Source: an archaeon (GTDB lineage: Archaea > Iainarchaeota > Iainarchaeia > Iainarchaeales > JAAZKV01). From it: a stretch of DNA of 57,111 nucleotides. The stretch lies in assembly GCA_036170245.1 (NCBI GenBank), contig JAVHOV010000007.1, forward strand, positions 1 through 57,111, given 5' to 3'. The position numbers and the translations under genes are program-made. This document shows, one piece after another, positions 1-57,111 of this stretch; positions within the stretch are counted from its first letter, which is position 1; each line of letters opens with the position of its first letter. The notes under the pieces were generated by a model. That model saw only the letters and a program-made list of their open reading frames with translations. It made no database searches and was not told the origin of the DNA.

Positions 1-3
1 TAG

Positions 4-23
4 ATAGGAGGGCAACCTCCTAT
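4..23 (+). terminator. Stem-loop ATAGGAGG-gcaa-CCTCCTAT followed by a T-rich tract; probable terminator of a + strand gene ending upstream of the window
   Basis: Perfect 8-bp inverted repeat read at 4-11 / 16-23, followed by TTATTCCTTT. A TATA-like TTTATAAA at 41-48 then precedes the ORF at 103. Confidence 0.35.
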
Positions 24-102
24 TTATTCCTTTATAAAGGATTTCTACAAAACCTCTTCTTTCAAAACAAATAAATACTCTTTTTGTCAATAATACTGTT
101 GT

Positions 103-399
103 ATGGTTGAGTTATTCGGCGATTGGTTTGGAAACATTGTTGCAATTTTTATTGCTTTTGTAATTTACTTGTATTTGAGAATAAATACCAAGGAGAAGAA
201 GAGTTGGAATAGACTCGATTTGTCTTTTTCTGTTGTAATATTTTTGATTACTGCATTTGAAATAATTGGTTCAATAGTTTTTGAAAATCCTTATTATGGT
301 CCTAGTGAAGGATTCATTATTTCAATTGCAATAATGGTTATAACTGCTATAACAGGAACTCTTTCTGCAATTGAATTAAGAGCCGCTCATAAAGAATAA
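103..399 (+). CDS. Small integral membrane protein, function unknown
   Basis: 98-aa ORF with ATG start and three hydrophobic helix-length segments. No recognisable family motif. Confidence 0.5.
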   Translation: MVELFGDWFGNIVAIFIAFVIYLYLRINTKEKKSWNRLDLSFSVVIFLITAFEIIGSIVFENPYYGPSEGFIISIAIMVITAITGTLSAIELRAAHKE

Positions 400-438
400 G
401 TTTAATTAAAAAATATAATTAATTTTAGTTAAATCTTT

Positions 439-1176
439 TTATCCGATGATTAATAGTAGTGACATTATACCGATTCCTAAAAGAATAAAGAAGAATTGGA
501 TGATTGCTTTTTTTACTGAGAACTCTCTGTGCAGTTCTGGAAATAAATCAGTTCCTGCAATATAAAGAAAACTTCCTGCGGCAAATGCCATTAATAGTGG
601 AGTAATTCCAGCTATCATTGTGCTGAAGAATATTGTTAGAATTGCTCCTAAAAATGAAGTGAGTGAGATAAGGAAGTTGTATGCCAGTGCTTTTGGTTTT
701 GAAAATCCTCCTTTAATTAGTACTGCATAATCTCCCATCTCTTGGGGTATTTCGTGTAGTACTACTGCAATAGTTGTAGAGAAGCCAATTACTGGGCTTG
801 CCATAAATGCTCCTGCAAGTATTACTCCGTCAATAAAATTGTGGACTGCATCTCCCATTAAACTCATGTAAGTAAATCTGTGGCATGTTTTTCCATGACT
901 TAAGTGGTGGCAGTGCTGCCAGTGAACTACTTTTTCAAGCAAAAAGAAAGCAACTATTCCTGCAAGAATTGAAAATGATATTGCGGGAGTTATTCCTTCT
1001 TTTGAAATTTCTGGAAGTAAGTGAATGAATACATCTCCGATTAATGCTCCTATTGCAAAAGCAACTAGCGCCTCTACCCAGTGTTCAAAAGTAATGGGTT
1101 TCACTTTTATTGTAATGATTCCAATTATAGAAACCATTGAAATCAAAAATAATGAGCCAAATAATTCTAAGTACAT
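439..1176 (-). CDS. ZIP-family divalent metal (Zn/Fe) transporter
   Basis: Polytopic 245-aa ORF with ZIP signature HEIPQEMGDYAVL and His-rich loop WQHCHHLSHGKTCH. ATG at 1176. Confidence 0.85.
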   Translation of the reverse strand: MYLELFGSLFLISMVSIIGIITIKVKPITFEHWVEALVAFAIGALIGDVFIHLLPEISKEGITPAISFSILAGIVAFFLLEKVVHWQHCHHLSHGKTCHRFTYMSLMGDAVHNFIDGVILAGAFMASPVIGFSTTIAVVLHEIPQEMGDYAVLIKGGFSKPKALAYNFLISLTSFLGAILTIFFSTMIAGITPLLMAFAAGSFLYIAGTDLFPELHREFSVKKAIIQFFFILLGIGIMSLLLIIG

Positions 1177-1219
1177 TTTAATCCCTATTACTTATTCTTC
1201 TTTGGCATAGTTTATATAT

Positions 1220-1244
1220 CTTATTGATTGTGATTATCAATAAG
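1220..1244. promoter_or_regulatory. Fur/Zur-box-like operator palindrome in the divergent ZIP / fur-family promoter
   Basis: Perfect inverted repeat CTTATTGAT-n7-ATCAATAAG, immediately after TATA-like TTTATATA (1211-1218). It lies between the divergently transcribed metal transporter and Fur-family genes. Confidence 0.4.
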
Positions 1245-1256
1245 GTGCTTTTAGTG

Positions 1257-1637
1257 ATGAAAAGGAGATTAACTAAGCAAAAGGAGCTTATTCAAAAAGA
1301 GCTTGACTCAATTAATTCTTTTTTCAGTGCAGAGGATTTATTTGAAAGGGTTAAAAGCAGAGATTCTTCTTTAGGTATTGCTACAATTTACCGTTTCTTA
1401 AATGATTTGAAAAATGATAATCAAATTTTTTCTTATAAATGTGATAGAAGGACAATTTATTCAAAGAGAGAAAAAAGTCATTGCCATTATATCTGCGAGA
1501 AAACCGGTAAAGTTACTCACTTTTCAATTGATTCGCTTGATTTTTTGAAAGATAAAATTCCCGGTTCGATTCACAGTTTTCAAATCGAAGTTAGGGGTGT
1601 CTGTGATAAGCACTTAGGCATTTCTAAAAAGAAATAA
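1257..1637 (+). CDS. Fur-family metal-responsive transcriptional regulator (possibly Zur-like)
   Basis: Winged-helix segment GIATIYRFLNDLKNDNQIF and metal-site region HCHYICEKTGKVTHF, typical of Fur family. ATG at 1257 is preferred over the TTG at 1224 in the ORF track. Confidence 0.75.
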   Translation: MKRRLTKQKELIQKELDSINSFFSAEDLFERVKSRDSSLGIATIYRFLNDLKNDNQIFSYKCDRRTIYSKREKSHCHYICEKTGKVTHFSIDSLDFLKDKIPGSIHSFQIEVRGVCDKHLGISKKK

Positions 1638-1645
1638 ATTTATAG

Positions 1646-1717
1646 CGGGCCCGGGGGGAGTTGAACCCCCGTCTAATCCTTAGGACGGATTTATACTATC
1701 CACTATACTATGGGCCC
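1646..1717 (-). tRNA. tRNA-Arg (anticodon CCU)
   Basis: Hand-folded cloverleaf on the minus strand. Acceptor GGGCCCA/CGGGCCC, D-stem GUAU/GUAU with GG in the loop, anticodon stem AAUCC/GGAUU, loop GUCCUAA, T-arm GGGGG-UUCAACU-CCCCC, discriminator G. Confidence 0.8.
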
Positions 1718-1779
1718 ACGTGTTTTGTGCTATAAAACTTTTTAGTAAAGAACCTTTAAATTAGTTGTTAGTTAGTTCT

Positions 1780-2346
1780 TTAGAGGAATAATTTTAGGGT
1801 TGATGCAGTTAATAGAGGCACCCATAAATTATCATCAAGCGGGATTAGTTCTACTATTGTTGCAACTAGCGCCGCAATTATTGCAAGGTTTATTGGGTAA
1901 AAATAACTTAAACAAAGTAGGGCAACAACAAAGCATGCAGTGCTCCCTTCAAGAGTTTTTTTGCCTAAAATTTTGTGGGTTCCAAAGTTAATTCCTATAA
2001 TTGCTGCGAATGCGTCAGCAAATACCTGCACACTTAATGATGCCAGTATTATTGTTTTATTGTCCTGAAAGAAAAACAATAATAGTATTGCTGATGCGAA
2101 AAAGAATATGGCTGCTTTTCCTGGAAAACTTTTTTCGTTTTCCCGCTCAACGCTCTCAACAATTTTTCCTAAATATGGAAGTTTGACTTTGTATTTTATT
2201 AACGAAGAAACAATTATTCCTAGTGCTAAGAAAAATGAAATAATATTGATGCTGAGGTTTGTTCCTAAAAAATAAATTAGTGCTAAAAAGATTGTTCCAA
2301 AAATTATGTGAATTGATTTTCTTACATATTCTTTTGTGTGTTTCAT
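1780..2346 (-). CDS. CdsA/dolichol-kinase-family (CTP-dependent polyprenol kinase-like) membrane protein
   Basis: 188-aa polytopic ORF with FADAFAAIIGINFGTHK...KTLEGSTACFVV, resembling the CTP_transf_1 / dolichol kinase C-terminal motif. Confidence 0.5.
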   Translation of the reverse strand: MKHTKEYVRKSIHIIFGTIFLALIYFLGTNLSINIISFFLALGIIVSSLIKYKVKLPYLGKIVESVERENEKSFPGKAAIFFFASAILLLFFFQDNKTIILASLSVQVFADAFAAIIGINFGTHKILGKKTLEGSTACFVVALLCLSYFYPINLAIIAALVATIVELIPLDDNLWVPLLTASTLKLFL

Positions 2347-2363
2347 TTTTTTGTTCCCTCAAA

Positions 2364-3020
2364 TTATTTTTTCTTCATTAATATTAGGTAGTGGTGTTTT
2401 TCGTAAGGTTCAAGCATTATTGTTTGGATGATTTCAAATTCTTTTTCAAGTATTTTCTTTTCTGAAATAAGAATATCTTCTTTGGCTTCTGATTGCGAAA
2501 TGCTTCTTGTTTTTAGTGCAAGCGCAGCAAGTCCTCCTTTTTTCAAAAATTGTGCGTTTCTTACAAATATATCTGCTTGGTTTCTTTGTGAAATATCCTG
2601 AAACATTGAGTCAGCTTTGTGTTCAAAATATTCTTTGTAACTATCAGTTTTTTGTGCATCACTTAAAATTGGGTAAATATTTTCTCGCTTTTCTGCCAAT
2701 TTAGTTAATTTGTTCATTGCAATTTCGGAAATATCAATGCAAAATATTGCGCCTTTCTCTCCGACAATGTCTGATACATGGCTTACTGTTGTTCCTTCTG
2801 CACTCCCTAGGTAGATTATAGTGCATCCTTCAAAAAAGATGCTTTCGCTAAGTCCGTTTTTTATTCCTGCTCCATATTTTGAACGGTAAGGATCCCATTC
2901 GCGATATTCAATATTATCTATAGTAACTAATTTTTCTCCATAAACTCTTTTTCCAGCTAGAAGATTTTTAGTATAAATTCCTTTTCCGTCAGAATATATT
3001 CCATCAAAGATTTGTCTCAT
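2364..3020 (-). CDS. flpA: Fibrillarin-like rRNA/tRNA 2'-O-methyltransferase
   Basis: YREWDPYRSKYGAGI, SAM motif YLGSAEGTTVSHVSDIV and typical length (218 aa). Confidence 0.9.
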   Translation of the reverse strand: MRQIFDGIYSDGKGIYTKNLLAGKRVYGEKLVTIDNIEYREWDPYRSKYGAGIKNGLSESIFFEGCTIIYLGSAEGTTVSHVSDIVGEKGAIFCIDISEIAMNKLTKLAEKRENIYPILSDAQKTDSYKEYFEHKADSMFQDISQRNQADIFVRNAQFLKKGGLAALALKTRSISQSEAKEDILISEKKILEKEFEIIQTIMLEPYEKHHYLILMKKK

Positions 3021-3068
3021 AATTAGAATAGGTTATTTGTCTTTTTAAATCGCTTCATTACAATAAAA

Positions 3069-3296
3069 TTAAAGTAATTTTAAAAAATCTTCTTTCTCAA
3101 GACCAATTATTTTTATTATCTGTAAAAGTGTTCCGATTTTTAGTTTTTTGTGGTTAGGGATTGTTAAAATATTTCCAAAATTATCTTTTAGAATTATGTG
3201 ACTTCCTTTTTGTCTTGAAATAAAATAGCCTTTTTTTAAAGCAACTTTTATTGTGTCATTTGCAGAGATATTATATAAATTAGGCATGGGCATCAA
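3069..3296 (-). CDS. hicA: HicA-family mRNA interferase toxin
   Basis: 75-aa ORF with GSHIILKD...LTIPNHKKLKIGTL (YcfA/HicA-like). It overlaps the upstream hicB stop. The true start may be the ATG at 3287. Confidence 0.7.
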   Translation of the reverse strand: MMPMPNLYNISANDTIKVALKKGYFISRQKGSHIILKDNFGNILTIPNHKKLKIGTLLQIIKIIGLEKEDFLKLL

Positions 3297-3519
3297 TTGT
3301 TGCCTTTTCTATTGTAATTAGGTGCGACAATTGTTTTGCTTTATTTTTTCCTTTTTCTTCTAAGTATAGTTCTATTGCTTCTTTTATATTTTTCATTGCC
3401 TTCTCCTTTGTATTTCCTTCTGAAATGCATCCTGGCAATGCTGGTACGTATGCTGTATAACCAACTTTTTGTTTTTCTAGAACTACATCAAAGTCGAATT
3501 TCATTTTTTCACTAAACAA
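3280..3519 (-). CDS. hicB: HicB-family (UPF0150) antitoxin
   Basis: YTAYVPALPGCISEGNTKEKAMKNIKEAIELYLE is the typical HicB N-terminal fold signature. It overlaps hicA. Confidence 0.75.
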   Translation of the reverse strand: MFSEKMKFDFDVVLEKQKVGYTAYVPALPGCISEGNTKEKAMKNIKEAIELYLEEKGKNKAKQLSHLITIEKATIDAHA

Positions 3520-3612
3520 TTTACCACCTTTCTAATTAAATAGTTTTGGACAGCAAAATAGTTTTGTTATCTTTGTTTAAAAACATTTTTGAACTAATTT
3601 GCCGGAGTAGGA

Positions 3613-5025
3613 TTAGTATCTTTTAGCAGTTCTTGGAGTTCTTTTTCCAAATGATGGTTTTGAACGGTTTCCGAATTTATTTTCACCAAATGAAGAGTGT
3701 CCGCTTGGTCTAGAATGTCTTCCTTCTTCGCTTCTGAAACTTGGTCTTGGTCTAAAATCGGAATGGAATTGTCCTTCTTCTCTTCTTTGGTATGGTCTTT
3801 CGCTGTTGTAATAATCCTTATCTTGGCTTGGTGCAGCACTTTCTCCACCATAAGCTGGTCTATCTCTTGAGTAGGGTCTAGCACCATATGCAGGTCTTGA
3901 TCCATATGAAGATCTAGCGCCATAAGAGGGTCTGTCTCTATTGAAAGTTCTAGGTCCGCTACTTGGATAAGCTGGTCTGTCTCTACTAAATGTTCTTGGT
4001 TTAACAAAGTCGCTGTTTCCTCTATTTCCCCAAGTTGAATCTCTTCTTGGTGCAGATGAGTAACTTCTTTCTCTTGGTGCATCGTATACAACTTCTTTTG
4101 GTTCGAATGATGCAGTTGCGTAATTGTCAGTTAATTCTCCGGCAATTCTTGGTCCGAATTTTCTTTTTTGGCTTAAGCTTCCTTCTGTAGGAGGATAGTT
4201 TCCGCTTACTTTAGTCCATGGTTTTCCTGTGTTATTTTTTTCAAAGAATGCTTTTCTTTCTTCAGGAGTAAATGTTCTGTGTTCTGCAGCAAAATCTCTT
4301 TTCTTAATTTCTTTTGTAAAAGTTTCTCTTCTTCTGTCTGCATTTATTTGTTCGTACTCCATTTCTTTTTCTTTTTGTTCTAAAGTTTCTGGTTCATTTG
4401 CAATTAATGTAATTCTTTCTTCAAGTAATTTCTTAGTTTCAGCTGCAGTATTTTCTCCGCCGAAGTAATCAACTTTTAGGGCAATAGCAAGTTTTCCTGC
4501 AATTATTCTTGCTGCTTTTCCTCTCTTAAATCTTGGCAAGTTTTGCAAGAGTGGGTGGTTGAATAAGTGTCCGTGTTTTGGAGACTTAGCATTTTTTCTT
4601 AAGTGTGCAAATAGAGCTTTTTCTGCTCCAAGTACCTGTATAGTTGAAGCTGGCATAAAGCATAATCGTTTCTTTGATCCTGCTTCGCTTAGTAATTTTG
4701 CTCCTATAATTGGTGTAGCAACTTCTGCAAAATTAGGGAATTCTGCTTTCATTTCGGTTTCAATAAATAAATTTAATTTTGCTTTTTCTTCTTCAATTAA
4801 TAAAGTATTTTTTTCAAGGTCTCCGAATTTTTCCAAAGCTTCTCCGCTTGGTGTTCTAACTTGCCATTCGTTTAAATTTTCTCTCATTAAGTTGTTAATA
4901 GAATCAAGGTCGCTTAGTAAGTTAACGGCTTTTATAATGTGTATCTCTTTTCCAGCGAATTTTTCGTTAATTTGTTCGCGTGTTTTTTTAAGCATCTGTT
5001 TTCTTAAGAAGTCTCTTTGTTCCAT
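3613..5025 (-). CDS. nop5: Nop5 (Nop56/58)-like C/D box sRNP core protein, atypical: no apparent N-terminal domain, about 255-aa disordered C-terminal tail
   Basis: Nop-domain motifs GAKLLSEAGSKKRL..MPASTIQVLGAEKALFAHL...KHGHLFNHP...RGKAARIIAGKLAIALKVDYF at aa 108-188. The tail (aa ~216-470) is rich in R/S/P/Y/G with RDRP(A/S)Y repeats. Confidence 0.85.
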   Translation of the reverse strand: MEQRDFLRKQMLKKTREQINEKFAGKEIHIIKAVNLLSDLDSINNLMRENLNEWQVRTPSGEALEKFGDLEKNTLLIEEEKAKLNLFIETEMKAEFPNFAEVATPIIGAKLLSEAGSKKRLCFMPASTIQVLGAEKALFAHLRKNAKSPKHGHLFNHPLLQNLPRFKRGKAARIIAGKLAIALKVDYFGGENTAAETKKLLEERITLIANEPETLEQKEKEMEYEQINADRRRETFTKEIKKRDFAAEHRTFTPEERKAFFEKNNTGKPWTKVSGNYPPTEGSLSQKRKFGPRIAGELTDNYATASFEPKEVVYDAPRERSYSSAPRRDSTWGNRGNSDFVKPRTFSRDRPAYPSSGPRTFNRDRPSYGARSSYGSRPAYGARPYSRDRPAYGGESAAPSQDKDYYNSERPYQRREEGQFHSDFRPRPSFRSEEGRHSRPSGHSSFGENKFGNRSKPSFGKRTPRTAKRY

Positions 5026-5087
5026 ACAATAAATTCATTTATTTGTCTTTATATGTCTTTCTTTAAGGCAAAAAAAGTAGGATTTGC

Positions 5088-6605
5088 TTAAAGAGTGAAC
5101 TTTTCTTGCTCTTTTAGTAATAAGTGCAGTTTTGCATTTAATTCTTTAATATTCACTCTTACTTGCTTTAGAGAATCTCTTTCTCTTACGGTAACAGAAT
5201 TATCTTTTAGTGAATCATGATCAATTGTAATGCAAAAGGGAACTCCAATTGCATCAAGTCGAGAGTATCTCTTTCCAATGCTTCCACTCTCATCATAGTA
5301 TGTTCTAAAGTCTTTTAGTTCTTCCAAAATCTCTTCGGCTTTTTCTGGAAGTCCGTCTTTTTTCATTAAAGGGAATACTCCTACTTCTATTGGAGCCATT
5401 TTTGGAGGAAGAGCTAATACTGTTCTTTGTGCATCAGTTTCTCTTCGAGAGAATGCAATATCAAGCAGTGCGTAAAATGGTCTGTCTACTCCGAAAGCAA
5501 TTTCTATTACATCTGGAATGAATACTTCTCCACTTTCGCTTCTTACTGTGAGTTCAGTTTTAGAATATTTTGAGTGCTGTGTTAAATCATAATTTGATCT
5601 ATCGCTTATTCCAACCATTTCAACCCATCCAAATGAATTAGTTTCTATTTCAAGGTCCCAAGTGTCATCAGAATAAAATGCGCGTTCATCAGTGTGGTGT
5701 TGTCTGAATCTTATTTTTTCAGTTGGTATTCCTATGGAAGTAATTATTTGGTAACTCAGCCACAGGTTCCACGCATATGCTTTGTTCTTCAAATATTTTT
5801 GTTCCATTGCGTCATTTAATGAAATCATGCTCCACTTTGTTTCAGACTTTTGCATGCTTTCAGTCCAAAGAGGAAGCTTTGCTTCTTTTATTTTATTAAA
5901 TGGTTCAAATATTTGCTTCATTTCTTTACTTAAAAACATTTGTGATTCAGCTTGAGTAAATTCTCTTTGTCTTACTAAGTGCTGTCTTGGAGAAATTTCG
6001 TTTCTAAATGCTTTTCCTATTTGAAAAACAGTGAATGGTAGTTTTCCTCTGAAGAAATTAACGTAGTGCTTGAACGGTAAGTAAGTAGTAGTAGCAGTTT
6101 CTGGTCTGTTGTATGCAACAGTGTCTTTTCCGATTGTTGTTTTCATCATTAAGCTTTGTCTTTGTATTTCAAGTATAAATCTGCCTTTGCATGTAGGGCA
6201 AGTTATTTCATGTTCTTTAATTGATGCAATTAATTCTTCATCCTTAAAGTGATCTGCAGCAATTCCGGTTGCTTCTTCAATTAATTTGTCTGCTCTAAAT
6301 GTTGCTTTGCATTTTGAGCAGTTGATTATTGGGTCATTAAATCCTTTTAAGTGTCCACTTGCTTCCCAAATAATTTGTGGGCTAATTAGAGGGTATTCCA
6401 CTTCAAAGAAACCATTTTTTGTAAATACTTCTCTGAAAGAATTTTCTAGTTTGTTCTTCATTGCTTTTCCAACTAGCCCGTATGAATAAAATCCTGCGAT
6501 TGGTCCGTATAATTCTGGTTCAGGTCCGTAGACAAAATCTTTTTCTGATAAGTATTTTGCAAGTTCTAGTTGGAAATCTTTTTTTTGAGTTTGGGTTTCA
6601 ACCAT
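5088..6605 (-). CDS. glyS: Glycyl-tRNA synthetase (archaeal/eukaryal alpha2 type)
   Basis: YGPIAGFYSYGLVG, FRNEISPR and QREFTQAE class II motifs. C-terminal anticodon-binding region. 505 aa. Confidence 0.9.
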   Translation of the reverse strand: MVETQTQKKDFQLELAKYLSEKDFVYGPEPELYGPIAGFYSYGLVGKAMKNKLENSFREVFTKNGFFEVEYPLISPQIIWEASGHLKGFNDPIINCSKCKATFRADKLIEEATGIAADHFKDEELIASIKEHEITCPTCKGRFILEIQRQSLMMKTTIGKDTVAYNRPETATTTYLPFKHYVNFFRGKLPFTVFQIGKAFRNEISPRQHLVRQREFTQAESQMFLSKEMKQIFEPFNKIKEAKLPLWTESMQKSETKWSMISLNDAMEQKYLKNKAYAWNLWLSYQIITSIGIPTEKIRFRQHHTDERAFYSDDTWDLEIETNSFGWVEMVGISDRSNYDLTQHSKYSKTELTVRSESGEVFIPDVIEIAFGVDRPFYALLDIAFSRRETDAQRTVLALPPKMAPIEVGVFPLMKKDGLPEKAEEILEELKDFRTYYDESGSIGKRYSRLDAIGVPFCITIDHDSLKDNSVTVRERDSLKQVRVNIKELNAKLHLLLKEQEKFTL

Positions 6606-6656
6606 GTTTAATCACAAGTTTAACTATACAATTCAGATTAGTAAAGAAATAAAAAG

Positions 6657-6685
6657 CTCTACTTTTGAAAGAAAAATAAGTAGAG
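6657..6685 (-). terminator. Hairpin downstream of the 515-aa surface-protein gene
   Basis: 8-bp inverted repeat CTCTACTT / AAGTAGAG at 6657-6664 / 6678-6685 in an AT-rich intergenic region. Confidence 0.3.
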
Positions 6686-6704
6686 TTAGTTAATTATTTG
6701 GTTC

Positions 6705-8252
6705 TTAATTGGTCTTCTTAGTTATTTCTATCAATGCTCTGTCTCTTTCTTTTGTTGCTGGGTCTAGCGGGTTATTGTATTCCCATTGTAGTACGCATAC
6801 TTCTGCAACAACTGTGTCAGGAGATTCTACTGAATTCATTATATCTATTGATACTGGTTCATCTTTCTTTCCTGGTGCAATACTTTTTATTTCTGTTGTG
6901 TTTAATTTGAAATAACTTTGGCAACTTGCTGTTGCTTCAGGTGCTTCTAAATCTAAGCTTAGTTCAATATTTTCAATTGCAACACTTCCTAAATTTTCAA
7001 AGTGTGCTTCTCCTCCTACTAAAGTCTTCATTCCTGTGCATACTCCTGTTGATCTTGTGCAGGTTATTGGGAATGTTTTTGGAGTTATTTTGAATACTAA
7101 ATTTACAGTTGTTTCTGTTGTAACGTTGAATGCAATTGTATATGGTTTATCGGCTTTCAGTGATGGGGATGATAATACTACTGATCCTACAAATTTATCT
7201 CCTTTCTTTGCTGTAAGTGGTGCTGTTACAAAAATCTTTATTGATTGGTCTTTTGTCGGATCAATCAAAGGAATTGTTGTTTCGCTTGCTGAAGTAGTTG
7301 AATTAACTATTTCAATCCAGCTTAAAGTGTCTTCAGATCCTGTATCTGGCTGTATTTCTACTTTTAGATTTTCAAGAGGAATTGTTTTGCTCGCATTTTT
7401 AAACTTTAAATTGTATTCTACTTGCTTTCCTGCAGTCAAGGGTACTGTTGTGTTTAACAGAGGAGTCATTGTTAGTTCTGTTGGATTTATTGCAGGCATT
7501 GCTGATATGTCAAACTTTTGGCTTGTTACTTTTGACCCTTCTATTTTGAATGTTATGCTTGCAGGAACAGTTTTTATTAAATTTGATCCTGTTTTTATTT
7601 TCACAGTGAAATCTAAATTTACTGATCCTCCTGCACTAAGAGAGGGTCTTCCTGAGGGAAGTATTTTTACTTCCAAGGGAGTAGTTGCTACTGGAATTAC
7701 ATCTGATAAATTAAATTCATTTCCTGAATTAAAAATATTTATTCTTCCTGTTATTTCTTGATTTTCATATATTTTAGTTGCATCAAGTGCAACTGTTATT
7801 GTTGCGTTAAGGTTTCTTATAAGTTCAATTTTCTTTGTTGTTCCTGTTTTGTCTTCGCTTGTAATGCTTACTGTTTCGCCCTCGACAGGGTTATATCCTT
7901 CAGAAGTCACTTTAGCAGTATATTCTCCAGGAAACAGCGTTGCTTTGAATTTTGTTGATTTAGTTTTTTGGGTTAGTTCAATAAGTCTTCCTGATTCGTC
8001 AGATAATTTTAAAGTTCCTGCAACTGGATTTCCGTCGCTGTCAACTAAAGCAATAGTAATTTCCTTTTGTGATCCAAGCCAGCTTAGTATTAGAAAGCCT
8101 GCTATTAGAAGAACAATTATTCCTATAATTATTGGTAAGTATTTTTTAATATCAATTTGGGGCATCTGTGGTCCGTAATTATAATTTTGTCCCTGTGGGG
8201 TATAATTGTCCGCACCGGGGGAATAGTTAGTATCATTATTTGGATCAAACAA
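6705..8252 (-). CDS. Membrane-anchored cell-surface protein with CarboxypepD_reg-like and repeated beta-sandwich (CARDB-like) domains
   Basis: N/Q/Y-rich N-terminus, one TM helix (IIIGIIVLLIAGFLILSWL), then VDSDGNPVAGT...PGEYTAKVTSEGY and T/S-rich beta-strand repeats. TTG start preceded by GGTGA. Confidence 0.5.
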   Translation of the reverse strand: MFDPNNDTNYSPGADNYTPQGQNYNYGPQMPQIDIKKYLPIIIGIIVLLIAGFLILSWLGSQKEITIALVDSDGNPVAGTLKLSDESGRLIELTQKTKSTKFKATLFPGEYTAKVTSEGYNPVEGETVSITSEDKTGTTKKIELIRNLNATITVALDATKIYENQEITGRINIFNSGNEFNLSDVIPVATTPLEVKILPSGRPSLSAGGSVNLDFTVKIKTGSNLIKTVPASITFKIEGSKVTSQKFDISAMPAINPTELTMTPLLNTTVPLTAGKQVEYNLKFKNASKTIPLENLKVEIQPDTGSEDTLSWIEIVNSTTSASETTIPLIDPTKDQSIKIFVTAPLTAKKGDKFVGSVVLSSPSLKADKPYTIAFNVTTETTVNLVFKITPKTFPITCTRSTGVCTGMKTLVGGEAHFENLGSVAIENIELSLDLEAPEATASCQSYFKLNTTEIKSIAPGKKDEPVSIDIMNSVESPDTVVAEVCVLQWEYNNPLDPATKERDRALIEITKKTN

Positions 8253-8428
8253 AGTTGTTCACCGCAGAAATTAAGAAGTTCTTTTTTATAAAAGTTTGTT
8301 TTTGGCTTTTTTTATGGATTTTTGCCTAATTTTAGAAATTTTTTGAATGTTTTTAACTTTTAAATTTTTAAAAACGGTTTTTTTCTAAAGCATTAAGTAT
8401 TAAATTCTCCTTTGATTGTTGTTTAGTT

Positions 8429-8842
8429 ATGAAGATTAGTTTAATTGGATGCAAAGATAATTCAATAAATATTTTTCCTGCTTTGGTTAAATCCCTGTCA
8501 AAGAAAATTTCTGGTCTTGAAGTTTCAGTTAGGTTTGTTCCTTTTTTTGAAGATGTTCCTGCAGTATGTATGGAAGAATCTTCTTCTTCTGATTTTTTAG
8601 TAACTTTTGCATTGCTTGAGGATGAAGAAGAAGTAAAATTCTTAAAAAAGAAACTTGTTGATGTAGAACTTTTAACTAAAACCAGAATTCTTAAGTGGGT
8701 TACTGAGGATTCTTTTTCAGGAAATAAAACGGATAAATTAATTGATGAAAAAGAGGAATTGACTGAAGAAGTATCAAAGACTATTGTTAGTATTTTGTTT
8801 AAGGAATCTGATTTTGTTCCGCAAGAAGCCAAAGATTATTAG
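8429..8842 (+). CDS. Hypothetical acidic protein
   Basis: 137-aa ORF with ATG start and balanced composition. Preferred over the antisense Ser-rich ORF at 8368-8832. Confidence 0.45.
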   Translation: MKISLIGCKDNSINIFPALVKSLSKKISGLEVSVRFVPFFEDVPAVCMEESSSSDFLVTFALLEDEEEVKFLKKKLVDVELLTKTRILKWVTEDSFSGNKTDKLIDEKEELTEEVSKTIVSILFKESDFVPQEAKDY

Positions 8843-8863
8843 TTTGGTTATTTTATAAAATTT

Positions 8864-9904
8864 TTAATTAGTCTTTTTTGATTTTATTTCAGAGTCTAAT
8901 TGTTCTATTAATTTCTGGGCATTTTTTAGTGCAAGGTTTTTTTCTTCAAGTCCTTTTTTCATTGCATTTAATTCTTTTTCATACCTATTTTTTATTTTTT
9001 CTTCAATCTCTGTCTTCTTTTCTTCTAAACCTATTAATTCTTTTGTATATTCGCTTCTCTTGGTTATGGTTTCTTGTTCTATTTCAAGTGCAATAGTTCT
9101 TGCAAAGTCTCTTTCTTTTTTTAGTTCTTTGATTAAGTCAATTGCTTTATTTGCAAAAGTTGCGTGGCTGTCTTCAAGCTCTTCCACTTCTTTTTTTAAC
9201 TGGATAAAACTTCCTTCAACATAGGATATTTGTGCAAAGTGTGTTTTTAATGATTTTTTTGTTTCATTAATTGCTTCTGAAAGTTTTTTGTCAAGTTCCT
9301 GTAATTCCATTTCAGTTTCAGCAACGCTTTTTTCGCTTACATTTCCAAAATAAGTTTTTCTTTTAAGTTCGGTGTGCTGTTGTTTGATTTCATTTAATTC
9401 ATCTTCTTTTTTCTGTAGTGCTTCAAGCAGTCCTTTTGCAGTGGATCCTTTTTGAATAGATAAAGTTCTTCTTGCAATCAAGAATGTTCTGGCCTTGTCA
9501 ATATTGTATCTCATTTTCAAGCTCATTGTGAGTATTTTTTGTTGCAGTGATGAATAAAGATCAGGGACTTCAATACTTTCGGTTTCATTTACAAGTTCTT
9601 GCCTAATTTTTTTATTTTTTTCCATTGAAATATTTGCTTCAAGAACAGTCATTTCTCGTGTAAGTTCGGATAATAAAGAGCTGAATTCGGGCGAATTTTT
9701 TTCAAGCATCATTTTTATTTCGCGGTTGATTTCATCAAATTTTAAGTAAATGCTTCTCATTCTTGATGTGTTTTGCTCAAGTTCAAAAACAAATCCTTGC
9801 CGGTTTATTTCTGCCCAATTTGTTCTTGCAACAGAGGTGTGAAGGGTATTAATCTCAAGTATGCACTCTTCAACTTTTTCTTCTAATGTTGGTAAATTAG
9901 GCAT
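8864..9904 (-). CDS. Coiled-coil protein, function unknown
   Basis: 346-aa ORF dominated by heptad-like E/K/L-rich helices. No catalytic motif recognised. Confidence 0.55.
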   Translation of the reverse strand: MPNLPTLEEKVEECILEINTLHTSVARTNWAEINRQGFVFELEQNTSRMRSIYLKFDEINREIKMMLEKNSPEFSSLLSELTREMTVLEANISMEKNKKIRQELVNETESIEVPDLYSSLQQKILTMSLKMRYNIDKARTFLIARRTLSIQKGSTAKGLLEALQKKEDELNEIKQQHTELKRKTYFGNVSEKSVAETEMELQELDKKLSEAINETKKSLKTHFAQISYVEGSFIQLKKEVEELEDSHATFANKAIDLIKELKKERDFARTIALEIEQETITKRSEYTKELIGLEEKKTEIEEKIKNRYEKELNAMKKGLEEKNLALKNAQKLIEQLDSEIKSKKTN

Positions 9905-10008
9905 GTTGAATTAATGGTTTTTTAGGTATAAAAGATTTGCTTATGAGGGGAGTTATTTTTATTTTTGCTCTTAAAAGGTTTTTTATGTTCTTTAGTTGTT
10001 AAGTACTT

Positions 10009-10980
10009 ATGTTTACTCAGGGTAAGGAAGGCTTATTTTTCAGGGATCTTTGTATTGATCCTCATAGGACTCCTAAATCAAAGCTTGCTTTTTTGTCTCA
10101 TGCTCATTCAGATCATGTTAAACTTTCAAAGAAAACTGAATTTTTAGCAACTCCCCAAACAATTGATTTGGTTAAGAATAGATTCGGGGAAGCAAATTTT
10201 CAACCTGTTGAAATGAATAAGAAAACGAAAGTTAGTGATTTTGAATTGGAGTTAAAACCAAATGGGCACATTTTGGGGTCTTCTCAGGCTCTGCTTAGTA
10301 CTGATGGAAAAGATTTTGCTTTTTCAAGTGACTTTAGATTACAAAATTCTCTTCTCTTTAAGGGTGCAGAAATTCTCAAAGGGGATACTTTGGTTCTTGA
10401 AACTACTTTTGGTGCTCCTCAGTATGTTTTTCCTAAACAGGAAGAAGTTGTTTCGGACATGGTTTCGTGGATTAGTAAAAATGCAAAAAGCGGATTGGTT
10501 TTATTAGCAGGGTATTCTTTAGGAAAAGCTCAGGAGTTGACAAAGATTTCAAATGAAGCCGGATTTACTCCTGTGGTTCATGATTCTATTTTTGAATTAA
10601 ATGAAATTTATCAAAATCATGGTGTGAAATTGGGCACTTATGAAAAGCTTGATCACAATCTGAAAGATTTTAGTGTATTGATAATGCCTCCTCAATTGGT
10701 TGACAGGCATTTGTTTCCAACTCTGGAGCATTTTGATAAAAGAAAAATATTTTCGGCTCTTGCGACAGGTTGGGAACATAGAGGGGCATTTGACAGAACT
10801 TTCAAATTAAGCAATCACTCTGATTTCAACGATTTGATTGAATATGTAACATTGTCAAATCCAAAACTAGTTTTGACTGATCATGGATTTTGCGAGGAAT
10901 TTGCAAGAAAATTAAATAAACTTGGGTTTAATGCAAAACCATTGACTCAACATAAGCAGCAACTAATTAGTGAGTTTTAA
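10009..10980 (+). CDS. Metallo-beta-lactamase-fold exonuclease (short COG1236 / ligase-associated exonuclease-like form)
   Basis: HAHSDH metal motif, PNGHILGS, ETTFGAPQYVFP and GYSLGKAQE motifs. Confidence 0.65.
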   Translation: MFTQGKEGLFFRDLCIDPHRTPKSKLAFLSHAHSDHVKLSKKTEFLATPQTIDLVKNRFGEANFQPVEMNKKTKVSDFELELKPNGHILGSSQALLSTDGKDFAFSSDFRLQNSLLFKGAEILKGDTLVLETTFGAPQYVFPKQEEVVSDMVSWISKNAKSGLVLLAGYSLGKAQELTKISNEAGFTPVVHDSIFELNEIYQNHGVKLGTYEKLDHNLKDFSVLIMPPQLVDRHLFPTLEHFDKRKIFSALATGWEHRGAFDRTFKLSNHSDFNDLIEYVTLSNPKLVLTDHGFCEEFARKLNKLGFNAKPLTQHKQQLISEF

Positions 10981-11039
10981 GATTAAGGGTTTTTTGTGCT
11001 TGAACTGATTTTAAAAAACCTTATGAGAATAGTTTCTTT

Positions 11040-11342
11040 ATGGTTCATGTAAAAGTTACTAAAGAATTAATAAAAAAAGTTGCTCAAAATGCAAGATTAA
11101 ATTTGACTGATGCTGAGCTTGAGAAATTTGTTCCTCAAATAAAAGAAATTATCCTGTCTTCTTTTAACAAACTTGATGAATTTGATGCTAGTGACACAAA
11201 ACCTTCTTTTCAGCCAATTGAAATGAGTAATAAATTTAGAAAAGATGAGGTTAGAAAAGGAATTACTCAAGAAGAAGCTTTGAGTAACGTTATTTTGAAA
11301 TTAAAGGAAGAGGGTTATTTTAAGGGTCCAAAAGCGATGTGA
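11040..11342 (+). CDS. gatC: Asp/Glu-tRNA amidotransferase subunit C
   Basis: 100-aa ORF directly upstream of gatA/gatB, with VAQNARLNLTDAELEKF...L and DTKPSFQP motifs. Confidence 0.85.
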   Translation: MVHVKVTKELIKKVAQNARLNLTDAELEKFVPQIKEIILSSFNKLDEFDASDTKPSFQPIEMSNKFRKDEVRKGITQEEALSNVILKLKEEGYFKGPKAM

Positions 11343-11375
11343 TTTTTTAGTAATTTGTGTTTGAGTTGAATTTTT

Positions 11376-12791
11376 ATGAAAAGAGAAGAAACAATAGAAT
11401 TTTTTGTTGAGAATGCAAAAAAGGATTTTTCAGTTGTTGAAAAAAACCTTGCTCAAATTATCGGCGAAATAAAAGACAGTGAAAGAAAGGGGTTAAATTA
11501 TATTGAAGAATTTGATGCTAAAGATGTTTTAAATCAGTTGGCTGAATTAAAGAAGAGTTTTGAAAAAAAAGATTCAAAATATTATGGGCGATTGTTTGGG
11601 GTTCCTGTTACTGTTAAGGATGCAATTTGCGTTAAGGGAATTGAATCAAAAGCCGGTTCAAAGATTCTTAAAGGCTATAAGCCTCTTTTTGATGCAACTG
11701 TAATAGAAAGAGCAAGAAGAGAAGGGGCAATAATTTTAGCAAAAACCACTCAGGATGAATTTGGTTTTGGAACATTTTCAACTCACACAATTAAAGTTCC
11801 AAAGAATCCTTTTGATTCAGAACGTTCTTGCGGTGGTTCAAGTGGTGGGGCGGCTGGATTCACTTCTTTTACAAAGTCATATCACGTTGCAATTGGGGAA
11901 AGTACTGGCGGATCAATTGCGTGTCCTGCATGCTTTTGCGGTGCGGTTGGTTTCACTCCGACTTACGGGTTAGTTTCCAGATTTGGTTTGATTGATTATG
12001 CAAATTCTCTTGACAAGATTGGAGCTATTGGAAGAAATGTTAGTGATGCTTCACTGTTACTTGAAGTAATTAGTGGTCTTGATGAGAAAGATTCAACTTC
12101 ACTAGGTAATGGGTTTGAAAGAGCTGAAGTTTTGCTCAAAAGAATTGCAGTTGTAAAAGATTTTTTCCAAAACTGTGATGCTGATGTAAAAAAAGTAATT
12201 CAAAATAAAATTAATGAATTGAAAAAATTTTATATTGTTGAGGAAGTTTCTCTGCCTCTTAATATTGAGTATGCTTTAAGTGCATATTATGTTATTGCAA
12301 CTAGCGAAGCTTCAACTAACCTTGCAAAACTTTCTGGATTAAGATATGGTGTTCAGGATGATGTTGAAGGAAAGCACTTTGATGAATATTTTTCAGAAAT
12401 TAGAAGCAAAGAATTTAGTGAAGAAGCGAAGAGAAGAATAATTTTAGGGACATTTGCAAGAATGAGTGGATTTAGAGATGCTTATTATTTGAAGGCAATG
12501 AAAGTTAGAACTAAATTAATTGAAGAATTTAATACAGCATTTGAAAAATATGATTTGTTAATTTATCCGACAATGCCTACAATTGCTCCAAAATTTATTG
12601 ATATTGAAAAATTGACTCCTATGCAGAATTTTGCGATGGATCTTTGCACAGTTCCTTCAAACTTAGCTGGTCTTCCTCATATTAGTGTTAATGCTGGAAG
12701 AGTAGGGAATATTCCTGTTGGTTTGATGATAGTTGCACCTCATTTGGAAGAAAAACGATTATACTCTCTTGCAAAGGTGATTGAAGAATGA
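11376..12791 (+). CDS. gatA: Asp/Glu-tRNA amidotransferase subunit A (amidase family)
   Basis: Amidase signature GGSSGGAAGF...GESTGGSIACPA. Its stop overlaps the gatB start (ATGA). Confidence 0.9.
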   Translation: MKREETIEFFVENAKKDFSVVEKNLAQIIGEIKDSERKGLNYIEEFDAKDVLNQLAELKKSFEKKDSKYYGRLFGVPVTVKDAICVKGIESKAGSKILKGYKPLFDATVIERARREGAIILAKTTQDEFGFGTFSTHTIKVPKNPFDSERSCGGSSGGAAGFTSFTKSYHVAIGESTGGSIACPACFCGAVGFTPTYGLVSRFGLIDYANSLDKIGAIGRNVSDASLLLEVISGLDEKDSTSLGNGFERAEVLLKRIAVVKDFFQNCDADVKKVIQNKINELKKFYIVEEVSLPLNIEYALSAYYVIATSEASTNLAKLSGLRYGVQDDVEGKHFDEYFSEIRSKEFSEEAKRRIILGTFARMSGFRDAYYLKAMKVRTKLIEEFNTAFEKYDLLIYPTMPTIAPKFIDIEKLTPMQNFAMDLCTVPSNLAGLPHISVNAGRVGNIPVGLMIVAPHLEEKRLYSLAKVIEE

Positions 12792-14197
12792 CTGATAATA
12801 CAAGCATAATGATTGGTCTTGAAGTTCATGCATACCTTGGAACTAAATCAAAATTATTTTGTTCCTGTTCGTCCTCTGCAACAAATATTCCAAATTCTCA
12901 AGTTTGCCCGATTTGCCTGGGGCACCCTGGAAGTAAGCCAGTGCTAAACGAAGCAGTAGTGGGACTTGCAACAAAGGTCGGTCTTGCATTAAAATGTAAA
13001 ATCAATGAAGATTTTTTCTTTTCAAGAAAAACTTATTTTTATCCTGATATGTGCATGAATTACCAAATTACTCAGTATGAGGTTCCTATTTGCGGGCCGG
13101 GAGAATTAGTTCTTCCAAGCGGGAAAAAAATTAGGATCCGAAGAGCTCACATTGAATGGGATCCCGCAGCTTTAATTCATCCAAATGGAATGGGAAAAAG
13201 TAATTACGTTTTGATTGATTACAATAGATCGGGCTTGCCATTAATTGAAATTGTAACAGAACCGGATATTTCTTCTCCTGCTGAAGCAAGAGAATTTATG
13301 AATACTTTAGAAAATATTTTAAATTACTTGAGGGTATTAAGGCCTGATACTACTCTGAAAGCTGATTGTAACATTTCAATTAACGGTGGGAACAGAGTTG
13401 AAATAAAGAATGTTTCGGGGTTTGCTGCTGCAGAGAAAGCTCTTACTTACGAATTTTCAAGACAGAAGAATGAAGTAAAAATGGGCAGAGTAATTGAGCA
13501 GCATACTCGTGCATATAATGCGGAGAGCGGAGTAACTAACGAATTAAGAAAAAAAGAGACTGAAGATGATTATGGTTATATTTTTGATCCTGATTTGGTA
13601 AAAGTTTCGTTGAGCAAAACTTTCATTGATGCAGTGAAAAATGAAATGCCTGAACTTCCTGAAGAGAAAGTGGCAAGATTGAAGAAAGAATTTAATTTTT
13701 CAGATTATGATGCTAGTGTTTTGTGCGGGGATTATTATTTAGGAAAACTTTTTGATGAAATGATAAAGTTAAAATCAGATTCAGTGGTTTCTGCAAGATT
13801 GCTTACTCGAGAATTGCTTTCAGTATTAAACCATGATTCGATTTCTTTAAGTGAAATAAAAATTAATCCTCTTGATTTAGTCGAACTTGTGAATTTAATT
13901 AAGGAAGGAAAAGTTTCTGACAAGAATGTAAAACAGTCAGTGATTAATTATATTTCAGGGGATAAATCTTCTCCTAAACATTTTTTGGAAAAGAATAACT
14001 TGCTTATTTCAACAACTATTGATTTGGATGCTATTATAGAGAAAGTTATTGTTTCAAATGAGAAAGCAGTAACTGATTATAAGTCAGGAAATGAAAAGAG
14101 TTTCAACTTTTTAGCAGGTTTAATCATGCGTGAAACTAAGGGGACGGTCTCTCCTCAAAAAGTTCAGGAAGTTCTAAAACAAAAACTTTCCAATTAA
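12788..14197 (+). CDS. gatB: Asp/Glu-tRNA amidotransferase subunit B
   Basis: IGLEVHAYL, CPICLGHPGSKPVLN, RAHIEWDPA and a C-terminal YqeY-like tail. Confidence 0.9.
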   Translation: MTDNTSIMIGLEVHAYLGTKSKLFCSCSSSATNIPNSQVCPICLGHPGSKPVLNEAVVGLATKVGLALKCKINEDFFFSRKTYFYPDMCMNYQITQYEVPICGPGELVLPSGKKIRIRRAHIEWDPAALIHPNGMGKSNYVLIDYNRSGLPLIEIVTEPDISSPAEAREFMNTLENILNYLRVLRPDTTLKADCNISINGGNRVEIKNVSGFAAAEKALTYEFSRQKNEVKMGRVIEQHTRAYNAESGVTNELRKKETEDDYGYIFDPDLVKVSLSKTFIDAVKNEMPELPEEKVARLKKEFNFSDYDASVLCGDYYLGKLFDEMIKLKSDSVVSARLLTRELLSVLNHDSISLSEIKINPLDLVELVNLIKEGKVSDKNVKQSVINYISGDKSSPKHFLEKNNLLISTTIDLDAIIEKVIVSNEKAVTDYKSGNEKSFNFLAGLIMRETKGTVSPQKVQEVLKQKLSN

Positions 14198-14284
14198 CAT
14201 CTTTTTGCTAAAGAATTAAGCTTTTTAACAACTTTGACTCTGTTTAGTCTAGCTGTTGTTAATTAACAAGAGGGTGTTTTTTAT

Positions 14285-14647
14285 ATGCATAGAAAAAGTT
14301 TAGCTGTATTGTCAGGATTGACTTTTATTGGAAGTGTGTTTGCTTCACCTTGGGATGTATTAAGAGAGCCAATTAATTTAATCGGAAGTTTTTCTCCAGT
14401 TTTAAGCTGGCTTTTGTTAATTGTTGCAGGAGTGTTAATGATTATTTCAATTCTTGCTCATAATAAAAGAAAATCTCATACTACTCTTTGGGTTGGAATT
14501 GCATTCAACTTGTTTTTTGTGAAATCTCTTTTAGTTGTTTTGGATTTGTATGTTTCAAGCGGGAACTTTTTCAATTACGCTGTTCAAAGTCTTTTTGATT
14601 TAGGAATACTTGCTTCCTTATTTGTTGCAATATTCAAAAAAGAATAA
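14285..14647 (+). CDS. Small membrane protein, function unknown
   Basis: 120-aa ORF with signal-like N-terminus and 3 hydrophobic helices. GAGGGTG precedes the ATG. Confidence 0.5.
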   Translation: MHRKSLAVLSGLTFIGSVFASPWDVLREPINLIGSFSPVLSWLLLIVAGVLMIISILAHNKRKSHTTLWVGIAFNLFFVKSLLVVLDLYVSSGNFFNYAVQSLFDLGILASLFVAIFKKE

Positions 14648-14670
14648 AAAATTAGAAATAAAATTGGCGC

Positions 14671-15213
14671 ATGTTTATGATGAAAGGAATTGAAGAAGCA
14701 GTTGTTCTTACTCCAAGGGACAAAATTTATTCAAACATCGTTCAAAGTCCTGGGCTTCATTTTAGAGAAATTCAAAGAAGAACTGGTATTGCAACAGGTG
14801 CTCTTCAGTACCACCTAGATTATTTAAAGAAAAAATCTTTTATCAGGGAAGAAAAAGAAGGAAAGTTTTCTAGGTTTTATGCATCAAATTCAGGGGTAAA
14901 GGATTCAAAATTAATGAATTTATTGAGGCAGGATTCTGTACGAAAAATAGTTTTGTTTTTGATGAATAAGAGAAGAGCAAGTCTTCATTCTATTTCTGAC
15001 GGTGTTTCGCTTGGATTATCCACTACAAGTTTTCATCTGCAAAAATTAGTAACAAGCTCAGTTGTTCTTGAAAAGCAACAAAAGGGAAAAGTTTTCTTTT
15101 CAATAAAAGACAAAGAAAGTATTTTATTGATGCTTCTTGATTATAGAGAAAGTTTTCTTGATTCGTTAGTTGATAATTTTATTGATACTTGGGAAAAAGA
15201 ACTCGAGCCTTAA
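14671..15213 (+). CDS. ArsR-like transcriptional regulator with two winged-helix domains
   Basis: HFREIQRRTGIATGALQYHLDYLKKKSFI, and a second wHTH at LHSISDGVSLGLSTTSFHLQKLV. Confidence 0.65.
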   Translation: MFMMKGIEEAVVLTPRDKIYSNIVQSPGLHFREIQRRTGIATGALQYHLDYLKKKSFIREEKEGKFSRFYASNSGVKDSKLMNLLRQDSVRKIVLFLMNKRRASLHSISDGVSLGLSTTSFHLQKLVTSSVVLEKQQKGKVFFSIKDKESILLMLLDYRESFLDSLVDNFIDTWEKELEP

Positions 15214-15611
15214 TTTGATGGTTTTTTTGGAGTTTGTTTTTGCTCCTCTATTGCACCTAATTTGATTAATTTTTTATAAAAAGTTTCTACTGAATTATTG
15301 TTTATTGGCTGTTTTCCAAGTCTGATTCCTTTTTTTGTAAAAAAAGAAGATACTCTTGAGTACAGTTCATTATAGCTTGTTTTATTATTTGATTTTAAAA
15401 GTTCAGAAATTTTTGCTGCAACAAGTTTTTCTTCAACAGTTAAGTTTTGTTCAACCACTGCAGTGAATTTACTTGTCATTCCTTTTACTGTGACTAGTTT
15501 TAGAAATCCTTTTCGAACTAAAGGAATTGATTTTCTTTTAGTTGTAAAAGAAGCAATCATCCCTTTTTTTGTTTGTCTTAAAAAATAGTTTTTTGATACG
15601 GGCCTAGTCAT
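15210..15611 (-). CDS. Hypothetical basic protein
   Basis: 133-aa K/R-rich ORF with ATG start. It converges on and overlaps the previous gene by 4 nt. Confidence 0.4.
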   Translation of the reverse strand: MTRPVSKNYFLRQTKKGMIASFTTKRKSIPLVRKGFLKLVTVKGMTSKFTAVVEQNLTVEEKLVAAKISELLKSNNKTSYNELYSRVSSFFTKKGIRLGKQPINNNSVETFYKKLIKLGAIEEQKQTPKKPSN

Positions 15612-15663
15612 ATTCTAAGTGCAATACTCAAGAATAAATACTTTATTACCCCTTATTTAAAAT

Positions 15664-16227
15664 ATGAAATTGAGCATTTATTTATTTAGGCACGGTGCGC
15701 ATCATGCAAGGAAAAATATTTTGTGCGGTTGGTTAAATTTACCTTTAAATAAGAAAGGAATTAATGATGCAAAAATTCTTTCAAGTAAATTAAGAAGTGA
15801 AAAAATTGATGTGGCTTTTTGTTCTGACTTATTAAGGAGTGAACAGAGTTTAGTTGAAGTGTTAAATTATCATCCTGATGCTCTAGTAGTAATTGATCCT
15901 CGTTTAAGAGAGAGGCACTTTGGGGTACTTTCGGGAGAACTAGCTAGTATTTTTGCTGATACTTCTGCTTTACAGACAATTGACGGGGGAATAGTTGAAG
16001 GAGTTCCTGGTCTTGAAAGCATGGATCACATTAGAAAAAGGGTTTTCCCGTTCATGAGTGATGTGTTGCGCATGATGCAGGAAGAAAAAGTTAATGTTGC
16101 AATAAGTGCGCACAGGGATTCATTAAATTTTATTCAGGAATATTTGGAAGGATTAACTCCTGATCAGGCTGAGAAACTTGAGCATAATCCAACAGAGTAC
16201 AAGAAATATATTATTAATTTTGAATGA
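15664..16227 (+). CDS. Histidine phosphatase (phosphoglycerate mutase-like) family protein
   Basis: N-terminal LFRHG (RHG catalytic motif) and downstream SDLLRSEQS and ISAHRD motifs. Confidence 0.7.
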   Translation: MKLSIYLFRHGAHHARKNILCGWLNLPLNKKGINDAKILSSKLRSEKIDVAFCSDLLRSEQSLVEVLNYHPDALVVIDPRLRERHFGVLSGELASIFADTSALQTIDGGIVEGVPGLESMDHIRKRVFPFMSDVLRMMQEEKVNVAISAHRDSLNFIQEYLEGLTPDQAEKLEHNPTEYKKYIINFE

Positions 16228-16256
16228 GTTTCTTTTTGAAAAAAAGTTTAAATTTT

Positions 16257-17249
16257 TTATTTTAATTTGAATCCTGCGGCAACTAAAATTTGGAATAGTA
16301 TGCTCGCTTCTCCCCATACTTTTACATTGTTATCATCATGTGCTGCTTTTCCCCAGCTCTTTGCTTCCTCAGGATTTGCTCCTGCGTTACTTCCTTCAGC
16401 TTCGTAACCTGTGTTAATGTAAACGGTGTAATCTGCTCCTTCTCTGACCATGCAGCTGTTCATAATAAAATGTTTTGGCACACTTCCACCTATTATTATT
16501 GCTCCTACTTTTTCTTCAACTAGCAATCTATCATACATTTTTTCAACATCATGAACCATGTCAACTTCTAAATCAGGGTGATCTTTTTTGTAAAAATATA
16601 AATGGTCTCCTGTAGCTCCGTCATGAAGAGGAACACAGTACAAATCAATATTGTTTTTGTAAGCCCAGTAAACAAAACTTTCTTCCTTGTTTTTTTCTCC
16701 TTCAAGATTTTTTCCTATTGCTTTGATTATTTGTTCGCTTGTAATAACTTTTCCGGTTTTTTTGTGTTCAGCATAAACCAAGTCCATTACTTTGTGCATG
16801 TACTCTTCATACCAGCAGTATCTTTCTGAAGGGATAAAAATATTTCCTGTTCTATTCACTCCTTGTTCTCTTAATTTTGCTCCGTTGGCTTCATAATCTC
16901 CATGCAAAAAATTATTATGGACTTTAATTACATCTTCTTCAAGTCCGCCAGTAGTGGTAACTATAACATCAACTAATTTATTTTTTGTTAAATATGTGAT
17001 TGATTCTCTTACTCCGCATGTGCTCATGTTTGAAGTAAAACCTAGGTAAATAGTTGCTTTGTCCTTTTGCATTTGTTTTACCAAATCAATTGCTTTTCCT
17101 AAGTTAGTTGCCTGAAAACCAGTGTCTTTGAATGAGTTAAAGAATTCTTTTGCATCAAAGGGCTTGTCGAAGTTGTATCCCTTAATTTTGCCTTCTCCGA
17201 TTTCTTTTGATTCCCTGAAAAAGTACTTTTTTGGATCAGTTTCTTTCAT
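16257..17249 (-). CDS. dys: Deoxyhypusine synthase
   Basis: TSNMSTCGVRE, VTTTGGLEED and IIIGGSVPKH motifs. ATG at 17249 is preferred over the GTG at 17258. Confidence 0.9.
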   Translation of the reverse strand: MKETDPKKYFFRESKEIGEGKIKGYNFDKPFDAKEFFNSFKDTGFQATNLGKAIDLVKQMQKDKATIYLGFTSNMSTCGVRESITYLTKNKLVDVIVTTTGGLEEDVIKVHNNFLHGDYEANGAKLREQGVNRTGNIFIPSERYCWYEEYMHKVMDLVYAEHKKTGKVITSEQIIKAIGKNLEGEKNKEESFVYWAYKNNIDLYCVPLHDGATGDHLYFYKKDHPDLEVDMVHDVEKMYDRLLVEEKVGAIIIGGSVPKHFIMNSCMVREGADYTVYINTGYEAEGSNAGANPEEAKSWGKAAHDDNNVKVWGEASILFQILVAAGFKLK

Positions 17250-17313
17250 ATACAACACTGTTTCTTAAAGAATTAAATAAAATCTGCCAAAACTATTTTG
17301 GCAAATACTTTAG

Positions 17314-17402
17314 TGGGCAGGAGGAGATTTGAACTCCTGACCGCACGATTACTGATATTTTAATTATCAGTCGTGTGCTCCAACCAGCTGAGCTACCCGC
17401 CC
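17314..17402 (-). tRNA. tRNA-Ile (anticodon GAU) with about 15-nt intron at the canonical 37/38 position
   Basis: Minus-strand cloverleaf. Acceptor GGGCGGG/CCUGCCC, D-arm GCUC-AGCUGGUUG-GAGC, anticodon stem CACGA/UCGUG, loop CUGAUAA interrupted by AUUAAAAUAUCAGUA (17350-17364), T-arm AGGAG-UUCAAAU-CUCCU. The intron UAUCAG pairs with CUGAUA. Confidence 0.85.
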
Positions 17403-17593
17403 ATTATTTGAGTGCTCTCTACAAAAACTAGTTTTGGGAAAGCTTTAAATTGCTACTTATAGTGCTTCATTTTGACTAATTATTCATTTATTTACATAAG
17501 AGCCTTATTAATTGAAAAAACACTTTTTATTAGATGTTACGCCGGCAATTTAGTCTCAAAATGAATTTAAATAGTTAAATAATTCATTTTAAA

Positions 17594-18505
17594 ATGGATG
17601 CCTTTTCCATTTTTGATAATGCTCATACTTGGTTAAATAGAGGGGTTTTTGTTCATGGAACTTCTTTTGAGATAAAAGAAATCCTATTGCATCTTACTAT
17701 TCCTTTTGTTATTAAAAAACTCAAAATAAAATACAATAAATTAAAAGAATGGGCAAGCGGTAGAAAGCCAATTTCAATTAGCGACCTAACAAAATTAGTT
17801 GAATTATGCCCCGTTGATTTAAGTAATTCCATAAAGTCAAAATTGAGTCTAAAGGACTTACGATTTAGTTGTAAATACTCCCCTCATAAAGTAAAATTCC
17901 CCTTAACTATTTCTGAAAATTTAGCATACATTATAGGAATTATACTTGGCGATGGGACTTTAAGCGGAAATAAAAATAAAAAGAAAAGTTGGGTAATAAG
18001 GGTTTATTTTGATAATCTTCAGCACAGACTAATTTTTAATGAATTAATGGAGAAAGAATTTGGAATACAACCAATTAATAGCCAAAGAAAAAAGAATTGC
18101 TTTGAATCAACAATAGCTTCAAAAATTATTTATCTTTATATTAGCAATTATTTTAATTTACATGTTGGGAGAAAAGCAAATAAAATAGAGTTCCCAAATA
18201 ACTTACTTAGCGGATCTAATGAGATAAAATGTGCTTTAATCCAAGGGTTATTTGATTCTGATGGAACAATAACTCACGGCGCAGTCAAATATTCAACAAC
18301 AAGTAAGATAATGGCTGAACAAGTCAGAACAGTTCTTTTGGAAATGAACATAGATACAGGGCTAAATGTTTGGCTTAAAGATGCAAAATACTTTCCTTTA
18401 TATATAGTTTCGATAAAATCAGGGAAGAATAAACTGATTTTTGCAGAAAAAATTGGGTTCAAACACCCAATTAAAAAGATTTTGCTTGAAGATTTATTTT
18501 ATTAG
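17594..18505 (+). CDS. Double-motif LAGLIDADG homing endonuclease, free-standing
   Basis: LAGLIDADG motifs LAYIIGIILGDGTL (about 17921-17962) and ALIQGLFDSDGTI (about 18233-18271). N-terminal extension of about 110 aa. The stop codon at 18503-18505 overlaps tRNA-Gln nt 1-2. Confidence 0.85.
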   Translation: MDAFSIFDNAHTWLNRGVFVHGTSFEIKEILLHLTIPFVIKKLKIKYNKLKEWASGRKPISISDLTKLVELCPVDLSNSIKSKLSLKDLRFSCKYSPHKVKFPLTISENLAYIIGIILGDGTLSGNKNKKKSWVIRVYFDNLQHRLIFNELMEKEFGIQPINSQRKKNCFESTIASKIIYLYISNYFNLHVGRKANKIEFPNNLLSGSNEIKCALIQGLFDSDGTITHGAVKYSTTSKIMAEQVRTVLLEMNIDTGLNVWLKDAKYFPLYIVSIKSGKNKLIFAEKIGFKHPIKKILLEDLFY

Positions 18506-18621
18506 CCCCTTCGTCCAGTGGCCAAGGATGATACCCTCTGGTAGTTTTTGATAAGAACTAACAAAAAAGTTTTGTTTTTTGGAGTAAGGTATAGACCCCA
18601 GTTCGAATCTGGGAGGGGCTA
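18504..18621 (+). tRNA. tRNA-Gln (anticodon CUG) with 45-nt intron (18542-18586)
   Basis: Acceptor AGCCCCU/AGGGGCU (A1-U72, as is typical of archaeal tRNA-Gln), D-arm GUCC-AGUGGCCAA-GGAU, anticodon stem AUACC/GGUAU, loop CUCUGG^A split by the intron, T-arm CCCAG-UUCGAAU-CUGGG. The intron 3' end UUGGAG pairs with CUCUGG. Confidence 0.85.
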
Positions 18622-18634
18622 TTTAACCTTTTTT
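18609..18634 (+). repeat. Direct repeat copy 1: tRNA-Gln 3' end plus trailer
   Basis: CTGGGAGGGGCTATTTAACCTTTTTT covers the T-stem 3' strand, the acceptor 3' strand and the trailer. Confidence 0.6.
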
Positions 18635-18736
18635 GATCAGTTTTTAGTTTCCCCGAGGGATTTTTTCCAGCAAAACAAAGCTTTGCTTTGTGAAGCGCCC
18701 CAAAACAATGCTTTTGGAGTGCAGGAAAAAAAGGCT

Positions 18737-18767
18737 CTGGTTGGGGGGGCTATTTTAACCTTTTTTT
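18737..18767 (+). repeat. Direct repeat copy 2: degenerate duplicate of the tRNA-Gln 3' end
   Basis: CTGGTTGGGGGGGCTATTTTAACCTTTTTTT lies 128 nt downstream of copy 1. There is no T-loop or other tRNA parts upstream of it. Confidence 0.6.
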
Positions 18768-18819
18768 AATAAATTTTAATTAAATAGCATAAAAATGGTT
18801 TTTTAAAAAAATAAAAAGA

Positions 18820-18840
18820 GTGATACTTTTAGGGTATCAC
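18820..18840 (-). terminator. Hairpin plus oligo-T terminator of the 115-aa gene
   Basis: GTGATAC-n7-GTATCAC overlaps the stop codon. On the minus strand it is followed by TCTTTTTATTTTTTT. Confidence 0.5.
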
Positions 18841-19184
18841 TTTCTTTTCTTTTTTGCTTGTGCTTTTAGTCTTGCTATTTCTGCTTTTAATGCATCAGCT
18901 TCTTTTTTTGTGATTACTGGGCTTTTTTCTTTTGCTTTTTTTAAAGCACTTTTTACTTTATTTTCTAGTTCTTTTTCTTTTCTTTTTGATGCTGCAACTA
19001 AGTTACTTACTGCTTGTTTTGCATCTTTTTCAGAAACGTTTTGTTTCTTGCTTATGCTCTTGATTGTTTTTTCTAAAGCATCTTTACTGATTATTGCAAG
19101 GCCTAAGCCAAGCTTTGTTGCTTGTTCAACAACTTTTTCTACTTGCTTTTCATCAAATCCACTTATTTTTTGTTTTGCACTCAT
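18837..19184 (-). CDS. Small Lys-rich helical (phasin-like) protein, function unknown
   Basis: 115-aa ORF with ATG start, K/E/A-rich helices and a poly-basic C-terminus. It lies immediately downstream of the ABC1 kinase gene. Confidence 0.5.
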   Translation of the reverse strand: MSAKQKISGFDEKQVEKVVEQATKLGLGLAIISKDALEKTIKSISKKQNVSEKDAKQAVSNLVAASKRKEKELENKVKSALKKAKEKSPVITKKEADALKAEIARLKAQAKKKRK

Positions 19185-19197
19185 GTTATTACCTCCT

Positions 19198-20868
19198 TTA
19201 AATTACTTCAATTTTTTTCATTGAACTAAATACAAGCAGTATTCCTAAGACTGCACTTACTCCAAAACCTAACACAGTTATGATTGGAAGTCCGTTTATA
19301 TGCATGCTATTGGTTGCAAGCATTGCAATAGATGATCCTACTATTAAACAGCCAAGTATTATTGCCAAGACAATTTTGTTTGATATGTGTTCAAGTTCGT
19401 GGGCAAATATATCAAGGTTTTTGTGTTCAAATTCTACTTTTATTTTTCCGCCCTCAATTTTTGCAAGTATATTTCTTATGGTTCTTGGAATTACTCTTGT
19501 CATTCCTTCCATTTCAAGTACTTCAGTTTTTATCTTATCAAATATCTTTGCAGGGTTTAATTTTTGTGCTGCAAGTTTTTGTGCATATGGCTTGAAGGTT
19601 TCTACTGCGTTAAAAGTCGGATCCAATTTTTGTGCAGTTCCTTCAACCAAAAGTAATGATCTGCTCAGCATTGTGTATTCTTTAGGGATTCTTATTTTGT
19701 ATCTTGTCAATAGTAGCATTAGTTGTGTTGCTGTTTCACCTAATTTGATTTCCTGCAAATCAAGTCCGTAATAGCTTTGCATTAAATCAGATATCTCCAT
19801 TTTTAAATTATCAAGGTTCGTTCCTTCATCGATTAAGTTCATTATTGTTAATTGATTGATTATATTTTTTACATCGCAATCAATCATGTAAATAAATAAT
19901 TTTGACAAATCGTTTATGCTTTCTTCTTCAATCCATCCAACCATTCCAAAATCAACAAACGCTAATTTGTTTCCTTTCATTGCAAGCATGTTTCCTGGGT
20001 GCAAGTCGGCATGGAAGAATCCATAAACTAACACTTGTTTGAAGTAAGCTTCTGCCCCTATTCTTGCAAGTAATGGCTTATCAAACCCCAAGTCGCCTTC
20101 TTTTTCAATTAGTTCTGTGAATGGAGTTCCTTTAATGAAGCTCATAGTAATTATTCTTTTTGAAGATAAATCATGGTAATAAGTGGGTATAACTATTTTT
20201 GGATCATTTAGGTACATTTCAGTAAATCTCATTATATTTTTTCCTTCAAGTTCGAAGTTCAATTCTTTTATTATGCTTCTTTCAAACTCTTCAACTATTT
20301 CAGGTAGTTTAAATTCTTGCCATGCTTGGTTATGTTTTTGGGCAAGCTCGGCAATGTAATGCATTATTTGTAAATCCTGTTTTATTTTTTCCTCAATATT
20401 TGGTCTTTGTATTTTTACTACAACTTGTTTTCCGCTTTTTGTTACTGCTCTATGCACTTGTGCTATTGATGCTGATGCAAGAGGTTTTTTCTCAAATGAT
20501 TTGTATGCTTCTTCAACTGTTTTGCCCAGTTCTTTTTTCACTTGTTTTTCTACTTCTTCATAAGGGAAGGGTTTTACTTCTTCTTGTAATTTTGATAATT
20601 CATGAGAAAAAGGCTGGCCCACTAAATCAGGTCTTGTACTTAATATTTGCCCTAATTTTACAAAAGTCGGGCCAAGTTCTTCAAGAACCATTCTTGCTCT
20701 TTCGAAAGAATTGTATACCTTAATTAATTCATTTTTCTTTCTGATAAAAGGAATGCTTCTTTCAAGTTTGGTGTTTTCTGAAACAAATTCAAATCCATAT
20801 TTTGTAAGAATTTTTACAATTTCTTTTGCTCTTTTTGAACTGAGCTTCTCTTTTTTGAACAGACTCAT
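19198..20868 (-). CDS. ABC1/UbiB-family atypical kinase with C-terminal TM helices
   Basis: [24 protein letters not shown] and FVDFGMVG motifs. Confidence 0.85.
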
Positions 20869-20939
20869 ACTTCTAGAATAAAGAATTTGGGGTATTTGAA
20901 CCTATCGGTTTAGAATTTTTTCAAAAAAAAGATTTTGAT

Positions 20940-22691
20940 TTAATTTGACAAAAACCTTTTTTGAATAACTTCTTTTGCTATTGGAAGCAAAGTGAATATT
21001 ACTGCAAATATTATTAATAGTCCAATTTGGGTTAGGGGAATAATTCCTCCTAAAGTGTTTATTTTTGTTGCACTTACTGCATAATTGAATGGAATAAACG
21101 GAGTAAATAAATCAAATGGGGGGTTGAGTGTTTGTTGTGGCCATAGTGTTCCTCCTGAGCTTATCATAAAAACTGCCAGAAGGCTGACTATTGGGGAATA
21201 GAGTTGGAGGTGAGCAAAGTCAAAGTCGTTTGAAATAATTAATGCGATTCCCCTGCATATTGACACAAATACTAAATTTATTATTAGCAATAAAAAGAAT
21301 AATGAAATTATTCCTCCATTTGATGGGAAATTCATTAGAATGTAAAAAACAGTTATGACTACAGTTTGCATTGCTGCAATTATTATTGAAAAGATTGCTT
21401 CATTTTTTATTTTGGATGTTTTTAAAAATGCATATCCGCTTGCAGCTCCTAAAAATAATCCTAATATTATAAATGCTGTTGCAAAGAATGTTCCATAATT
21501 GTTTTTGTTTGCTTCTCTTATGTCTAGAGTTATTTTTGGAGAGTTTTCTAGAGTACTTGAAGCAGTGACTAATTGTTCGGCTAGTTTTTGCTCTTTTTCT
21601 TTTAATAGCTCTTCTCCGTTAAGCACTTTGTTATTTCCATTAATTAGTTCTGTTACTCCTTGGCTTACTTTTTCTGTGTTATATGCTAGGGTTTTTGTTT
21701 CTGAACTTATTTTTTGAGCATTGTCTGCTGCTAAGTACATTCCATTTTGTGCTTGGTTTACTCCTGCTCTTGCAGTTAGTAATCCGCTTGATAAAGCATC
21801 TGCTCCGCTTTTGATTTGGAGTAGTCCTGATTTTTGAGCTGCTATTAAGTACAGTAAAGTGGTTTTGTTTGAAGTAGAAATATTGCTGTCTGAATTTATT
21901 ATTGCTGTCAAACTGTCGCTTAGTGGGTATAACTGCCCTGCTCCGTTTGATATTGCAATGCTTGCGCTTTTTGCATCAGTTAATCCATTGATTAATTTAT
22001 TTTGAGAGGTTCCTCCGCCATAAAGAGCATCTGAAAGTGTATTGTTTGCAAGAGAGATTTCGTTAGTGTATTCTGAAATTTTTTGTGTTGAGGATTTTAT
22101 TTCTTCTTCTCCTTGAATTATTTTTTGGGTTCCAAGATTTAATTGATTTAATGCTAGGGCACTAGTTTTTTCCTGAGTTGAAATTAAGTTTAATGCATTG
22201 CTTGTTTCAGATAGAGTTTGTTCTTTTATTTTCAGGTTTATTTTATCTATTGCTGCTGAAAAGTAGGAATTTAGTACTCTTGCAACAATGTAACTCTGTT
22301 GTTCATCCACCACAAAAAATATTTCTACATTTTTTCCTTCACTTATTCTATCACTTGTTCCGCTTGGAATTACTATTGCGCCGTATGCTTTTCCTTCTTG
22401 AATTTGTGTAAGGGCATAAGCATAATTTGCTGTGCTGAATTTGTATGCATTTGTTGCAAGAAGGGTATTCTCAATTGTTTTTGAGAATTCTTTTTGGTCT
22501 TCATTTATTAAAAGTATTTTTGTTTGGTCTAAATTGTCCATTGGTTGGTAAAATGCGCCTACATAAAGCACAAACAGAATTGAGGGTATTAGAATTAACC
22601 CTATTAGCATAAGTTTCTTTGACAAAATATTTTTGGAATCTTTTATTATGCTTTGTTTATTTTTAGAAATCCATTTTTGAACAAGATCCAT
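20940..22691 (-). CDS. YhgE/Pip-domain membrane protein
   Basis: N-terminal TM helix, ABC-2-like N-domain (AYGAIVIPSGTSD), a long Q/N/S/L-rich helical ectodomain and a C-terminal cluster of about 5 TM helices. Confidence 0.6.
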   Translation of the reverse strand: MDLVQKWISKNKQSIIKDSKNILSKKLMLIGLILIPSILFVLYVGAFYQPMDNLDQTKILLINEDQKEFSKTIENTLLATNAYKFSTANYAYALTQIQEGKAYGAIVIPSGTSDRISEGKNVEIFFVVDEQQSYIVARVLNSYFSAAIDKINLKIKEQTLSETSNALNLISTQEKTSALALNQLNLGTQKIIQGEEEIKSSTQKISEYTNEISLANNTLSDALYGGGTSQNKLINGLTDAKSASIAISNGAGQLYPLSDSLTAIINSDSNISTSNKTTLLYLIAAQKSGLLQIKSGADALSSGLLTARAGVNQAQNGMYLAADNAQKISSETKTLAYNTEKVSQGVTELINGNNKVLNGEELLKEKEQKLAEQLVTASSTLENSPKITLDIREANKNNYGTFFATAFIILGLFLGAASGYAFLKTSKIKNEAIFSIIIAAMQTVVITVFYILMNFPSNGGIISLFFLLLIINLVFVSICRGIALIISNDFDFAHLQLYSPIVSLLAVFMISSGGTLWPQQTLNPPFDLFTPFIPFNYAVSATKINTLGGIIPLTQIGLLIIFAVIFTLLPIAKEVIQKRFLSN

Positions 22692-23746
22692 CCGACCACC
22701 AAAAGTATTATTGCTGTTATTAATCCTATGATTATTCCTTCATTATTTGTAAAATTTATTTCACTGTTGTTTGTCTGCGAGAATGATTCCTTTCCTTCTA
22801 TCCAGTTTGATTCAATTTGTATATTTGCTTTTCCACTATTGCTGTTTTCTATTTGGAAAACTACTTCTTTTTCTCCGACAAAGTCTCCTAAAAATTCAAC
22901 AGTTGAGGAGTTGATTAATGCAGTATTAGTCACTTTCAAATATAATTTTTCTGCAGCGACACCGCTGTTTGTTACTTTTACTTTGTAATAGCTTTTTCCT
23001 GTGTTAAGTTCAGTTTGAAGAGGAATAATTTGGATATTTGCCTTTGCTTTTTTTTCAATGTATATATTTAGCGGAGAACTGAATGAAACTTCACTTGATA
23101 TAATCGTTAAAGTAATTTCAGTGTTTCCCTGTTTGCAGTTAACATACCCATTTATTGGAATTGAAATATTTCCATCTATGCTTGAAAAGTATTGGATTGA
23201 ATTTTCAAATGAAATGCATGTTGAGTACAGACTTATTTGTGCTTGGTGTATGTTTTTTGCAGTGATTAAAAGATTGAAAATATTATTTTCATTTTGGATT
23301 GCTTTATTTGTAATTGAAGCGTTTGTTATGAAGGATTCTTTTACTTCTATTGGAATTGTTTCTGTATAGGTCTCTTCAACTAGGTTCAAGTGTGCGTTTT
23401 CATCTAGTCTATAGTTTCCGGTCCCGTCCTGCCAGTTAAAATTTATTATATAGATTCCTGATTTTGCAGTTGATTGGATTGGAATTGATATTTCATGAAG
23501 TCCGTTTGGTGGAAGAGTTGTATTGATATCAGTGCATTTAAATTCAAGAGGGCAGTTTAGGTCAATTGAAAGATTGTCTATTGTCTGGTTTGTTGTATTT
23601 TTTAGGGTGACAAATAATATAAAATCCTGACTTGGTGTTGGATTTTCACTTAGTCGGTATGAATTTACATAAGTGTCTGAAGCATATGCTTGGGTAATAA
23701 GTAAAAGTAGCGACAGTAAAATTAAGCAGATTTGGTTTATTTTCAT
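22646..23746 (-). CDS. Secreted, C-terminally anchored protein with repeated beta-sandwich (CARDB/NEW3-like) domains
   Basis: Signal peptide MKINQICLILLSLLLLITQAYA, N/T/S-rich beta repeats and a C-terminal TM helix IIIGLITAIILLVVGWILF. The start abuts the PadR stop (TAAATG). Confidence 0.45.
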   Translation of the reverse strand: MKINQICLILLSLLLLITQAYASDTYVNSYRLSENPTPSQDFILFVTLKNTTNQTIDNLSIDLNCPLEFKCTDINTTLPPNGLHEISIPIQSTAKSGIYIINFNWQDGTGNYRLDENAHLNLVEETYTETIPIEVKESFITNASITNKAIQNENNIFNLLITAKNIHQAQISLYSTCISFENSIQYFSSIDGNISIPINGYVNCKQGNTEITLTIISSEVSFSSPLNIYIEKKAKANIQIIPLQTELNTGKSYYKVKVTNSGVAAEKLYLKVTNTALINSSTVEFLGDFVGEKEVVFQIENSNSGKANIQIESNWIEGKESFSQTNNSEINFTNNEGIIIGLITAIILLVVGWILFKNGFLKINKA

Positions 23747-24085
23747 TTAAAATCCTCCTTTAATCATTGAATTGAAGAATTTTTTCACTTCTTCGTTTTT
23801 GAAGTACTCAGAAATTCTGTTGAGTTCACTAATTCCTTTTTTTGTAGTTTTGTAAGTGTAAGTTGTTCGTTTTGCATTTGTCTTTTTCCTTTCAATCAAT
23901 TTGTTTTCCATTAAGTAATTTATTATTGGGTAAAATGATCCTGTGCTCCAATTAGTTAAAAGAATAGTTTTTCCTTTGCCCATAAGACTGTATCCTGTCT
24001 CTTCGCCGTTTATGCATGAGTAAAGAATGAATGCGCTTATGATTCCTTTTCCTATAACATTGCCTTTTTTCAAACAAATCACCAT
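23747..24085 (-). CDS. PadR-family transcriptional regulator
   Basis: ETGYSLMG...WSTGSFYPIINYLMENKLIERK is a typical PadR winged helix. Confidence 0.7.
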   Translation of the reverse strand: MVICLKKGNVIGKGIISAFILYSCINGEETGYSLMGKGKTILLTNWSTGSFYPIINYLMENKLIERKKTNAKRTTYTYKTTKKGISELNRISEYFKNEEVKKFFNSMIKGGF

Positions 24086-24167
24086 ACATCTTTATTAGAT
24101 ATATCTGTTATAGATATAGATTTATAAAGCTTGCTTTTAATTTGTTTGAACCCTTGTTTTTTTGATA

Positions 24168-25370
24168 TTATTTAGTTTCTTTAACAAAGTAGAGTAGTAA
24201 TATTGAAACTAAAGTCAGTATTAAGGACAATTCAAAGGGGACAGTTTTTCCCATGTTGTCCCAAAGGATTCCTGCAATAAGTGATGCAGGAAGTGCGCAA
24301 AGTCCAATGCACATTTGAAACCCCCCTAGAGCACTTGCTTTGTATTTTTCTGGTGCAAGTTCGCTAACAAAAGTTGTTTGTATTGGGGCAAGAGCCGCCT
24401 GGTGCAGTCCGTATAAAACAAAGGTCAATGGTATTGCCCACCAAGTGTTAAAGAAAATAAATACTATGCAGGTTAGTGCCCAAAGAATTAATGCTAAATA
24501 CATTCCGTTTTTTCTTCCGATTCGGTCGGATAGTTTTCCAAAAGGTATTGAAAAGAATGCTGCAAAAATAACATAAATCAAATAAAGCAGAGGGATTACT
24601 ACTGCGCTATATCCTGCTTTGCTTGCAAATATTAACAAGAAAGAATAACTAAATGACCCTAGTGCGAAAATAGAACTTAAGATCAGGAATAATTTAAAGT
24701 TTTTAGTTAAATTGCTGAGTTTAATTCCTTTGTATAATTTTATTTTTGTATCTTTTTTTTCTTTAATGTAATAATATACAAGCACTACGCTTATTAGTGA
24801 TGGAATTGCTGCCAGTATAAAGAATGTTTGGTATCCTATTAAGTTTGCAAACAGAATACATAGAATTATTCCTATTACTCCTCCTAGTTTGTCCATTCCT
24901 TTTATTATTCCAAAATGTTTTCCTCGGTTTGTGTGATCTGAATCATCAGCAATAATTGCATCTCTTGGAGAATCTCTTATTTTTCCGGCTCTATCAAGTA
25001 TTCTGTATGGTATTATCATTGGCCAGCTTGTGGTTACTGCATATCCAATTCTTGACAATGCGCCAAGCAAATATCCTAGCCAAATGAATACTTTTCTTCG
25101 CTTTAATCTGTCAGAGGCATAACCGCTTGCTGCTTGAGATAGTGAAACTAATGCATCTCCTAATCCATCAACAAGCCCTAAAATTGACATGTTTGCGCCA
25201 AGAACTGTTGTTAAAAAAAGCGGCCAAATCGGATAAATCATATTTGCTCCTAAATCGTTTAAGAGGGAAGCAAATCCAAATATCTTTACCGATCTTGGAC
25301 TTTCAGTATTAGTAGCTTTATTTTTTTTAGAAGTAATTTTTTTAACAATCTTTTTGTTTAACTTTGGCAT
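24168..25370 (-). CDS. MFS transporter
   Basis: 400-aa ORF with about 12 TM helices and the MFS loop motif ASDRLKRRKVF / LSDRIGRKNGM. Confidence 0.75.
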   Translation of the reverse strand: MPKLNKKIVKKITSKKNKATNTESPRSVKIFGFASLLNDLGANMIYPIWPLFLTTVLGANMSILGLVDGLGDALVSLSQAASGYASDRLKRRKVFIWLGYLLGALSRIGYAVTTSWPMIIPYRILDRAGKIRDSPRDAIIADDSDHTNRGKHFGIIKGMDKLGGVIGIILCILFANLIGYQTFFILAAIPSLISVVLVYYYIKEKKDTKIKLYKGIKLSNLTKNFKLFLILSSIFALGSFSYSFLLIFASKAGYSAVVIPLLYLIYVIFAAFFSIPFGKLSDRIGRKNGMYLALILWALTCIVFIFFNTWWAIPLTFVLYGLHQAALAPIQTTFVSELAPEKYKASALGGFQMCIGLCALPASLIAGILWDNMGKTVPFELSLILTLVSILLLYFVKETK

Positions 25371-25420
25371 ATTACAAAAATAGTTTTTTGAATTAATAAG
25401 CTTTTTTAGGAGGATTAATT

Positions 25421-26467
25421 TTATTCTAATTGGATTAGTTCGTAGGATTTGCTTCCTAGGCCAATTTTTTCTGCATAATCTAGTGTGTGTTCTCCGCTGA
25501 ATAATTTTTTTCCTTCTTTCTTTCTTACTAAATCAAGACTTGCTTTGTCAATTGCAACAGGGTCAAGTGAAGCAAGTATTCCAATATCTTTTGCAATTGG
25601 TTTTTGTACTCCTCCGTGGCAGTCACAGTCTTTTGTTATATTAAAAATAAAATTTATGTAAATTACTTTTTTTCCTTTTTGTGCAGCAAGTGCGTATTCT
25701 GCCAATTTTTCATAAAATTCATTAGGGAGAGTGCTTGCCCAATTTACATGTATTGCACCAAATGGGCACATGGCAATGCATTTTGCGCATCCTATACATT
25801 TTGAATAATCAATGTGTGGAATTAATTCATCAATTTTGCATGCATCTACTGGACAGTTTTTTACACAAGTGTGGCATTTTTTGCATTCAAGCGGATTTAG
25901 TATCGGCTTTGACTGTGCGTGCATAGCAAGCTTTCCTCCGCGTGCAGCACACCCCATTCCAAGTTGTTTTATGGCTGCTCCAAATCCTGCAAGCATGTGT
26001 CCCTTGAAGTGAGCAAGAACTATCATTTGTTTTTGCTTTGCTATTTCTTTTCCGATTTTGCATTCTTTGAAATGTTTTGTTTTGTCTTTTGAAATATCAA
26101 CTCGGGTATATTCTTCCCCTGTTTCTCCATCTGCAATAACTATTGGTAATTGTGTGAAGCCATGTTCTTCTGCAATTTTTAAGTGATCTTCTCTTTTTGT
26201 TCTCTTTCCCCTGTATAAAACATTTGTTTCAATGTAAAATGCGTCAGCTTTTTTCTCTTTCAAATATTTTATTATTCCTAAATAGTTTTTTGGTTCTATG
26301 AAAGTATTATTGCCTTCTTCTCCAAAGTGGACTTTGATTGGAATTTTTTTATTAAAATCTAAAACTTTATCTTCTTCTTGTATTGTTTGTAAAAGTTTTT
26401 TTGCACTTTCGCTGATTTTTTCAGTTTCTTTGTAAGAATCAATTGGGATAAAATATACTTTTGACAT
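25421..26467 (-). CDS. DUF362-domain protein with 2x[4Fe-4S] ferredoxin insert
   Basis: CKKCHTCVKNCP and CIGCAKCIAMCP cluster motifs lie inside a DUF362-like scaffold. ATG at 26467 (MSKVYF) is preferred over the GTG at 26476. Confidence 0.65.
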   Translation of the reverse strand: MSKVYFIPIDSYKETEKISESAKKLLQTIQEEDKVLDFNKKIPIKVHFGEEGNNTFIEPKNYLGIIKYLKEKKADAFYIETNVLYRGKRTKREDHLKIAEEHGFTQLPIVIADGETGEEYTRVDISKDKTKHFKECKIGKEIAKQKQMIVLAHFKGHMLAGFGAAIKQLGMGCAARGGKLAMHAQSKPILNPLECKKCHTCVKNCPVDACKIDELIPHIDYSKCIGCAKCIAMCPFGAIHVNWASTLPNEFYEKLAEYALAAQKGKKVIYINFIFNITKDCDCHGGVQKPIAKDIGILASLDPVAIDKASLDLVRKKEGKKLFSGEHTLDYAEKIGLGSKSYELIQLE

Positions 26468-26543
26468 TTTGTTCACTTTTTTAATCAGTTATCTTTTGAT
26501 TAAATTCAATTAAATAGTTTTGTTTTAATGAAAATTGATTAGT

Positions 26544-27263
26544 TTATTGTTTGTTTTCTTTTTTGTATTCTAAATAGGAATATATTACGACCCAAAGCGA
26601 AGCAAGTAAAAGTGGCAGTATCATGAAGAAAAATGCAAGTTCAGGAATAAATAATCCAATCAGGCAGAGTATTGCGCTTGCTTTGAATAGTTTTCCTGCT
26701 TTGGCATGTGTTTTTTCCCAGACAGCATCGCTGCTAATAGTCCAGGGAGTTCTTATTCCTATGAAAAAGTTTCTTTTTGTTTTTCTTATTAGTGCTCCTG
26801 TTGAATAAATTAAAACTGCGAATGCAGGAACTAATAATTGTCTTATGTCAAGAGTTATTCCTAAGTTTGCTATAATAATTATTATTTGGAGGTAAAGAAA
26901 GAAACCCATTATTACTGCAATTAGCATGTGGTATTCTTTTCTAAACTCATCTATGTTTCTCTTTAGAGGATCAATTTTTGGTATGAAGTATAGTAAAACT
27001 AGTATTCCTGACATTAGAAGAGGGATTATAAAAAGTCCAAATTCTTTTGGAGTGTATCCGTTTGGGTTTCCCATTAACCCCCAGTGGGTAATTATGCTGC
27101 TTGGAAGACTATTGTAGAATAATGCACTTATAATGAAAGTAATTACTACGCAGCTTATTGAAACTAGAATTGAGTAATTAGGTTTTTGCTTAACAGTTTC
27201 TTTTGCGGCATTTTTTTGGTTTACTGGAGAAATTCGCTTTTTTGGTTTTGTTTTTGATTTCAT
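26544..27263 (-). CDS. DUF1648/SdpI-family membrane protein
   Basis: ITHWGLMGNPNGY (DUF1648-like) followed by an SdpI-like set of TM helices. Confidence 0.55.
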   Translation of the reverse strand: MKSKTKPKKRISPVNQKNAAKETVKQKPNYSILVSISCVVITFIISALFYNSLPSSIITHWGLMGNPNGYTPKEFGLFIIPLLMSGILVLLYFIPKIDPLKRNIDEFRKEYHMLIAVIMGFFLYLQIIIIIANLGITLDIRQLLVPAFAVLIYSTGALIRKTKRNFFIGIRTPWTISSDAVWEKTHAKAGKLFKASAILCLIGLFIPELAFFFMILPLLLASLWVVIYSYLEYKKENKQ

Positions 27264-27353
27264 TCAATTAAGGTTTAGGGTTTGGTTGTATTTAAGTGTT
27301 GGCTTTTTTTGTTAGTAGGAAGTTTTTTATTGCTTTGACTGGTCTATTCTTGC

Positions 27354-27854
27354 ATGTACCCTGAAGGAAATATTATCAAACACAAGGAATTTGTTGCTAA
27401 AACTCCTGTTTTGCCTGAGCGTAACGTTGTTGGGATAATTACTTTTGACGGCGAGAAATTCTTGCTTCTTCACAGATTATTAAACTGGTCCGGCTGGGAG
27501 TATGCTAAGGGCGGAATTGAAGAAGGGGAAAAAATAGAAAATGCAATTGGACGAGAACTGTTTGAAGAAACAGGTATTCCTAAATTTGAAATGATTAGCA
27601 AAGTTGATGAGTATTACTTTTTGAATAAAATCACTGGGAAAAATGTTCATGTGCAGAATTATGTTGTTAGAGTTTCAAGCAATAATAGAATTAATTTTGA
27701 TAATCAGCCTGTTGTTGATGGAAAAGTAATCTTAGAGCATGATGATTTCAAGTGGTGTTTTCCTATGGAAGCAGTTAAAATGATTACTCATGATAATTCA
27801 AAGAGAAGCTTGAAAAAAGCAATTAAAATTTTAGGGTTAAGTCTTGAGAGATAA
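27354..27854 (+). CDS. NUDIX hydrolase
   Basis: Nudix box GGIEEGEKIENAIGRELFEETGI. Confidence 0.8.
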   Translation: MYPEGNIIKHKEFVAKTPVLPERNVVGIITFDGEKFLLLHRLLNWSGWEYAKGGIEEGEKIENAIGRELFEETGIPKFEMISKVDEYYFLNKITGKNVHVQNYVVRVSSNNRINFDNQPVVDGKVILEHDDFKWCFPMEAVKMITHDNSKRSLKKAIKILGLSLER

Positions 27855-27892
27855 CTCTATTTGTTGGACATTATTTGGTTTTGGTGATTTGA

Positions 27893-28081
27893 ATGGATTT
27901 GCCTTTTATTGGTAAGAAAGAAGAAATAAAAGCTGAGAATGAAGAAAAAGTTCCTACTGGTAAATATGAAGAGCCTTGTGCTTTGTGTGGTAAATCTCCT
28001 ACTGAAAAAAAGTGGGGTGGGCAGTTCTTTCACAAGAAATGCTTTCGTCGCATCAAAAAAGGTGCAAGGGGAATGCTTTAA
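27893..28081 (+). CDS. Small Cys-containing (zinc-ribbon-like?) protein
   Basis: 62-aa ORF with CALCG...HKKC. Weak support. Confidence 0.3.
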   Translation: MDLPFIGKKEEIKAENEEKVPTGKYEEPCALCGKSPTEKKWGGQFFHKKCFRRIKKGARGML

Positions 28082-28096
28082 TTTAGCATTTCTTTT

Positions 28097-28357
28097 TTAA
28101 AATCCAATTACTTGAAAACCAAATTTTTCACCATCTTCTTTAGTCCAGAACTTTTGGTTTTTTGTTTTAACTACAAACTTAGCTTTCTTTTTTATTTCTC
28201 TCCCTGTATATTTTTTTGTTTTAGGGTTCCACTCTTTTAGAAGAAGTGTATCTCCTCTTTTTACTTTAAAATCAGCCAATCTTAATTCGTAATTTTTGTT
28301 TCCTTTCTTCACTTCGTTAAAGTATTTTGGCCAAATCTTTTTTTCAATTGTGCTCAT
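28097..28357 (-). CDS. DUF3850 / ASCH-like domain protein
   Basis: KKIWPKYFNEVKKGNKNYELRLADFKVKRGDTLLLKEW matches the DUF3850 pattern. Confidence 0.6.
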   Translation of the reverse strand: MSTIEKKIWPKYFNEVKKGNKNYELRLADFKVKRGDTLLLKEWNPKTKKYTGREIKKKAKFVVKTKNQKFWTKEDGEKFGFQVIGF

Positions 28358-28361
28358 TGTT

Positions 28362-30293
28362 TTAGCCTTTTACAATTAGTATTTCTTTCTTTAATAATTC
28401 GCTAAGTATTTTTCCATCCACTCCTTTGAGTGAACTTTCTTTCATCAAGTCTCCCATTAGTGGTCCTATTGCACCCATTCCTTTTGCTTTTACTAATCCT
28501 TCATTTTTCTTTATGACAATTTGAATAGTTTTTTGGATTTCTTTAGTATCAACTTTGTTGTTTTCTTTTGATAGTATTATTTCTTCCAGTGTTTTTCCTT
28601 TTGAAATTTCAATAACAGCTTCACTTAAATCATTTTTAGATATTTTTCCTTTGCTTTCAGAAAGTAGTAATTGTCTCAAATCTTCGTTAGTTATTTTTTC
28701 TATTTGTATATTGTTTCTCTTTAGTTCAGTTAGAGTTTGAAGTAATAATCCTGCAGCAACTTTTGGATTTGCTCCTTGTGCAATTAATTCCTCAAAGAAT
28801 CTAGCAAAATTATTTAGTTTCATTTCTTCAACGTGGTTTGTGCTTAATCCTAGTTTTGTGTAATATTCTTCTCTTTCTTTTACGCTTTTTGGTAATCCTT
28901 TTTTTAGAACAGTAACATATTTTGGATCAATTTCTCTGAATGGTATATCAGTTTCAGGGTACATTCTTGCTTCCCCTGCAATTGGCCTTTGGTATTCGCT
29001 TGAACCGTCTTCAAGTGCTCCTCGTGTTTCCATTGGAACTTTTTCAAATGCAACTTGTGTTCTAGCTTTTATTGCTTCAAATGCTTTCTCTGCTCTTTCT
29101 TTCTCTGCTACAATTAAAATAAAATTATCTTCATTATTGCACTTCAGTGCTTTAACTATTTCATCAACTTCTTTTTGAGTGATTCCGTAATTTGGCAATT
29201 CATCTCTGTGAAGCAGTCCGCTAACTCCTGTAGCTTTTCCATATGCACTTAATTCAGAACCAAATCTCTTTGCTCCAACTTTTTCTCCTAAAATTCCTTT
29301 CATTTTGTTTAATTTGATCCCAAATACTGTTCGTGGTGAAGCCGTCGCTTCACTACGCCCTGCAAAAGCCCCTGCTTTTGCTGGGTTGCCTTTAACGAAT
29401 TTGCATTCAGTGTTTTTGAAAATGTTTGTTACTTCCATTTCGTTTTGGAATATTTCTTCTCTTTCTTTAGCATTAAATTTTTTGTTCAAAATTTCTTTAA
29501 TTTTAAGTAAATCAACTTGTCTTTCTGCTTCGCATTCAACAACAGTTTTTATTTGTTCAAGATCCTGGCATCCCTTAATTTCGCATCTGTTTCCCTCTGC
29601 GATTGAAACATTAACATCCTGTCTGATAGTTCCTTTTCCTCTTTTTGTGCTGCATGTTAGTCTCATTAGTTCTCCAATCTTTTTGGCGGTTTCGAAAGCT
29701 TCTTCTGGCGTTTTAATATCAGGGTCAGTTGCTAGTTCAATTAATGGAATTCCAAGTCTATCTAAATTGTAGTAAATTTTTCCTGCTTCTTTTTTTATTG
29801 GTCTTGCTGCATCTTCTTCTAGAACTATAGTTTGTACCCCTATTCTTTTTTGTCCTTCGCTTGTTGGAATATTCAGTTCTCCGCCTAAGGATACTAGGGT
29901 AGTTCTCTGAAATGCGCTAGTGTTTGATCCGTCAATTACTGTTTTTCTCATTGTAACAAGTTTATCCACTGGGTGCGAGTTGCATAACAGTGATACTTCA
30001 AGAACAGTTTTTAGTGCTCCCTCATCCATTTCTTGGGGAGGTTCTTCATCTAGTTCAATTAGTGAAATGTTTTCTTTTTTTCCTGAGTAATAAAATGTTT
30101 CGTTTCTTTTGAATGCATCAAGGGCAGTTTTATCGTATTCTCCTAGTTCGCTTGCAACCGGTCGGAGTTTTCTTTCTACAGTAAAATCAAATTCGTCGCT
30201 TAATACACTTGGTGTTCGCATAAATAGTTTTCCAGTGTCAAGCTGTTGGTGTACTTCAAGTCCGACTTTTAGTCCAAGTTTTTTATAATCCAT
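28362..30293 (-). CDS. gatE: Glu-tRNA(Gln) amidotransferase subunit E
   Basis: GLKVGLEVHQQL, a GatB/E catalytic core and a C-terminal GatB/YqeY-like tail. 643 aa. Confidence 0.9.
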   Translation of the reverse strand: MDYKKLGLKVGLEVHQQLDTGKLFMRTPSVLSDEFDFTVERKLRPVASELGEYDKTALDAFKRNETFYYSGKKENISLIELDEEPPQEMDEGALKTVLEVSLLCNSHPVDKLVTMRKTVIDGSNTSAFQRTTLVSLGGELNIPTSEGQKRIGVQTIVLEEDAARPIKKEAGKIYYNLDRLGIPLIELATDPDIKTPEEAFETAKKIGELMRLTCSTKRGKGTIRQDVNVSIAEGNRCEIKGCQDLEQIKTVVECEAERQVDLLKIKEILNKKFNAKEREEIFQNEMEVTNIFKNTECKFVKGNPAKAGAFAGRSEATASPRTVFGIKLNKMKGILGEKVGAKRFGSELSAYGKATGVSGLLHRDELPNYGITQKEVDEIVKALKCNNEDNFILIVAEKERAEKAFEAIKARTQVAFEKVPMETRGALEDGSSEYQRPIAGEARMYPETDIPFREIDPKYVTVLKKGLPKSVKEREEYYTKLGLSTNHVEEMKLNNFARFFEELIAQGANPKVAAGLLLQTLTELKRNNIQIEKITNEDLRQLLLSESKGKISKNDLSEAVIEISKGKTLEEIILSKENNKVDTKEIQKTIQIVIKKNEGLVKAKGMGAIGPLMGDLMKESSLKGVDGKILSELLKKEILIVKG

Positions 30294-30364
30294 TTTTTGT
30301 TCAACTCTTTAACTATAGTTTTTGTTATATTAAAATTAGATTGAGAAAGGATTAAAAAATAGTT

Positions 30365-30388
30365 AAAGCGACTAAATTCAGTCGCTTT
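30365..30388 (-). terminator. Hairpin downstream of the Tyr-rich peptide gene
   Basis: AAAGCGACT-n6-AGTCGCTTT with flanking T/A runs, between the end of the 121-aa gene (30403) and the gatE start (30293). Confidence 0.4.
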
Positions 30389-30402
30389 TTTAATTTAAAA
30401 TT

Positions 30403-30768
30403 TTAGCAGTAACCGTAGTATCCGCACATACTTCCGCCGTATCCTATTGATATTCCCCATCCGTCAGAATCGTAGTATGACATACTTCCGCCGTATCCTC
30501 TATAGGGGTTTACATATGCAGCTGGTGCAGCGTAGGTGTAACCATATGTTGGGTAAACTACTGGCACTGAGTAGTATGATGGATAGTAAGAAGTGTAGTA
30601 AGTTGGGTATGTGTATGCTGTGTAGGGAGTGTATGCTGGTGTTGGGTAGTATACGCTTGAACCATAAGTTCCTGTGTAATAGTATCTATTGAACCCTGAG
30701 TAAGCCATTACTGTGCTTGAAAGCAAAACTAATGCTAATAATATTCCTAAAAGGTATGCATATTTCAT
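30403..30768 (-). CDS. Secreted Tyr/Thr/Pro/Gly-rich low-complexity protein
   Basis: Signal peptide MKYAYLLGILLALVLLSSTVMA, then about 99 residues with about 30 Tyr (hand count), a duplicated GYGGSM motif and a C-terminal Cys. Confidence 0.6.
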   Translation of the reverse strand: MKYAYLLGILLALVLLSSTVMAYSGFNRYYYTGTYGSSVYYPTPAYTPYTAYTYPTYYTSYYPSYYSVPVVYPTYGYTYAAPAAYVNPYRGYGGSMSYYDSDGWGISIGYGGSMCGYYGYC

Positions 30769-30865
30769 CGGACTTCACCTGTATATATTACTCCAAACCA
30801 AGTATATAAACCTTATCCCTCGTTAACCGGAACGAGTTATTAAGTGGTTATTTGGGGGATTTTAT

Positions 30866-32215
30866 TTATTCCTCGGTGTAAGTATCAGTTCTTGTGAATG
30901 GAGTTATTTCTCCTCTTAAGTTCTTTGATAATAGTTCTTTAGCTTCTTTTGCAGAATAATTTCCAAGAAGCCAAGATAATTTCATAATGGCAGTTTCTGG
31001 TAGCATATCTTCACAGTACATTGCGCCAGTTGCAGCAACTTTTCGTAAATTAGTATAAACAGTTGAACTTACTCTTCCGTTTAAGCATTGTGAAGTTATT
31101 CCTACAATGCATCCACTTTCAACTAATTCTTTTAATGCTTTAATGAATGAATCATTTTCTCTTATTGGAGTGTGTCCTAGTCCCGTTCCTTCAATAATAA
31201 GTCCTTTATATTTTTCTTTTTTGTAAAATTCAAGTTCTTTTTCACTGACAAAAGGATGCATTTTAATTAATCCTACTTTTTCTTCAAAATTGTTTATTAA
31301 TTTAAAATTCCCTTTTTGTTTTTCAAATTCATTTTTGTCTTTTATCCATTTTATTTCTTTTGTTCGATAATCAACTAGTGCAATTGGTGTGTCATTTATT
31401 GCTTTAAATGCATCTCTTCTTGAAGTATGCATTTTTCTTACTTTTGTAGCATTAAGTATTGCACAATTATCATCGTTTGTAGAGTTGTGCATGCATACTG
31501 CAACTCCCTTGTAATTTGTTTTTGTAATAAACAATCCAGCGCAAATTAAATTCATTGCAGCGTCAGAACTTCCTCTATCTGAACTTCTTTGTGCTCCGAC
31601 AATTATTACAGGTATTGGACAATTCTCAAGTTCAAATGCGAGTGCAGCTGCGCTGTATCCAAGCATATCCGTTCCGTGTCCGATGATTATTCCCTTTACT
31701 CCTTTTTTTATTTGTTCAGCAACGGTTTGGGAAATTTTTTTCAAATGCACTGTTTGTATATCTTCTGACATCATATTTGCAACAAAAACAGATTCAATGT
31801 TTGCTATTTTTGCTAGTTCCGGAAACATTGTAATTAAATCTTCTAAATTAAATGAGGCGCTTACTCCTCCACCTGAGTAGTTTACTCTTGAAGCAATTGT
31901 TCCTCCAGTGTGGAGTATTGCAATTGTTGAAAGGGTTGGATCTTTTTTGATTTCAATTGTTTTTGCTTTTCCTACTGCCTTTGCTTCGCCTAAAGATTTT
32001 ACATTTTTTATTTTTGTAGTCAAGAATCCTGCATTGTATCCTGAATCAAGTTTAATCATTACTATTTCTTCATTTTTGTCAGAAGGAATTATTATTCCTT
32101 TTATTTTGTTTCCTTCAAAATCAAATTCTATTGAGTTTCCTTCGTTTATAGAATTTTTTTTGTAGAATTCTGTGTTATTCATTTTGATTCCCTTCTGATA
32201 ATTAATTAATTCCAT
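30866..32215 (-). CDS. gatD: Glu-tRNA(Gln) amidotransferase subunit D (asparaginase-like)
   Basis: HTGGTIAS, GHGTDMLGY and an asparaginase fold. 449 aa. An alternative ATG lies at 32182. Confidence 0.9.
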   Translation of the reverse strand: MELINYQKGIKMNNTEFYKKNSINEGNSIEFDFEGNKIKGIIIPSDKNEEIVMIKLDSGYNAGFLTTKIKNVKSLGEAKAVGKAKTIEIKKDPTLSTIAILHTGGTIASRVNYSGGGVSASFNLEDLITMFPELAKIANIESVFVANMMSEDIQTVHLKKISQTVAEQIKKGVKGIIIGHGTDMLGYSAAALAFELENCPIPVIIVGAQRSSDRGSSDAAMNLICAGLFITKTNYKGVAVCMHNSTNDDNCAILNATKVRKMHTSRRDAFKAINDTPIALVDYRTKEIKWIKDKNEFEKQKGNFKLINNFEEKVGLIKMHPFVSEKELEFYKKEKYKGLIIEGTGLGHTPIRENDSFIKALKELVESGCIVGITSQCLNGRVSSTVYTNLRKVAATGAMYCEDMLPETAIMKLSWLLGNYSAKEAKELLSKNLRGEITPFTRTDTYTEE

Positions 32216-32237
32216 GTGCCATCTTTAAAATCTAGTG

Positions 32238-33203
32238 TTAGCAGCTCCCATTCTCGCTTGACTTAACACAGTATGCATAATCCTTGCTTTCTGGAAGGAA
32301 TGTAGTAATTGCATTCTTTTTGTTCCATGCATTTACGCACTCATATGCATCGTTGCATCCTTCACAAGTGTGTAGTTCTTTGTAATTATTATTTTTTGCA
32401 CTATATACTGTTTCCCCGATTCCTGTAGCTGTGCAGAAATTATTTTCCATTTTGTTAAAATCCACTGATCTTTCATTAAAACCCGCATTATTAGCTTCAA
32501 ACTTTATAGTGGCTCTGTATTCTCCGAGGTTTGCAGGGTTAACTTCCCAGTACAAGATTTTCTTTTCATTTGGTTGAATCAGCTCAACTTCCTGTACATC
32601 TGTTTCATAATTTGTCTGTATCCATTTTTCACTTGCTTTTTTATACAATTTTAGTGTTGCGCTTCCTTGTGCAAGAGTAGAGGTTCCTGAATTTGTAAGA
32701 GTAACTTTTATCTCAGTGTTTCCCATAGAATTTTCTCCAATATTTTCTACACTTTCAATTTCTGCTTGTGCAGGGGAAGTTCCTACAAATACTTTGCAGG
32801 TGTTTATCTGTTCTATATCAACGCATCGAACAAAAGTATTAATTTTTTTTGTTTGCACTGCTTGCATGTAATCATAATCCCATTCAAAGTATTTGTCACA
32901 AGTTTGGTTTTTGATTTGCTGGCTTTTTCTTACACAACAGTAATCAGGGTTTATACATTCAATTGATAATAAAACTCCTTGGGGGGCAAGTCCGGATGAA
33001 CTCATTAAATTATTTTTTTCATAATTTAGTGTGCCTACAAGGAATGTTTTTCCTAAATTAGGGTCAAGTCTTGCTTCATCAAGGGATTTTTTTATTAAAG
33101 TAGAATTGTTTTCAGCACCGGGAAAGTTTTGTGCAAGTGCAAGGAATACTGCAACAAGTGCTATTGCAGCAATTGCGTATATCAAAAGATCAAATGTGTT
33201 CAT
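32238..33203 (-). CDS. Cys-rich extracellular protein with N-terminal hydrophobic anchor
   Basis: N-terminal TM helix LLIYAIAAIALVAVFLALA, about 17 Cys (hand count) and a CARDB-like segment NTEIKVTLTNSGTST. Confidence 0.45.
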   Translation of the reverse strand: MNTFDLLIYAIAAIALVAVFLALAQNFPGAENNSTLIKKSLDEARLDPNLGKTFLVGTLNYEKNNLMSSSGLAPQGVLLSIECINPDYCCVRKSQQIKNQTCDKYFEWDYDYMQAVQTKKINTFVRCVDIEQINTCKVFVGTSPAQAEIESVENIGENSMGNTEIKVTLTNSGTSTLAQGSATLKLYKKASEKWIQTNYETDVQEVELIQPNEKKILYWEVNPANLGEYRATIKFEANNAGFNERSVDFNKMENNFCTATGIGETVYSAKNNNYKELHTCEGCNDAYECVNAWNKKNAITTFLPESKDYAYCVKSSENGSC

Positions 33204-33215
33204 TTAATTCCCTTT

Positions 33216-33428
33216 TTATTTTAATGTTCTTACCTCTGCTTTTAGAACTATTTCCGCAATTTTTTTTGCAATCATTACAAAAATAAGCAATCCTACAAAA
33301 AGCAGCCAATTATCCATGTAAAAGAATAGGTCTTTCCATTCTTTTGCCCATAATTCAAGTCCGAATAACGCCCAAGCCAGGATAATGAATGTTATGAGTA
33401 TCAGTATCCATTTAGTTGTAGTATTCAT
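33216..33428 (-). CDS. Small two-TM membrane protein
   Basis: 70-aa ORF with two hydrophobic helices and an ATG start. Confidence 0.4.
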   Translation of the reverse strand: MNTTTKWILILITFIILAWALFGLELWAKEWKDLFFYMDNWLLFVGLLIFVMIAKKIAEIVLKAEVRTLK

Positions 33429-33494
33429 TTTCTCTATAGTTAAATAGTTTTTTTTAATACTTAAACTTTGCTGGGGAAGATTTTTTTGGGTTAA

Positions 33495-35336
33495 TTAGTT
33501 TTGAGTTTCTTCCATTTGCACTCTTTTTTGTATTTTGAACATCTGCTTTACTTCACTAGTTGTAGTTGATTGTTCTGGCTTTTTATCACTTCTTAGTTTT
33601 ATCATTCTTGGAAATCTTAAAGCATATCCTGTTCCATTGTCTTTGCCACATGAATGCATTGGGCTTTTTGTTATTTCGTCAGCCCTAGTTTCGATTACAT
33701 ATTTTGGACTTACCCAATAATCAGGTTCTACTTCGCTTATTACTCGTGCAGGTTTATTTTTTACTTTGTCCTTGAATAGCATTTCCTGCATTTGGGTTAA
33801 AGTACTTTCAGTTAGTCCAGTTCCTATTTTCGCAACACTTTCAAAAGTATCATTCTGTTCATTGTATGCTGCAACAAGCAGTGCTCCAAGTCCAAATTCA
33901 GTTCGTTTTCCTTTGCCCCCATAGTATCCAATTACTGTCAAGTCAAGTGTGTCACTCAGAGTTCCTTTGTAAGATCGTTTTAGTTTAATCCATGCAAATT
34001 TTCTTGCTCCTGCAATATACGGTGCACTTAAGTCTTTTGCAATTATTCCTTCAAGGCCTCGAGAAATTGCATCTTCAAAGAAATCTTCCAGATCTTTTGC
34101 ATTGTCAATTATTTTTTGCTCGCTTAATTTAATCAACCCGCCTTCGCGGACGATGCTCAAAAGTTTTTTTCTTCTTTCAACTAAAGGTTTATCCATATAG
34201 TTTTCATGGTCAACATACATTACATCAAACAAAAATAAATTAAGCGGGTACTCTTTTGCTTTTTTTTCTATTTCATATTTTCTTTTTCTTTGTATTGTAA
34301 CTTGGAATGGATAATATTCTTGTGTGTCTTCGTTAAATGCAAGTGCTTCTCCTTCTACGATGCATCTTTTTGGAATAATATAATCTTTAACGGCCTTGGT
34401 GATTTCAGGAAACATTCCAGTCATTTCTTCGCTTTGTCTTGAAAATATTTTTACATTATCCCCATCTTTTGATATTTGCAATCTAAATCCGTCATACTTT
34501 GCTTCAACTGCGCATTTTCCAAGTTTTTCAATAATTTCTTTAGCACTTGGCAATCTTTCTGCAGCAGTTGGTCTAATTGGGGTTCCTGGTTTTATTTTTA
34601 TTTCATTTAATCCTTTGATTCCTTGTGTTTTTAGGATTTGTGCAATTTCTCCTAAATCTGAATCAACGTTATATGCGCTTTCAATTTTTTCTCTTAGTTC
34701 TACTTTTATTTTTCTTCCTTCATCAGTTATTTCTTTTTCTTCTTTTTTACTTGAAGCATTTTCTTTTTTTGTTTTCAAATTATCCTGTTCTTCTTTTGTC
34801 AAAAGCATTGCGTAAGCATCCATTATTGTAGGGTCCCCTACTCCGAGTCTGATATTTCCTAATGGGATTCTTGCAATGTACCTTGATTCTATTGGACTTG
34901 CATAATTGAATAATTCTGCCAAAACTTTGGTTTTTAGGTCCTGGCTTCCGTTCCCTTCTGATTCCGACATTTTTTTTAAGTTAGTGAAAACTTTTTCTAC
35001 GCTGAGTTCTTGTGTTTGCAGTGATAATTGTTTTTTCTTTTTTAAAAATTCTTCAGCAGTATTTCCAAGGTCCCCAGTTTTATTAAATGATTTTTCAACT
35101 TCTTCCCTATTGAATCCAGTTGCTTTTGCAATTCCTTCTGCAATTAGTTTTTCTCCGAACCCAATTTCTTTTCCTTCGAATTGTGGTGCAATTCTTCCTT
35201 GAAGTAAATAAACTACTTTCTTTGAATCACTAGCTGGAGTTAAAGCAAATAATTCTGCTAAATAATCAGTCATCACAAGTCTTGATGAGGCATTCTCGAT
35301 TTTATCAAAGTATTCTGCAACTTCTAAGAATCGCAT
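33495..35336 (-). CDS. lig: ATP-dependent DNA ligase
   Basis: Adenylation motif EAKYDGFRLQI, EGEALA, LFLFDVMY, EGIIAK and KLKRSY motifs. 613 aa. Confidence 0.9.
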   Translation of the reverse strand: MRFLEVAEYFDKIENASSRLVMTDYLAELFALTPASDSKKVVYLLQGRIAPQFEGKEIGFGEKLIAEGIAKATGFNREEVEKSFNKTGDLGNTAEEFLKKKKQLSLQTQELSVEKVFTNLKKMSESEGNGSQDLKTKVLAELFNYASPIESRYIARIPLGNIRLGVGDPTIMDAYAMLLTKEEQDNLKTKKENASSKKEEKEITDEGRKIKVELREKIESAYNVDSDLGEIAQILKTQGIKGLNEIKIKPGTPIRPTAAERLPSAKEIIEKLGKCAVEAKYDGFRLQISKDGDNVKIFSRQSEEMTGMFPEITKAVKDYIIPKRCIVEGEALAFNEDTQEYYPFQVTIQRKRKYEIEKKAKEYPLNLFLFDVMYVDHENYMDKPLVERRKKLLSIVREGGLIKLSEQKIIDNAKDLEDFFEDAISRGLEGIIAKDLSAPYIAGARKFAWIKLKRSYKGTLSDTLDLTVIGYYGGKGKRTEFGLGALLVAAYNEQNDTFESVAKIGTGLTESTLTQMQEMLFKDKVKNKPARVISEVEPDYWVSPKYVIETRADEITKSPMHSCGKDNGTGYALRFPRMIKLRSDKKPEQSTTTSEVKQMFKIQKRVQMEETQN

Positions 35337-35430
35337 TTTTTCACTTTCTTTTTATTTTGTTTATCCTAATTATATTAGTTCAATTAATCTTTTATATTGC
35401 ATTAGGAGTTGTTTATTTAGTGTATTAAAA

Positions 35431-35883
35431 ATGGCTTGGGGAATTGAAGCATTTGCGTTTTTTGATCCTTTTTACTGGGGTGCTGAAGGAGTAATTCTTA
35501 GTTTCATTTTATGGACTATCTTTGCTTATCTTGGTTCAAGAGGAAGTTCTGAAAAACCTCTTGAAGAAGCAATGCAGGTTGTAGGGTATACTTTCGGAGT
35601 AGGGTTATTATTAGATTTTATGGCGATCCCTTCTTTATGGGTTGCAGTTGGAATGACTATAGGGTATGTTCTTGCAACAAGGTATGTCGTTAAATGGGAT
35701 TGGAGTAAAACTATTTTTATTCTAGTTACAATTTTCATAAACTTTTCAATTTTAGTATTGCTTCCTGATTCATTGCGTTCAATCTTTCTTTGGGGAGTAC
35801 TGATTATGATGCTTCTTTTCTTAAGTCAGGAAAGGATTAGAAGGAAAAAAATCAAAGAAGAAACTAAATCTGAAAAGAAATAA
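35431..35883 (+). CDS. Membrane protein, function unknown
   Basis: 150-aa ORF with 4 hydrophobic helices and a basic C-terminus. Confidence 0.45.
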   Translation: MAWGIEAFAFFDPFYWGAEGVILSFILWTIFAYLGSRGSSEKPLEEAMQVVGYTFGVGLLLDFMAIPSLWVAVGMTIGYVLATRYVVKWDWSKTIFILVTIFINFSILVLLPDSLRSIFLWGVLIMMLLFLSQERIRRKKIKEETKSEKK

Positions 35884-35923
35884 TTTTTTTTATATTTCTT
35901 TTTTTATTTTGCCAAAATATTTT

Positions 35924-37384
35924 TTAAAGCAGGCAGACTTTCTTGTCTTGTTTAGAATTCTTTTCTCCCCATTTTGTAGGGTAGTTTGAGTTAATGCATG
36001 CTCTGCATAAATCATTCTCATTTAATCCAATGGCTTTAATTAGTCCTTCCATTGTTTGGTATCTCACACTATTTGCTCCAATTTCAGCAGCAATTTCTTC
36101 TTCGCTTTTATTTGCTCCTATTAATTCTTTTCTTGTGCTCATATCAATTCCGTAGTAGCATGGAGAAATAATTTTTGGGCATGATACTCTAACATGTATT
36201 TCTTTTGGTTTGCCATATTTTTTGATATAATTTACAATATTTTTTAGAGTAGTTCCTCTTACAATACTGTCTTCAATCAAAAATACTTTTTTCCCTTCAA
36301 ATATTTGTCTTATCAGCATGAATTTTTCTTTTACTTTTTCTCCTCTGTCAGTTGCTTGGATGAATGTTCTTCCAACGTAACGGTTTCTGATTAATCCTTC
36401 TTTGAATGGTGCATCAATTCCTTCGCTAAATCCGTGTCCTGCAGGGGTGCTTGAATCAGGAACCGCTACTACAATCGTATCTTCATCAACAATTTCTTTC
36501 TCGCTTTTAGCAAGTTCTTTTCCCAAATTGTATCTTACATCATAAACTAATCTTCCTTCAATTGTGCTTGCAGGGTGTGCAAAATAAACCCATTCAAAAA
36601 AGCAGTGTGCTCTTTTTTTGCTTTCTGCGTATTGAACTAATTTATGCGAATTTTTTTCAATAACAAGTGCTTCTCCTGCTTTGATGTCAATTGGATTTTC
36701 AAATCCAATATTTTCAAGTGCTACACTCTCTGAAGCAAATGCAACTTCTCCGTCCTTTACCGCGTAGCACAAAGGTTTCATTCCTAAGGGGTCACGTGCA
36801 GCAACAATAGTTCCTTCTGCATTAATTATTGCTAAATTATATGCTCCGTCAAGTTTCTCACTTATTTTTTCTAACGCATCAGTAATGGTTTTGTTATCTT
36901 TTAGTTCTTTTGCAAGCAAAAGCAGAATTGCTTCTGTATCAGTTTTTCTCATCAAGTGGTAATTGTTATTTTCAAGTTCTGTTTTTAGGTGTTCATAGTT
37001 TGCAATATTTCCGTTGAAAGCCATTGAAAACCATCTGTTTTTTTTCCCATGCAAATGTTCAAAGGGTTGAGCGTAAGTTTCATCATCTCCTCCGCAGGTA
37101 GCATATCTAACGTGTCCTATTCCTTTGGTGCTTTCCATTTTTTGCATTATTGCCTTGAATTTTGCGTTGTGTTCTGCACGAAAAACAGTGTTAACTAATC
37201 CAATATCTTTGTAGGTTTTTAGAATTAAGTTTTCTGTAGGGTGGTAAGTTGTAATTCCTGCGGAAAGTTGTCCTCTGTGCTGCATTTGAACAAGCATTCT
37301 GTATAGTTCAATTTCTGCGTTCTTTTTTAAGTAAGCTCCGCAGATTCCACACTCTTCATGCATACGAGAAATTAACTTATCCAT
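35924..37384 (-). CDS. purF: Amidophosphoribosyltransferase (class II glutamine amidotransferase + PRTase)
   Basis: The N-terminal CGI nucleophile context MHEECGICGAY, GHVRYAT and the PRPP motif VFLIEDSIVRGTT. Confidence 0.85.
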   Translation of the reverse strand: MDKLISRMHEECGICGAYLKKNAEIELYRMLVQMQHRGQLSAGITTYHPTENLILKTYKDIGLVNTVFRAEHNAKFKAIMQKMESTKGIGHVRYATCGGDDETYAQPFEHLHGKKNRWFSMAFNGNIANYEHLKTELENNNYHLMRKTDTEAILLLLAKELKDNKTITDALEKISEKLDGAYNLAIINAEGTIVAARDPLGMKPLCYAVKDGEVAFASESVALENIGFENPIDIKAGEALVIEKNSHKLVQYAESKKRAHCFFEWVYFAHPASTIEGRLVYDVRYNLGKELAKSEKEIVDEDTIVVAVPDSSTPAGHGFSEGIDAPFKEGLIRNRYVGRTFIQATDRGEKVKEKFMLIRQIFEGKKVFLIEDSIVRGTTLKNIVNYIKKYGKPKEIHVRVSCPKIISPCYYGIDMSTRKELIGANKSEEEIAAEIGANSVRYQTMEGLIKAIGLNENDLCRACINSNYPTKWGEKNSKQDKKVCLL

Positions 37385-37465
37385 TCAGAATAAATACTCT
37401 TCCCCAAAATTGCTTTTTTTCAAAAATGAAAAGTATTAATATCCTTTTAGTGCTTAAATTTCAAT

Positions 37466-38374
37466 ATGAGCCCAAAAGTTTTAGTTGCTGGAAGTATTGG
37501 TCTTGATGATGTTAAAACTCCTTTTGGTGAAGTTAAGGGAGAAATTGGGGGTTCAGGAATTTTTGCTTCACTAGCTTGTTCTATTTTTTCCAAAACCGCT
37601 TTGATGGGTATAATTGGATCTGATTTTCCCTTAGAGAAATTAAAAATTTTGGAAAATAAAGGAATTGATTTGAGTGCAATTCAAAAGAGTTCTAAACCAA
37701 ACATGCGCTGGGTTGCGCATTATGATTTTGATATTAATGTTGCTCACACTGATTCATTTGCTTCCAATTCTTTGGATGATTTAAGTGGTGAAGTTCCAAA
37801 TAATTTAAAAAATATTAAATATGCTTTTTTAGGAAATTTTTCTCCTACCAAACAAAAATCTATTTTAAGTTCGTTTGAGAAAAAACCACTTTTAGCAATT
37901 TCTGATACAATGAATTATTACATTGGTTCAGAGAGAAGTAATGTTCTTGAGATGGTGAAGTATGCTGATATTGCTTTGATGAATGATGCAGAAGCTAGAC
38001 AGTTATTTGAAACTTCAAACATAGTTGTTGCTGCAAAAGAAATTATAAATGCTGAATCAGAATATGCAATAATAAAAAAAGGAGAGCATGGTTGTGGTTT
38101 GTTTTCTAAGTATGGTTATTTTTCTTGTCGTGGATTCCCTCTTGAAAATGTAAAAGATCCAACTGGGTGCGGGGATAGTTTTGCAGGTTCCTTAATTGGT
38201 TACTTAGCAAGTACAGAAGATTTTTCTGAAAAGAATATGAGAAAAGCTATTGTTGTAGCAAGTGCAGTTGCTTCATTTAATGCAGAATCCTTCTCTTTTT
38301 ACAAATTAGCCCAGATTACTAAAAAAGATGTAATGAACAGAGTTAAGGAATTTAAGGAATTTTCTAAATTTTGA
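37466..38374 (+). CDS. PfkB-family carbohydrate/nucleoside kinase
   Basis: The N-terminal GSIGLD, and the C-terminal DPTGCGDSFAGSLIGYL PfkB signature. Confidence 0.8.
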   Translation: MSPKVLVAGSIGLDDVKTPFGEVKGEIGGSGIFASLACSIFSKTALMGIIGSDFPLEKLKILENKGIDLSAIQKSSKPNMRWVAHYDFDINVAHTDSFASNSLDDLSGEVPNNLKNIKYAFLGNFSPTKQKSILSSFEKKPLLAISDTMNYYIGSERSNVLEMVKYADIALMNDAEARQLFETSNIVVAAKEIINAESEYAIIKKGEHGCGLFSKYGYFSCRGFPLENVKDPTGCGDSFAGSLIGYLASTEDFSEKNMRKAIVVASAVASFNAESFSFYKLAQITKKDVMNRVKEFKEFSKF

Positions 38375-38419
38375 ATTAATAATAGATAATTTAATATAAA
38401 ACATATTCTAACATTGTGC

Positions 38420-39022
38420 ATGGCTTCGACTCCAAAAATTGTAAGGCAAACTGCTAAACGAATTCGTAGAGAAGTTTCAAATTATTTTGGTTTTCCTGTT
38501 AGGGCTAGAGTAAATTTTGGTGCCGATAATTCTTCTCAAACATTTATGAAAAGGAGTAAAGCAAAAGGGGTTATTTCTCTTGATAGGGATTTAATGAGTA
38601 GTGGGAAAATTCCATTAAAAGAAGTGCGGAAAATATTGCGTCACGAATTCTTTCATGTAGCTGGTGATTCATACTTGCTTGAAAAAACATCTAGCACATT
38701 AGATATTTCTAATGAGGCGATTGCAATGGTTGCAAATGCAGAGCATTACTTTCAGGAGTCAAAGGATCCTAACATTTATAAAAAATTTATTGCCCATCAG
38801 GAGAATAAATTAAAGTTGGATCCTCCTCAAGATCCTTTGCACTTAGCAGGACTTAGAATAATGCTAAATATAATAAGGGAATATCCTAAAAAGAAAGAGA
38901 GGCAAATTTTTATTCGAGAATTACTCAAGCAAAACGTTGATGCGATTAAATATGCTCAAAAAAGGAAGTTGGATACTTGTTTAGTGAATCCCTTCGGAAA
39001 AATAATCCCTCAACTGAAATGA
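38420..39022 (+). CDS. Hypothetical protein with HExxH (putative zinc metallopeptidase) motif
   Basis: LRHEFFHVAG. No other family features recognised. ATG at 38420 is preferred over the TTG at 38414. Confidence 0.4.
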   Translation: MASTPKIVRQTAKRIRREVSNYFGFPVRARVNFGADNSSQTFMKRSKAKGVISLDRDLMSSGKIPLKEVRKILRHEFFHVAGDSYLLEKTSSTLDISNEAIAMVANAEHYFQESKDPNIYKKFIAHQENKLKLDPPQDPLHLAGLRIMLNIIREYPKKKERQIFIRELLKQNVDAIKYAQKRKLDTCLVNPFGKIIPQLK

Positions 39023-39093
39023 TTTTTAGTTGTTTTAATCACCATTTTAAATGTTTTGAACCAAGATTTTTCTTATTCAAGGTGTGACTAAAA

Positions 39094-40347
39094 ATGGATT
39101 ATGATGTAAAGGACATTAATTTAGCTGAACAAGGTGCAATGAACATAGAGTACGCTGAGACTCAAATGGGTGCGCTTTTAGAAATTAGAAAAAGATTTGC
39201 AAAAGAATTACCACTTAAAGGTGTAAGAGTGGGAATGGCTCTTCACGTTACTAAAGAAACTGCTGTATTAGTTAGAACTTTAATTGCTGGCGGTGCACAA
39301 GTTGCAATCACTGGATGTAATCCATTAAGTACTCAAGATGATGTAGCAGCAGCTTTGGCTAAAGAAGGAGTAAAAGTTTTTGCCTATAAAGGAGAAACTA
39401 AAGAAGATTATTACAAATACTTGCATAAAGTTCTTGATTTCAAACCAAACGCAACTATTGATGATGGATGCGATTTGATTAGCGAGATTCACACAAAACG
39501 AACTGAATTAATAAAAGATTTAATTGTTGGTACTGAAGAAACTACAACTGGAGTTATTAGAGTAAGAGCAATGGAAAAAGATAATGCGTTGAAGTATCCA
39601 GTAATTGCAGTTAATGATAACCAGACAAAGCACTTGTTTGATAATTATTATGGAACAGGGCAGAGTACTCTTGATGGAATAATGCGAGCAACTAATGTAT
39701 TATTCGCAGGTAAAACTGTTGTAGTAGTTGGTTATGGTTCATGCGGTAAGGGAGTTGCACTAAGATCAAAAGGTTTAGGTGCAAATGTAATAGTAACTGA
39801 AGTTGATGCAGTTAAAGCACTTCAGGCACAAAGTGACGGTAACAGATTAATGAAAATGGAAGATGCTTGCAAGTTAGGAGATATTTTTATTACAGTAACC
39901 GGAGACAAGCATGTAATTTCAACTCAACACATGAATAACATGAAGAATGGTGCAATAATGGCTAACTCTGGTCACTTTGATATTGAAATTGATGTGAAGG
40001 GTTTAGATAGTATGGCTAAATCAAAGAGAAGAATAAGGTGGCAACTTGATGAATATGTTCTTCAGAGTGGAAGAAAAATTTATTTGTGCGGTGAAGGAAG
40101 ATTAGTAAATTTAGCAGCAGCTGAAGGTCACCCAAGTGAAGTAATGGATTTGTCATTTTGCGGTCAGGCTTTAGCACTTGAATTTGGTGTGAAGAATAAA
40201 GGCAAGTTAGGAACTAAAGTTCATGTATTGCCTCAAGAAGTTGATGCAAAAATTGCAGAACTTAAGCTTCAAGCTCTTGGACTTCACATGGATGAGTTAA
40301 CTCACGAGCAATTGATGTACTTAGGGTCTTGGAAAGAAGGAACCTGA
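39094..40347 (+). CDS. ahcY: S-adenosyl-L-homocysteine hydrolase
   Basis: NAD-binding VVVGYGSCGKG, TEETTTG, GHFDIEID and a typical archaeal length (417 aa). AGGTG precedes the ATG. Confidence 0.9.
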   Translation: MDYDVKDINLAEQGAMNIEYAETQMGALLEIRKRFAKELPLKGVRVGMALHVTKETAVLVRTLIAGGAQVAITGCNPLSTQDDVAAALAKEGVKVFAYKGETKEDYYKYLHKVLDFKPNATIDDGCDLISEIHTKRTELIKDLIVGTEETTTGVIRVRAMEKDNALKYPVIAVNDNQTKHLFDNYYGTGQSTLDGIMRATNVLFAGKTVVVVGYGSCGKGVALRSKGLGANVIVTEVDAVKALQAQSDGNRLMKMEDACKLGDIFITVTGDKHVISTQHMNNMKNGAIMANSGHFDIEIDVKGLDSMAKSKRRIRWQLDEYVLQSGRKIYLCGEGRLVNLAAAEGHPSEVMDLSFCGQALALEFGVKNKGKLGTKVHVLPQEVDAKIAELKLQALGLHMDELTHEQLMYLGSWKEGT

Positions 40348-40438
40348 ATTTAGCAGGTTTTTTTCTTTTTGAATAACTTTAAAAACACTTCAAGGGAAAT
40401 TTTACTTATTAACTTCTAAAAGAAGTTAATATTTTAAT

Positions 40439-40509
40439 GGGGCATTAGTCTAGTGGTATGATTAGCGCTTTGGGAGCGTTAGGCGAGAGTCCAATTCTCT
40501 CATGCCCCA
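40439..40509 (+). tRNA. tRNA-Pro (anticodon UGG)
   Basis: Acceptor GGGGCAU/AUGCCCC, D-arm with GG, anticodon stem AGCGC/GCGUU, loop UUUGGGA, T-arm GAGAG-UCCAAUU-CUCUC, discriminator A. Confidence 0.8.
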
Positions 40510-40651
40510 TTTATTCTTATTTAAAATTCTACTTTTTTTTATTTTTAATCAATTTTTTCATTTTTAGGTTTTGACCGAACTGTAAGAATCTTCTTTTAAA
40601 AGGTTAGAATCTAATTATTATAAGTTAATTCCTAATAACGGAGGGAATAGT

Positions 40652-41440
40652 ATGGATAAGGTTTGCGATTGTAAAAATCACATTTGGATGCCGATCCTTG
40701 CAATTTTAGTTGCAGCAATTTTAATTGTAGCAGCTTTCAATGCGGGTTCAGTTTCAAATGACAGAGTTGTAGTAACTAATGATTCAACTCCTAACATTAA
40801 GACTCTTAGTGTTACTGGTAGTGTAACAAAAATGGTTACTCCTGATAAAGTTGATATTGTTTTGAGTGTTGAAACTCTTGACAAGTTAGCTACAAAGAGT
40901 CAGAGCGATAATGCAGTAATAGCTGATAAAGTTAAAAGTGTTTTAGAATCATTGAGTTCAGTTAGAGCTGAAGTAAAAACAGTTTCTTACTCAGTGAATG
41001 AAGAATTCGAGTGGAATGATTCAACAAAGAAATCTGATTCAATTGGATATAGAACAATTAACGAAATTCAAGTTACTTTGAAGGGCTCAGATATTTCAAG
41101 CGCTGGAAAAGTAATTGATTTAGCAGTTGGTGCTAGAGCTAACAGAGTTTCAAGCATAGTATTCGGATTAACAGATGCAAAGGAACTTGAAATTAGAAAA
41201 GTTGCTTTGAATGAAGCAAGTTCAACAGCTAAAGCAAAAGCTGATTCAATAGCACAAGGGTTGAATGTAACTTTAGGAAAAGTGTATAGTATAAGTGAAA
41301 ATTCATTTTATTACACTCCTTCAAATTACAAGAGTTATGACACAGCTTTAGGAGCATCTCCTGAAAATGTTTCAACTCCTATAGTTGCTGGTGACGTAGA
41401 AGTTACTGCAAGCGTTGGCGTACAATTCGAACTAAACTAA
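40652..41440 (+). CDS. SIMPL/DUF541-domain envelope protein
   Basis: N-terminal TM helix, then TLSVTGSVTKMVTPDKVDIVLSVE...SYSV...IVAGDVEVTASVGVQFEL, typical of SIMPL. GGAGGG precedes the ATG. Confidence 0.65.
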   Translation: MDKVCDCKNHIWMPILAILVAAILIVAAFNAGSVSNDRVVVTNDSTPNIKTLSVTGSVTKMVTPDKVDIVLSVETLDKLATKSQSDNAVIADKVKSVLESLSSVRAEVKTVSYSVNEEFEWNDSTKKSDSIGYRTINEIQVTLKGSDISSAGKVIDLAVGARANRVSSIVFGLTDAKELEIRKVALNEASSTAKAKADSIAQGLNVTLGKVYSISENSFYYTPSNYKSYDTALGASPENVSTPIVAGDVEVTASVGVQFELN

Positions 41441-41451
41441 ATTCTTTAAAT

Positions 41452-41473
41452 TGCTAGGGGTTAATCCCTAGCA
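41452..41473 (+). terminator. Hairpin plus T-run terminator after the SIMPL gene
   Basis: TGCTAGGG-n6-CCCTAGCA followed by CTTTTTCTTT. Confidence 0.5.
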
Positions 41474-41540
41474 GTTAATCTTTTTCTTTGAAAGTAATTC
41501 TTTAAATTCAGAATTGTCATATATATTTTAGGTGATTTAA

Positions 41541-42254
41541 TTGCCAGTTACTTTGAGAAGACATTTAGCAACAGTTAAAATTAAGGGAGAAAGAGTAGTT
41601 CCGCTAGGGGCAAAGAAAGCAGGGATTAAAGCAGGCAGAGGGTTGCTTAATAGGTATGGAGTAAATTTAGTTAAGAGTTATTCTAGTTCAGCTGAGAGAG
41701 CATTTCTTGGGGCAAAAACTGCTCAGAAGGCATTTGGAATAAAAAAAGGAAAGATTCCTGTTAGAAGTTCTATTAATTTTTCTAATTTTTTTGTTGATGA
41801 AAAGAAGGCAATGGAAGTTTTGGAAAAGCAATATGGGAATGATGAGGTTAAAGCAAGAGATGCTTGGCTAAGAGGAGATAATTTCAAAGGATCACTTCAT
41901 CCAGCAAAACAGTATGCTGAAAATATTATAAAAAACAGATTTGGTTTTGCTTTGGCTGCTGAAGCAGGAAAAGCTGGGGCAGGAACTAAAGGAGTTCCAA
42001 GAAGAGTCTTAATGGATAATGTGACTCACTCATGGATTATTGAGTCAGTTGTAGCAAGATTAACTAAAGGTATGAAGCGTGCTCCAAAAATGGTTGGGCT
42101 TCCAAAAGAAACAACTGGTATTGAAATGACTTTCAAAAAACAACCTAATGGAAAGTTTAAAGTAAATATGAATTATGAAGAATTTGCTGGCGATGTTACA
42201 AAGAACTTTGCTCAGTGCATGCCTTCAGCAGTTAAGAAATACTTGGACCTTTAA
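41541..42254 (+). CDS. Hypothetical basic protein (TTG start)
   Basis: 237-aa K/G/A-rich ORF. AGGTGA lies 6 nt upstream of the TTG. No family recognised. It is immediately upstream of the giant PEP-utiliser gene. Confidence 0.4.
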   Translation: MPVTLRRHLATVKIKGERVVPLGAKKAGIKAGRGLLNRYGVNLVKSYSSSAERAFLGAKTAQKAFGIKKGKIPVRSSINFSNFFVDEKKAMEVLEKQYGNDEVKARDAWLRGDNFKGSLHPAKQYAENIIKNRFGFALAAEAGKAGAGTKGVPRRVLMDNVTHSWIIESVVARLTKGMKRAPKMVGLPKETTGIEMTFKKQPNGKFKVNMNYEEFAGDVTKNFAQCMPSAVKKYLDL

Positions 42255-42362
42255 ATCCAAGTACTTTAATTTTTTCTAAAAAGCAGTTATTTTTTTTGCT
42301 TTTCAAGTGGATTAGAAATCTTTAATAAATGAATTTTAGCATAATTCTGGTAGTGTTTGGTA

Positions 42363-43304
42363 ATGGAATCGGTTCTTTTGAAATGGTTTAGTAATCTTTC
42401 AAAAGAGAGCGTTGGCGAAGCTGGTGGTAAAGGAGCTTCTTTAGGAGAAATGACTAAAGCAGGTATTCCTGTTCCTAATGGTTATGTTATTTTAGCTTCT
42501 TCTTTTGAAAAGTTTTTAGAAAGTACAGATCTTAATGTTGAAATTGATTCAATTTTAGAAAAAGTGAATCATAAAGAAATGCAGTCAATTGAGAGTGCTT
42601 CTGAAGAAATTCAAGCATTGATAATGAATGCAAAAATGCCAAAGGATATTGAGAAAGAAATTGTTATTAGTTTTAAAAAATTGGATTCTGTTTTTGTTGC
42701 GGTTCGTTCAAGCGCAACTAGTGAAGATTCATCAAGTGCAGCTTGGGCTGGACAACTTGACAGTTTCCTTAATACAAAATCAGATACTTTGCTTGAGAAT
42801 GTAAAAAGATGCTGGGCATCACTTTTCACTCCAAGAGCAATTTTTTACAGATTTGAAAAAGGATTGCATGATGCAAAAATAAGTGTTGCAGTTGTAGTTC
42901 AAAAAATGGTTAATTCAGAAATCAGCGGAATTGCTTTTTCAGTTCATCCTGTTACTCAGGATAGAAATCAATTAATTATTGAAGCAGGTTTAGGTTTAGG
43001 TGAAGCAATAGTTTCTGGGCAAATTACTCCTGATTCTTACGTTATTGAAAAAGTTCCAAGAAGAATAATTGATAAAAATATAAGCGAACAAGAGAGAGGA
43101 TTATTTAAAGTTGAAACTGGAGGAAGCGAGTGGAAAGAAAATCTTCCAAGAGGAAAAGAGCAGAAACTTTCTGACAAACAAATAATGGAACTTGCTGAAA
43201 TAATTTTAGGAATAGAAAAGCACTATGGTTTTCCTTGCGATATTGAGTGGGCATTTGAAGGTGGAAAGTTTTTCATAGTTCAGTCAAGACCAATTACAAC
43301 TTTG
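42363..43304 (+). other. Domain: PPDK_N-type ATP-grasp nucleotide-binding domain of the giant ORF
   Basis: The motifs listed for the parent CDS. Ends at QSRPITTL. Confidence 0.8.
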
Positions 43305-46300
43305 ACTGACAAATCAAACGATAAAGAAATGCCTAGTGTAGTTAAGGCAAAGGAAAGTGAAAAGAAAGCTGAAGTTGAAGTAAAAAGTACAAAAAAAGAA
43401 GAAAATGATTTAACTTGGGCAAAGAATTATTTGGAATCAAATGAATTTGATATTAAGGAAGCAAGGTTTGCAATTCCTGTTGTAGAAATAATTTTCTCAG
43501 TGTACGCTAAACCAAATTGTTTAGGGGATGAGTATGGTCCTGTGTTTGTCCCTTATTCAAATCAAAAGGGAAAACAGATTCTGCATCTTGAAAATTATAA
43601 GAACCTTGAGAGGCATTCTTGGATTGAAGCGATTAAGAATAGAAAGAAATTTATCAAAGTGCTAAAGGGAGCTACAAAGATTCAGAAAAAGATTAATTCA
43701 ATTGCAGTTCCTATAGATAAGCTTTGCAAATTGAATCAGAAGAAACTTCACTCTTATTACAAATCTTTGGTAAAGCTTTCACTTGCGTGGTGGGAGTATG
43801 GTTCAATTGCTGAGGATAAGGGTTTGGTTGTTGAAGAAAAATTAGTTCCATTAATAATGAAGAATCACGCTGTGTCAAAAGAAACTGCTTTTGAATATGT
43901 TTCTGACATGACTACTCCTCTTGAAATTTCTATTTTCAGTAAAGAGAGAATGAATTTTTTGGATCTTTGCATAAAGGTAAAGAAGAATCCAAAACTTATA
44001 GAAAAAAGAGATAAGAAATTCTTTAAGGAATTAAACAAGTATTCAAAGAATTACTTTTATGCAAGAACCTCTTTTTACGAAGCTCTTACATTAAACGAAG
44101 GAAATTTGGTGAAGCTAATTAAGGATACAATTGAAAAGAATTCTTTTGAATCTCTAAAAGATGAATTCACTAAATTTTCTATAGGAATTAAACACTTAAA
44201 GGAAAAACAAAAAGAGTACAAAAAATTATTCACTCCAACAAAGGAAGAGAAGGATTATTTGTGGTATTTTACAATAATGCACTCTTGGCAGGATGAGAGA
44301 AAAGTAAGTATGATGACTCACTTCAATTACTTCTGCGAATTATTAAGAGAAGTTTCAAACAGAACAAAAGTTGATTATGATACTGTTGCTTTAATGACCC
44401 TTGAAGAAGTTGAATCATTGATTCTTGGAAAAAAGCTTGGCATAAAATCAATTGAATCAAGAAAAGAGGGATTGTTTTTTGTTTATAAAAATAATAAAGT
44501 TCTTCGCTTCTTTGGTGAAGATGCAAAATCATTAGTGGAATCAATTCCTTCTGCAGTCAAATCAATGGATTTAATTCGTGGAGCAGTTGCTTGCAAGGGG
44601 AAAGGTGGAAAAGTTAGAGGTAAAGTTAGAATAGTTCACAATCCTGCAAAAGATGTTTTCAACGAGGGTGAAGTTTTAGTAACAACAATGACTCGCCCAG
44701 AGTTTGTTCCAATAATGCAAAAAGCTTTGGCAATTGTTACAAATGAAGGTGGATTAACGTCCCACGCAGCAATTGTTTCAAGAGAGTTAGGTATTCCTTG
44801 TGTTATTGGAACTAAAGTTGCGACTCAAATTCTAAAGAATGGTGATTTAGTTGAAGTTGATGCGGAAAAAGGAATTGTAAAAAAAATAAGTGAAAAAAAT
44901 GATTCTGCAGTTTCTGACTTAAAAAAAAATGATAATGGATTTGGAAAATTAAATAATTATTATTTAGTTGATGGAAAAGAAAAGGATAAATTAATAGCTG
45001 ATGCAAAGAAAATAAAATGGAAATATTGGTTGAATAGGCCCTATACAGTTTTTTGGGCAACAACTTTTTGGAAAGGAGTGAATTCAAAGTATTTTTCAAG
45101 AGCAGGCTTTGAAGGACTTGGAGCTGACAGTAATCTTTACCAATTCCCTGACATTTACGTTGATGAGGATTTTCATAAGAAAGGTGCAGTTTTCATAGAG
45201 AATTATTTCAAGAACCATAAAATGAGTGATCTTTCAAAAATGCTTTTTGAATTGCATAAAGATCATTTAAATAAATTGAAGCAAATTGTTGAAGATAAAA
45301 ACAAATCAATTTCACAAAAGACTTTAGAGTCTTCTGAGCTTATTAGGGATTATATTCCTTATTTGTGGATTACTATTCCTCTTGAAGAGTATTTTAATAA
45401 AAGAATTGTAGCAGAGGTTCCAAAATATATCAAAGGGGATTATTCAAAATTCATTGGGGACGTTAGTATTCCAAAGAAAAAGAATGCTTATGTTTTAATG
45501 CAGGATGAATTAAGAAAACAAACTCCTCTTGAAGAGGTTCAAAAGAAATTTGGATGGATAAAGTCAAGAGATGGTTTCACTGATTTTTACACTGTTGATG
45601 AATTGAAGGAAATAAAAGAGAAACTATCTGATTCAGTTTCTCCTAGTGTAAATGTTCCAAAAGAATTGGCTAATCTTGTTGATGAGTTAAAAGAACTTAC
45701 TTTTTTTAGAGCAGACAGAACTGACAAGTTCTATGAATATTTTGGAATTGCTCGTCCCTTTCTGAAGGAAATTGCAGAATATATTGGAGTGGAATTTAAG
45801 GAACTTGCTGAGTATGATGCAAATTCAATAATTTTGGGTAAACCTATTAAGTATTCTCAAAATTTTAATTATATTTCCATAAACAATGATTACTGCCTTG
45901 AGTCAGAAGAGAAATTTATTGATTTTAGTGCATTGATTTCAAATGAAGTAAAAGGAATTGTTGCTTTTAAGGGAAAAGCCAGGGGGGCAGTAAAAATAGT
46001 CACTCATCCAAATGATGTGAAAAAAGTCAATGAAGGGGATATTTTAGTTTCCCAAATGACTCTTCCATCATTTATTTCTGCAATGCAAAAAGCCAGTGCG
46101 TTTGTTACTGATGAAGGAAGTATTACTTGTCACGCTGCAATCATTGCCCGAGAGATGAAAAAACCTTGCATAACAGGAACAAAAAATGCGACAAAAGTTT
46201 TATGTGATGGAGACTATGTTGAAGTTGATGCAGAGAAGGGAATTGTTAGAATTATTTCAAAATCTAGTGAAAATACCTTGCTTGGAAGGATTGAATATAA

Positions 46301-48047
46301 AAAAGTTTATTCAAGAAATTTTTCAGTCTTAAGAATGCAGTTTCTGAGTGATGGTGCATATTATTCAATAAAAGAGCTTACAAACGGAAAGTATTACTTT
46401 ACTCCACTTTTTATCAAAAGTTCTGATGAAGTGGTTAATGCTTATTATGATTTCTCTTCTCCCGAGCAGGATCCTAAAAAGATACTTTCTTACTTGAATG
46501 AAAATATTCCTTTTGTAAAAGAAAAGTTTTCAGAAATAAAAATTGTTTGCGCGAAAGTGAATGAAATAATAAAGAAAAATGATTTTTCAAAAGCAAGGTT
46601 TGTTTTTGATAGTGTGAAAAAGGTTCAGCCGTTTAGTACACTCGGAAAATTGATTGGAGAAGTTCCTAATCCTCCAAAAGATTTGTTTGATATCTTTGCA
46701 GGATTTAGGTTTGACTATGATGGGTTAATGTATAGGGCTGAAAAGTTCTTGCTTGATAGTGCAAATAAAAAAGGATTTGATGATGCTGATTATTTGACTT
46801 TTGAAGAAATTTTTGAAGGAATTGAAGCAAAGAATCTTCTAGAACGTAAAAAAGGATTTGTGTTTTTCAGAGGAGAAATAGTTTTGCTTGAAGATAAGGA
46901 TGAGTTTCTTAATAAAAATAATATTATAATTAAAGATCAAGATTTTGGCAAAACTAGTGATTTTTCGCTAAAGAAAGTTGAAAAATCCATTTCAAGGGAT
47001 TTGCCGCTGTCCAATAGTTATGTATGGCATTATGGCTATTCTGAAGGAATGCTAAAAGAACTTGAGTGGAGGTATTCTGACACTATTTTCTATCAGCATG
47101 AAGGGCACGTTGACATTATTCGCGACCCAAATGAGCAAAATGTTTTGTTTAAGGAATTTGTTTATAGCAAAATTAAATCTTCGAAAGATTGGTTTTCAGC
47201 TCTTTCAAAGCGCTATTCTGATCTTCTAAATGAAGCAGATGATTTTTATAAAAAGAATAATTCTATTGATAAGAAATCAAATAAGAAAATTGCGAAAATA
47301 CTTTTGGAATATAATTTGTTAATCGGAAAAATAATGGGTCCTTTTATTGTGATGTACTGGATTCCTAATTGGTTTGAAAAAGAATCTGATCTAAAAAAAG
47401 AAATTGGAATTGCGATTAAATATAGGAAAGCTTCTGAAGATATTTTTCCAAAAGGAGATGAACTTGTAAGAAAGATTCTTGGTCGAGTAGAAAATGAATT
47501 AAAATTGGAAAAAGGTTTAAAGAATTTTATTAGTTACTCTGAATTGCTGAATTTTTTGACCAAAGGGGTATTGCCTGACAATAATTTGCTTGTTAAAAGA
47601 AAAGAAGGAATCATTTTTTCAAATGCAAGTTTAATGGCTGTAAATGAAGATAATTTGGATGTTGAACTTGCAAAGCTTGGATACTATTATGAAAGAATAT
47701 CCCAAGATAAAGTTAGCCAAATAAAAGGGCAGAGTGCTTTTAGAGGCAAAGTATGTGGCAAAGTAAAAATAATTCTAAATAAGCATGAAATAAAGAATTT
47801 TCCTCAAGGTTGTGTCTTGGTCTCCTCAATGACTACTCCTGAATATGTTCCTGCGATGAATAAAGCAATCGCATTTGTAACTGATGAAGGCGGAGTGACT
47901 TGCCACGCAGCAATTGTTTCAAGGGAACTAAAAGTTCCTTGCATTGTTGGGGCTAAAATTGCTACTAAAGTTTTGAACAACGGTGATTTAGTTGAAGTTG
48001 ATGCGAATAGCGGAATTGTCAAAATACTAGAAAAATCAAAAAAGTGA
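42363..48047 (+). CDS. Giant PEP-synthase/PPDK-family protein: one N-terminal ATP-grasp (PPDK_N) domain, three PEP-utiliser phosphohistidine swivel domains, no PEP/pyruvate TIM-barrel domain
   Basis: An uninterrupted ORF (ORF track 42357-48047; first ATG at 42363). N-terminal motifs are [50 protein letters not shown] and [20 protein letters not shown]. There are three copies of G(G/S)xT(S/C)HAAI(V/I)(S/A)RE...PC(V/I)xG. Confidence 0.85.
   Translation: [1894 protein letters not shown]
44574..44888 (+). other. Domain: phosphohistidine swivel (PEP-utilisers mobile) domain 1; catalytic His codon at 44763-44765
   Basis: [21 protein letters not shown]...[44 protein letters not shown]...[10 protein letters not shown]. 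Confidence 0.8.
45948..46256 (+). other. Domain: phosphohistidine swivel domain 2; His codon at 46131-46133
   Basis: [18 protein letters not shown]...[44 protein letters not shown]...[10 protein letters not shown]. Confidence 0.8.
47721..48029 (+). other. Domain: phosphohistidine swivel domain 3; His codon at 47904-47906
   Basis: [18 protein letters not shown]...[44 protein letters not shown]...[10 protein letters not shown]. Confidence 0.8.
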
Positions 48048-48108
48048 AACGAAAAGGGTTTAATTTGATTTGTGTTATTTTTATGTGTATTAAACTTGTG
48101 GTGAATTA

Positions 48109-48720
48109 ATGGATGAAAAGATTTTTGAAGAGATAAAGACTTTAGCAAAGCCTTTTTTGCTTGAGGGTAAATCAGAGGACTTAATGCATTCTTTGAGCGT
48201 GGCTGAGAGTGTTAAGATTCTTGCAGATGATGAGAGTCAGCTTGATATTTTGTTGCCATTTGCGGTGTTGCATGACACTGGGAACTCTTTTGTATTAAAG
48301 GAAGATTTGCATTATATCCAAGGTAAAACAATAGTTGAGAATGGGAAATTATTTCATGGTCTTGCTGGTGCAAAAATCGCGTTTAAGATACTCTCTTTGA
48401 TAAATTATGATTCAGAAAAGACTAGGGAAATAATTGATTTAATAAAGGTTCATGATTTTGATGACCCTAAATTTTTTACTAAACGAGTTTGGCAGATTGC
48501 AAAAGATGCTGATTGTTTAGATCGAATGAATATACCTCGATTAAAGGAAATGATGAAGACAAGGGGCATGTCTCCAATTCAAATTCTTGATCTTGTTAAG
48601 AGTGTAAATCTTTGGTTCTTTACTCAAAACGCGTTGGTTGAATTCAATAAAAGGCAGAATGCTTTTTTTGAAGAATTTCAACTTGACAAGAATTTGATGA
48701 TAAAACCCAAAATTGTTTAA
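48109..48720 (+). CDS. HD-domain metal-dependent phosphohydrolase
   Basis: HSLSVAESV ... AVLHDTGN ... VHDFDD motifs. GTGGTGA precedes the ATG. It starts 61 nt downstream of the giant ORF. Confidence 0.6.
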   Translation: MDEKIFEEIKTLAKPFLLEGKSEDLMHSLSVAESVKILADDESQLDILLPFAVLHDTGNSFVLKEDLHYIQGKTIVENGKLFHGLAGAKIAFKILSLINYDSEKTREIIDLIKVHDFDDPKFFTKRVWQIAKDADCLDRMNIPRLKEMMKTRGMSPIQILDLVKSVNLWFFTQNALVEFNKRQNAFFEEFQLDKNLMIKPKIV

Positions 48721-48891
48721 TGAATTATCTTTAAAGAAATAGTTCAGTTTGTGGTTAAGGTGTTCTTTTTGTTACATTCAAACCTAATTAGTTATTAATA
48801 ATCAACAAGAATGAGTATTTATTATGAAAGCAGGTATTTTTCAAAGTAGTCTATTTCACCTCAGTAACTCTATTTTTGTAATTATTCCTGC

Positions 48892-48971
48892 CCCGTAAAA
48901 CTCGCTGCTTTTAGTTAACTAAAATGCAATGCGAGTACTTTTTTTGAAAAATAATTAAACTCTTTTACGGG
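48892..48971 (+). promoter_or_regulatory. Structured leader upstream of proB: long-range 9-bp stem enclosing a hairpin plus T7 tract
   Basis: CCCGTAAAA (48892-48900) pairs with TTTTACGGG (48963-48971). The inner stem is CTCGC (48901-05) / GCGAG (48931-35), around the palindrome TTTTAGTTAACTAAAA, and is followed by TACTTTTTTTG. The 3' arm runs into the GGGAGGGG Shine-Dalgarno-like element. Confidence 0.4.
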
Positions 48972-48983
48972 AGGGGTTGGAGA

Positions 48984-49732
48984 ATGGATATTAGTGGTTA
49001 TGATTTATTGGTAATTAAGATTGGAACAAATAGTATAATTAAAGGAAATGAATTGGATAAAGATTTTTTGCAGGAACTAACAAGAGAAGTAAATATTCTA
49101 AAAAAGAAGAACAAAAAAGTAGTAATTGTAACAAGCGGAGCAATAGGAATTGCAAAATTAAAGTTAGGAATTGTTCCAAAAAATATTAAAGAACAGCAGG
49201 GACTCTCAGCGATTGGGCAATTAATGTTAATGCAGGAATATTCAAAAAGATTTGAATTAATTGGTTTAACTCTAGCTCAGGTATTAGTTTCTCAAAGAGA
49301 TTTAATGGATAAGAATTGTTTAGAGAATATAAAAAATACTTTTGATTTTCTCTTTGAACAAAATATTGTTCCAATAGTTAATGAGAATGATGTAGTTTCC
49401 ACTGAAGAACTTCAAAAAAATGGATCTTTTTCAGATAATGATGTTCTCTCTGCAATTTTAGCAAAGCAATTGAAAGCGAATCTTTTAGTGCTTGTAACCG
49501 AAAAAGGTGGGTTAATGGATGAAGAAGGAAAAATAATTCCTTTTCTAAAAGATACTTCAAGTATTAAGGATTTAGGGACAAAAACTTCCTCAGGAAGAGG
49601 GGGAATTGCAACCAAATTAAATGCAATTAATATTGCAAAAGATTATGGGCAGATGTATTTGTAATTGGTCCAAATGATTTAGTCCTTTTTGAGAGTGAAA
49701 AAGTGGGGGGTACATTAATATCAGCGAAATAG
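48984..49732 (+). pseudogene. proB: Glutamate 5-kinase (ProB, kinase domain only) interrupted by a frameshift at about 49647-49650
   Basis: LVIKIGTNSI, VVIVTSGAIG, IVPIVNENDVV, FSDNDVLSA and GGIATKL match ProB. Frame 1 stops at 49664. Re-reading G49649 (GCA GAT GTA...) gives ADVFVIGPNDLVLFESEKVGGTLISAK*, ending at 49732, which is the expected ProB C-terminus. Confidence 0.8.
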
Positions 49733-49795
49733 AGGTTTTGAAAACTTTTAAAACCCCTTAGGAGCACTACTTTGGTATTAATTGAGTGGATTATT

Positions 49796-51250
49796 ATGGC
49801 TGAACAAATAAAATTACCTGATTATACTAACCAGCCAAGTGAATGGTATACCCAAATAATAAAAGAAGCTGAATTAGCCGATATTAGATACGGTGTAAAA
49901 GGATGTTTAGTTTTTCAGCCTTGGTCAGTTGAAGCAATGGAATTAATGTATGATTTTCTAGAAAAGGATTTGAAGAAAAGAGGACACAAGAATTACTGGT
50001 ACCCGACTTTGATTCCTGAAAGTTATTTTTACAAAGAAGCTGAGCACATAGAAGGTTTTTTTCCTGAAGTATTTTGGGTAGAGAAAGGTGGAAATGATAA
50101 ACTTGAAGAACGTTTAGCTTTAAGACCAACAAGTGAAACTGCTTTTTACACAATGTTCTCTTTATGGATTAGATCATACAAGGATTTGCCATTTAGAACT
50201 TACCAAAGAGCAAATGTTTTCAGATATGAATCAAAAGCAACTAGACCATTTTTAAGAAGCAGAGAATTTCACTGGATTGAAACTCACTGTGCTTTTGCAA
50301 CTGAAGAAGAGGCATTTCAAAATGTAATGGATGACATGGAGTCAACAAAAAGAGTTGTGTTTGGAATTTATGGTGTTCCTACAATTGTATTTGAAAGACC
50401 TGCTTGGGATAAATTTGCAGGGGCTCATAGAACCTTTGGTGCAGATGCAATTACTCCAAGCGGAAGAGTAGTTCAGCAGCCAAGCACCCACATGATTAAC
50501 CAGCACTTTGTAAAATCATTTGGAGTAAAATACACTGACAAGGATGAATTGGAAAAAACTCCTTGGACTACTTGCTATGGTCCAGCTATTTCAAGAATTT
50601 TTGCATCCGTTGTTTTGACTCATGGAGACAATAAGGGATTAAAGTTCCCTTTTGAAATTGCTCCAAAGCAAGTAATAATTGTTCCAATAATGGCTGAGAA
50701 GGAACCTAAAGTTTTAGTGAAAGCAAAAGAACTTTACAATAAATTGGAAGAAGCAGGTTTTAGAGTTGAAATTGATGCGAGCGATAAGCGACCTGGTGAA
50801 AAATATTATTTTTGGGAAATGAAGGGAGTTCCAATTAGAATTGAAGTTGGTCCAAGGGATTTAGCAGAAAATAAATTAATGCTTTACAGAAGAGATACAG
50901 AAACTAAAGTATCTATTTTAGAAAAAGATTTGCTAATTGAAGTTGCAAAAAATGGTAAGGAGTTAAGTGCAAACTTAAAAGCTAAAGCAAGTTCTAGCTT
51001 TGAGGGATTGATTAAGGATGTTAATAATATTGAAGAAATTAAATCAATTGTAGGAACTGGAATTGCAAGGGCAAATTTCTGCTCGGTTGAAAAAGACGGG
51101 GAGAATTGTGCTGAAGTTGTTGAGAAAGAAACCGGCGGAAAAATAAGAGGAACAAGAATTGATGTTAATGATAAATTAATCGGTAATTGCAATTGTGTTG
51201 TGTGTGGGAAAAAAGCAACTAAAGTTGTTTACATTGCAAAAGATTACTAA
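49796..51250 (+). CDS. proS: Prolyl-tRNA synthetase (archaeal/eukaryal type)
   Basis: GCLVFQPW, LRPTSET, FRYESKATRPFLRSREFHW and a C-terminal zinc-binding-type domain (CNCVVCGKK). ATG at 49796 is preferred over the TTG at 49772. Confidence 0.9.
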   Translation: MAEQIKLPDYTNQPSEWYTQIIKEAELADIRYGVKGCLVFQPWSVEAMELMYDFLEKDLKKRGHKNYWYPTLIPESYFYKEAEHIEGFFPEVFWVEKGGNDKLEERLALRPTSETAFYTMFSLWIRSYKDLPFRTYQRANVFRYESKATRPFLRSREFHWIETHCAFATEEEAFQNVMDDMESTKRVVFGIYGVPTIVFERPAWDKFAGAHRTFGADAITPSGRVVQQPSTHMINQHFVKSFGVKYTDKDELEKTPWTTCYGPAISRIFASVVLTHGDNKGLKFPFEIAPKQVIIVPIMAEKEPKVLVKAKELYNKLEEAGFRVEIDASDKRPGEKYYFWEMKGVPIRIEVGPRDLAENKLMLYRRDTETKVSILEKDLLIEVAKNGKELSANLKAKASSSFEGLIKDVNNIEEIKSIVGTGIARANFCSVEKDGENCAEVVEKETGGKIRGTRIDVNDKLIGNCNCVVCGKKATKVVYIAKDY

Positions 51251-51255
51251 TCTTT

Positions 51256-52173
51256 ATGGATGAAAAATTAGTGCAAGTTGCAAGAAAAGTCCTTTTTGAT
51301 TTTCTTGGCGCAAGAAAAAATTCTAAGATTCTTTTAGTTAATGATTATGAACCAAATATGGTTTATGATTCTTTCAAAATCGCATTAAATGAAAAAAATA
51401 TTCCTTTTGTTGAAGAAAAATTAAGCGAAAGCAGACAAAACAGTGAACCCATTCCAGATCTCTTGCCCATAATGCTAAAATCAAAAATAATTATCGCTCC
51501 TACAAAAAAGAGTATTAGCCACTGTTATGAAACAAAGAAAGCCGTTCTAAAAGGATCAAAAGTAGTTACTCTTCCGGGAGTAACTCCTGATATTTTTATA
51601 AAAATCGGTGAAGCTGATGTAAATTGGATTTGGAAAGAGAATAATAAAATTGCAAAGCAATTGAAAGGAAAAAGCAAAGTTCAAATAACTACTCCTAATG
51701 GAACAAACATTTCTTTTTCAATAAAGAAAAGGGAATTGCACGGGTTGAAGCCGAAAACAAAAGGGTTCATGACTAATCTTCCAACTGGGGAAGTATATTT
51801 GGCTCCAATTGAAGAAACTGCTGAAGGGGAGATAGTAATTGATTATTTTAAAGATAAAATAAACCCTACTGATAAAGCTTGGCTGAAAGTAGAGTGGGGG
51901 AAAATTTCTGATTGGAATGATTCTGCAAAAGAATATATTAAATTACGGCAAGTGGAGAATGGATTTGTAATTGCTGAATTTGGTATTGGTACAAATAAGT
52001 GGCATACAAAACCTATGGGGAATATTTTGCATGATGAGAAAATATTCGGCACAGTGCATATTGCGTTTGGGAACAATATTTCTTTTAGGGGCAAAAATAA
52101 CAGTCCTGTCCACAATGATTTGATTTTGATAAACCCTACTGTTTTAATTGATGGAAAAAAATTAGAATGGTAG
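51256..52173 (+). CDS. M29-family (aminopeptidase T/AmpS-like) aminopeptidase, short form
   Basis: GEVYLAPIEETAEGEIVID, GTVHIAFGNN and PVHNDLIL motifs. Confidence 0.6.
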   Translation: MDEKLVQVARKVLFDFLGARKNSKILLVNDYEPNMVYDSFKIALNEKNIPFVEEKLSESRQNSEPIPDLLPIMLKSKIIIAPTKKSISHCYETKKAVLKGSKVVTLPGVTPDIFIKIGEADVNWIWKENNKIAKQLKGKSKVQITTPNGTNISFSIKKRELHGLKPKTKGFMTNLPTGEVYLAPIEETAEGEIVIDYFKDKINPTDKAWLKVEWGKISDWNDSAKEYIKLRQVENGFVIAEFGIGTNKWHTKPMGNILHDEKIFGTVHIAFGNNISFRGKNNSPVHNDLILINPTVLIDGKKLEW

Positions 52174-52182
52174 AAGAAATTT

Positions 52183-52398
52183 TCAAATTGTTACTTGAAT
52201 AAGTTCTGCTTTTGGGTGCAGTTCATTTGCTTCTTTGGTTACACTTTCCAAGTAAGCTAAAATTGCTTCTTTAACATTTGTGATTGCTTCTTGTTTTGTT
52301 TTACCATCAGAAACACATCCTGGTAAATCTACGCACTTAGCAATGAACACTCCGTTTTGATCTTTGTACAATAAAACTTTGTAATCCATACTAACCAT
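52183..52398 (-). CDS. HicB-like (UPF0150) small protein, last gene of a four-gene cassette
   Basis: YKVLLYKDQNGVFIAKCVDLPGCVSDGKTKQEAITNVKEAILAYLE is paralogous to the HicB at 3280-3519. The ATG at 52398 lies 1 nt after the GNAT stop. Confidence 0.65.
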   Translation of the reverse strand: MVSMDYKVLLYKDQNGVFIAKCVDLPGCVSDGKTKQEAITNVKEAILAYLESVTKEANELHPKAELIQVTI

Positions 52399-52399
52399 T

Positions 52400-52837
52400 T
52401 TAGATTTCTTGTCCCCATACTTCAATAGTACATTCGTCAATTAACCTGTCATGTATTTTTTCAAATTTGAATCCGGTTTTTTTGTACAGTGCTTTTGCAT
52501 CATTGTTTTCTTCTTTTACAAGTAAAAATATTCTTTGTATTTTTTTGTGTTTGCAGTCGTTTATAGTTTGGGCTATCATTGCTTTTGCTATTCCTTGGTC
52601 TCTCCACGCATCTTCAACATAAATCGCATTCAATCTTGCTTCTTTTTTAAAAACAAATAATTCTGTTTCGCAAAAACCAACTTGGATATTTCCTTGTCTT
52701 GCAATTAGTATATCAAAATTTGAATCAGTTATTTTTCCTGCAATCTTATTTTTGCTGAATTCAGTGTATGGAAATTCTGCTTTTATTGTTTCATCAAGCC
52801 ACTCTGCGTCCTCTTTCTTTGCTGGAGTTATATTCAA
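52400..52837 (-). CDS. GNAT-family N-acetyltransferase (TTG start)
   Basis: The acetyl-CoA motif VEDAWRDQGIAKAMIAQ and C-terminal ALYKKTGFKF. 145 aa. Confidence 0.7.
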   Translation of the reverse strand: MNITPAKKEDAEWLDETIKAEFPYTEFSKNKIAGKITDSNFDILIARQGNIQVGFCETELFVFKKEARLNAIYVEDAWRDQGIAKAMIAQTINDCKHKKIQRIFLLVKEENNDAKALYKKTGFKFEKIHDRLIDECTIEVWGQEI

Positions 52838-52843
52838 TCAGTA

Positions 52844-53533
52844 TCACTTTCTGTCTTTGGAATTTTTTAAGTATTCAGCTATCTCATTTTCGCTTACAGC
52901 ACATCCATTGAATTTTGCAGAATATAATGCTGCTTCGAGTTCTAATTTTCCGTGATCCAATTCATGGTCAAACAAATCTTGTTCATATGCAAGTGCAATA
53001 ATATCAACGCTTCTAAACATTAGTAACTTTGGAAACATTCCTCTTATAGCATCCAAGTTTTCCTGATTTATTCGCACAGGCTGTTCTTGTCTTCTTTCAA
53101 GAACTTGTTTTAATCTTGAAGGATTTTCAATTAATGCTCTTGTTGTTCTTTCATCAATAAACATTGCTTTTGCTCCGTGTATTTTTGCGAGAGCCAATGC
53201 TTCTGCCTCTCCTGCTTGTATTATTGTCAATGGGCCTTGGTCTGTGAAAAAAACATGGTTTGAGATTCTTAATATTTTTTCCATTTCAGAATTCACTTGC
53301 GAATCTTTAGGCATTGTTTTTACAATTTGCTGGTTGATTGCGTATTTTATTCTTGCGGCATTTAGTGCAAATCTTTTGTTGGTTAGTGGATTCCAAACAC
53401 TTTCCTGCGCAATTGTACTTGAAATCATTAAATCAAATTTATTTGCTTGCACAAAATGTTTGAAAACATTCATTAAGCATGTTCCTGATAATGTAATCAT
53501 GGTTCCTGAGTCAATAACTGCTTTTACACTCAT
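52844..53533 (-). CDS. PIN-domain (DUF3368-like) protein with about 90-aa C-terminal extension
   Basis: N-terminal AVIDSGTMITL (Asp), STIAQES, QAGEAEALALAK and FIDERTTRAL acidic motifs. Its start overlaps the upstream stop (ATGA). Confidence 0.5.
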   Translation of the reverse strand: MSVKAVIDSGTMITLSGTCLMNVFKHFVQANKFDLMISSTIAQESVWNPLTNKRFALNAARIKYAINQQIVKTMPKDSQVNSEMEKILRISNHVFFTDQGPLTIIQAGEAEALALAKIHGAKAMFIDERTTRALIENPSRLKQVLERRQEQPVRINQENLDAIRGMFPKLLMFRSVDIIALAYEQDLFDHELDHGKLELEAALYSAKFNGCAVSENEIAEYLKNSKDRK

Positions 53534-54129
53534 TTTTTTTCACCGTAATTTTGTTGAGTTTCAATTAGTTCTTTTAATTCTCTTACTCTGACAGTAATAT
53601 TTTTTATTTCAGTTTCTTCATCATGCATTGTTGTTGAGCCGATGTATGACTGCACTTCTTTCTTATCAGCTCCAGTTAGATCAGCTGCTTGTGCAATACT
53701 TAATCCAAACGAGTATGCTAATGATGCGGATTTTACTTTTGCCTTATCATACATTCCGGTTGCAAAGTTTCCTAGTTCTGCATCAATTTTTGTAATATGT
53801 TGAATTACTTTTTTTAATGATTCTAAAAATAATTTTGTATCATTCATTTCTAACGCAATTCCTGCGCTTTGAAGATCTTCTTTTATTGTTTTTTTTGCTC
53901 TTCCCCATTGAGGGCTACTTGCAAAGTGCTGTTTTGATTCTATTTTATGTAGTGCATAGGCAATTACTCCTAGTTCAGCTTTTGCATAATCATTGCTTAG
54001 TGAAGCTTCTCTGATTAGTCTTGAACTCATTCCTCTTAATTCAAAAACTCTGTTTTTATCAAACAGATTTAGTGCTTCGGAAACATCAAAGCTAAGTGTT
54101 TTCATGCCAAGAACAAGGTGTTTTTTCAT
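53530..54129 (-). CDS. Helical protein with C-terminal UPF0175-like HTH (putative cognate antitoxin/regulator of the PIN gene)
   Basis: SLAYSFGLSIAQAADLTGADKKEVQSYIG resembles the UPF0175 HTH that pairs with DUF3368 PIN proteins. The 199-aa length is much longer than usual. Confidence 0.35.
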   Translation of the reverse strand: MKKHLVLGMKTLSFDVSEALNLFDKNRVFELRGMSSRLIREASLSNDYAKAELGVIAYALHKIESKQHFASSPQWGRAKKTIKEDLQSAGIALEMNDTKLFLESLKKVIQHITKIDAELGNFATGMYDKAKVKSASLAYSFGLSIAQAADLTGADKKEVQSYIGSTTMHDEETEIKNITVRVRELKELIETQQNYGEKK

Positions 54130-54216
54130 ATTTAAGAATTACCTTATTGTGTTTTTTAGGGGTTAATTAGATTGTTTTTTAAGTAGAAATGAGTAAAATG
54201 GTTATTAGTGGTGTAA

Positions 54217-54624
54217 GTGAAGATTTTGGTTCCATTGCTTTCAGGAAGAGAAAATGACAAGTTGTTTATTGATGCCTTAAGCAAGGATGCAAAGGAAGTA
54301 GTAATTTTGCAGATTGTGGATAAACAGTTTCTCCCAAAAGCCGGTGCTGCAATGGGTGAAGTTCGTCAGTTTAGGATTGTTGCTGATGAATTAAGAAAAG
54401 CAATTGGTGCTAAAAGAAAAAAATTTGTTGAAATGACTGAATGGGGTATTACAATTCCAAAAATTGTTTCTACAGCTCTGTTTCAAAAAGTTGATAAAGT
54501 ATATTTGGTAAAGCAGAATACCCAGTTTTTTGGCGAAATAACTGATGCTTTAGATGATAATAAAATAAAATATGAATTAGTTGAACTTCCAATAATTGAA
54601 CCGGTAAAAAAGAAATTATTTTAA
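54217..54624 (+). CDS. Hypothetical protein (degenerate USP/adenine-nucleotide alpha-hydrolase-like?), GTG start
   Basis: 135-aa ORF starting MKILVPLLSG...VVILQIVD. AGTGGTG precedes the GTG. Confidence 0.35.
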   Translation: MKILVPLLSGRENDKLFIDALSKDAKEVVILQIVDKQFLPKAGAAMGEVRQFRIVADELRKAIGAKRKKFVEMTEWGITIPKIVSTALFQKVDKVYLVKQNTQFFGEITDALDDNKIKYELVELPIIEPVKKKLF

Positions 54625-54647
54625 TTAGAAAGGATTGTGTTATTTGT

Positions 54648-55166
54648 ATGGCAAATGAATGTATATTGTTGGGAAATAAAGTTATAGTCGATGATGCAAC
54701 TCTTAAGGGAACTTTAGTTGAGAAGGGCTTTGGGGAAAGTAAGGGAAGAAAATTAATTCTTGATTTATTTGAAGCAGTGTATTTAGTGGAGAAAGAAAAA
54801 ATTATTGTTCTTGATAAAAAAGGAAAAGCCCTTTCATCAACAAAACTTGTTTCAATTGGTCTAGAGCATGATAAAAAGTTTTACTCAAAGTGCGTAGTGT
54901 ACTCTGATGTTAAGGAAAAAGGTTACTGCATTAAAACTGGATTAAAATTTGGCTTTGATTTTAGAATTTACCCTAAAGGAAAAAAGATGGGCGAAGTTCA
55001 CTCTGAATTTGGGTTGAACGTTAATGATGAAAGCGAAAAGATTTCAATGACTCAACTTAGTAGAATTACTAGGCTTGCAGGAAACATTCACATTAGTTCA
55101 ATAATTGCTGTAGTTGACAGGGAAGATGAAGTAAATTATTATTCTCTTGACAGAAAACTTCTTTGA
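54648..55166 (+). CDS. endA: tRNA-splicing endonuclease (short, homotetramer-type subunit)
   Basis: The catalytic C-terminal domain VVYSDVKEKGYCIKTGLKFGFDFRIYPKG...HSEFGLNV and R..RLAGNIHISSIIAVV. 172 aa. Confidence 0.85.
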   Translation: MANECILLGNKVIVDDATLKGTLVEKGFGESKGRKLILDLFEAVYLVEKEKIIVLDKKGKALSSTKLVSIGLEHDKKFYSKCVVYSDVKEKGYCIKTGLKFGFDFRIYPKGKKMGEVHSEFGLNVNDESEKISMTQLSRITRLAGNIHISSIIAVVDREDEVNYYSLDRKLL

Positions 55167-55168
55167 TT

Positions 55169-55357
55169 TTACCAGTTTTCTTTTATCCATCTTAGGGCTT
55201 TTATAAAAGAAATTCTTGCTCCTCTTTGTGTTTGTCCTGTTAGTTGTTCAAGTCGCATAATGCTTTGAATAATCTCAGTTCTGCTTACTGAAAATCTTTT
55301 TGAAAGTTCTTCAACAGTAACTGATTCTAATTTATCTGCGATATTAAGTATCCTCAA
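55169..55357 (-). CDS. Small winged-helix-like protein (TTG start)
   Basis: VTVEELSKRFSVSRTEIIQSIMRLEQL is HTH-like. Only a non-ATG start is available. Confidence 0.3.
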   Translation of the reverse strand: MRILNIADKLESVTVEELSKRFSVSRTEIIQSIMRLEQLTGQTQRGARISFIKALRWIKENW

Positions 55358-55399
55358 ATCAAGGAAAGCTTTTCTCCTTGCATCAGGATTTGATTGTTA

Positions 55400-56044
55400 T
55401 TAATGATAATTCTTCATTTCGGATTTTGCCTTTAGAATTTTTTGGGCTTGAAACAATTGTTTTAGTTTCTCTTTTAAGAGGTACTTGGTAAATATTAGCA
55501 CAACAAGTTTTGCATGTTTTTCCATTGCACTTTCTGCAGAATCATCAAATACTTCACTAAAAATTATCTTTCCTCCTTTTTTGTTCAGAAGGGATCGAGT
55601 CAAATTTAATTTTAGTGTTTTTGCTGCGAGTAATGGTATTGGTTCGTAAGAAAAACTCCAATCATAAATCATTGGGCGTTGGGGAGCCATTTCCGCAGTT
55701 ATCAACTTGAATTGCTTTATGTTTCCTTTATTTTTTTCTTTTGCAAAATCAATTATGGATCTTGTTGCATCAGTATAAGTTAAGTGGGTTTGTTTTGATA
55801 TTGCTTTTGCCCAATCTCCATAGCACCCCATGAAATAAATAATTTTTTCTCCTTTTTGAATTCCAAGTTTTTGAAGTAAGTGAGGATCTTTTGGAATGAG
55901 TGATTGAGAGGTGCTTTTAGTGTCTTTTCTTACTTTCCAAAGAGCTTCTATTTCAGCAATTCTTCCTAAGTAAGCTTGCTTTCTAGTAAGCCCGGTTCTT
56001 TGTCCATGTTTGTAAATATCTTGTCGTGCAAACTTAATGTACAT
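55400..56044 (-). CDS. Hypothetical protein, possibly class I SAM-dependent methyltransferase
   Basis: KIIYFMGCYGDWA (motif I-like), LTYTDAT (motif II-like) and GGKIIFSE. Weak. Confidence 0.35.
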   Translation of the reverse strand: MYIKFARQDIYKHGQRTGLTRKQAYLGRIAEIEALWKVRKDTKSTSQSLIPKDPHLLQKLGIQKGEKIIYFMGCYGDWAKAISKQTHLTYTDATRSIIDFAKEKNKGNIKQFKLITAEMAPQRPMIYDWSFSYEPIPLLAAKTLKLNLTRSLLNKKGGKIIFSEVFDDSAESAMEKHAKLVVLIFTKYLLKEKLKQLFQAQKILKAKSEMKNYH

Positions 56045-56097
56045 AACAATTATACTTTTTAATGAAATATAATTCTTTCTAAAAAATAGATTTTGGC

Positions 56098-56123
56098 TTT
56101 GGAAAAGTTTTCACTTTTCCAAA
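56098..56123 (-). terminator. 11-bp hairpin terminator after the DUF1931-like gene
   Basis: TTTGGAAAAGT-tttc-ACTTTTCCAAA. On the minus strand an oligo-T run follows (complement of AAAAAA at about 56081-56086). Confidence 0.5.
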
Positions 56124-56146
56124 ACTACAAAATTAATTAATGGACC

Positions 56147-56323
56147 TTAGAAGTCGCATGCTCTTACAGTTTTTCTTCCGTTTTCTTTTGCTCTTGCAGC
56201 TGCTTCTTTTATCATTTTAGCAACTTTTCCACTTAGAGCGTCGACAACGTCGCTAGCTGTGTTGCAGTCTTCTTCCTTAATTGCGTCCTTAACTTTTGAT
56301 GCTACTACTAATACTTCAGTCAT
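56147..56323 (-). CDS. DUF1931-like histone-fold small protein
   Basis: MTEVLVVASKVKDAIKE...RAKENGRKTVRACDF. GGAGGA lies 7 nt upstream of the ATG at 56323, so the 76-aa version in the ORF track is probably over-extended. Confidence 0.5.
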   Translation of the reverse strand: MTEVLVVASKVKDAIKEEDCNTASDVVDALSGKVAKMIKEAAARAKENGRKTVRACDF

Positions 56324-56559
56324 AAATAATCCTCCAAAACTTATAGTTTTGGGGAACCGAAAACTTTTGGTTTTCAAGTTCCCCCATTTTTCAAAATGCT
56401 TTTTCGTAATTAGTTTTCACTAAGATTACTCAAAAGCAATCTAATTCAATTAATTATTAAGTATTTATAAACCAAATGGTTCAATTTGGCGATTTAAGGG
56501 CTTTTGGTATTTCAACGGTCTAATGCCATTAATTATAAGGGTTTTTAGTCATAATTTAC

Positions 56560-56638
56560 TTGCCTGTGATGAAGCTAATCATTCTGATTGTTCTTTTTTA
56601 AGAACAAATACTGATGAATGATGGGCGAACTGAGGCAA
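56560..56638 (+). ncRNA. C/D box sRNA (2'-O-methylation guide)
   Basis: Terminal stem TTGCC/GGCAA. C box GTGATGA (56566-72), 11-nt guide, D' CTGA (56584-87), spacer with an 8-bp hairpin TTGTTCTT-tttt-AAGAACAA (56588-56607), C' TGATGA (56612-17), 12-nt guide, D box CTGA (56630-33). Confidence 0.8.
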
Positions 56639-56723
56639 CTTAATTTTATCAGCTTATTCTACTAATTTCTTGGTATTCTTTTTCAACATTAATCCTTAAA
56701 ATAAGAAAGAACTAAGTTTATTC

Positions 56724-57111
56724 ATGGTTTTTAATAGTAAACTTAAGTATTCAAGAGCTCAAGGGACAATAGAATATCTAATTCTTCTTAGTGTAGTTGC
56801 AGTTATTGCTTTAATTGCTGTCGGAACAACTTTTTTAGTTATTAATCCAGTTGAATTGGAAAAGAAAGCCAGTGTTGAAGAATTAAAGATTTTGGATATT
56901 TCGATTGGTGAAAATTCTTATAATAATAGTACTGGGGAATTTGTTTTTAAATTAAAAAATAATTTTTCTTCAAGAATAAGTATTTCAAATATAAAAATAG
57001 GTGATTCTAATTCTAATTATGATCAAAATTTATTAGCAGGGGCTTCTTCTATTTTTATTTTATCTTCAATTGAAGAGTGTACTAATAATGAAATAATAAA
57101 AACTATGGTAA
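56724..57111 (+). CDS. Archaeal type IV pilin-like protein with class III signal peptide (partial; runs off the window end)
   Basis: An open frame from the ATG at 56724 with no stop to 57111 (absent from the ORF track because it lacks a stop). The N-terminus is MVFNSKLKYSRAQG^TIEYLILLSVVAVIALIAV, which fits a prepilin peptidase (class III) site and a hydrophobic helix. Confidence 0.65.
   Translation, partial: MVFNSKLKYSRAQGTIEYLILLSVVAVIALIAVGTTFLVINPVELEKKASVEELKILDISIGENSYNNSTGEFVFKLKNNFSSRISISNIKIGDSNSNYDQNLLAGASSIFILSSIEECTNNEIIKTMV

Follow-up and report, generated by a model that had tools for sequence, protein, structure and literature searches.

How fibrillarin can be held by a Nop5 protein that has no N-terminal domain (NTD) is the question raised by a gene in the DNA analysed here, a stretch of 57,111 nucleotides that we call the window. 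In all characterised systems fibrillarin enters the RNP via the NTD of Nop5, Nop56 or Nop58 (PMC7962484), and every structural or biochemical model of the box C/D RNP, archaeal or eukaryotic, tethers the methyltransferase in this way. The window's nop5 (positions 3613..5025, minus strand, stop codon included; 470 amino acids) encodes no such domain. It comes from tiny groundwater archaea of the Iainarchaeota (Diapherotrites), a DPANN phylum that as a whole carries an NTD-less Nop5, often with a long arginine-rich tail.

The 5' boundary of nop5 is well defined. Its ATG lies at 5025-5023, and direct reading of the sequence reveals an in-frame TGA four codons before it (5035..5037, minus strand, read as 5037-5035), 9 nt 5' of the ATG. 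The upstream neighbour is glyS, encoding glycyl-tRNA synthetase (5088..6605, minus strand), which ends with a TAA at 5090-5088. In the 62-nt spacer between the two genes (5026..5087, minus strand), glyS is followed by a T-run, and some 20-27 nt ahead of the ATG stands an A/T-rich ATATAAAG that from its letters is a possible archaeal TATA box. The first-pass annotation had concluded from the 62-nt gap that there is no space for an NTD; the in-frame stop, together with the end of glyS, confirms that nop5 has no room for an upstream extension. Moreover, region 2300-5300 shows zero differences among four independent sample assemblies, and the identical Nop5 protein is present on 10 contigs. An upstream extension or a frameshift is therefore ruled out by the stop, by glyS, by the identical assemblies and by the same start in relatives. 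In a search for RNA-seq evidence, the sequence was found in groundwater DNA metagenome runs only.

The sole Pfam domain in the window Nop5 is Nop (PF01798; amino acids 58-205, E 7.6e-35). The NTD families NOP5NT (PF08156) and PF21572 gave no match in this protein, and PF21572 is present in canonical Nop5 homologues and absent from NTD-less ones. The NCBIfam aNOP56 equivalog model NF011121, whose cutoff is 452 bits, gives 180.8 bits here and is matched only at model positions 247-411 of 417. In alignments to PDB entries, amino acids 13-55 and 79-208 correspond to P. furiosus Nop5 124-166 and 246-375, and amino acids 6-127 and 6-192 correspond, each as one stretch, to A. fulgidus Nop5 53-170 and 53-240. 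These alignments indicate that the protein begins where the NTD ends, and that its coiled coil is of the short A. fulgidus type; its first residues are the helix following the NTD in solved Nop5 structures. The original suspicion that the fibrillarin-binding NTD is missing is thus borne out by Pfam, NCBIfam, the PDB alignments and the in-frame stop.

The remaining protein opens with a linker helix (amino acids 2-22) and a two-helix coiled-coil hairpin (26-57 and 62-95), placed from the P. furiosus and A. fulgidus alignments (together amino acids 1-95; 4741..5025, minus strand; pLDDT 79-98). The hairpin has no tip insertion, and the segment IIKAVNLL...NEW lies at amino acids 30-54, as had been proposed. 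The Nop domain core follows (amino acids 96-208; 4402..4740, minus strand), an L7Ae/K-turn-binding fold recognised by Pfam, PDB alignment, AlphaFold2 and Foldseek. Its signature, GAEKALF...PKHG...RGK.AR...K...D, is complete, and G133, A134, K136, A137, L138, F139, P149, K150, G152, G169, R173, K178 and D186 are invariant in 71 NTD-less plus canonical sequences. AlphaFold2 predicts a confident fold over amino acids 1-265, with pLDDT >90 for most of 1-250. The top Foldseek matches of this model are Nop5, Nop58 and Prp31, with a TM score of 0.69 normalised to target for 3nvi_A. With phmmer the protein finds archaeal Nop5 at E 1e-35, Nop58 at 1e-18, Nop56 at 1e-16 and Prp31 at 1e-12.

Canonical archaeal Nop5 (P. 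furiosus 2NNW/3NMU; S. solfataricus 3ID5/3PLA), the best sequence match, shares the Nop signature and the preceding coiled coil, and its gene likewise lies immediately upstream of that for fibrillarin. However, it has an NTD (P. furiosus 1-123, S. solfataricus 1-132) and a coiled-coil tip insertion (P. furiosus 167-245), neither of which is found in the window Nop5, which instead adds a 60-residue helical extension and a basic disordered tail of 200 residues. A. fulgidus Nop5 (1NT2) has the same short coiled coil, but its small NTD (residues 1-71), absent here, forms most of the fibrillarin interface. Essentially equal in domain content is 3NVI, in which P. furiosus Nop5 deleted of its NTD in the laboratory was crystallised with L7Ae and C/D RNA; this structure shows that assembly of Nop5 on L7Ae-K-turn RNA does not require the NTD. 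That construct is engineered and keeps the coiled-coil tip, whereas the truncation described here is natural, fixed in the phylum and accompanied by new C-terminal elements.

We identified the same architecture in many relatives. nop5 begins at this very point in another 22 species loci, all from related Iainarchaeota (L007-L029, 23 contigs); the glyS-nop5 gap is 4-100 nt in most of these, and flpA follows nop5 in all 20 whose contig extends that far. At least about 130 protein clusters have the NTD-less architecture. The 40 closest clusters all begin MEQRDFLRK..., and in the top 150 representatives at 50% identity roughly 60 lack the NTD. The named NTD-less representatives are Diapherotrites. 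In a second NTD-less class the coiled-coil tip is full and flpA follows directly, with a 4-nt nop5-flpA overlap in locus L040; the window's sub-clade has only the short coiled coil. Adjacency of nop5 and flpA persists in both classes, down to about 35% Nop5 identity. No second Nop-domain gene was found, as all DNA examined contains one Nop-domain ORF per locus or window. The NTD-less Nop5 is a conserved phylum trait of Iainarchaeota with glyS-nop5-flpA synteny, and no peculiarity of one genome. We found no description of an NTD-less archaeal Nop5 in the literature on Nop5/Nop56 in DPANN or Diapherotrites.

The fibrillarin gene flpA (2364..3020, minus strand; 218 amino acids) had been called normal, and we agree. 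It encodes a canonical fibrillarin with the catalytic aspartate D142 and the SAM motif, scores a Pfam E-value of 5.3e-67 and aligns to P. furiosus fibrillarin with single-residue gaps only. Within the clade, FlpA identity is 60-84% and length is 217-226 amino acids. Fusion of the NTD to fibrillarin is excluded by this length range and the near-gapless alignment. The archaeal NTD interface is centred on a conserved fibrillarin tyrosine, Y102 in P. furiosus (PMC7962484); the corresponding residue is F93 in the window FlpA and F or Y across the clade, always aromatic. In most relatives flpA is the direct neighbour of nop5. In the window it lies 592 nt downstream, with a hicB-hicA toxin-antitoxin pair in between (3069..3519, minus strand; this organism only). 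Because insertions of 0.7-2.5 kb, or hicBA, split nop5 from flpA in some genomes, tight co-transcription is not essential. The downstream gene for a membrane protein with a weak CTP_transf_1 match (1780..2346, minus strand) also belongs to the conserved gene order.

The NTD is gone yet nop5 still lies beside the fibrillarin gene, so the textbook assembly route is inapplicable in these organisms. That C/D RNP assembly is altered in this lineage, as was originally suggested, is a reasonable inference. The explanation that we prefer, with our confidence evenly balanced, is that the window protein is a genuine but streamlined Nop5 orthologue that works with fibrillarin by an NTD-independent route. 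The common ancestor of the clade would have lost the fibrillarin-binding NTD. In solved C/D RNPs the Nop domain binds the L7Ae-K-turn complex and the coiled coil dimerises, and the remaining window Nop5 would be the part responsible for these two activities. Since nop5 is kept immediately upstream of flpA clade-wide, continued work with fibrillarin in 2'-O-methylation of rRNA or tRNA is most likely. We know of no demonstrated case of NTD-independent fibrillarin recruitment. What holds fibrillarin could be the Nop domain, through a contact close to the AdoMet pocket of the kind present in the structure of A. fulgidus Nop5 with fibrillarin; other candidates are the duplex of guide and target and, where a tail exists, the conserved C-terminal extension with its motifs. 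In A. fulgidus, an arginine of Nop5 contacts the AdoMet-site tyrosine of fibrillarin. Orthologues of 206-212 amino acids have neither NTD nor tail, so that a docking site common to all members could be offered only by the coiled coil and the Nop domain. Fibrillarin alone is inactive, whereas fibrillarin-Nop5 can methylate rRNA without a guide, and mesophiles with few C/D RNAs retain the nop5-fib operon (PMC5558902). A whole archaeal phylum that dropped the NTD and retained both a canonical fibrillarin and the gene pairing provides a natural experiment on the minimal requirements for fibrillarin function.

An unlikely alternative is that Nop5 no longer recruits fibrillarin and has become an uncoupled, Prp31-like factor, with FlpA acting alone or with another partner. 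Nop5 would then bind and stabilise L7Ae-K-turn RNPs or serve as a ribosome-biogenesis scaffold, its basic tail adding RNA binding, and the adjacency to flpA would be inherited gene order; that this synteny might be mere inheritance also counts against our preferred explanation. A coiled coil, a Nop domain and a disordered C-terminus without an NTD is the layout of eukaryotic Prp31 (U4/U6 snRNP; 2OZB, 3SIU), whose Nop domain reads a 15.5K/L7Ae-type K-turn RNP, and Foldseek matches the model to Prp31 with TM scores of 0.61-0.64 normalised to target. Tolerance of insertions between nop5 and flpA is likewise consistent with uncoupling and speaks against the preferred explanation. The same can be said of our search for C/D sRNAs, a low-power negative in which strict and one-mismatch C-D'-C'-D patterns gave no match in 315 kb of Iainarchaeota DNA, although a synthetic positive control was recovered; this result also weighs against the preferred explanation. 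A loose C...D pattern with a terminal stem had no match in the 57-kb window either, and Rfam identified three tRNAs and nothing else.

However, archaeal fibrillarin by itself lacks activity and cannot recognise sRNAs in vitro (PMC5558902; PMC1865073), and FlpA is still canonical and highly conserved. In addition, flpA adjoins nop5 in both NTD-less classes to the identity limit given above, including the stop/start overlap in L040. The sequence is also much nearer to Nop5 than to Prp31, for which the far weaker similarity does not support orthology. Prp31 is a eukaryotic paralogue found alongside Nop56/58, whereas the window Nop5 is apparently a sole copy linked to fibrillarin. As Prp31 is regarded as a copy of Nop5 that shed its NTD (10.1101/2024.06.21.599552), the losses in Prp31 and in Iainarchaeota would be convergent, and the latter an independent parallel to the event thought to underlie the spliceosomal protein.

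Downstream of the Nop domain, the first-pass annotation had described a tail of 255 amino acids. This tail is real and coding, but its first 55 or so residues (209-265) are conserved and predicted to be helical (AlphaFold2 pLDDT 75-97). They form most of a lineage-specific, highly charged extension (amino acids 209-268; 4222..4401, minus strand) with helices at 215-249 and 254-265. Amino acids 195-300 have no homologue among solved structures, and Nop56 alignments that run on to amino acid 264 probably reflect charged composition. The extension ends in the conserved motif TFTPEERKAFF (amino acids 251-261; 4243..4275, minus strand), whose spacing from the Nop domain is constant among 34 cluster representatives, with variants T[FW]TPEER[KR]A[FY]F.

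The basic R/S/P/Y/G-rich tail proper (amino acids 269-470; 3616..4221, minus strand) is predicted to be disordered, as anticipated, with pLDDT <50 from amino acid 277 and the disordered part spanning about 270-470. Its composition is 15% R, 14% S, 11% P, 9% G and 7% Y, and its net charge is +18. Three [FY][SN]RDRP[AS]Y repeats, already seen in the first inspection, are confirmed at amino acids 346-392 (nt 3990-3850, that is 3850..3990 on the minus strand) as FSRDRPAY (346-353), FNRDRPSY (361-368) and YSRDRPAY (385-392). They are interleaved with S/A-Y-G-x-R-P hexapeptide repeats, and TRF reports an 18-nt period at 3875-3933. The tail closes with a conserved basic C-terminus, ...SFGKRTPRTAKRY (amino acids 458-470; 3616..3654, minus strand); K[KR][YFW] is the C-terminal end in most tailed relatives and is kept across otherwise unalignable tails. 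The dN/dS ratio is 0.36-0.44 for the extension and 0.29-0.60 for the tail, compared with 0.11-0.13 for the Nop5 core, and purifying selection acts on the tail. In the 57-kb window the tail's composition recurs in no other putative cytoplasmic ORF. One other composition match in the window is a secreted-looking Y/T/P-rich ORF.

Tail length in relatives ranges from 0 to about 280 amino acids, and some orthologues end at 206-212 amino acids. Among sampled representatives, tails of at least 100 amino acids occur in 67 of 136 NTD-less proteins compared with 1 of 100 NTD-bearing ones, in keeping with the earlier remark that such a tail is atypical for archaeal Nop5. This association between tail and NTD loss is confounded by shared ancestry.

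In the tailed clade, fibrillarin recruitment might have passed from the NTD to short docking motifs, either the T[FW]TPEER[KR]A[FY]F helix that closes the long charged helix, the basic C-terminus K[KR][YFW], or both, an idea that we consider improbable. The fixed spacing of the motif, the confident helices, the retention of the C-terminal end and the near confinement of long tails to NTD-less proteins all agree with such docking, the last with the caveat of common ancestry. However, both motifs are absent from the 206-212-residue orthologues and from most second-class NTD-less proteins, in which flpA still adjoins nop5. The tail-less orthologues thus demonstrate that the tail is no universal NTD substitute, and one of about 206 amino acids represents a minimal Nop5 for structural work. 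Under the preferred explanation the basic tail would be an accessory, fast-evolving disordered module, dispensable in relatives without it, which probably binds RNA non-specifically or tethers RNA.

Like the KKE/D tails of eukaryotic Nop56/58 and the RGG/GAR domain of fibrillarin, the tail is long, basic, of low complexity and presumably RNA-binding. However, its composition is R/S/P/Y-rich and its repeats are of the RDRPxY and SYG types; it is carried by Nop5 rather than fibrillarin, and has no sequence homology to the eukaryotic tails. With no RGG and one RG it is without the clustered RGG/RG repeats of a GAR/RGG domain; RG/RGG-rich tails occur in some relatives, for example P0054 and P0131. 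A wider proposal, which we regard as doubtful, is that fibrillarin in these archaea works with no tether from the Nop5 N-terminus, either by a new recruitment mode or with Nop5 as a convergent Prp31-like K-turn RNP factor, and that the arginine-rich tails, gained with NTD loss, correspond in prokaryotes to the GAR and KKE/D tails of the nucleolus. If recruitment is of a new kind, fibrillarin could dock straight onto the Nop domain or the coiled coil, or onto short motifs that close the charged helix and the disordered tail. More generally, the phylum connects NTD loss with the acquisition of arginine-rich disordered tails, otherwise considered a eukaryotic, nucleolar feature.

The chance also seems slim that the gene is split and that a small protein encoded elsewhere, too diverged or distant to be seen, supplies the NTD in trans. 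The Nop5 NTD is poorly conserved in archaea and as short as about 70 amino acids in A. fulgidus (PMC1865073; PMC7962484). A diverged stand-alone NTD might evade HMM searches, and our view covers 57 kb of the genome and flanks of about 10 kb in relatives. However, searches with phmmer from two short-type NTDs and with an HMM built on 38 long-type ones detected nothing (best E 0.2-0.4) in six frames of the 57-kb window and about 300 kb of related loci, and the neighbour tables contain no NTD Pfam family. The genes that separate glyS from nop5 in loci L010, L011 and L013 are unrelated to the NTD; in L042, an upstream ORF of 124 residues gave no Pfam match and reached an hhalign probability of 0.2% against the NTD alignment; and FlpA carries no additional domain. 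We therefore reject an NTD in a neighbouring ORF, and the early suggestion that it is encoded elsewhere is unsupported, with no NTD-like ORF in the DNA searched.

An artefact, be it a wrong assembly, a gene call cut short or a pseudogene in decay, has a vanishingly small probability given the agreement of four assemblies and 10 contigs, a start shared by at least 40 clusters and the 22 related species loci, the in-frame stop with glyS 62 nt off, and dN/dS far under 1 throughout all parts of nop5. Automated names for the NTD-less proteins vary among hypothetical protein, NOP5/NOP56 family, NOP58 family and Prp31.

The nop5 gene (3613-5025, minus strand) encodes a protein of 470 aa that lacks the N-terminal fibrillarin-binding domain (NTD), as the first-pass annotation had proposed. 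Its only Pfam match is the Nop domain (PF01798, aa 58-205, E 7.6e-35), with no NTD family found by the same search. The match to the NCBIfam aNOP56 equivalog is confined to C-terminal model positions 247-411 of 417 and scores 180.8 bits, below the curated threshold of 452. In alignments to solved structures, aa 13-55 correspond to the first coiled-coil helix of P. furiosus Nop5 (124-166) and aa 79-208 to its second helix and Nop domain (246-375); A. fulgidus Nop5 53-170 aligns unbroken with aa 6-127, and 53-240 with aa 6-192. Given the published NTD limits of 1-123 in P. furiosus, 1-132 in S. solfataricus and 1-71 in A. fulgidus (PMC7962484), the protein starts where the NTD ends. Its coiled coil is of the short A. 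fulgidus type, without the tip insertion. On the minus strand, the start ATG (5025-5023) is preceded by an in-frame TGA four codons 5' (5037-5035) and, across a 62-nt spacer, by the stop codon of the glycyl-tRNA synthetase gene glyS (5090-5088), so that no N-terminal extension is possible.

The NTD-less Nop5 is real and is a trait of the clade. An identical protein occurs on 10 contigs, two NCBI assemblies among them, and the region 2300-5300 is identical, with zero differences, in four independent groundwater-metagenome assemblies, which rules out an artefact. Every one of the 40 nearest protein clusters (263-484 aa, 45-81% identity) starts with MEQRDFLRK or a near variant and contains PF01798 alone; Thermococcus homologues carry PF01798 together with the NTD family PF21572. 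Of the 150 top-ranking clusters at 50% identity from an exhaustive HMMER search against 1.84 billion representatives, about 60 lack the NTD, and those of the 60 or so with a named source are from Diapherotrites. Database names for the NTD-less proteins are inconsistent.

Scanning a single genome for each species yielded 23 contigs (L007-L029) that represent 22 related species, including Candidatus Iainarchaeum, 'ainarchaeum' and Forterrea, of the phylum Iainarchaeota (formerly Diapherotrites). In these loci glyS is followed by nop5, the fibrillarin gene flpA and a conserved membrane protein, with spacers in most loci of 4-100 nt between glyS and nop5 and 24-190 nt between nop5 and flpA. Only contigs of the window organism carry a hicB-hicA toxin-antitoxin pair between nop5 and flpA (3069-3519, minus strand). 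The multi-pass membrane protein (1780-2346, minus strand; 188 aa, weak CTP_transf_1 match) always follows flpA in the clade, a linkage with no obvious functional reason. A second, more distant NTD-less class likewise begins with the coiled coil and keeps the full tip; from the first helix to GAEKAL it has 158 aa, the canonical spacing, compared with 103 aa in the window protein. Here too flpA directly follows nop5, and in one locus (L040) the stop codon of nop5 overlaps the start codon of flpA by 4 nt.

In an AlphaFold2 model built on a 71-sequence alignment, where pLDDT exceeds 90 for most of aa 1-250, a linker helix (aa 2-22) precedes a hairpin of two helices (aa 26-57 and 62-95) and the Nop domain, which reaches about aa 210. 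The signature residues of this domain are invariant in NTD-less and canonical sequences. Foldseek matches are to Nop5, Nop58 and Prp31, including 3nvi_A (TM 0.69 normalised to target), an engineered NTD-deleted P. furiosus Nop5 with L7Ae and C/D RNA; this crystal structure indicates that Nop5 without its NTD is still able to assemble on L7Ae-RNA. A lineage-specific extension follows, with a predicted 35-residue, highly charged helix (aa 215-249) and a short helix (aa 254-265) bearing the motif TFTPEERKAFF, and no relative of it was detectable among solved structures. In 34 representatives the motif, T[FW]TPEER[KR]A[FY]F, is found at constant spacing from the Nop domain, and the C-terminus of most tailed relatives is a basic K[KR][YFW]; between the two lies unalignable R/S/P/Y/G-rich sequence of very variable length.

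Of the R/S/P/Y/G-rich tail of about 255 aa proposed earlier, the composition holds for aa 269-470 (R 15, S 14, P 11, G 9 and Y 7%; net charge +18), whereas the segment before it contains the two predicted helices of the extension. The tail is predicted to be disordered, with pLDDT below 50 for nearly every residue of aa 277-470. The RDRP-type repeats, also reported earlier, are present as three copies of [FY][SN]RDRP[AS]Y (aa 346-392, nt 3990-3850) interleaved with a repeat of 18-nt period. Against two orthologues, dN/dS is 0.11-0.13 in the core, 0.36-0.44 in the extension and 0.29-0.60 in the tail, values indicating that the tail is translated and loosely constrained. Tails of at least 100 aa occur in 67 of 136 NTD-less but only 1 of 100 NTD-bearing representatives in our sample, a contrast confounded by shared ancestry. 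Orthologues in L024-L029 (206-212 aa; e.g. L025 3726-4346), encoded 24-265 nt upstream of flpA, or as much as about 1.1 kb in L028, have neither NTD nor tail and may be the smallest Nop5 proteins in nature. Some proteins of the second class, P0054 (L042 6001-7362) and P0131, have truly RGG/RG-rich C-terminal tails (e.g. RGFGGQERGG, RGRHGG) that are similar to the GAR domain of eukaryotic fibrillarin, yet are carried by Nop5. The single other ORF of comparable low complexity in the window (30403-30768, minus strand, 121 aa) looks secreted, with a signal-peptide-like N-terminus and an extremely Y/T/P/S/G-rich body (YYTSYYPSYY).

Fibrillarin enters C/D RNPs via the NTD of Nop5, Nop56 or Nop58 (PMC7962484). 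Archaeal fibrillarin is inactive by itself, guide-free rRNA methylation is possible for the fibrillarin-Nop5 heterodimer, and the nop5-fib operon is retained in mesophiles with few C/D RNAs (PMC5558902). FlpA (2364-3020, minus strand) is canonical, with only single-residue gaps relative to P. furiosus fibrillarin, in agreement with the first-pass annotation. The lasting linkage of nop5 to this highly conserved gene in both NTD-less classes, together with the intact Nop domain, suggests, at roughly even chances, a streamlined, functional Nop5 that still partners fibrillarin. Recruitment might proceed by contact with the Nop domain, through the guide-target duplex or, in tailed lineages, through the conserved extension and C-terminal motifs, and the basic disordered tail could be an accessory module for non-specific RNA binding or tethering. 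With an S-adenosylhomocysteine hydrolase gene (39094-40347, plus strand), the organism can recycle the by-product that fibrillarin and other SAM-dependent methyltransferases release.

Sequence similarity (E 1e-35 with archaeal Nop5 versus 1e-12 with Prp31) and synteny make the window protein a Nop5 orthologue, though without one defining feature of its family, and its layout converges on that of eukaryotic Prp31. It is rather unlikely, if still the strongest alternative, that it acts as an uncoupled, Prp31-like K-turn RNP factor. Across 315 kb of DNA from Iainarchaeota, a pattern search that recovered its positive control found no C/D sRNA, which for a mesophile is weak negative evidence. A recent study that reads Prp31 as a Nop5 duplicate whose NTD was lost in early eukaryotes surveyed proteins between 300 and 700 aa long and, in the passages searched, mentions no archaeal Nop5 lacking the NTD (10.1101/2024.06.21.599552); nor did we find a description of one from DPANN or Diapherotrites in the literature searched. 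The nearest structural precedent is the 3NVI construct and the nearest natural one the reduced A. fulgidus Nop5. Domain loss by itself is unsurprising in reduced DPANN genomes; the interest for specialists in C/D RNPs and DPANN is that a universal recruitment model is contradicted and a minimal natural system offered.

The suggestion that the NTD is encoded elsewhere found no support in the window and related loci, where neither an HMM of 38 NTDs of the long type nor phmmer queries with two of the short type (positive controls at E 1e-32 to 1e-48) detected NTD-like sequence in any of the six frames. In three relatives unrelated genes separate glyS from nop5, and the ORF of 124 aa that lies upstream of nop5 in L042 does not resemble an NTD. 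Neighbour tables contain no NTD family, fibrillarin has no added domain, and each locus and each window has a single Nop-domain ORF. An NTD supplied in trans by a diverged stand-alone copy distant in the genome is improbable. We give similarly little credence to fibrillarin recruitment via tail motifs, a reading applicable to the tailed clade only.

Elsewhere in the window, an 89-nt tRNA (17314-17402, minus strand), matched by a 71-position Rfam model and missed by ARAGORN with bacterial settings, is probably an intron-containing archaeal tRNA; about 190 nt away lies an ORF with a LAGLIDADG_3 domain (17594-18505, plus strand). A 1896-aa ORF (42357-48047, plus strand) combines a PPDK_N ATP-binding domain with three separate PEP-utilizers mobile-domain stretches, an unusually large and repeated phosphotransfer architecture. 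Amidotransferase genes of both GatCAB type (GatC, amidase, GatB; 11040-14197, plus strand) and GatDE type (GatE-like, asparaginase/GatD; 28362-32215, minus strand) occur within this one stretch of 57 kb.

Follow-up and report, generated by a model that had tools for sequence, protein, structure and literature searches.

Background

Homing endonuclease genes (HEGs) are thought to persist inside introns or inteins that remove them from the host product. How can such a gene persist if it stands free, directly in front of a tRNA gene, and what keeps that tRNA expressed? The question is raised by an archaeal contig of 57,111 nucleotides (Iainarchaeota; GenBank JAVHOV010000007.1), the whole of which we call the window. 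An earlier note, made from the letters of the window, described here a free-standing LAGLIDADG endonuclease gene that runs into an intron-containing tRNA-Gln gene, and offered two explanations: an escape from an intron or a domesticated enzyme. The genome to which the window belongs comprises 867 kb in 43 contigs, with 31% G+C and 86% completeness. The features of the locus are collected in Table 1.

Table 1. Features of the endonuclease locus (positions in the window)
Feature	Position	Strand	Details and source
tRNA-Ile(GAU)	17314-17402	-	15-nt canonical intron; Rfam 56.3 bits; ARAGORN intron mode
Flank common to HEG-less loci, on the tRNA-Ile promoter side	17403-17460	.	comparison with G012, G008, G003
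Inserted cassette	17461-18503	+	1,043 nt; empty-site comparison (G012, G008, G003)
Conserved upstream motif	17539-17561	+	ACGCCGGCA-N5-GTCTCAAAA; family upstream regions
Putative TATA-like box	17566-17574	+	TTTAAATAG; TTTAAA conserved in family upstream regions
LAGLIDADG homing endonuclease ORF	17594-18505	+	303 aa
Predicted N-terminal Cro/XRE-like HTH domain	17594-17893	+	aa 1-100; GRKPISISDLTKLV at 17759-17800
LAGLIDADG motif 1	17921-17962	+	LAYIIGIILGDGTL; aa 110-123
LAGLIDADG motif 2	18230-18271	+	CALIQGLFDSDGTI; aa 213-226
Codons HPIKK	18464-18478	+	CACCCAATTAAAAAG; includes the candidate TATA box
Candidate TATA box of tRNA-Gln	18470-18478	+	ATTAAAAAG; -34..-26 from the tRNA
tRNA-Gln(CUG)	18504-18621	+	exons 18504-18541 and 18587-18621; bulge-helix-bulge intron 18542-18586
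Putative oligo-T trailer	18627-18638	+	CCTTTTTTGATC; sequence
Second copy of the tRNA-Gln 3' end and trailer	18743-18767	+	GGGGGGGCTATTTTAACCTTTTTTT; sequence comparison

Results

The endonuclease gene and its product

The Pfam family LAGLIDADG_3 matches the 303-aa protein in two stretches (6.6e-20), and a search with Pfam found no Hint domain in it. In the family profile alignment D120 (GDG) falls on D21 of I-DmoI and D223 (SDG) on E117; neither residue is substituted in any of 28 family sequences. An AlphaFold (AF2) model, with 28 homologues as input, has a pLDDT of 93.5 and contains the tandem alpha-beta-beta-alpha-beta-beta-alpha fold. The best solved structures found with Foldseek are the intein endonucleases TliVMA, PI-PfuI and PI-PkoII together with I-DmoI (E 5e-13 to 1e-8), the last at TM 0.75 and E of about 1e-8. 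WhiA is also among the fold matches. The gene is under purifying selection: compared with the metagenomic locus L117, which at 83% identity is its nearest relative, dN/dS is 0.10. By each feature examined (motifs, predicted fold and acidic residues) the product appears to be a bona fide LAGLIDADG endonuclease. The gene is intact, the earlier description of two motifs holds, and the comparison with I-DmoI that it proposed comes out in its favor.

The first 100 residues form a separate five-helix domain in the AF2 model (pLDDT 88). Its top fold matches in the PDB are all helix-turn-helix (HTH) domains of the Cro/C1-XRE kind, and they are weak (E 0.4, TM 0.63 in Foldseek). Pfam P22_Cro matches 4 of 21 family members, down to 7e-4, and no Pfam domain was found in the N-terminus of the window protein itself. 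The earlier note had called this extension HTH-like; that it is a domain with XRE-type matches is borne out by the model, and its predicted identity as an HTH is plausible but not proven.

Two elements precede the gene. The conserved motif, with the family consensus CCGGCA..ACTCnCAAAA, lies about 55 nt 5' of the start in most members and is a candidate for an operator or for the left end of the cassette. The TATA-like box about 20 nt before the ATG is a candidate promoter from which a leaderless HEG mRNA would start. Among viral contigs of IMG/VR we found no close relative of the protein; the best matches have at most 34% identity and cover the core only.

The two tRNA genes

The divergent neighbor on the other side of the endonuclease gene is tRNA-Ile(GAU), with its intron and on the opposite strand, just as previously noted. 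The tRNA on the downstream side was overlooked by both ARAGORN and Rfam under default settings. The intron mode of ARAGORN reported "tRNA-Lys(ctt)" for it, an assignment ruled out by the bulge-helix-bulge (BHB) geometry, the A1-U72 pair and the orthologues. In the MFE fold a BHB arises only with splicing at 37/38, where the helix CUCU/GGAG has four pairs and the bulges are GG|U and UA|A. Since, in addition, the A1-U72 pair is present, the intron-less orthologue in G018 is recognized as Gln(ctg), and tRNA-Lys(CUU) is encoded separately in the genome, we identify the gene as tRNA-Gln(CUG). It starts at 18504, and thus the endonuclease stop codon TAG (T18503-A18504-G18505) overlaps it by two bases, A and G being tRNA positions 1 and 2. 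This agrees with the overlap first reported. The 45-nt intron of the tRNA lies 37 nt from the end of the endonuclease ORF and contains no ORF.

Downstream, the oligo-T trailer is likely, from its sequence, to serve as a terminator for tRNA-Gln and for any read-through HEG transcript. Beyond it the tRNA-Gln 3' end is repeated, and this duplicate is missing from the empty sites of G008 and G003. We rejected the larger segment 18646-18767 as a decayed complete copy of tRNA-Gln: only its last ~35 nt are convincingly duplicated, and its 5' part scores z = 1.0 against shuffles.

The family is linked to tRNA-Gln(CUG)

The protein database contains about 30 clusters of full-length relatives, each 260-350 aa long, whose organism names include Candidatus Iainarchaeum, Forterrea and Diapherotrites; these names mark the source of the window as a DPANN archaeon. 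We compared about 45 loci from species-representative genomes and metagenomes (33-83% identity, Iainarchaeota-type MAGs) and examined about 40 family members. In nearly all loci with downstream sequence the 5' end of tRNA-Gln(CUG) lies at -15..+34 nt of the stop codon. Many of the proteins have SPLV, SPVV or SPFV as their last residues, read from the tRNA-Gln 5' end AGCCCCUUxGUCUAG. All three orthologues within the genus (46-54% identity) abut tRNA-Gln(CUG): the ORFs of G018 and G010 extend 15 nt into it, and that of G021 ends 1 nt short of it.

With the same placement in nearly all of the ~40 homologues, the adjacency is far beyond chance. According to the earlier note, relatives at unrelated loci would speak against a link with tRNA genes; the outcome is the opposite, and essentially all of them sit on tRNA-Gln(CUG). 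The gene occupies the 5' flank of the tRNA in every member and is never found inside it. The introns of the linked tRNA-Gln genes differ in position and sequence, and some are at the D-loop site.

The link extends to the choice of isoacceptor. Among all tRNA-Gln genes of 36 related genomes, a full endonuclease gene stands upstream of tRNA-Gln(CUG) in G000, G010, G018 and G021, and none of the approximately 25 tRNA-Gln(UUG) genes has one in front. The two isoacceptors have their first ~26 nt in common.

Occupied, empty and decayed sites

The context of the window, tRNA-Ile (-) facing tRNA-Gln (+), occurs without the HEG in three genomes (G012, G008 and G003). Homology to these empty sites stops at GCTACTTAT (17452-17460), which puts the junction at 17460. 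The cassette takes the place of about 45 nt of native tRNA-Gln promoter and leader that are present in the empty sites. In the pair of L117, which carries the HEG, and G012, which lacks it, both flanks are common and the cassette is the difference. The 1,043-nt insert contains one gene, no integrase and no other cargo.

In a second context a gene of a 380-aa FAD enzyme lies upstream of the tRNA. There the cassette is present in G018, G010 and G021, and the sites of G017, G013 and G026 are empty or hold remnants. We show by this that the cassette occurs in two unrelated upstream contexts. The tRNA is the sole sequence common to both, and therefore the tRNA gene must be the feature that the element recognizes.

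The full gene was found in 4 of 22 genomes of the genus, a count bounded by the completeness of these MAGs (62-93%). At least five genomes carry C-terminal remnants of 15-40 codons. The remnant in G009 comprises the last 38 codons (tblastn 9.6e-9) and lies directly between the stop codon of the upstream gene and the tRNA; those in G030, G031, G013 and G026 have 15-25 codons each. Presence, absence and decayed remnants are thus all seen at one fixed site among congeners, and the inspection of orthologous tRNA-Gln loci that the earlier note had proposed has yielded sites of every kind. The endonuclease is 45-51% identical between genomes, versus 68-76% for the adjacent housekeeping protein. Part of the patchy pattern could come from long vertical inheritance with repeated loss. 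A C5/T5 polymorphism in the acceptor stem was considered as a mark of co-conversion and dropped because L117, which bears the HEG, has T5.

How the tRNA may stay expressed

The endonuclease ORF spans all of the sequence upstream of tRNA position +1, and hence the native tRNA promoter is gone. The C-terminal residues HP(I/L)KK, encoded by CACCCnnTTAAAAAG, are nearly invariant in the family. The segment ATTAAAAAG(A/C)TTTTG at -34..-26 comes very close to the tRNA-Phe promoter ATTAAAAAGCTTTTC found across the genus, and the spacing is almost equal. tRNA-Phe was located in 16 genomes of the genus, and in 15 of these it is preceded by GCGACyATTAAAAAGCTTTTC; the tRNA-Phe upstream sequence is almost identical to that in the Gln-linked ORFs. 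HEG-less sites have TTTATAAA at the position equivalent to ATTAAAAAG. In the G009 remnant the HEG promoter is lost and the ATTAAAAAG segment is retained. Given the likeness to the tRNA-Phe promoter, the element in the empty sites and the segment kept in the remnant, we favor a candidate internal tRNA promoter embedded in the 3' end of the ORF. Since ATTAAAAAG overlaps codons for conserved lysines and the genome is AT-rich, its conservation could also be purely protein-level. As proof of a promoter we set aside the conservation of synonymous sites in the HPxKK codons, which is uninformative at 31% G+C; a sigma-70 promoter scan was set aside too, as irrelevant for an archaeon.

The earlier note suggested that the gene is co-transcribed with the tRNA. 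Co-transcription with release by RNase P is possible, and RNase P RNA is present in the genome (100.9 bits). RNase P trimming of a read-through transcript would strip two-thirds of the HEG stop codon. With a candidate TATA box inside the 3' end of the ORF, an independent tRNA promoter is at least as likely as co-transcription.

Variability and introns of tRNA-Gln(CUG)

The anticodon stem of tRNA-Gln(CUG) has 8 variants in 18 genus genomes, and there are several acceptor variants too. Two variants were counted for tRNA-Gln(UUG) in 20 genomes, and two for each tRNA-Lys, which has no introns, in 17; tRNA-Phe is fairly variable as well (5 in 16 genomes), and these comparisons involve one isoacceptor pair (Lys) as a control and related, hence non-independent, genomes.

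About half of the tRNA-Gln(CUG) genes of the genus contain introns, some of them with a second one in the D-loop. Among HEG-linked genes approximately 70% have one or two introns and approximately 30%, for example that of G018, have none. Introns are found in about half of the HEG-less CUG genes and in ~16% of UUG genes. The link between introns and immunity is therefore loose, as so many HEG-linked tRNAs are intron-less and so many HEG-less CUG genes are intron-bearing. In four other loci (L051, L083, L094 and L134) a 5' fragment of tRNA-Gln lies upstream of the cassette or of its remnant. Taken as correlations, the stem variants, introns and 5' fragments fit cleavage in the anticodon arm, escape from it and co-conversion.

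LAGLIDADG genes at other tRNA genes

The genome of the window contains a second case. A LAGLIDADG ORF of 216 aa (contig C6, 10740-11390, minus strand) ends 17 nt before tRNA-Phe(GAA) and runs through its promoter. We sampled 41 further free-standing LAGLIDADG ORFs of related genomes, and for 29 of them a tRNA gene lies at -120..+60 nt from the stop codon, where about 1% would be expected by chance; an earlier, smaller sample had comprised 11 ORFs. At least 15 tRNA species stand beside these 29 ORFs. Most of the ORFs are at the 5' flank, and some are convergent on the 3' end. The view from which the earlier note started, that archaeal LAGLIDADG genes are normally not free-standing, does not fit DPANN genomes, where many such copies exist and 29 of the 41 just described abut tRNA genes.

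Discussion

A probable homing cassette in front of tRNA-Gln(CUG)

Quite probably, 17461-18503 is a free-standing homing endonuclease cassette, predicted to be active, that targets tRNA-Gln(CUG). Such a mobile cassette of about 1 kb would consist of one HTH-bearing, two-domain LAGLIDADG gene and its own promoter. The fixed home of the family is directly 5' of tRNA-Gln(CUG), where the cassette replaces the native promoter and leader and its ORF reaches as far as the tRNA or a few nucleotides into it. The enzyme would cut HEG-less tRNA-Gln(CUG) alleles within the tRNA gene or beside it. The cut site probably includes the anticodon arm, since the UUG isoacceptor, which has the same first ~26 nt, is never occupied. 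Repair of the break would then copy the cassette, and some of the tRNA with it, into the allele that was cleaved. The tRNA would stay expressed from the TATA box ATTAAAAAG in the last codons of the ORF, about 30 nt before +1; a HEG-tRNA read-through transcript trimmed by RNase P may be an additional or alternative route. The BHB introns and anticodon-stem variants may give immunity to self-cleavage and travel with the cassette, in a manner similar to collaborative homing.

Other readings of the locus

Could the protein be an immobile enzyme domesticated to serve the cell, with a LAGLIDADG scaffold and an HTH like those of WhiA? As a transcription factor or processing helper of tRNA-Gln(CUG), for example, it would explain the synteny. 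The WhiA fold match, the conserved N-terminal HTH, the strong purifying selection and the upstream motif, which could be an operator, are all in line with such a role. However, WhiA has lost its catalytic residues, and here neither acidic residue varies. Just 4 of the 22 genomes of the genus have the gene, pseudogenes and decayed remnants occur, and tRNA-Gln(CUG) is present and intact in genomes without the gene. The two proteins also differ in layout and distribution: the HTH of WhiA is C-terminal and WhiA is universal in its lineage, whereas the HTH here is N-terminal and the gene is patchy. We therefore consider domestication, one of the two scenarios of the earlier note, unlikely.

Its other scenario, in which the ORF escaped from an intron of tRNA-Gln (or of rRNA), the 45-nt intron is its remnant home and the adjacency is a one-off accident, is very improbable. 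The closest solved relatives are indeed intron- or intein-encoded archaeal enzymes, and the intron is only 37 nt away from the ORF. However, the position at the 5' flank across the entire family, never inside the tRNA, contradicts an escape; about 30% of the linked tRNAs have no intron, others have D-loop introns, and the sequence of the intron does not resemble that of the cassette. We would give just as little weight to an origin from an integrase-type element with tRNA-Gln as its att site, of which the cassette would be the cargo or the scar and 18743-18767 an att remnant. The absence of this duplicate from the empty sites of G008 and G003 would agree with it, as would the tRNA-Gln 5' fragments that precede the HEG at four further loci and the published Caldiarchaeum recombinase element of the same layout (PMC3293823). 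The insert, however, has no integrase or other cargo beside its single gene. The duplicate is ~120 nt off, with the tRNA lying between it and the cassette, and the nearest relative L117 has the cassette and no duplicate. Moreover, L117 and G012 form a clean pair that differs by the HEG only.

Comparison with known systems

The solved structures that are closest in both sequence and fold (I-DmoI, PI-PfuI, PI-PkoII and TliVMA) have the same monomeric two-motif fold and conserved D/E positions as our protein. I-DmoI and the inteins, however, reside inside rRNA introns or are inteins and thus remove themselves from the product, whereas the gene described here is free-standing, has an additional N-terminal HTH and lies at a tRNA 5' flank. 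Its ORF is wholly 5' of the mature tRNA but for the shared stop-codon bases, in no intron or intein.

By analogy, the functionally closest systems seem to be the Seg/Mob endonucleases of T4-like phages and collaborative homing units. The Seg/Mob enzymes, including SegB in a tRNA cluster, are free-standing nucleases with their own promoters, encoded between conserved genes or against them (PMC2988022). They spread by break repair with co-conversion of flanks and are patchy among relatives (PMC2988022), as we propose for the spread of the cassette. They differ in being GIY-YIG or HNH enzymes of viral genomes, and their genes neither overlap a tRNA 5' end in a fixed manner nor replace a tRNA promoter. 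In collaborative, or trans, homing F-CphI acts with a psbA intron and MobE with the I-TevIII intron (PMC6083498, PMC2790892). There, too, a free-standing nuclease stands beside a gene with an ORF-less intron, which could interrupt the target and travel along. Those introns, however, belong to group I, whereas here they are protein-spliced BHB introns, and ~30% of the tRNAs have none.

The tRNA-Thr gene of Caldiarchaeum contains an inserted 1.8-kb element that encodes a DNA recombinase (PMC3293823). Its layout, a 5' tRNA fragment upstream and an intron-bearing tRNA downstream, resembles that of L051, L083, L094 and L134, but in our family the only gene is that of a LAGLIDADG endonuclease. Randau and Soll, as cited in PMC4390854, put forward the idea that a tRNA gene becomes resistant to mobile elements when it is disrupted. 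Our literature searches found no published description of tRNA-flank LAGLIDADG genes in archaea. What is possibly new here is the setting in an archaeal chromosome, the strict docking at the tRNA 5' end, the candidate promoter within the ORF and the possible partnership with BHB introns.

Implications

Neutrality toward the host seems to be gained in this family in a way other than self-removal: the element docks at the 5' end of a tRNA, replaces the promoter that it destroys and lets normal tRNA maturation define the RNA. If the target is the anticodon arm, a selfish nuclease would be linked both to the spread of very small archaeal introns without ORFs and to fast tRNA evolution. Such a link is relevant to an old question, the reason for the many introns and split genes among archaeal tRNA genes. 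New, naturally monomeric LAGLIDADG specificities for conserved tRNA sequences would be a further yield of the family.

We tentatively extend this reading, with well under even confidence, to a whole superfamily. DPANN tRNA genes may host flank-docking LAGLIDADG endonucleases, one tRNA gene per lineage, for which tRNA end-processing and a promoter within the ORF replace self-splicing. Cleavage and co-conversion of the tRNA would then drive both the gain and the spread of ORF-less BHB introns and produce hypervariable anticodon stems. If true, this would be a mechanism for the frequent interruption of archaeal tRNA genes.

Free-standing LAGLIDADG ORFs adjoin many tRNA genes

The arrangement of the endonuclease gene next to tRNA-Gln(CUG) recurs among other free-standing LAGLIDADG ORFs. 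We examined 41 further ORFs of this kind from related genomes (loci L264-L303 and L008-L021), and in 29 of them a tRNA gene lies at -120 to +60 nt from the stop codon. The adjoining tRNAs include those for Leu, Arg, Thr, His, Asn, Lys, Val, Gly, Ala, Met, and Phe. Some of the sampled ORFs read through the whole tRNA, and some approach the tRNA 3' end convergently.

One such neighborhood is found in the same genome as the window, where the 5' end of tRNA-Phe(GAA) lies 17 nt past the end of a second LAGLIDADG ORF (L003 in the table). With its final codons (SSPLKSFS), this ORF runs across the promoter of tRNA-Phe, ATTAAAAAGCTTTTC. The same position is taken in three related genomes (G014, G015, and G018) by full-length homologues of the ORF, which are weak (21% identity).

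Features of the window and of its genome outside the window
Feature	Location	Description
Conserved G+C-rich motif CCGGCA-N5-ACTCnCAAAA	window 17539-17561; also family upstream regions	roughly 55 nt upstream of the start of the endonuclease gene
Element 3' of tRNA-Gln	window 18646-18767	about 120 nt; the tRNA 3' end and trailer occur a second time at its end
Second free-standing LAGLIDADG ORF (L003)	contig C6:10649-11390 (outside the window)	216 aa, without HTH domain
tRNA-Gln(UUG) (L060)	contig C21:6341-6553	unusually long 140-nt intron at 37/38

Sequences around the endonuclease gene and tRNA-Gln genes

The conserved upstream motif is followed by a TTTAAA box, both in the window and in the family upstream regions. 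Some annotations translate the motif into a spurious N-terminal extension (APA...).

Significant tRNA similarity within the element 3' of tRNA-Gln is limited to its last ~35 nt. The element is missing from the empty sites of G008 and G003 and from the metagenomic locus L117, the nearest relative that bears the endonuclease gene. At four loci (L051, L083, L094, and L134) the endonuclease gene, or what remains of it, is preceded by a tRNA-Gln 5' fragment that covers nt 1 to about 27-40; this gives the appearance of an insertion of the cassette, along with a new copy of the tRNA, into a tRNA-Gln gene that was already resident.

Many tRNA-Gln(UUG) and tRNA-Gln(CUG) genes are immediately preceded by elements of 60-95 nt (L034, L038, L040, L044, L050, L056, L061, L073, and L074). 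In each, nt 1-13 of the tRNA (AGCCCCTTCGTCT) are repeated at the start, and a hairpin GAGCCTTTT..AAAAGGCTC comes next; after it stand GCGAAAAA and, last, a segment that pairs back to the start. The module of hairpin and GCGAAAAA also occurs within several tRNA introns.

Introns and alleles of tRNA-Gln

The tRNA-Gln(UUG) gene is intron-less in most congeners, whereas that of the genome studied here carries the long intron. Alleles of tRNA-Gln(CUG) with two introns (in the D-loop and at 37/38) are present in G021, G009, and G026 (L028, L063, and L076). Their intron sequences are closely similar across two different genera, and the congeners of these genomes have unrelated tRNA-Gln(CUG) alleles. 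This distribution suggests that the tRNA-Gln(CUG) allele has moved laterally, jointly with the cassette.

Follow-up and report, generated by a model that had tools for sequence, protein, structure and literature searches.

Among the best-described relatives of the protein considered here are rifampin phosphotransferase (RPH), known from the RPH-Lm structures PDB 5FBS, 5FBT, 5FBU and 5HV1, and the wider set of PRK06241 'PEP synthase-like' small-molecule dikinases, e.g., PigC, RedH and HapC. In these enzymes an ATP-grasp head is followed by a helical substrate-binding domain and by a swivel domain with the catalytic His, and in RPH each chain of about 850-900 aa has one binding domain and one swivel; to our knowledge, all characterised members of the PEP-utilising/RPH superfamily have one swivel per head. 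These elements are separable and can work in trans, as in the two-component dikinases, where the ATP-grasp protein HpeI charges HpeH (a RIF-BD-like domain plus a swivel) with no stable complex between the two; the same holds for PpsAB and CreHI (PMC12167813). Each of these systems has one head per module and acts on phenolics in aromatic catabolism. The protein described below has one head and three modules fused in a single chain and, unlike RPH, is hosted by a DPANN archaeon.

Its gene lies at 42363..48047 on the forward (+) strand of the window (the whole stretch of DNA that was analysed, 57,111 nucleotides), as do all the features listed hereafter. It consists, as claimed in the preliminary description, of one complete reading frame, whose translation runs for 1,894 aa plus the stop with no internal stop; an in-frame TTG is present upstream, at 42357, and would lengthen the product by 2 aa. 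The exact protein was found on five contigs (from read sets that are possibly not independent), including a MAG contig of NCBI GCA_036170195.1 that shows no DNA difference over the ORF and the 3 kb to either side. The possibility that the ORF is a chimera or a collapsed set of paralogues was examined by DNA self-similarity, and the only internal repeats are the swivel-coding stretches of about 210 bp, whose identity of 67-75% makes them too divergent for repeat collapse. The orthologue P0002 (65% identical) remains colinear as far as residue ~1525, which covers 81% of the protein; beyond that point it differs, its third spacer consisting of one S-type unit and then L-type-like sequence, with the third swivel after it.

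The domain content is that anticipated in the preliminary description: in Pfam, PF01326 (PPDK_N) matches once (aa 19-323, E 1e-97) and PF00391 (PEP-utilizers) three times (overall E 1.2e-78), and PF02896, the PEP/pyruvate TIM barrel, has no match in the protein even at E<=1. The ATP-grasp nucleotide-binding head (aa 1-325; 42363..43337) can be aligned with archaeal PpsA 8a8e (E 2e-75) and with RPH-Lm (E 1e-58), and its K23, R115 and S134 fall on Lys22, Arg117 and Thr136 of the latter. It is followed by a linker and spacer 1, an L-type substrate-binding domain (aa 326-745; 43338..44597), by swivel 1 (aa 746-847; 44598..44903), by the M-type spacer 2 (aa 848-1200; 44904..45962), by swivel 2 (aa 1201-1303; 45963..46271), by two short S-type modules, spacers 3a (aa 1304-1538; 46272..46976) and 3b (aa 1539-1791; 46977..47735), and finally by swivel 3 (aa 1792-1894; 47736..48044). 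The resulting layout, G-L-S-M-S-(s-s)-S, comprises three swivels and four binding-domain units. All three swivel motifs ([18 protein letters not shown], GGVTCHAAI) conform to the full GGxT[S/C]HAAI pattern and place the His at residues 801, 1257 and 1848 (codons 44763-44765, 46131-46133 and 47904-47906), which agrees with the codon positions reported before. The spacers are rich in K (12-16%), and their F and Y contents are raised as well, again as described, and their lengths, given earlier as about 350-490 aa, are now set at 420, 353 and 488 aa, the third corresponding to two tandem modules of about 240 aa. The composition analysis revealed no transmembrane-like segment in the protein. Weak Pfam matches to Epimerase_2 (aa 771-862, overlapping swivel 1), CTD6, FilE_C and others, as well as the PF02350, PF01989 and PF07059 labels that homologues carry from precomputed annotation, are below threshold and were taken as spurious.

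The spacers had been described as belonging to no known family, a view that can be abandoned. The AF2 model of spacer 1 (pLDDT 87.2, pTM 0.83) was compared with the PDB by Foldseek, and a probability of 1.00 was obtained only for RPH-Lm (5hv2, 5fbu, 5hv3 and 5hv1), with two of these entries at E<=0.001 and alignments of 397-446 columns, the next match having an E of 0.2. The superposition is moderate, with a TMq of 0.42-0.47 and an rmsd of about 10 A, and the sequence identity of the binding domain to RPH, 11-13%, is near noise. Judged from this model, spacer 1 and the rifampin-binding domain of RPH are fold homologues, so that residues 1-846 make up a complete RPH-like unit, which upholds the RPH-like character of the protein both in domain order and in predicted fold; single-module orthologues terminate 6-8 residues past swivel 1. 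Within spacer 1, the motif D644-x-R646-K647-x-x-M650 (44292..44312) shows a conservation of 90% or more across 24 homologues. In RPH-Lm, the motif R666-E667-x-x-K670-x-x-M673 serves phosphotransfer, and mutagenesis of RPH has been reported (PMC4844700). An HMM of spacer 1 aligns colinearly with the RPH sequence over residues 606-731, and in this weak alignment (E 0.5) D644, K647 and M650 fall opposite E667, K670 and M673, respectively, which would retain the acid and the Lys at the Glu667 and Lys670 positions, whereas Arg666 has a hydrophobic counterpart, the invariant R646 standing 3 residues away.

The other spacers are linked to spacer 1 by profile comparison. Spacer 2 is probably a distant homologue of spacer 1, since hhalign pairs the two profiles at 84% over 276 columns and at 75% over the 100 C-terminal columns; its invariant residues are R1116, R1119, T1120 and D1121, of which R1119 aligns with R646. 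Its profile gave no RPH match among PDB sequences, only an unrelated one at E 0.19, and the structural comparison proposed in the preliminary description yields RPH-Lm for spacer 1 and for the 3a-3b-swivel 3 segment, spacer 2 being connected by profile only. Spacers 3a and 3b align with each other at 97% in hhalign, and 3b with spacer 1 at 90%, and they resemble the single spacers of about 250 aa found in other proteins. In the AF2 model of 3a, 3b and swivel 3, a confident alpha/beta unit spans model residues 7-221 (3a), and RPH-Lm fills the top five places of the Foldseek search, four of these entries aligning over 268-392 columns. Each spacer retains its own invariant Arg and acidic residues. 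As 3a has no swivel of its own, the rule of one swivel per pocket is not strict.

The likeness to PpsA and PPDK is confined to the head, which is most similar to archaeal PpsA, and to the swivels with their His motif; the dikinase chemistry is presumably the same, and from the conserved residues the reaction ATP + substrate + H2O -> AMP + Pi + substrate-phosphate, proceeding via phospho-His, is predicted. Unlike those enzymes, however, the giant protein has three swivels instead of one and RPH-type binding domains in place of the PF02896 barrel, whose absence bears out the earlier statement that the protein is neither a PEP synthase nor a PPDK. The NCBIfam PpsA and PPDK models cover only the head and the swivels, and NF005057 passes its cut-off (675 vs. 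598) because the three swivels add up. Compared with RPH, the protein retains the catalytic residues of the ATP-grasp head and the T[S/C]H motif, but two further binding-domain and swivel units are added, one of them with a duplicated short binding domain, and the scores of the RPH models NF041857 (443 vs. a cut-off of 999) and NF000283 (315 vs. 1700) indicate that it is not an RPH orthologue and that rifampin is not implied as a substrate.

Homologues and domain-count variants, for which a search had been proposed, are found in CPR and DPANN genomes with one to seven swivels, so the architecture is not unique, contrary to what had been implied: among the 120 best matches, 119 carry 2-7 swivels, all but two have a single N-terminal head, and every source name given is that of a CPR bacterium or a DPANN archaeon. 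Of the 395 swivels across homologues, 385 carry the x[S/C]H motif. That the architecture was previously undescribed does stand as far as the PMC and bioRxiv papers searched are concerned, where no account of one head with several swivels was found, nor in the DPANN protein-family paper or the "giant genes" preprint; the Omnitrophota Archaeovorins contain PPDK_N and were discarded as a different kind of protein. An exhaustive HMMER scan with the spacer-1 profile yielded 2,165 clusters at 50% identity, most of them ~500-aa proteins that consist of spacer plus swivel without a head. Like HpeHI, CreHI and PpsAB, the family includes split forms: a tight operon elsewhere (L007) contains module genes of 475 and 484 aa, a PPDK_N-only gene of 314 aa and module genes of 366 and 509 aa, i.e., one head and four fully split modules of about 370-510 aa. 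Module genes also lie directly 3' of giant genes in L002, L010, L011 and L014, and, in contrast to the two-component systems, the relatives of the giant gene reach seven modules, fused or arrayed, in hosts with minimal metabolism. At one and the same syntenic locus, each time with one head, there are one, one and two swivels in L004, L005 and L006 (ProRS 89-94% identical), three in the gene studied here, seven in L002 and three in L014, which was assigned to the locus by gene order alone. By sequence comparison, then, the number of modules in the family ranges from one to seven, and their order is shuffled between proteins. Swivels adjacent to the same spacer type are 0.63-0.87 identical across proteins, and identity within one protein (0.556) does not exceed that between proteins (0.50-0.565), so that swivel identity tracks spacer type more than host protein and spacer and swivel evolve as a unit; homogenised swivels within a protein, a signature of docking to a shared head, were not found in this comparison.

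The gene product is best explained as a dikinase of the RPH or two-component kind that is cytosolic, built of several modules and active on small molecules. In the catalytic cycle proposed, which is taken from the characterised relatives and not from the giant protein itself, ATP would be bound by the single N-terminal head and the swivel His would attack the beta-phosphate, the gamma-phosphate leaving as Pi and AMP being released; the phospho-His swivel would then move to the immediately upstream binding domain and phosphorylate a hydroxyl group of the small molecule bound there, as in the RPH mechanism (PMC4844700). By analogy with these relatives we lean, if only slightly, towards one head charging His801, His1257 and His1848 in parallel, each swivel then phosphorylating the small molecule of its own spacer. 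The notion of a single head serving several substrate-module and His units, one of the two offered in the preliminary description, is favoured by the split operon, by the stand-alone module genes and by the relatives acting in trans. As the swivels would serve different binding domains (L-type, M-type and double S-type), it is proposed that three, possibly four, different substrates are phosphorylated. With swivels more than 1,000 residues away from the head, charging may occur between protomers instead of in cis. The most likely role would be the inactivation or trapping of variable small molecules of environmental or host origin.

Other readings of the same layout deserve attention. Cooperation of the modules on multiple sites of a single polymer, glycan, lipid or protein would have precedents in polymer-acting swivel-type dikinases (glucan water dikinase, which acts on starch), and both the fusion into one chain, which would favour a common target, and the single swivel common to 3a and 3b agree with it. 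We nonetheless consider it unlikely, since modules that are shuffled, that vary from one to seven between near relatives and that are often encoded by separate genes are more easily reconciled with independent units than with a fixed machine acting cooperatively, and Pfam detected no carbohydrate-binding or other polymer-binding domain. It is also quite unlikely that catalysis is restricted to the RPH-like unit (aa 1-846), with modules 2 and 3 being regulatory, sensory, scaffolding or decaying: against this stand the intact motif of all three swivels, the family-wide invariant residues retained by modules 2, 3a and 3b, the confident and well-folded AF2 models of spacer 1 and of 3a-3b-swivel 3, and the His kept in 385 of 395 family swivels, even though the closest orthologues, L004 (85% identical) and L005, carry just the first unit at the locus, so that relatives can do without the extra modules.

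The alternative of an intramolecular phosphorelay, also raised in the preliminary description, in which phosphate would run from the head through His801, His1257 and His1848 to one final acceptor, would suit the serial arrangement of the swivels. His-to-His transfer does occur in the PTS, from enzyme I to HPr, but we know of no swivel-to-swivel transfer in this family, whose characterised members are charged directly by the ATP-grasp component. Moreover, every swivel is preceded by a conserved binding domain of its own, which disfavours the relay, and stand-alone modules with binding domains share an operon with a single head (L007); we regard this alternative as very improbable. Scarcely credible, and rejected, is a true PEP synthase or PPDK with its TIM barrel encoded elsewhere, or an assembly chimera of paralogues. 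Metagenome assemblies can indeed be chimeric and NF005057 is above its cut-off, but that score sums the head and three swivels with no barrel match, the spacers are RPH-type domains, the internal repeats are divergent, the fused order is retained in diverged orthologues and the identical ORF recurs on five contigs.

Parallel charging by one head, with each histidine feeding a different pocket, would, if true, be an organisation undescribed for the PEP-utilising/RPH superfamily. In the favoured explanation, binding domain and swivel form a portable cartridge, stand-alone or arrayed, that is rapidly gained and lost. More tentatively, and as a possibility that we hold to be less probable, DPANN and CPR organisms would have a cartridge system in which one charger serves one to seven interchangeable, rapidly replaced units of pocket and His swivel, by which these symbionts of minimal metabolism could inactivate or trap, in a customisable way, many different small molecules of host or competitor origin. 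Such units, fused or split, would be shuffled between proteins and across two domains of life, including units like 3a-3b with one swivel for two pockets, under a modular kinase logic comparable to NRPS and PKS assembly lines. The spacer-1 type alone already represents a large, apparently unstudied family of ultra-small organisms, concentrated, as far as named matches go, among CPR bacteria and DPANN archaea. Little is understood of the physiology of these groups, and their genomes are otherwise reduced; that genes of 2-9 kb are retained, with module counts that differ where genomes are nearly identical, suggests an adaptive role linked to environment or hosts. Automatic annotation will label multi-swivel proteins "phosphoenolpyruvate synthase", and gluconeogenic capacity would be wrongly credited to their hosts. 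For biochemistry and biocatalysis, the modules offer a ready-made library of new small-molecule phosphotransferases.

As for the surroundings of the giant ORF, the neighbouring genes are housekeeping, no linked catabolic genes were found at the locus, and no PADLOC defence model matched the giant protein or its two neighbours. A 36%-identical homologue of the downstream HD-domain gene adjoins multi-module dikinases in L011 and lies within the same syntenic block in L014, but in L013 and L015 closer homologues show no such linkage, and the gene was dismissed as an obligate partner.

The ORF at 42363-48047(+) of the window is uninterrupted (1,894 codons, no internal stops), and Pfam assigns to its product, the giant dikinase, one PPDK_N ATP-grasp head (aa 19-323, E 1e-97) and three PEP-utilizers domains, the phosphohistidine swivels, with the PEP/pyruvate TIM barrel PF02896 not found even at E<=1. 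This is the composition that the preliminary description had read from the sequence, and translation and Pfam agree with it down to the catalytic His codons, which start exactly where it had placed them on the + strand: nt 44763 (His801, swivel 1), 46131 (His1257, swivel 2) and 47904 (His1848, swivel 3), within the motifs [18 protein letters not shown] and GGVTCHAAI, the latter in swivel 3. Over its whole length the head aligns with archaeal PpsA (8a8e), a PEP synthase, and with RPH-Lm, the rifampin phosphotransferase of Listeria, K23, R115 and S134 occupying the positions of RPH Lys22, Arg117 and Thr136. Sequence composition gives no transmembrane-like segment in the giant dikinase, and its spacers are K-rich, with F and Y raised.

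That such an ORF could be a chimeric or collapsed assembly, a possibility raised at the outset, is unlikely, since the only self-similar DNA within it consists of ~210-bp swivel-coding stretches that are too divergent (67-75% identity) for repeat collapse or a chimeric join. GC content is uniform along the gene. The exact protein is recorded on 5 contigs, whose read sets may not be independent, including one of NCBI GCA_036170195.1 with DNA identical throughout the ORF and for 3 kb to either side. Diverged orthologues are the stronger argument for a real ORF: P0002 (65% identity) is colinear with the giant dikinase to residue ~1525 (81% of its length), past which it differs, carrying one short (S-type) spacer unit plus L-type-like sequence and then the third swivel, and P0003 and P0007, with a head and two swivels (G-S-S), cover the first 69%.

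The three spacers, earlier regarded as of unknown family, show no BLAST similarity to each other, whereas the swivels are mutually 57-67% identical. When compared with 391 spacers from the best 120 of 735 homologues, whose lengths are bimodal (~225-275 aa and ~325-425 aa), spacer 1 (aa 326-745) falls into a long L type, spacer 2 (aa 848-1200) into an M type, and spacer 3 (aa 1304-1791) resolves into two S-type short units in tandem, 3a (aa 1304-1538) and 3b (aa 1539-1791), each matching lone ~250-aa spacers found in other proteins. Of the 391 spacers, 124 are hit by the S-type profile and 12 are double S units, so that the 3a-3b arrangement is a recurrent variant and not peculiar to this gene. 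In profile-profile comparison 3a is linked with 3b at 97%, spacer 1 with 3b at 90% and spacer 1 with spacer 2 at 84% (75% with other alignments).

Spacer 1 yielded a confident AlphaFold2 model (pLDDT 87.2, pTM 0.83, from a 12-sequence alignment) that matches, with probability 1.00, only the four Listeria RPH entries of the PDB (TMq 0.42-0.47 over 397-446 columns; the next entry has E 0.2 and TM 0.13), so that a family can now be named for it, the other spacers being tied to it by profile comparison. Its sequence profile also hits RPH residues 606-731, weakly (E 0.5) but colinearly and just ahead of the swivel, and in this weak alignment three family-invariant residues have RPH counterparts, D644 in Glu667, K647 in Lys670 and M650 in Met673, while no Arg aligns to Arg666, the invariant R646 lying three residues off. 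In RPH, the second phosphotransfer needs Arg666 and Glu667, and Lys670 belongs to the same network (PMC4844700). The model of aa 1304-1894, also confident (pLDDT 89.5), contains a pair of similar alpha/beta units, then a short linker that is disordered, and the swivel; its top five PDB matches are all RPH-Lm, four of the five alignments spanning 268-392 columns, versus ~120 columns for the swivel-only matches to PPDK (pyruvate phosphate dikinase) and enzyme I, and this supports, without proving it, the view that the S type is a reduced version of the RPH-type binding domain. For spacer 2, whose profile retrieved nothing relevant among PDB sequences, the putative placement with the RPH-type binding domains is based on profile comparison together with the alignment of R1119, part of its invariant motif R1116/R1119/T1120/D1121, with R646 of spacer 1. 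Residues 1-846 are in consequence a complete RPH-like unit, followed by two more binding-domain and swivel units, the last with a duplicated short binding domain.

The protein search returned the 735 homologues at E<=1e-10 among 8,000 scored candidates. The best 120 measure 1,047-3,111 aa, and those with a named source all come from CPR bacteria (Parcubacteria, Paceibacterota, Buchananbacteria, Patescibacteria) or DPANN archaea (Woesearchaeota, Nanoarchaeota, "archaeon"). Orthologues and domain-count variants, for which a search had been proposed, thus exist, these 120 having one to seven swivels: a head with three swivels in 64, four in 21, two in 18, five in 10, six in 2, seven in 1 (P0008, seven modules in one 3,111-aa chain) and a single one in 1, besides 3 irregular architectures, 2 of them with the head at or near the C-terminus. 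Of their 395 swivels, 385 keep the x[S/C]H motif. The same spacer type is found at differing positions in differing proteins, and swivels adjacent to the same spacer type are 0.63-0.87 identical between proteins, versus 0.556 for differing modules within one protein; the swivel therefore tracks its neighbouring spacer, and both form a single evolutionary cartridge. Cartridges also occur without a head: run exhaustively through HMMER, the spacer-1 profile gave 2,165 clusters at E<=1e-3, and in most of the top matches, of ~490-515 aa, the spacer fills residues ~4-405 and leaves only swivel-sized room. In a compact operon whose stop and start codons overlap (locus L007), two modules precede and two follow a 314-aa PPDK_N-only head, and in L010, L011 and L014 single-module genes lie directly 3' of giant genes. 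These genomic contexts show the cartridge system in every degree of fusion.

In close relatives the gene keeps its slot within a conserved housekeeping block (PurF, PfkB kinase, AdoHcy hydrolase, tRNA-Pro, SIMPL, unknown ORF, dikinase, ProRS), these relatives having ProRS 89-94% identical, except L014, placed by gene order only. Exactly one head is present at each of the six loci, next to one swivel in L004 (845 aa) and L005 (853 aa), both with one L-type spacer, two in L006 (1,233 aa, G-S-S), three in L014 (a 1,341-aa G-S-S protein and a 462-aa module gene), three in the window's 1,894 aa and seven in L002 (2,021 aa, with module genes of 814, 474 and 433 aa). Module content turns over faster than the surrounding genome. 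The single-module orthologues stop 6-8 residues past the last swivel strand, precisely where the giant dikinase enters its next linker; new cartridges are thus added at natural protein ends.

Genes of other kinds accompany the dikinases. A 237-aa ORF without family match (41541-42254(+)), directly upstream, is fast-evolving but conserved in position (44% identity to L004 and 30% to L002, against 80-93% for flanking housekeeping proteins) and is absent from L005. Directly downstream lies a 203-aa HD-domain gene (48109-48720(+)), a homologue of which (36% identity) adjoins two multi-module dikinase genes in L011, with another in the syntenic block of L014; since closer homologues are unlinked in L013 and L015, any association is weak. 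Small phosphohydrolase-type genes (His_Phos_1, HAD, HD, NUDIX) lie a few genes from giant dikinases at several unrelated loci (L008 871-1500 and 10993-11583; L011 2545-3138 and 4146-4697; L012 3156-3596 and 12373-13047), a co-occurrence that could hint at a phosphorylation/dephosphorylation cycle. A DDE_Tnp_1 transposase, Bro-N and an rve integrase adjoin giant dikinases at two other archaeal loci (L010 3057-4946, L011 4881-5930), a proximity that may bear on how quickly modules are gained and lost.

RPH follows a reaction course shared with the two-component dikinases PpsAB and HpeHI: ATP bound to the ATP-grasp domain is attacked at its beta-phosphate by the swivel His, the gamma-phosphate is lost to hydrolysis, and the domain with the phospho-His moves across to a second site where it phosphorylates a substrate hydroxyl (PMC4844700; PMC12167813); HpeI charges HpeH in trans, with no stable complex (PMC12167813). 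By analogy, the giant dikinase would work in the same way as RPH and the two-component dikinases, its single head charging His801, His1257 and His1848 in parallel and each swivel handing the phosphate to its own binding domain, a reading to which we give somewhat better than even chances. It is favoured by the trans-charging precedent, by the one head per many modules in split, mixed and fused loci, and by catalytic residues that are conserved throughout the modules; unit 3a, for its part, has no swivel of its own. The rare permuted forms P0080 (S5-G) and P0091 (S3-G-S) indicate that the position of the head is not fixed, which is consistent with charging irrespective of chain order.

The same modules might instead act together in multi-site phosphorylation of one polymeric substrate, which we consider improbable. 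Catalysis by unit 1 alone, with the later modules inactive despite their conserved residues, appears distinctly unlikely, and a serial relay from His to His, set against a binding domain ahead of every swivel and separately encoded modules, very unlikely. Least credible, and close to negligible, is a true PEP synthase whose barrel is supplied in trans, or else, in the face of colinear diverged orthologues, a chimera made in assembly.

The rapid turnover and shuffling of modules hint at substrates that would be small molecules varying with environment or host, with xenobiotic or antibiotic inactivation or nutrient trapping as conceivable roles. The neighbours of the giant dikinase, being housekeeping genes, offer no substrate clue, and no defence-system model matched it.

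The absent TIM barrel separates the giant dikinase from PpsA and PPDK, and its score (443 versus a cut-off of 999), together with its more than one module, from RPH proper. Nevertheless, it exceeds the cut-off of the PpsA equivalog NF005057 (NCBIfam, "phosphoenolpyruvate synthase"; 675 bits versus 598), only because head and three swivels add up, so that automatic annotation will label it PEP synthase although it has no barrel, and the gluconeogenic capacity of DPANN and CPR genomes will be overstated. Its presumed novelty stands in part: no description of multi-swivel dikinases was found among the PMC and bioRxiv papers searched, but the architecture is common in databases, where it is apparently uncharacterised. 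The giant dikinase has hundreds of counterparts, its spacers belong to a fold already known, and the proposed mechanism extends naturally from that of the two-component dikinases. What was unexpected is a kinase with one head and many cartridges, hypervariable in number, in CPR and DPANN organisms.

The window itself has archaeal markers (Nop56/58, GatD/GatE, deoxyhypusine synthase, ATP-dependent DNA ligase, an intron-containing tRNA), its nearest named genome being a Candidatus Iainarchaeum-type MAG (DPANN archaeon). An 89-nt tRNA-Ile(GAU)-like gene (17314-17402(-)), found by Rfam and missed by ARAGORN, is interrupted by 16 extra nt where archaeal introns canonically lie and adjoins a 303-aa ORF with a LAGLIDADG_3 domain (17594-18505(+)). 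Two Gat pairs are encoded, GatA (amidase)/GatB and the archaeal GatD/GatE (11376-14197(+), 28362-30293(-), 30866-32215(-)), so that this small-genome archaeon has both tRNA-dependent amidotransferase systems.
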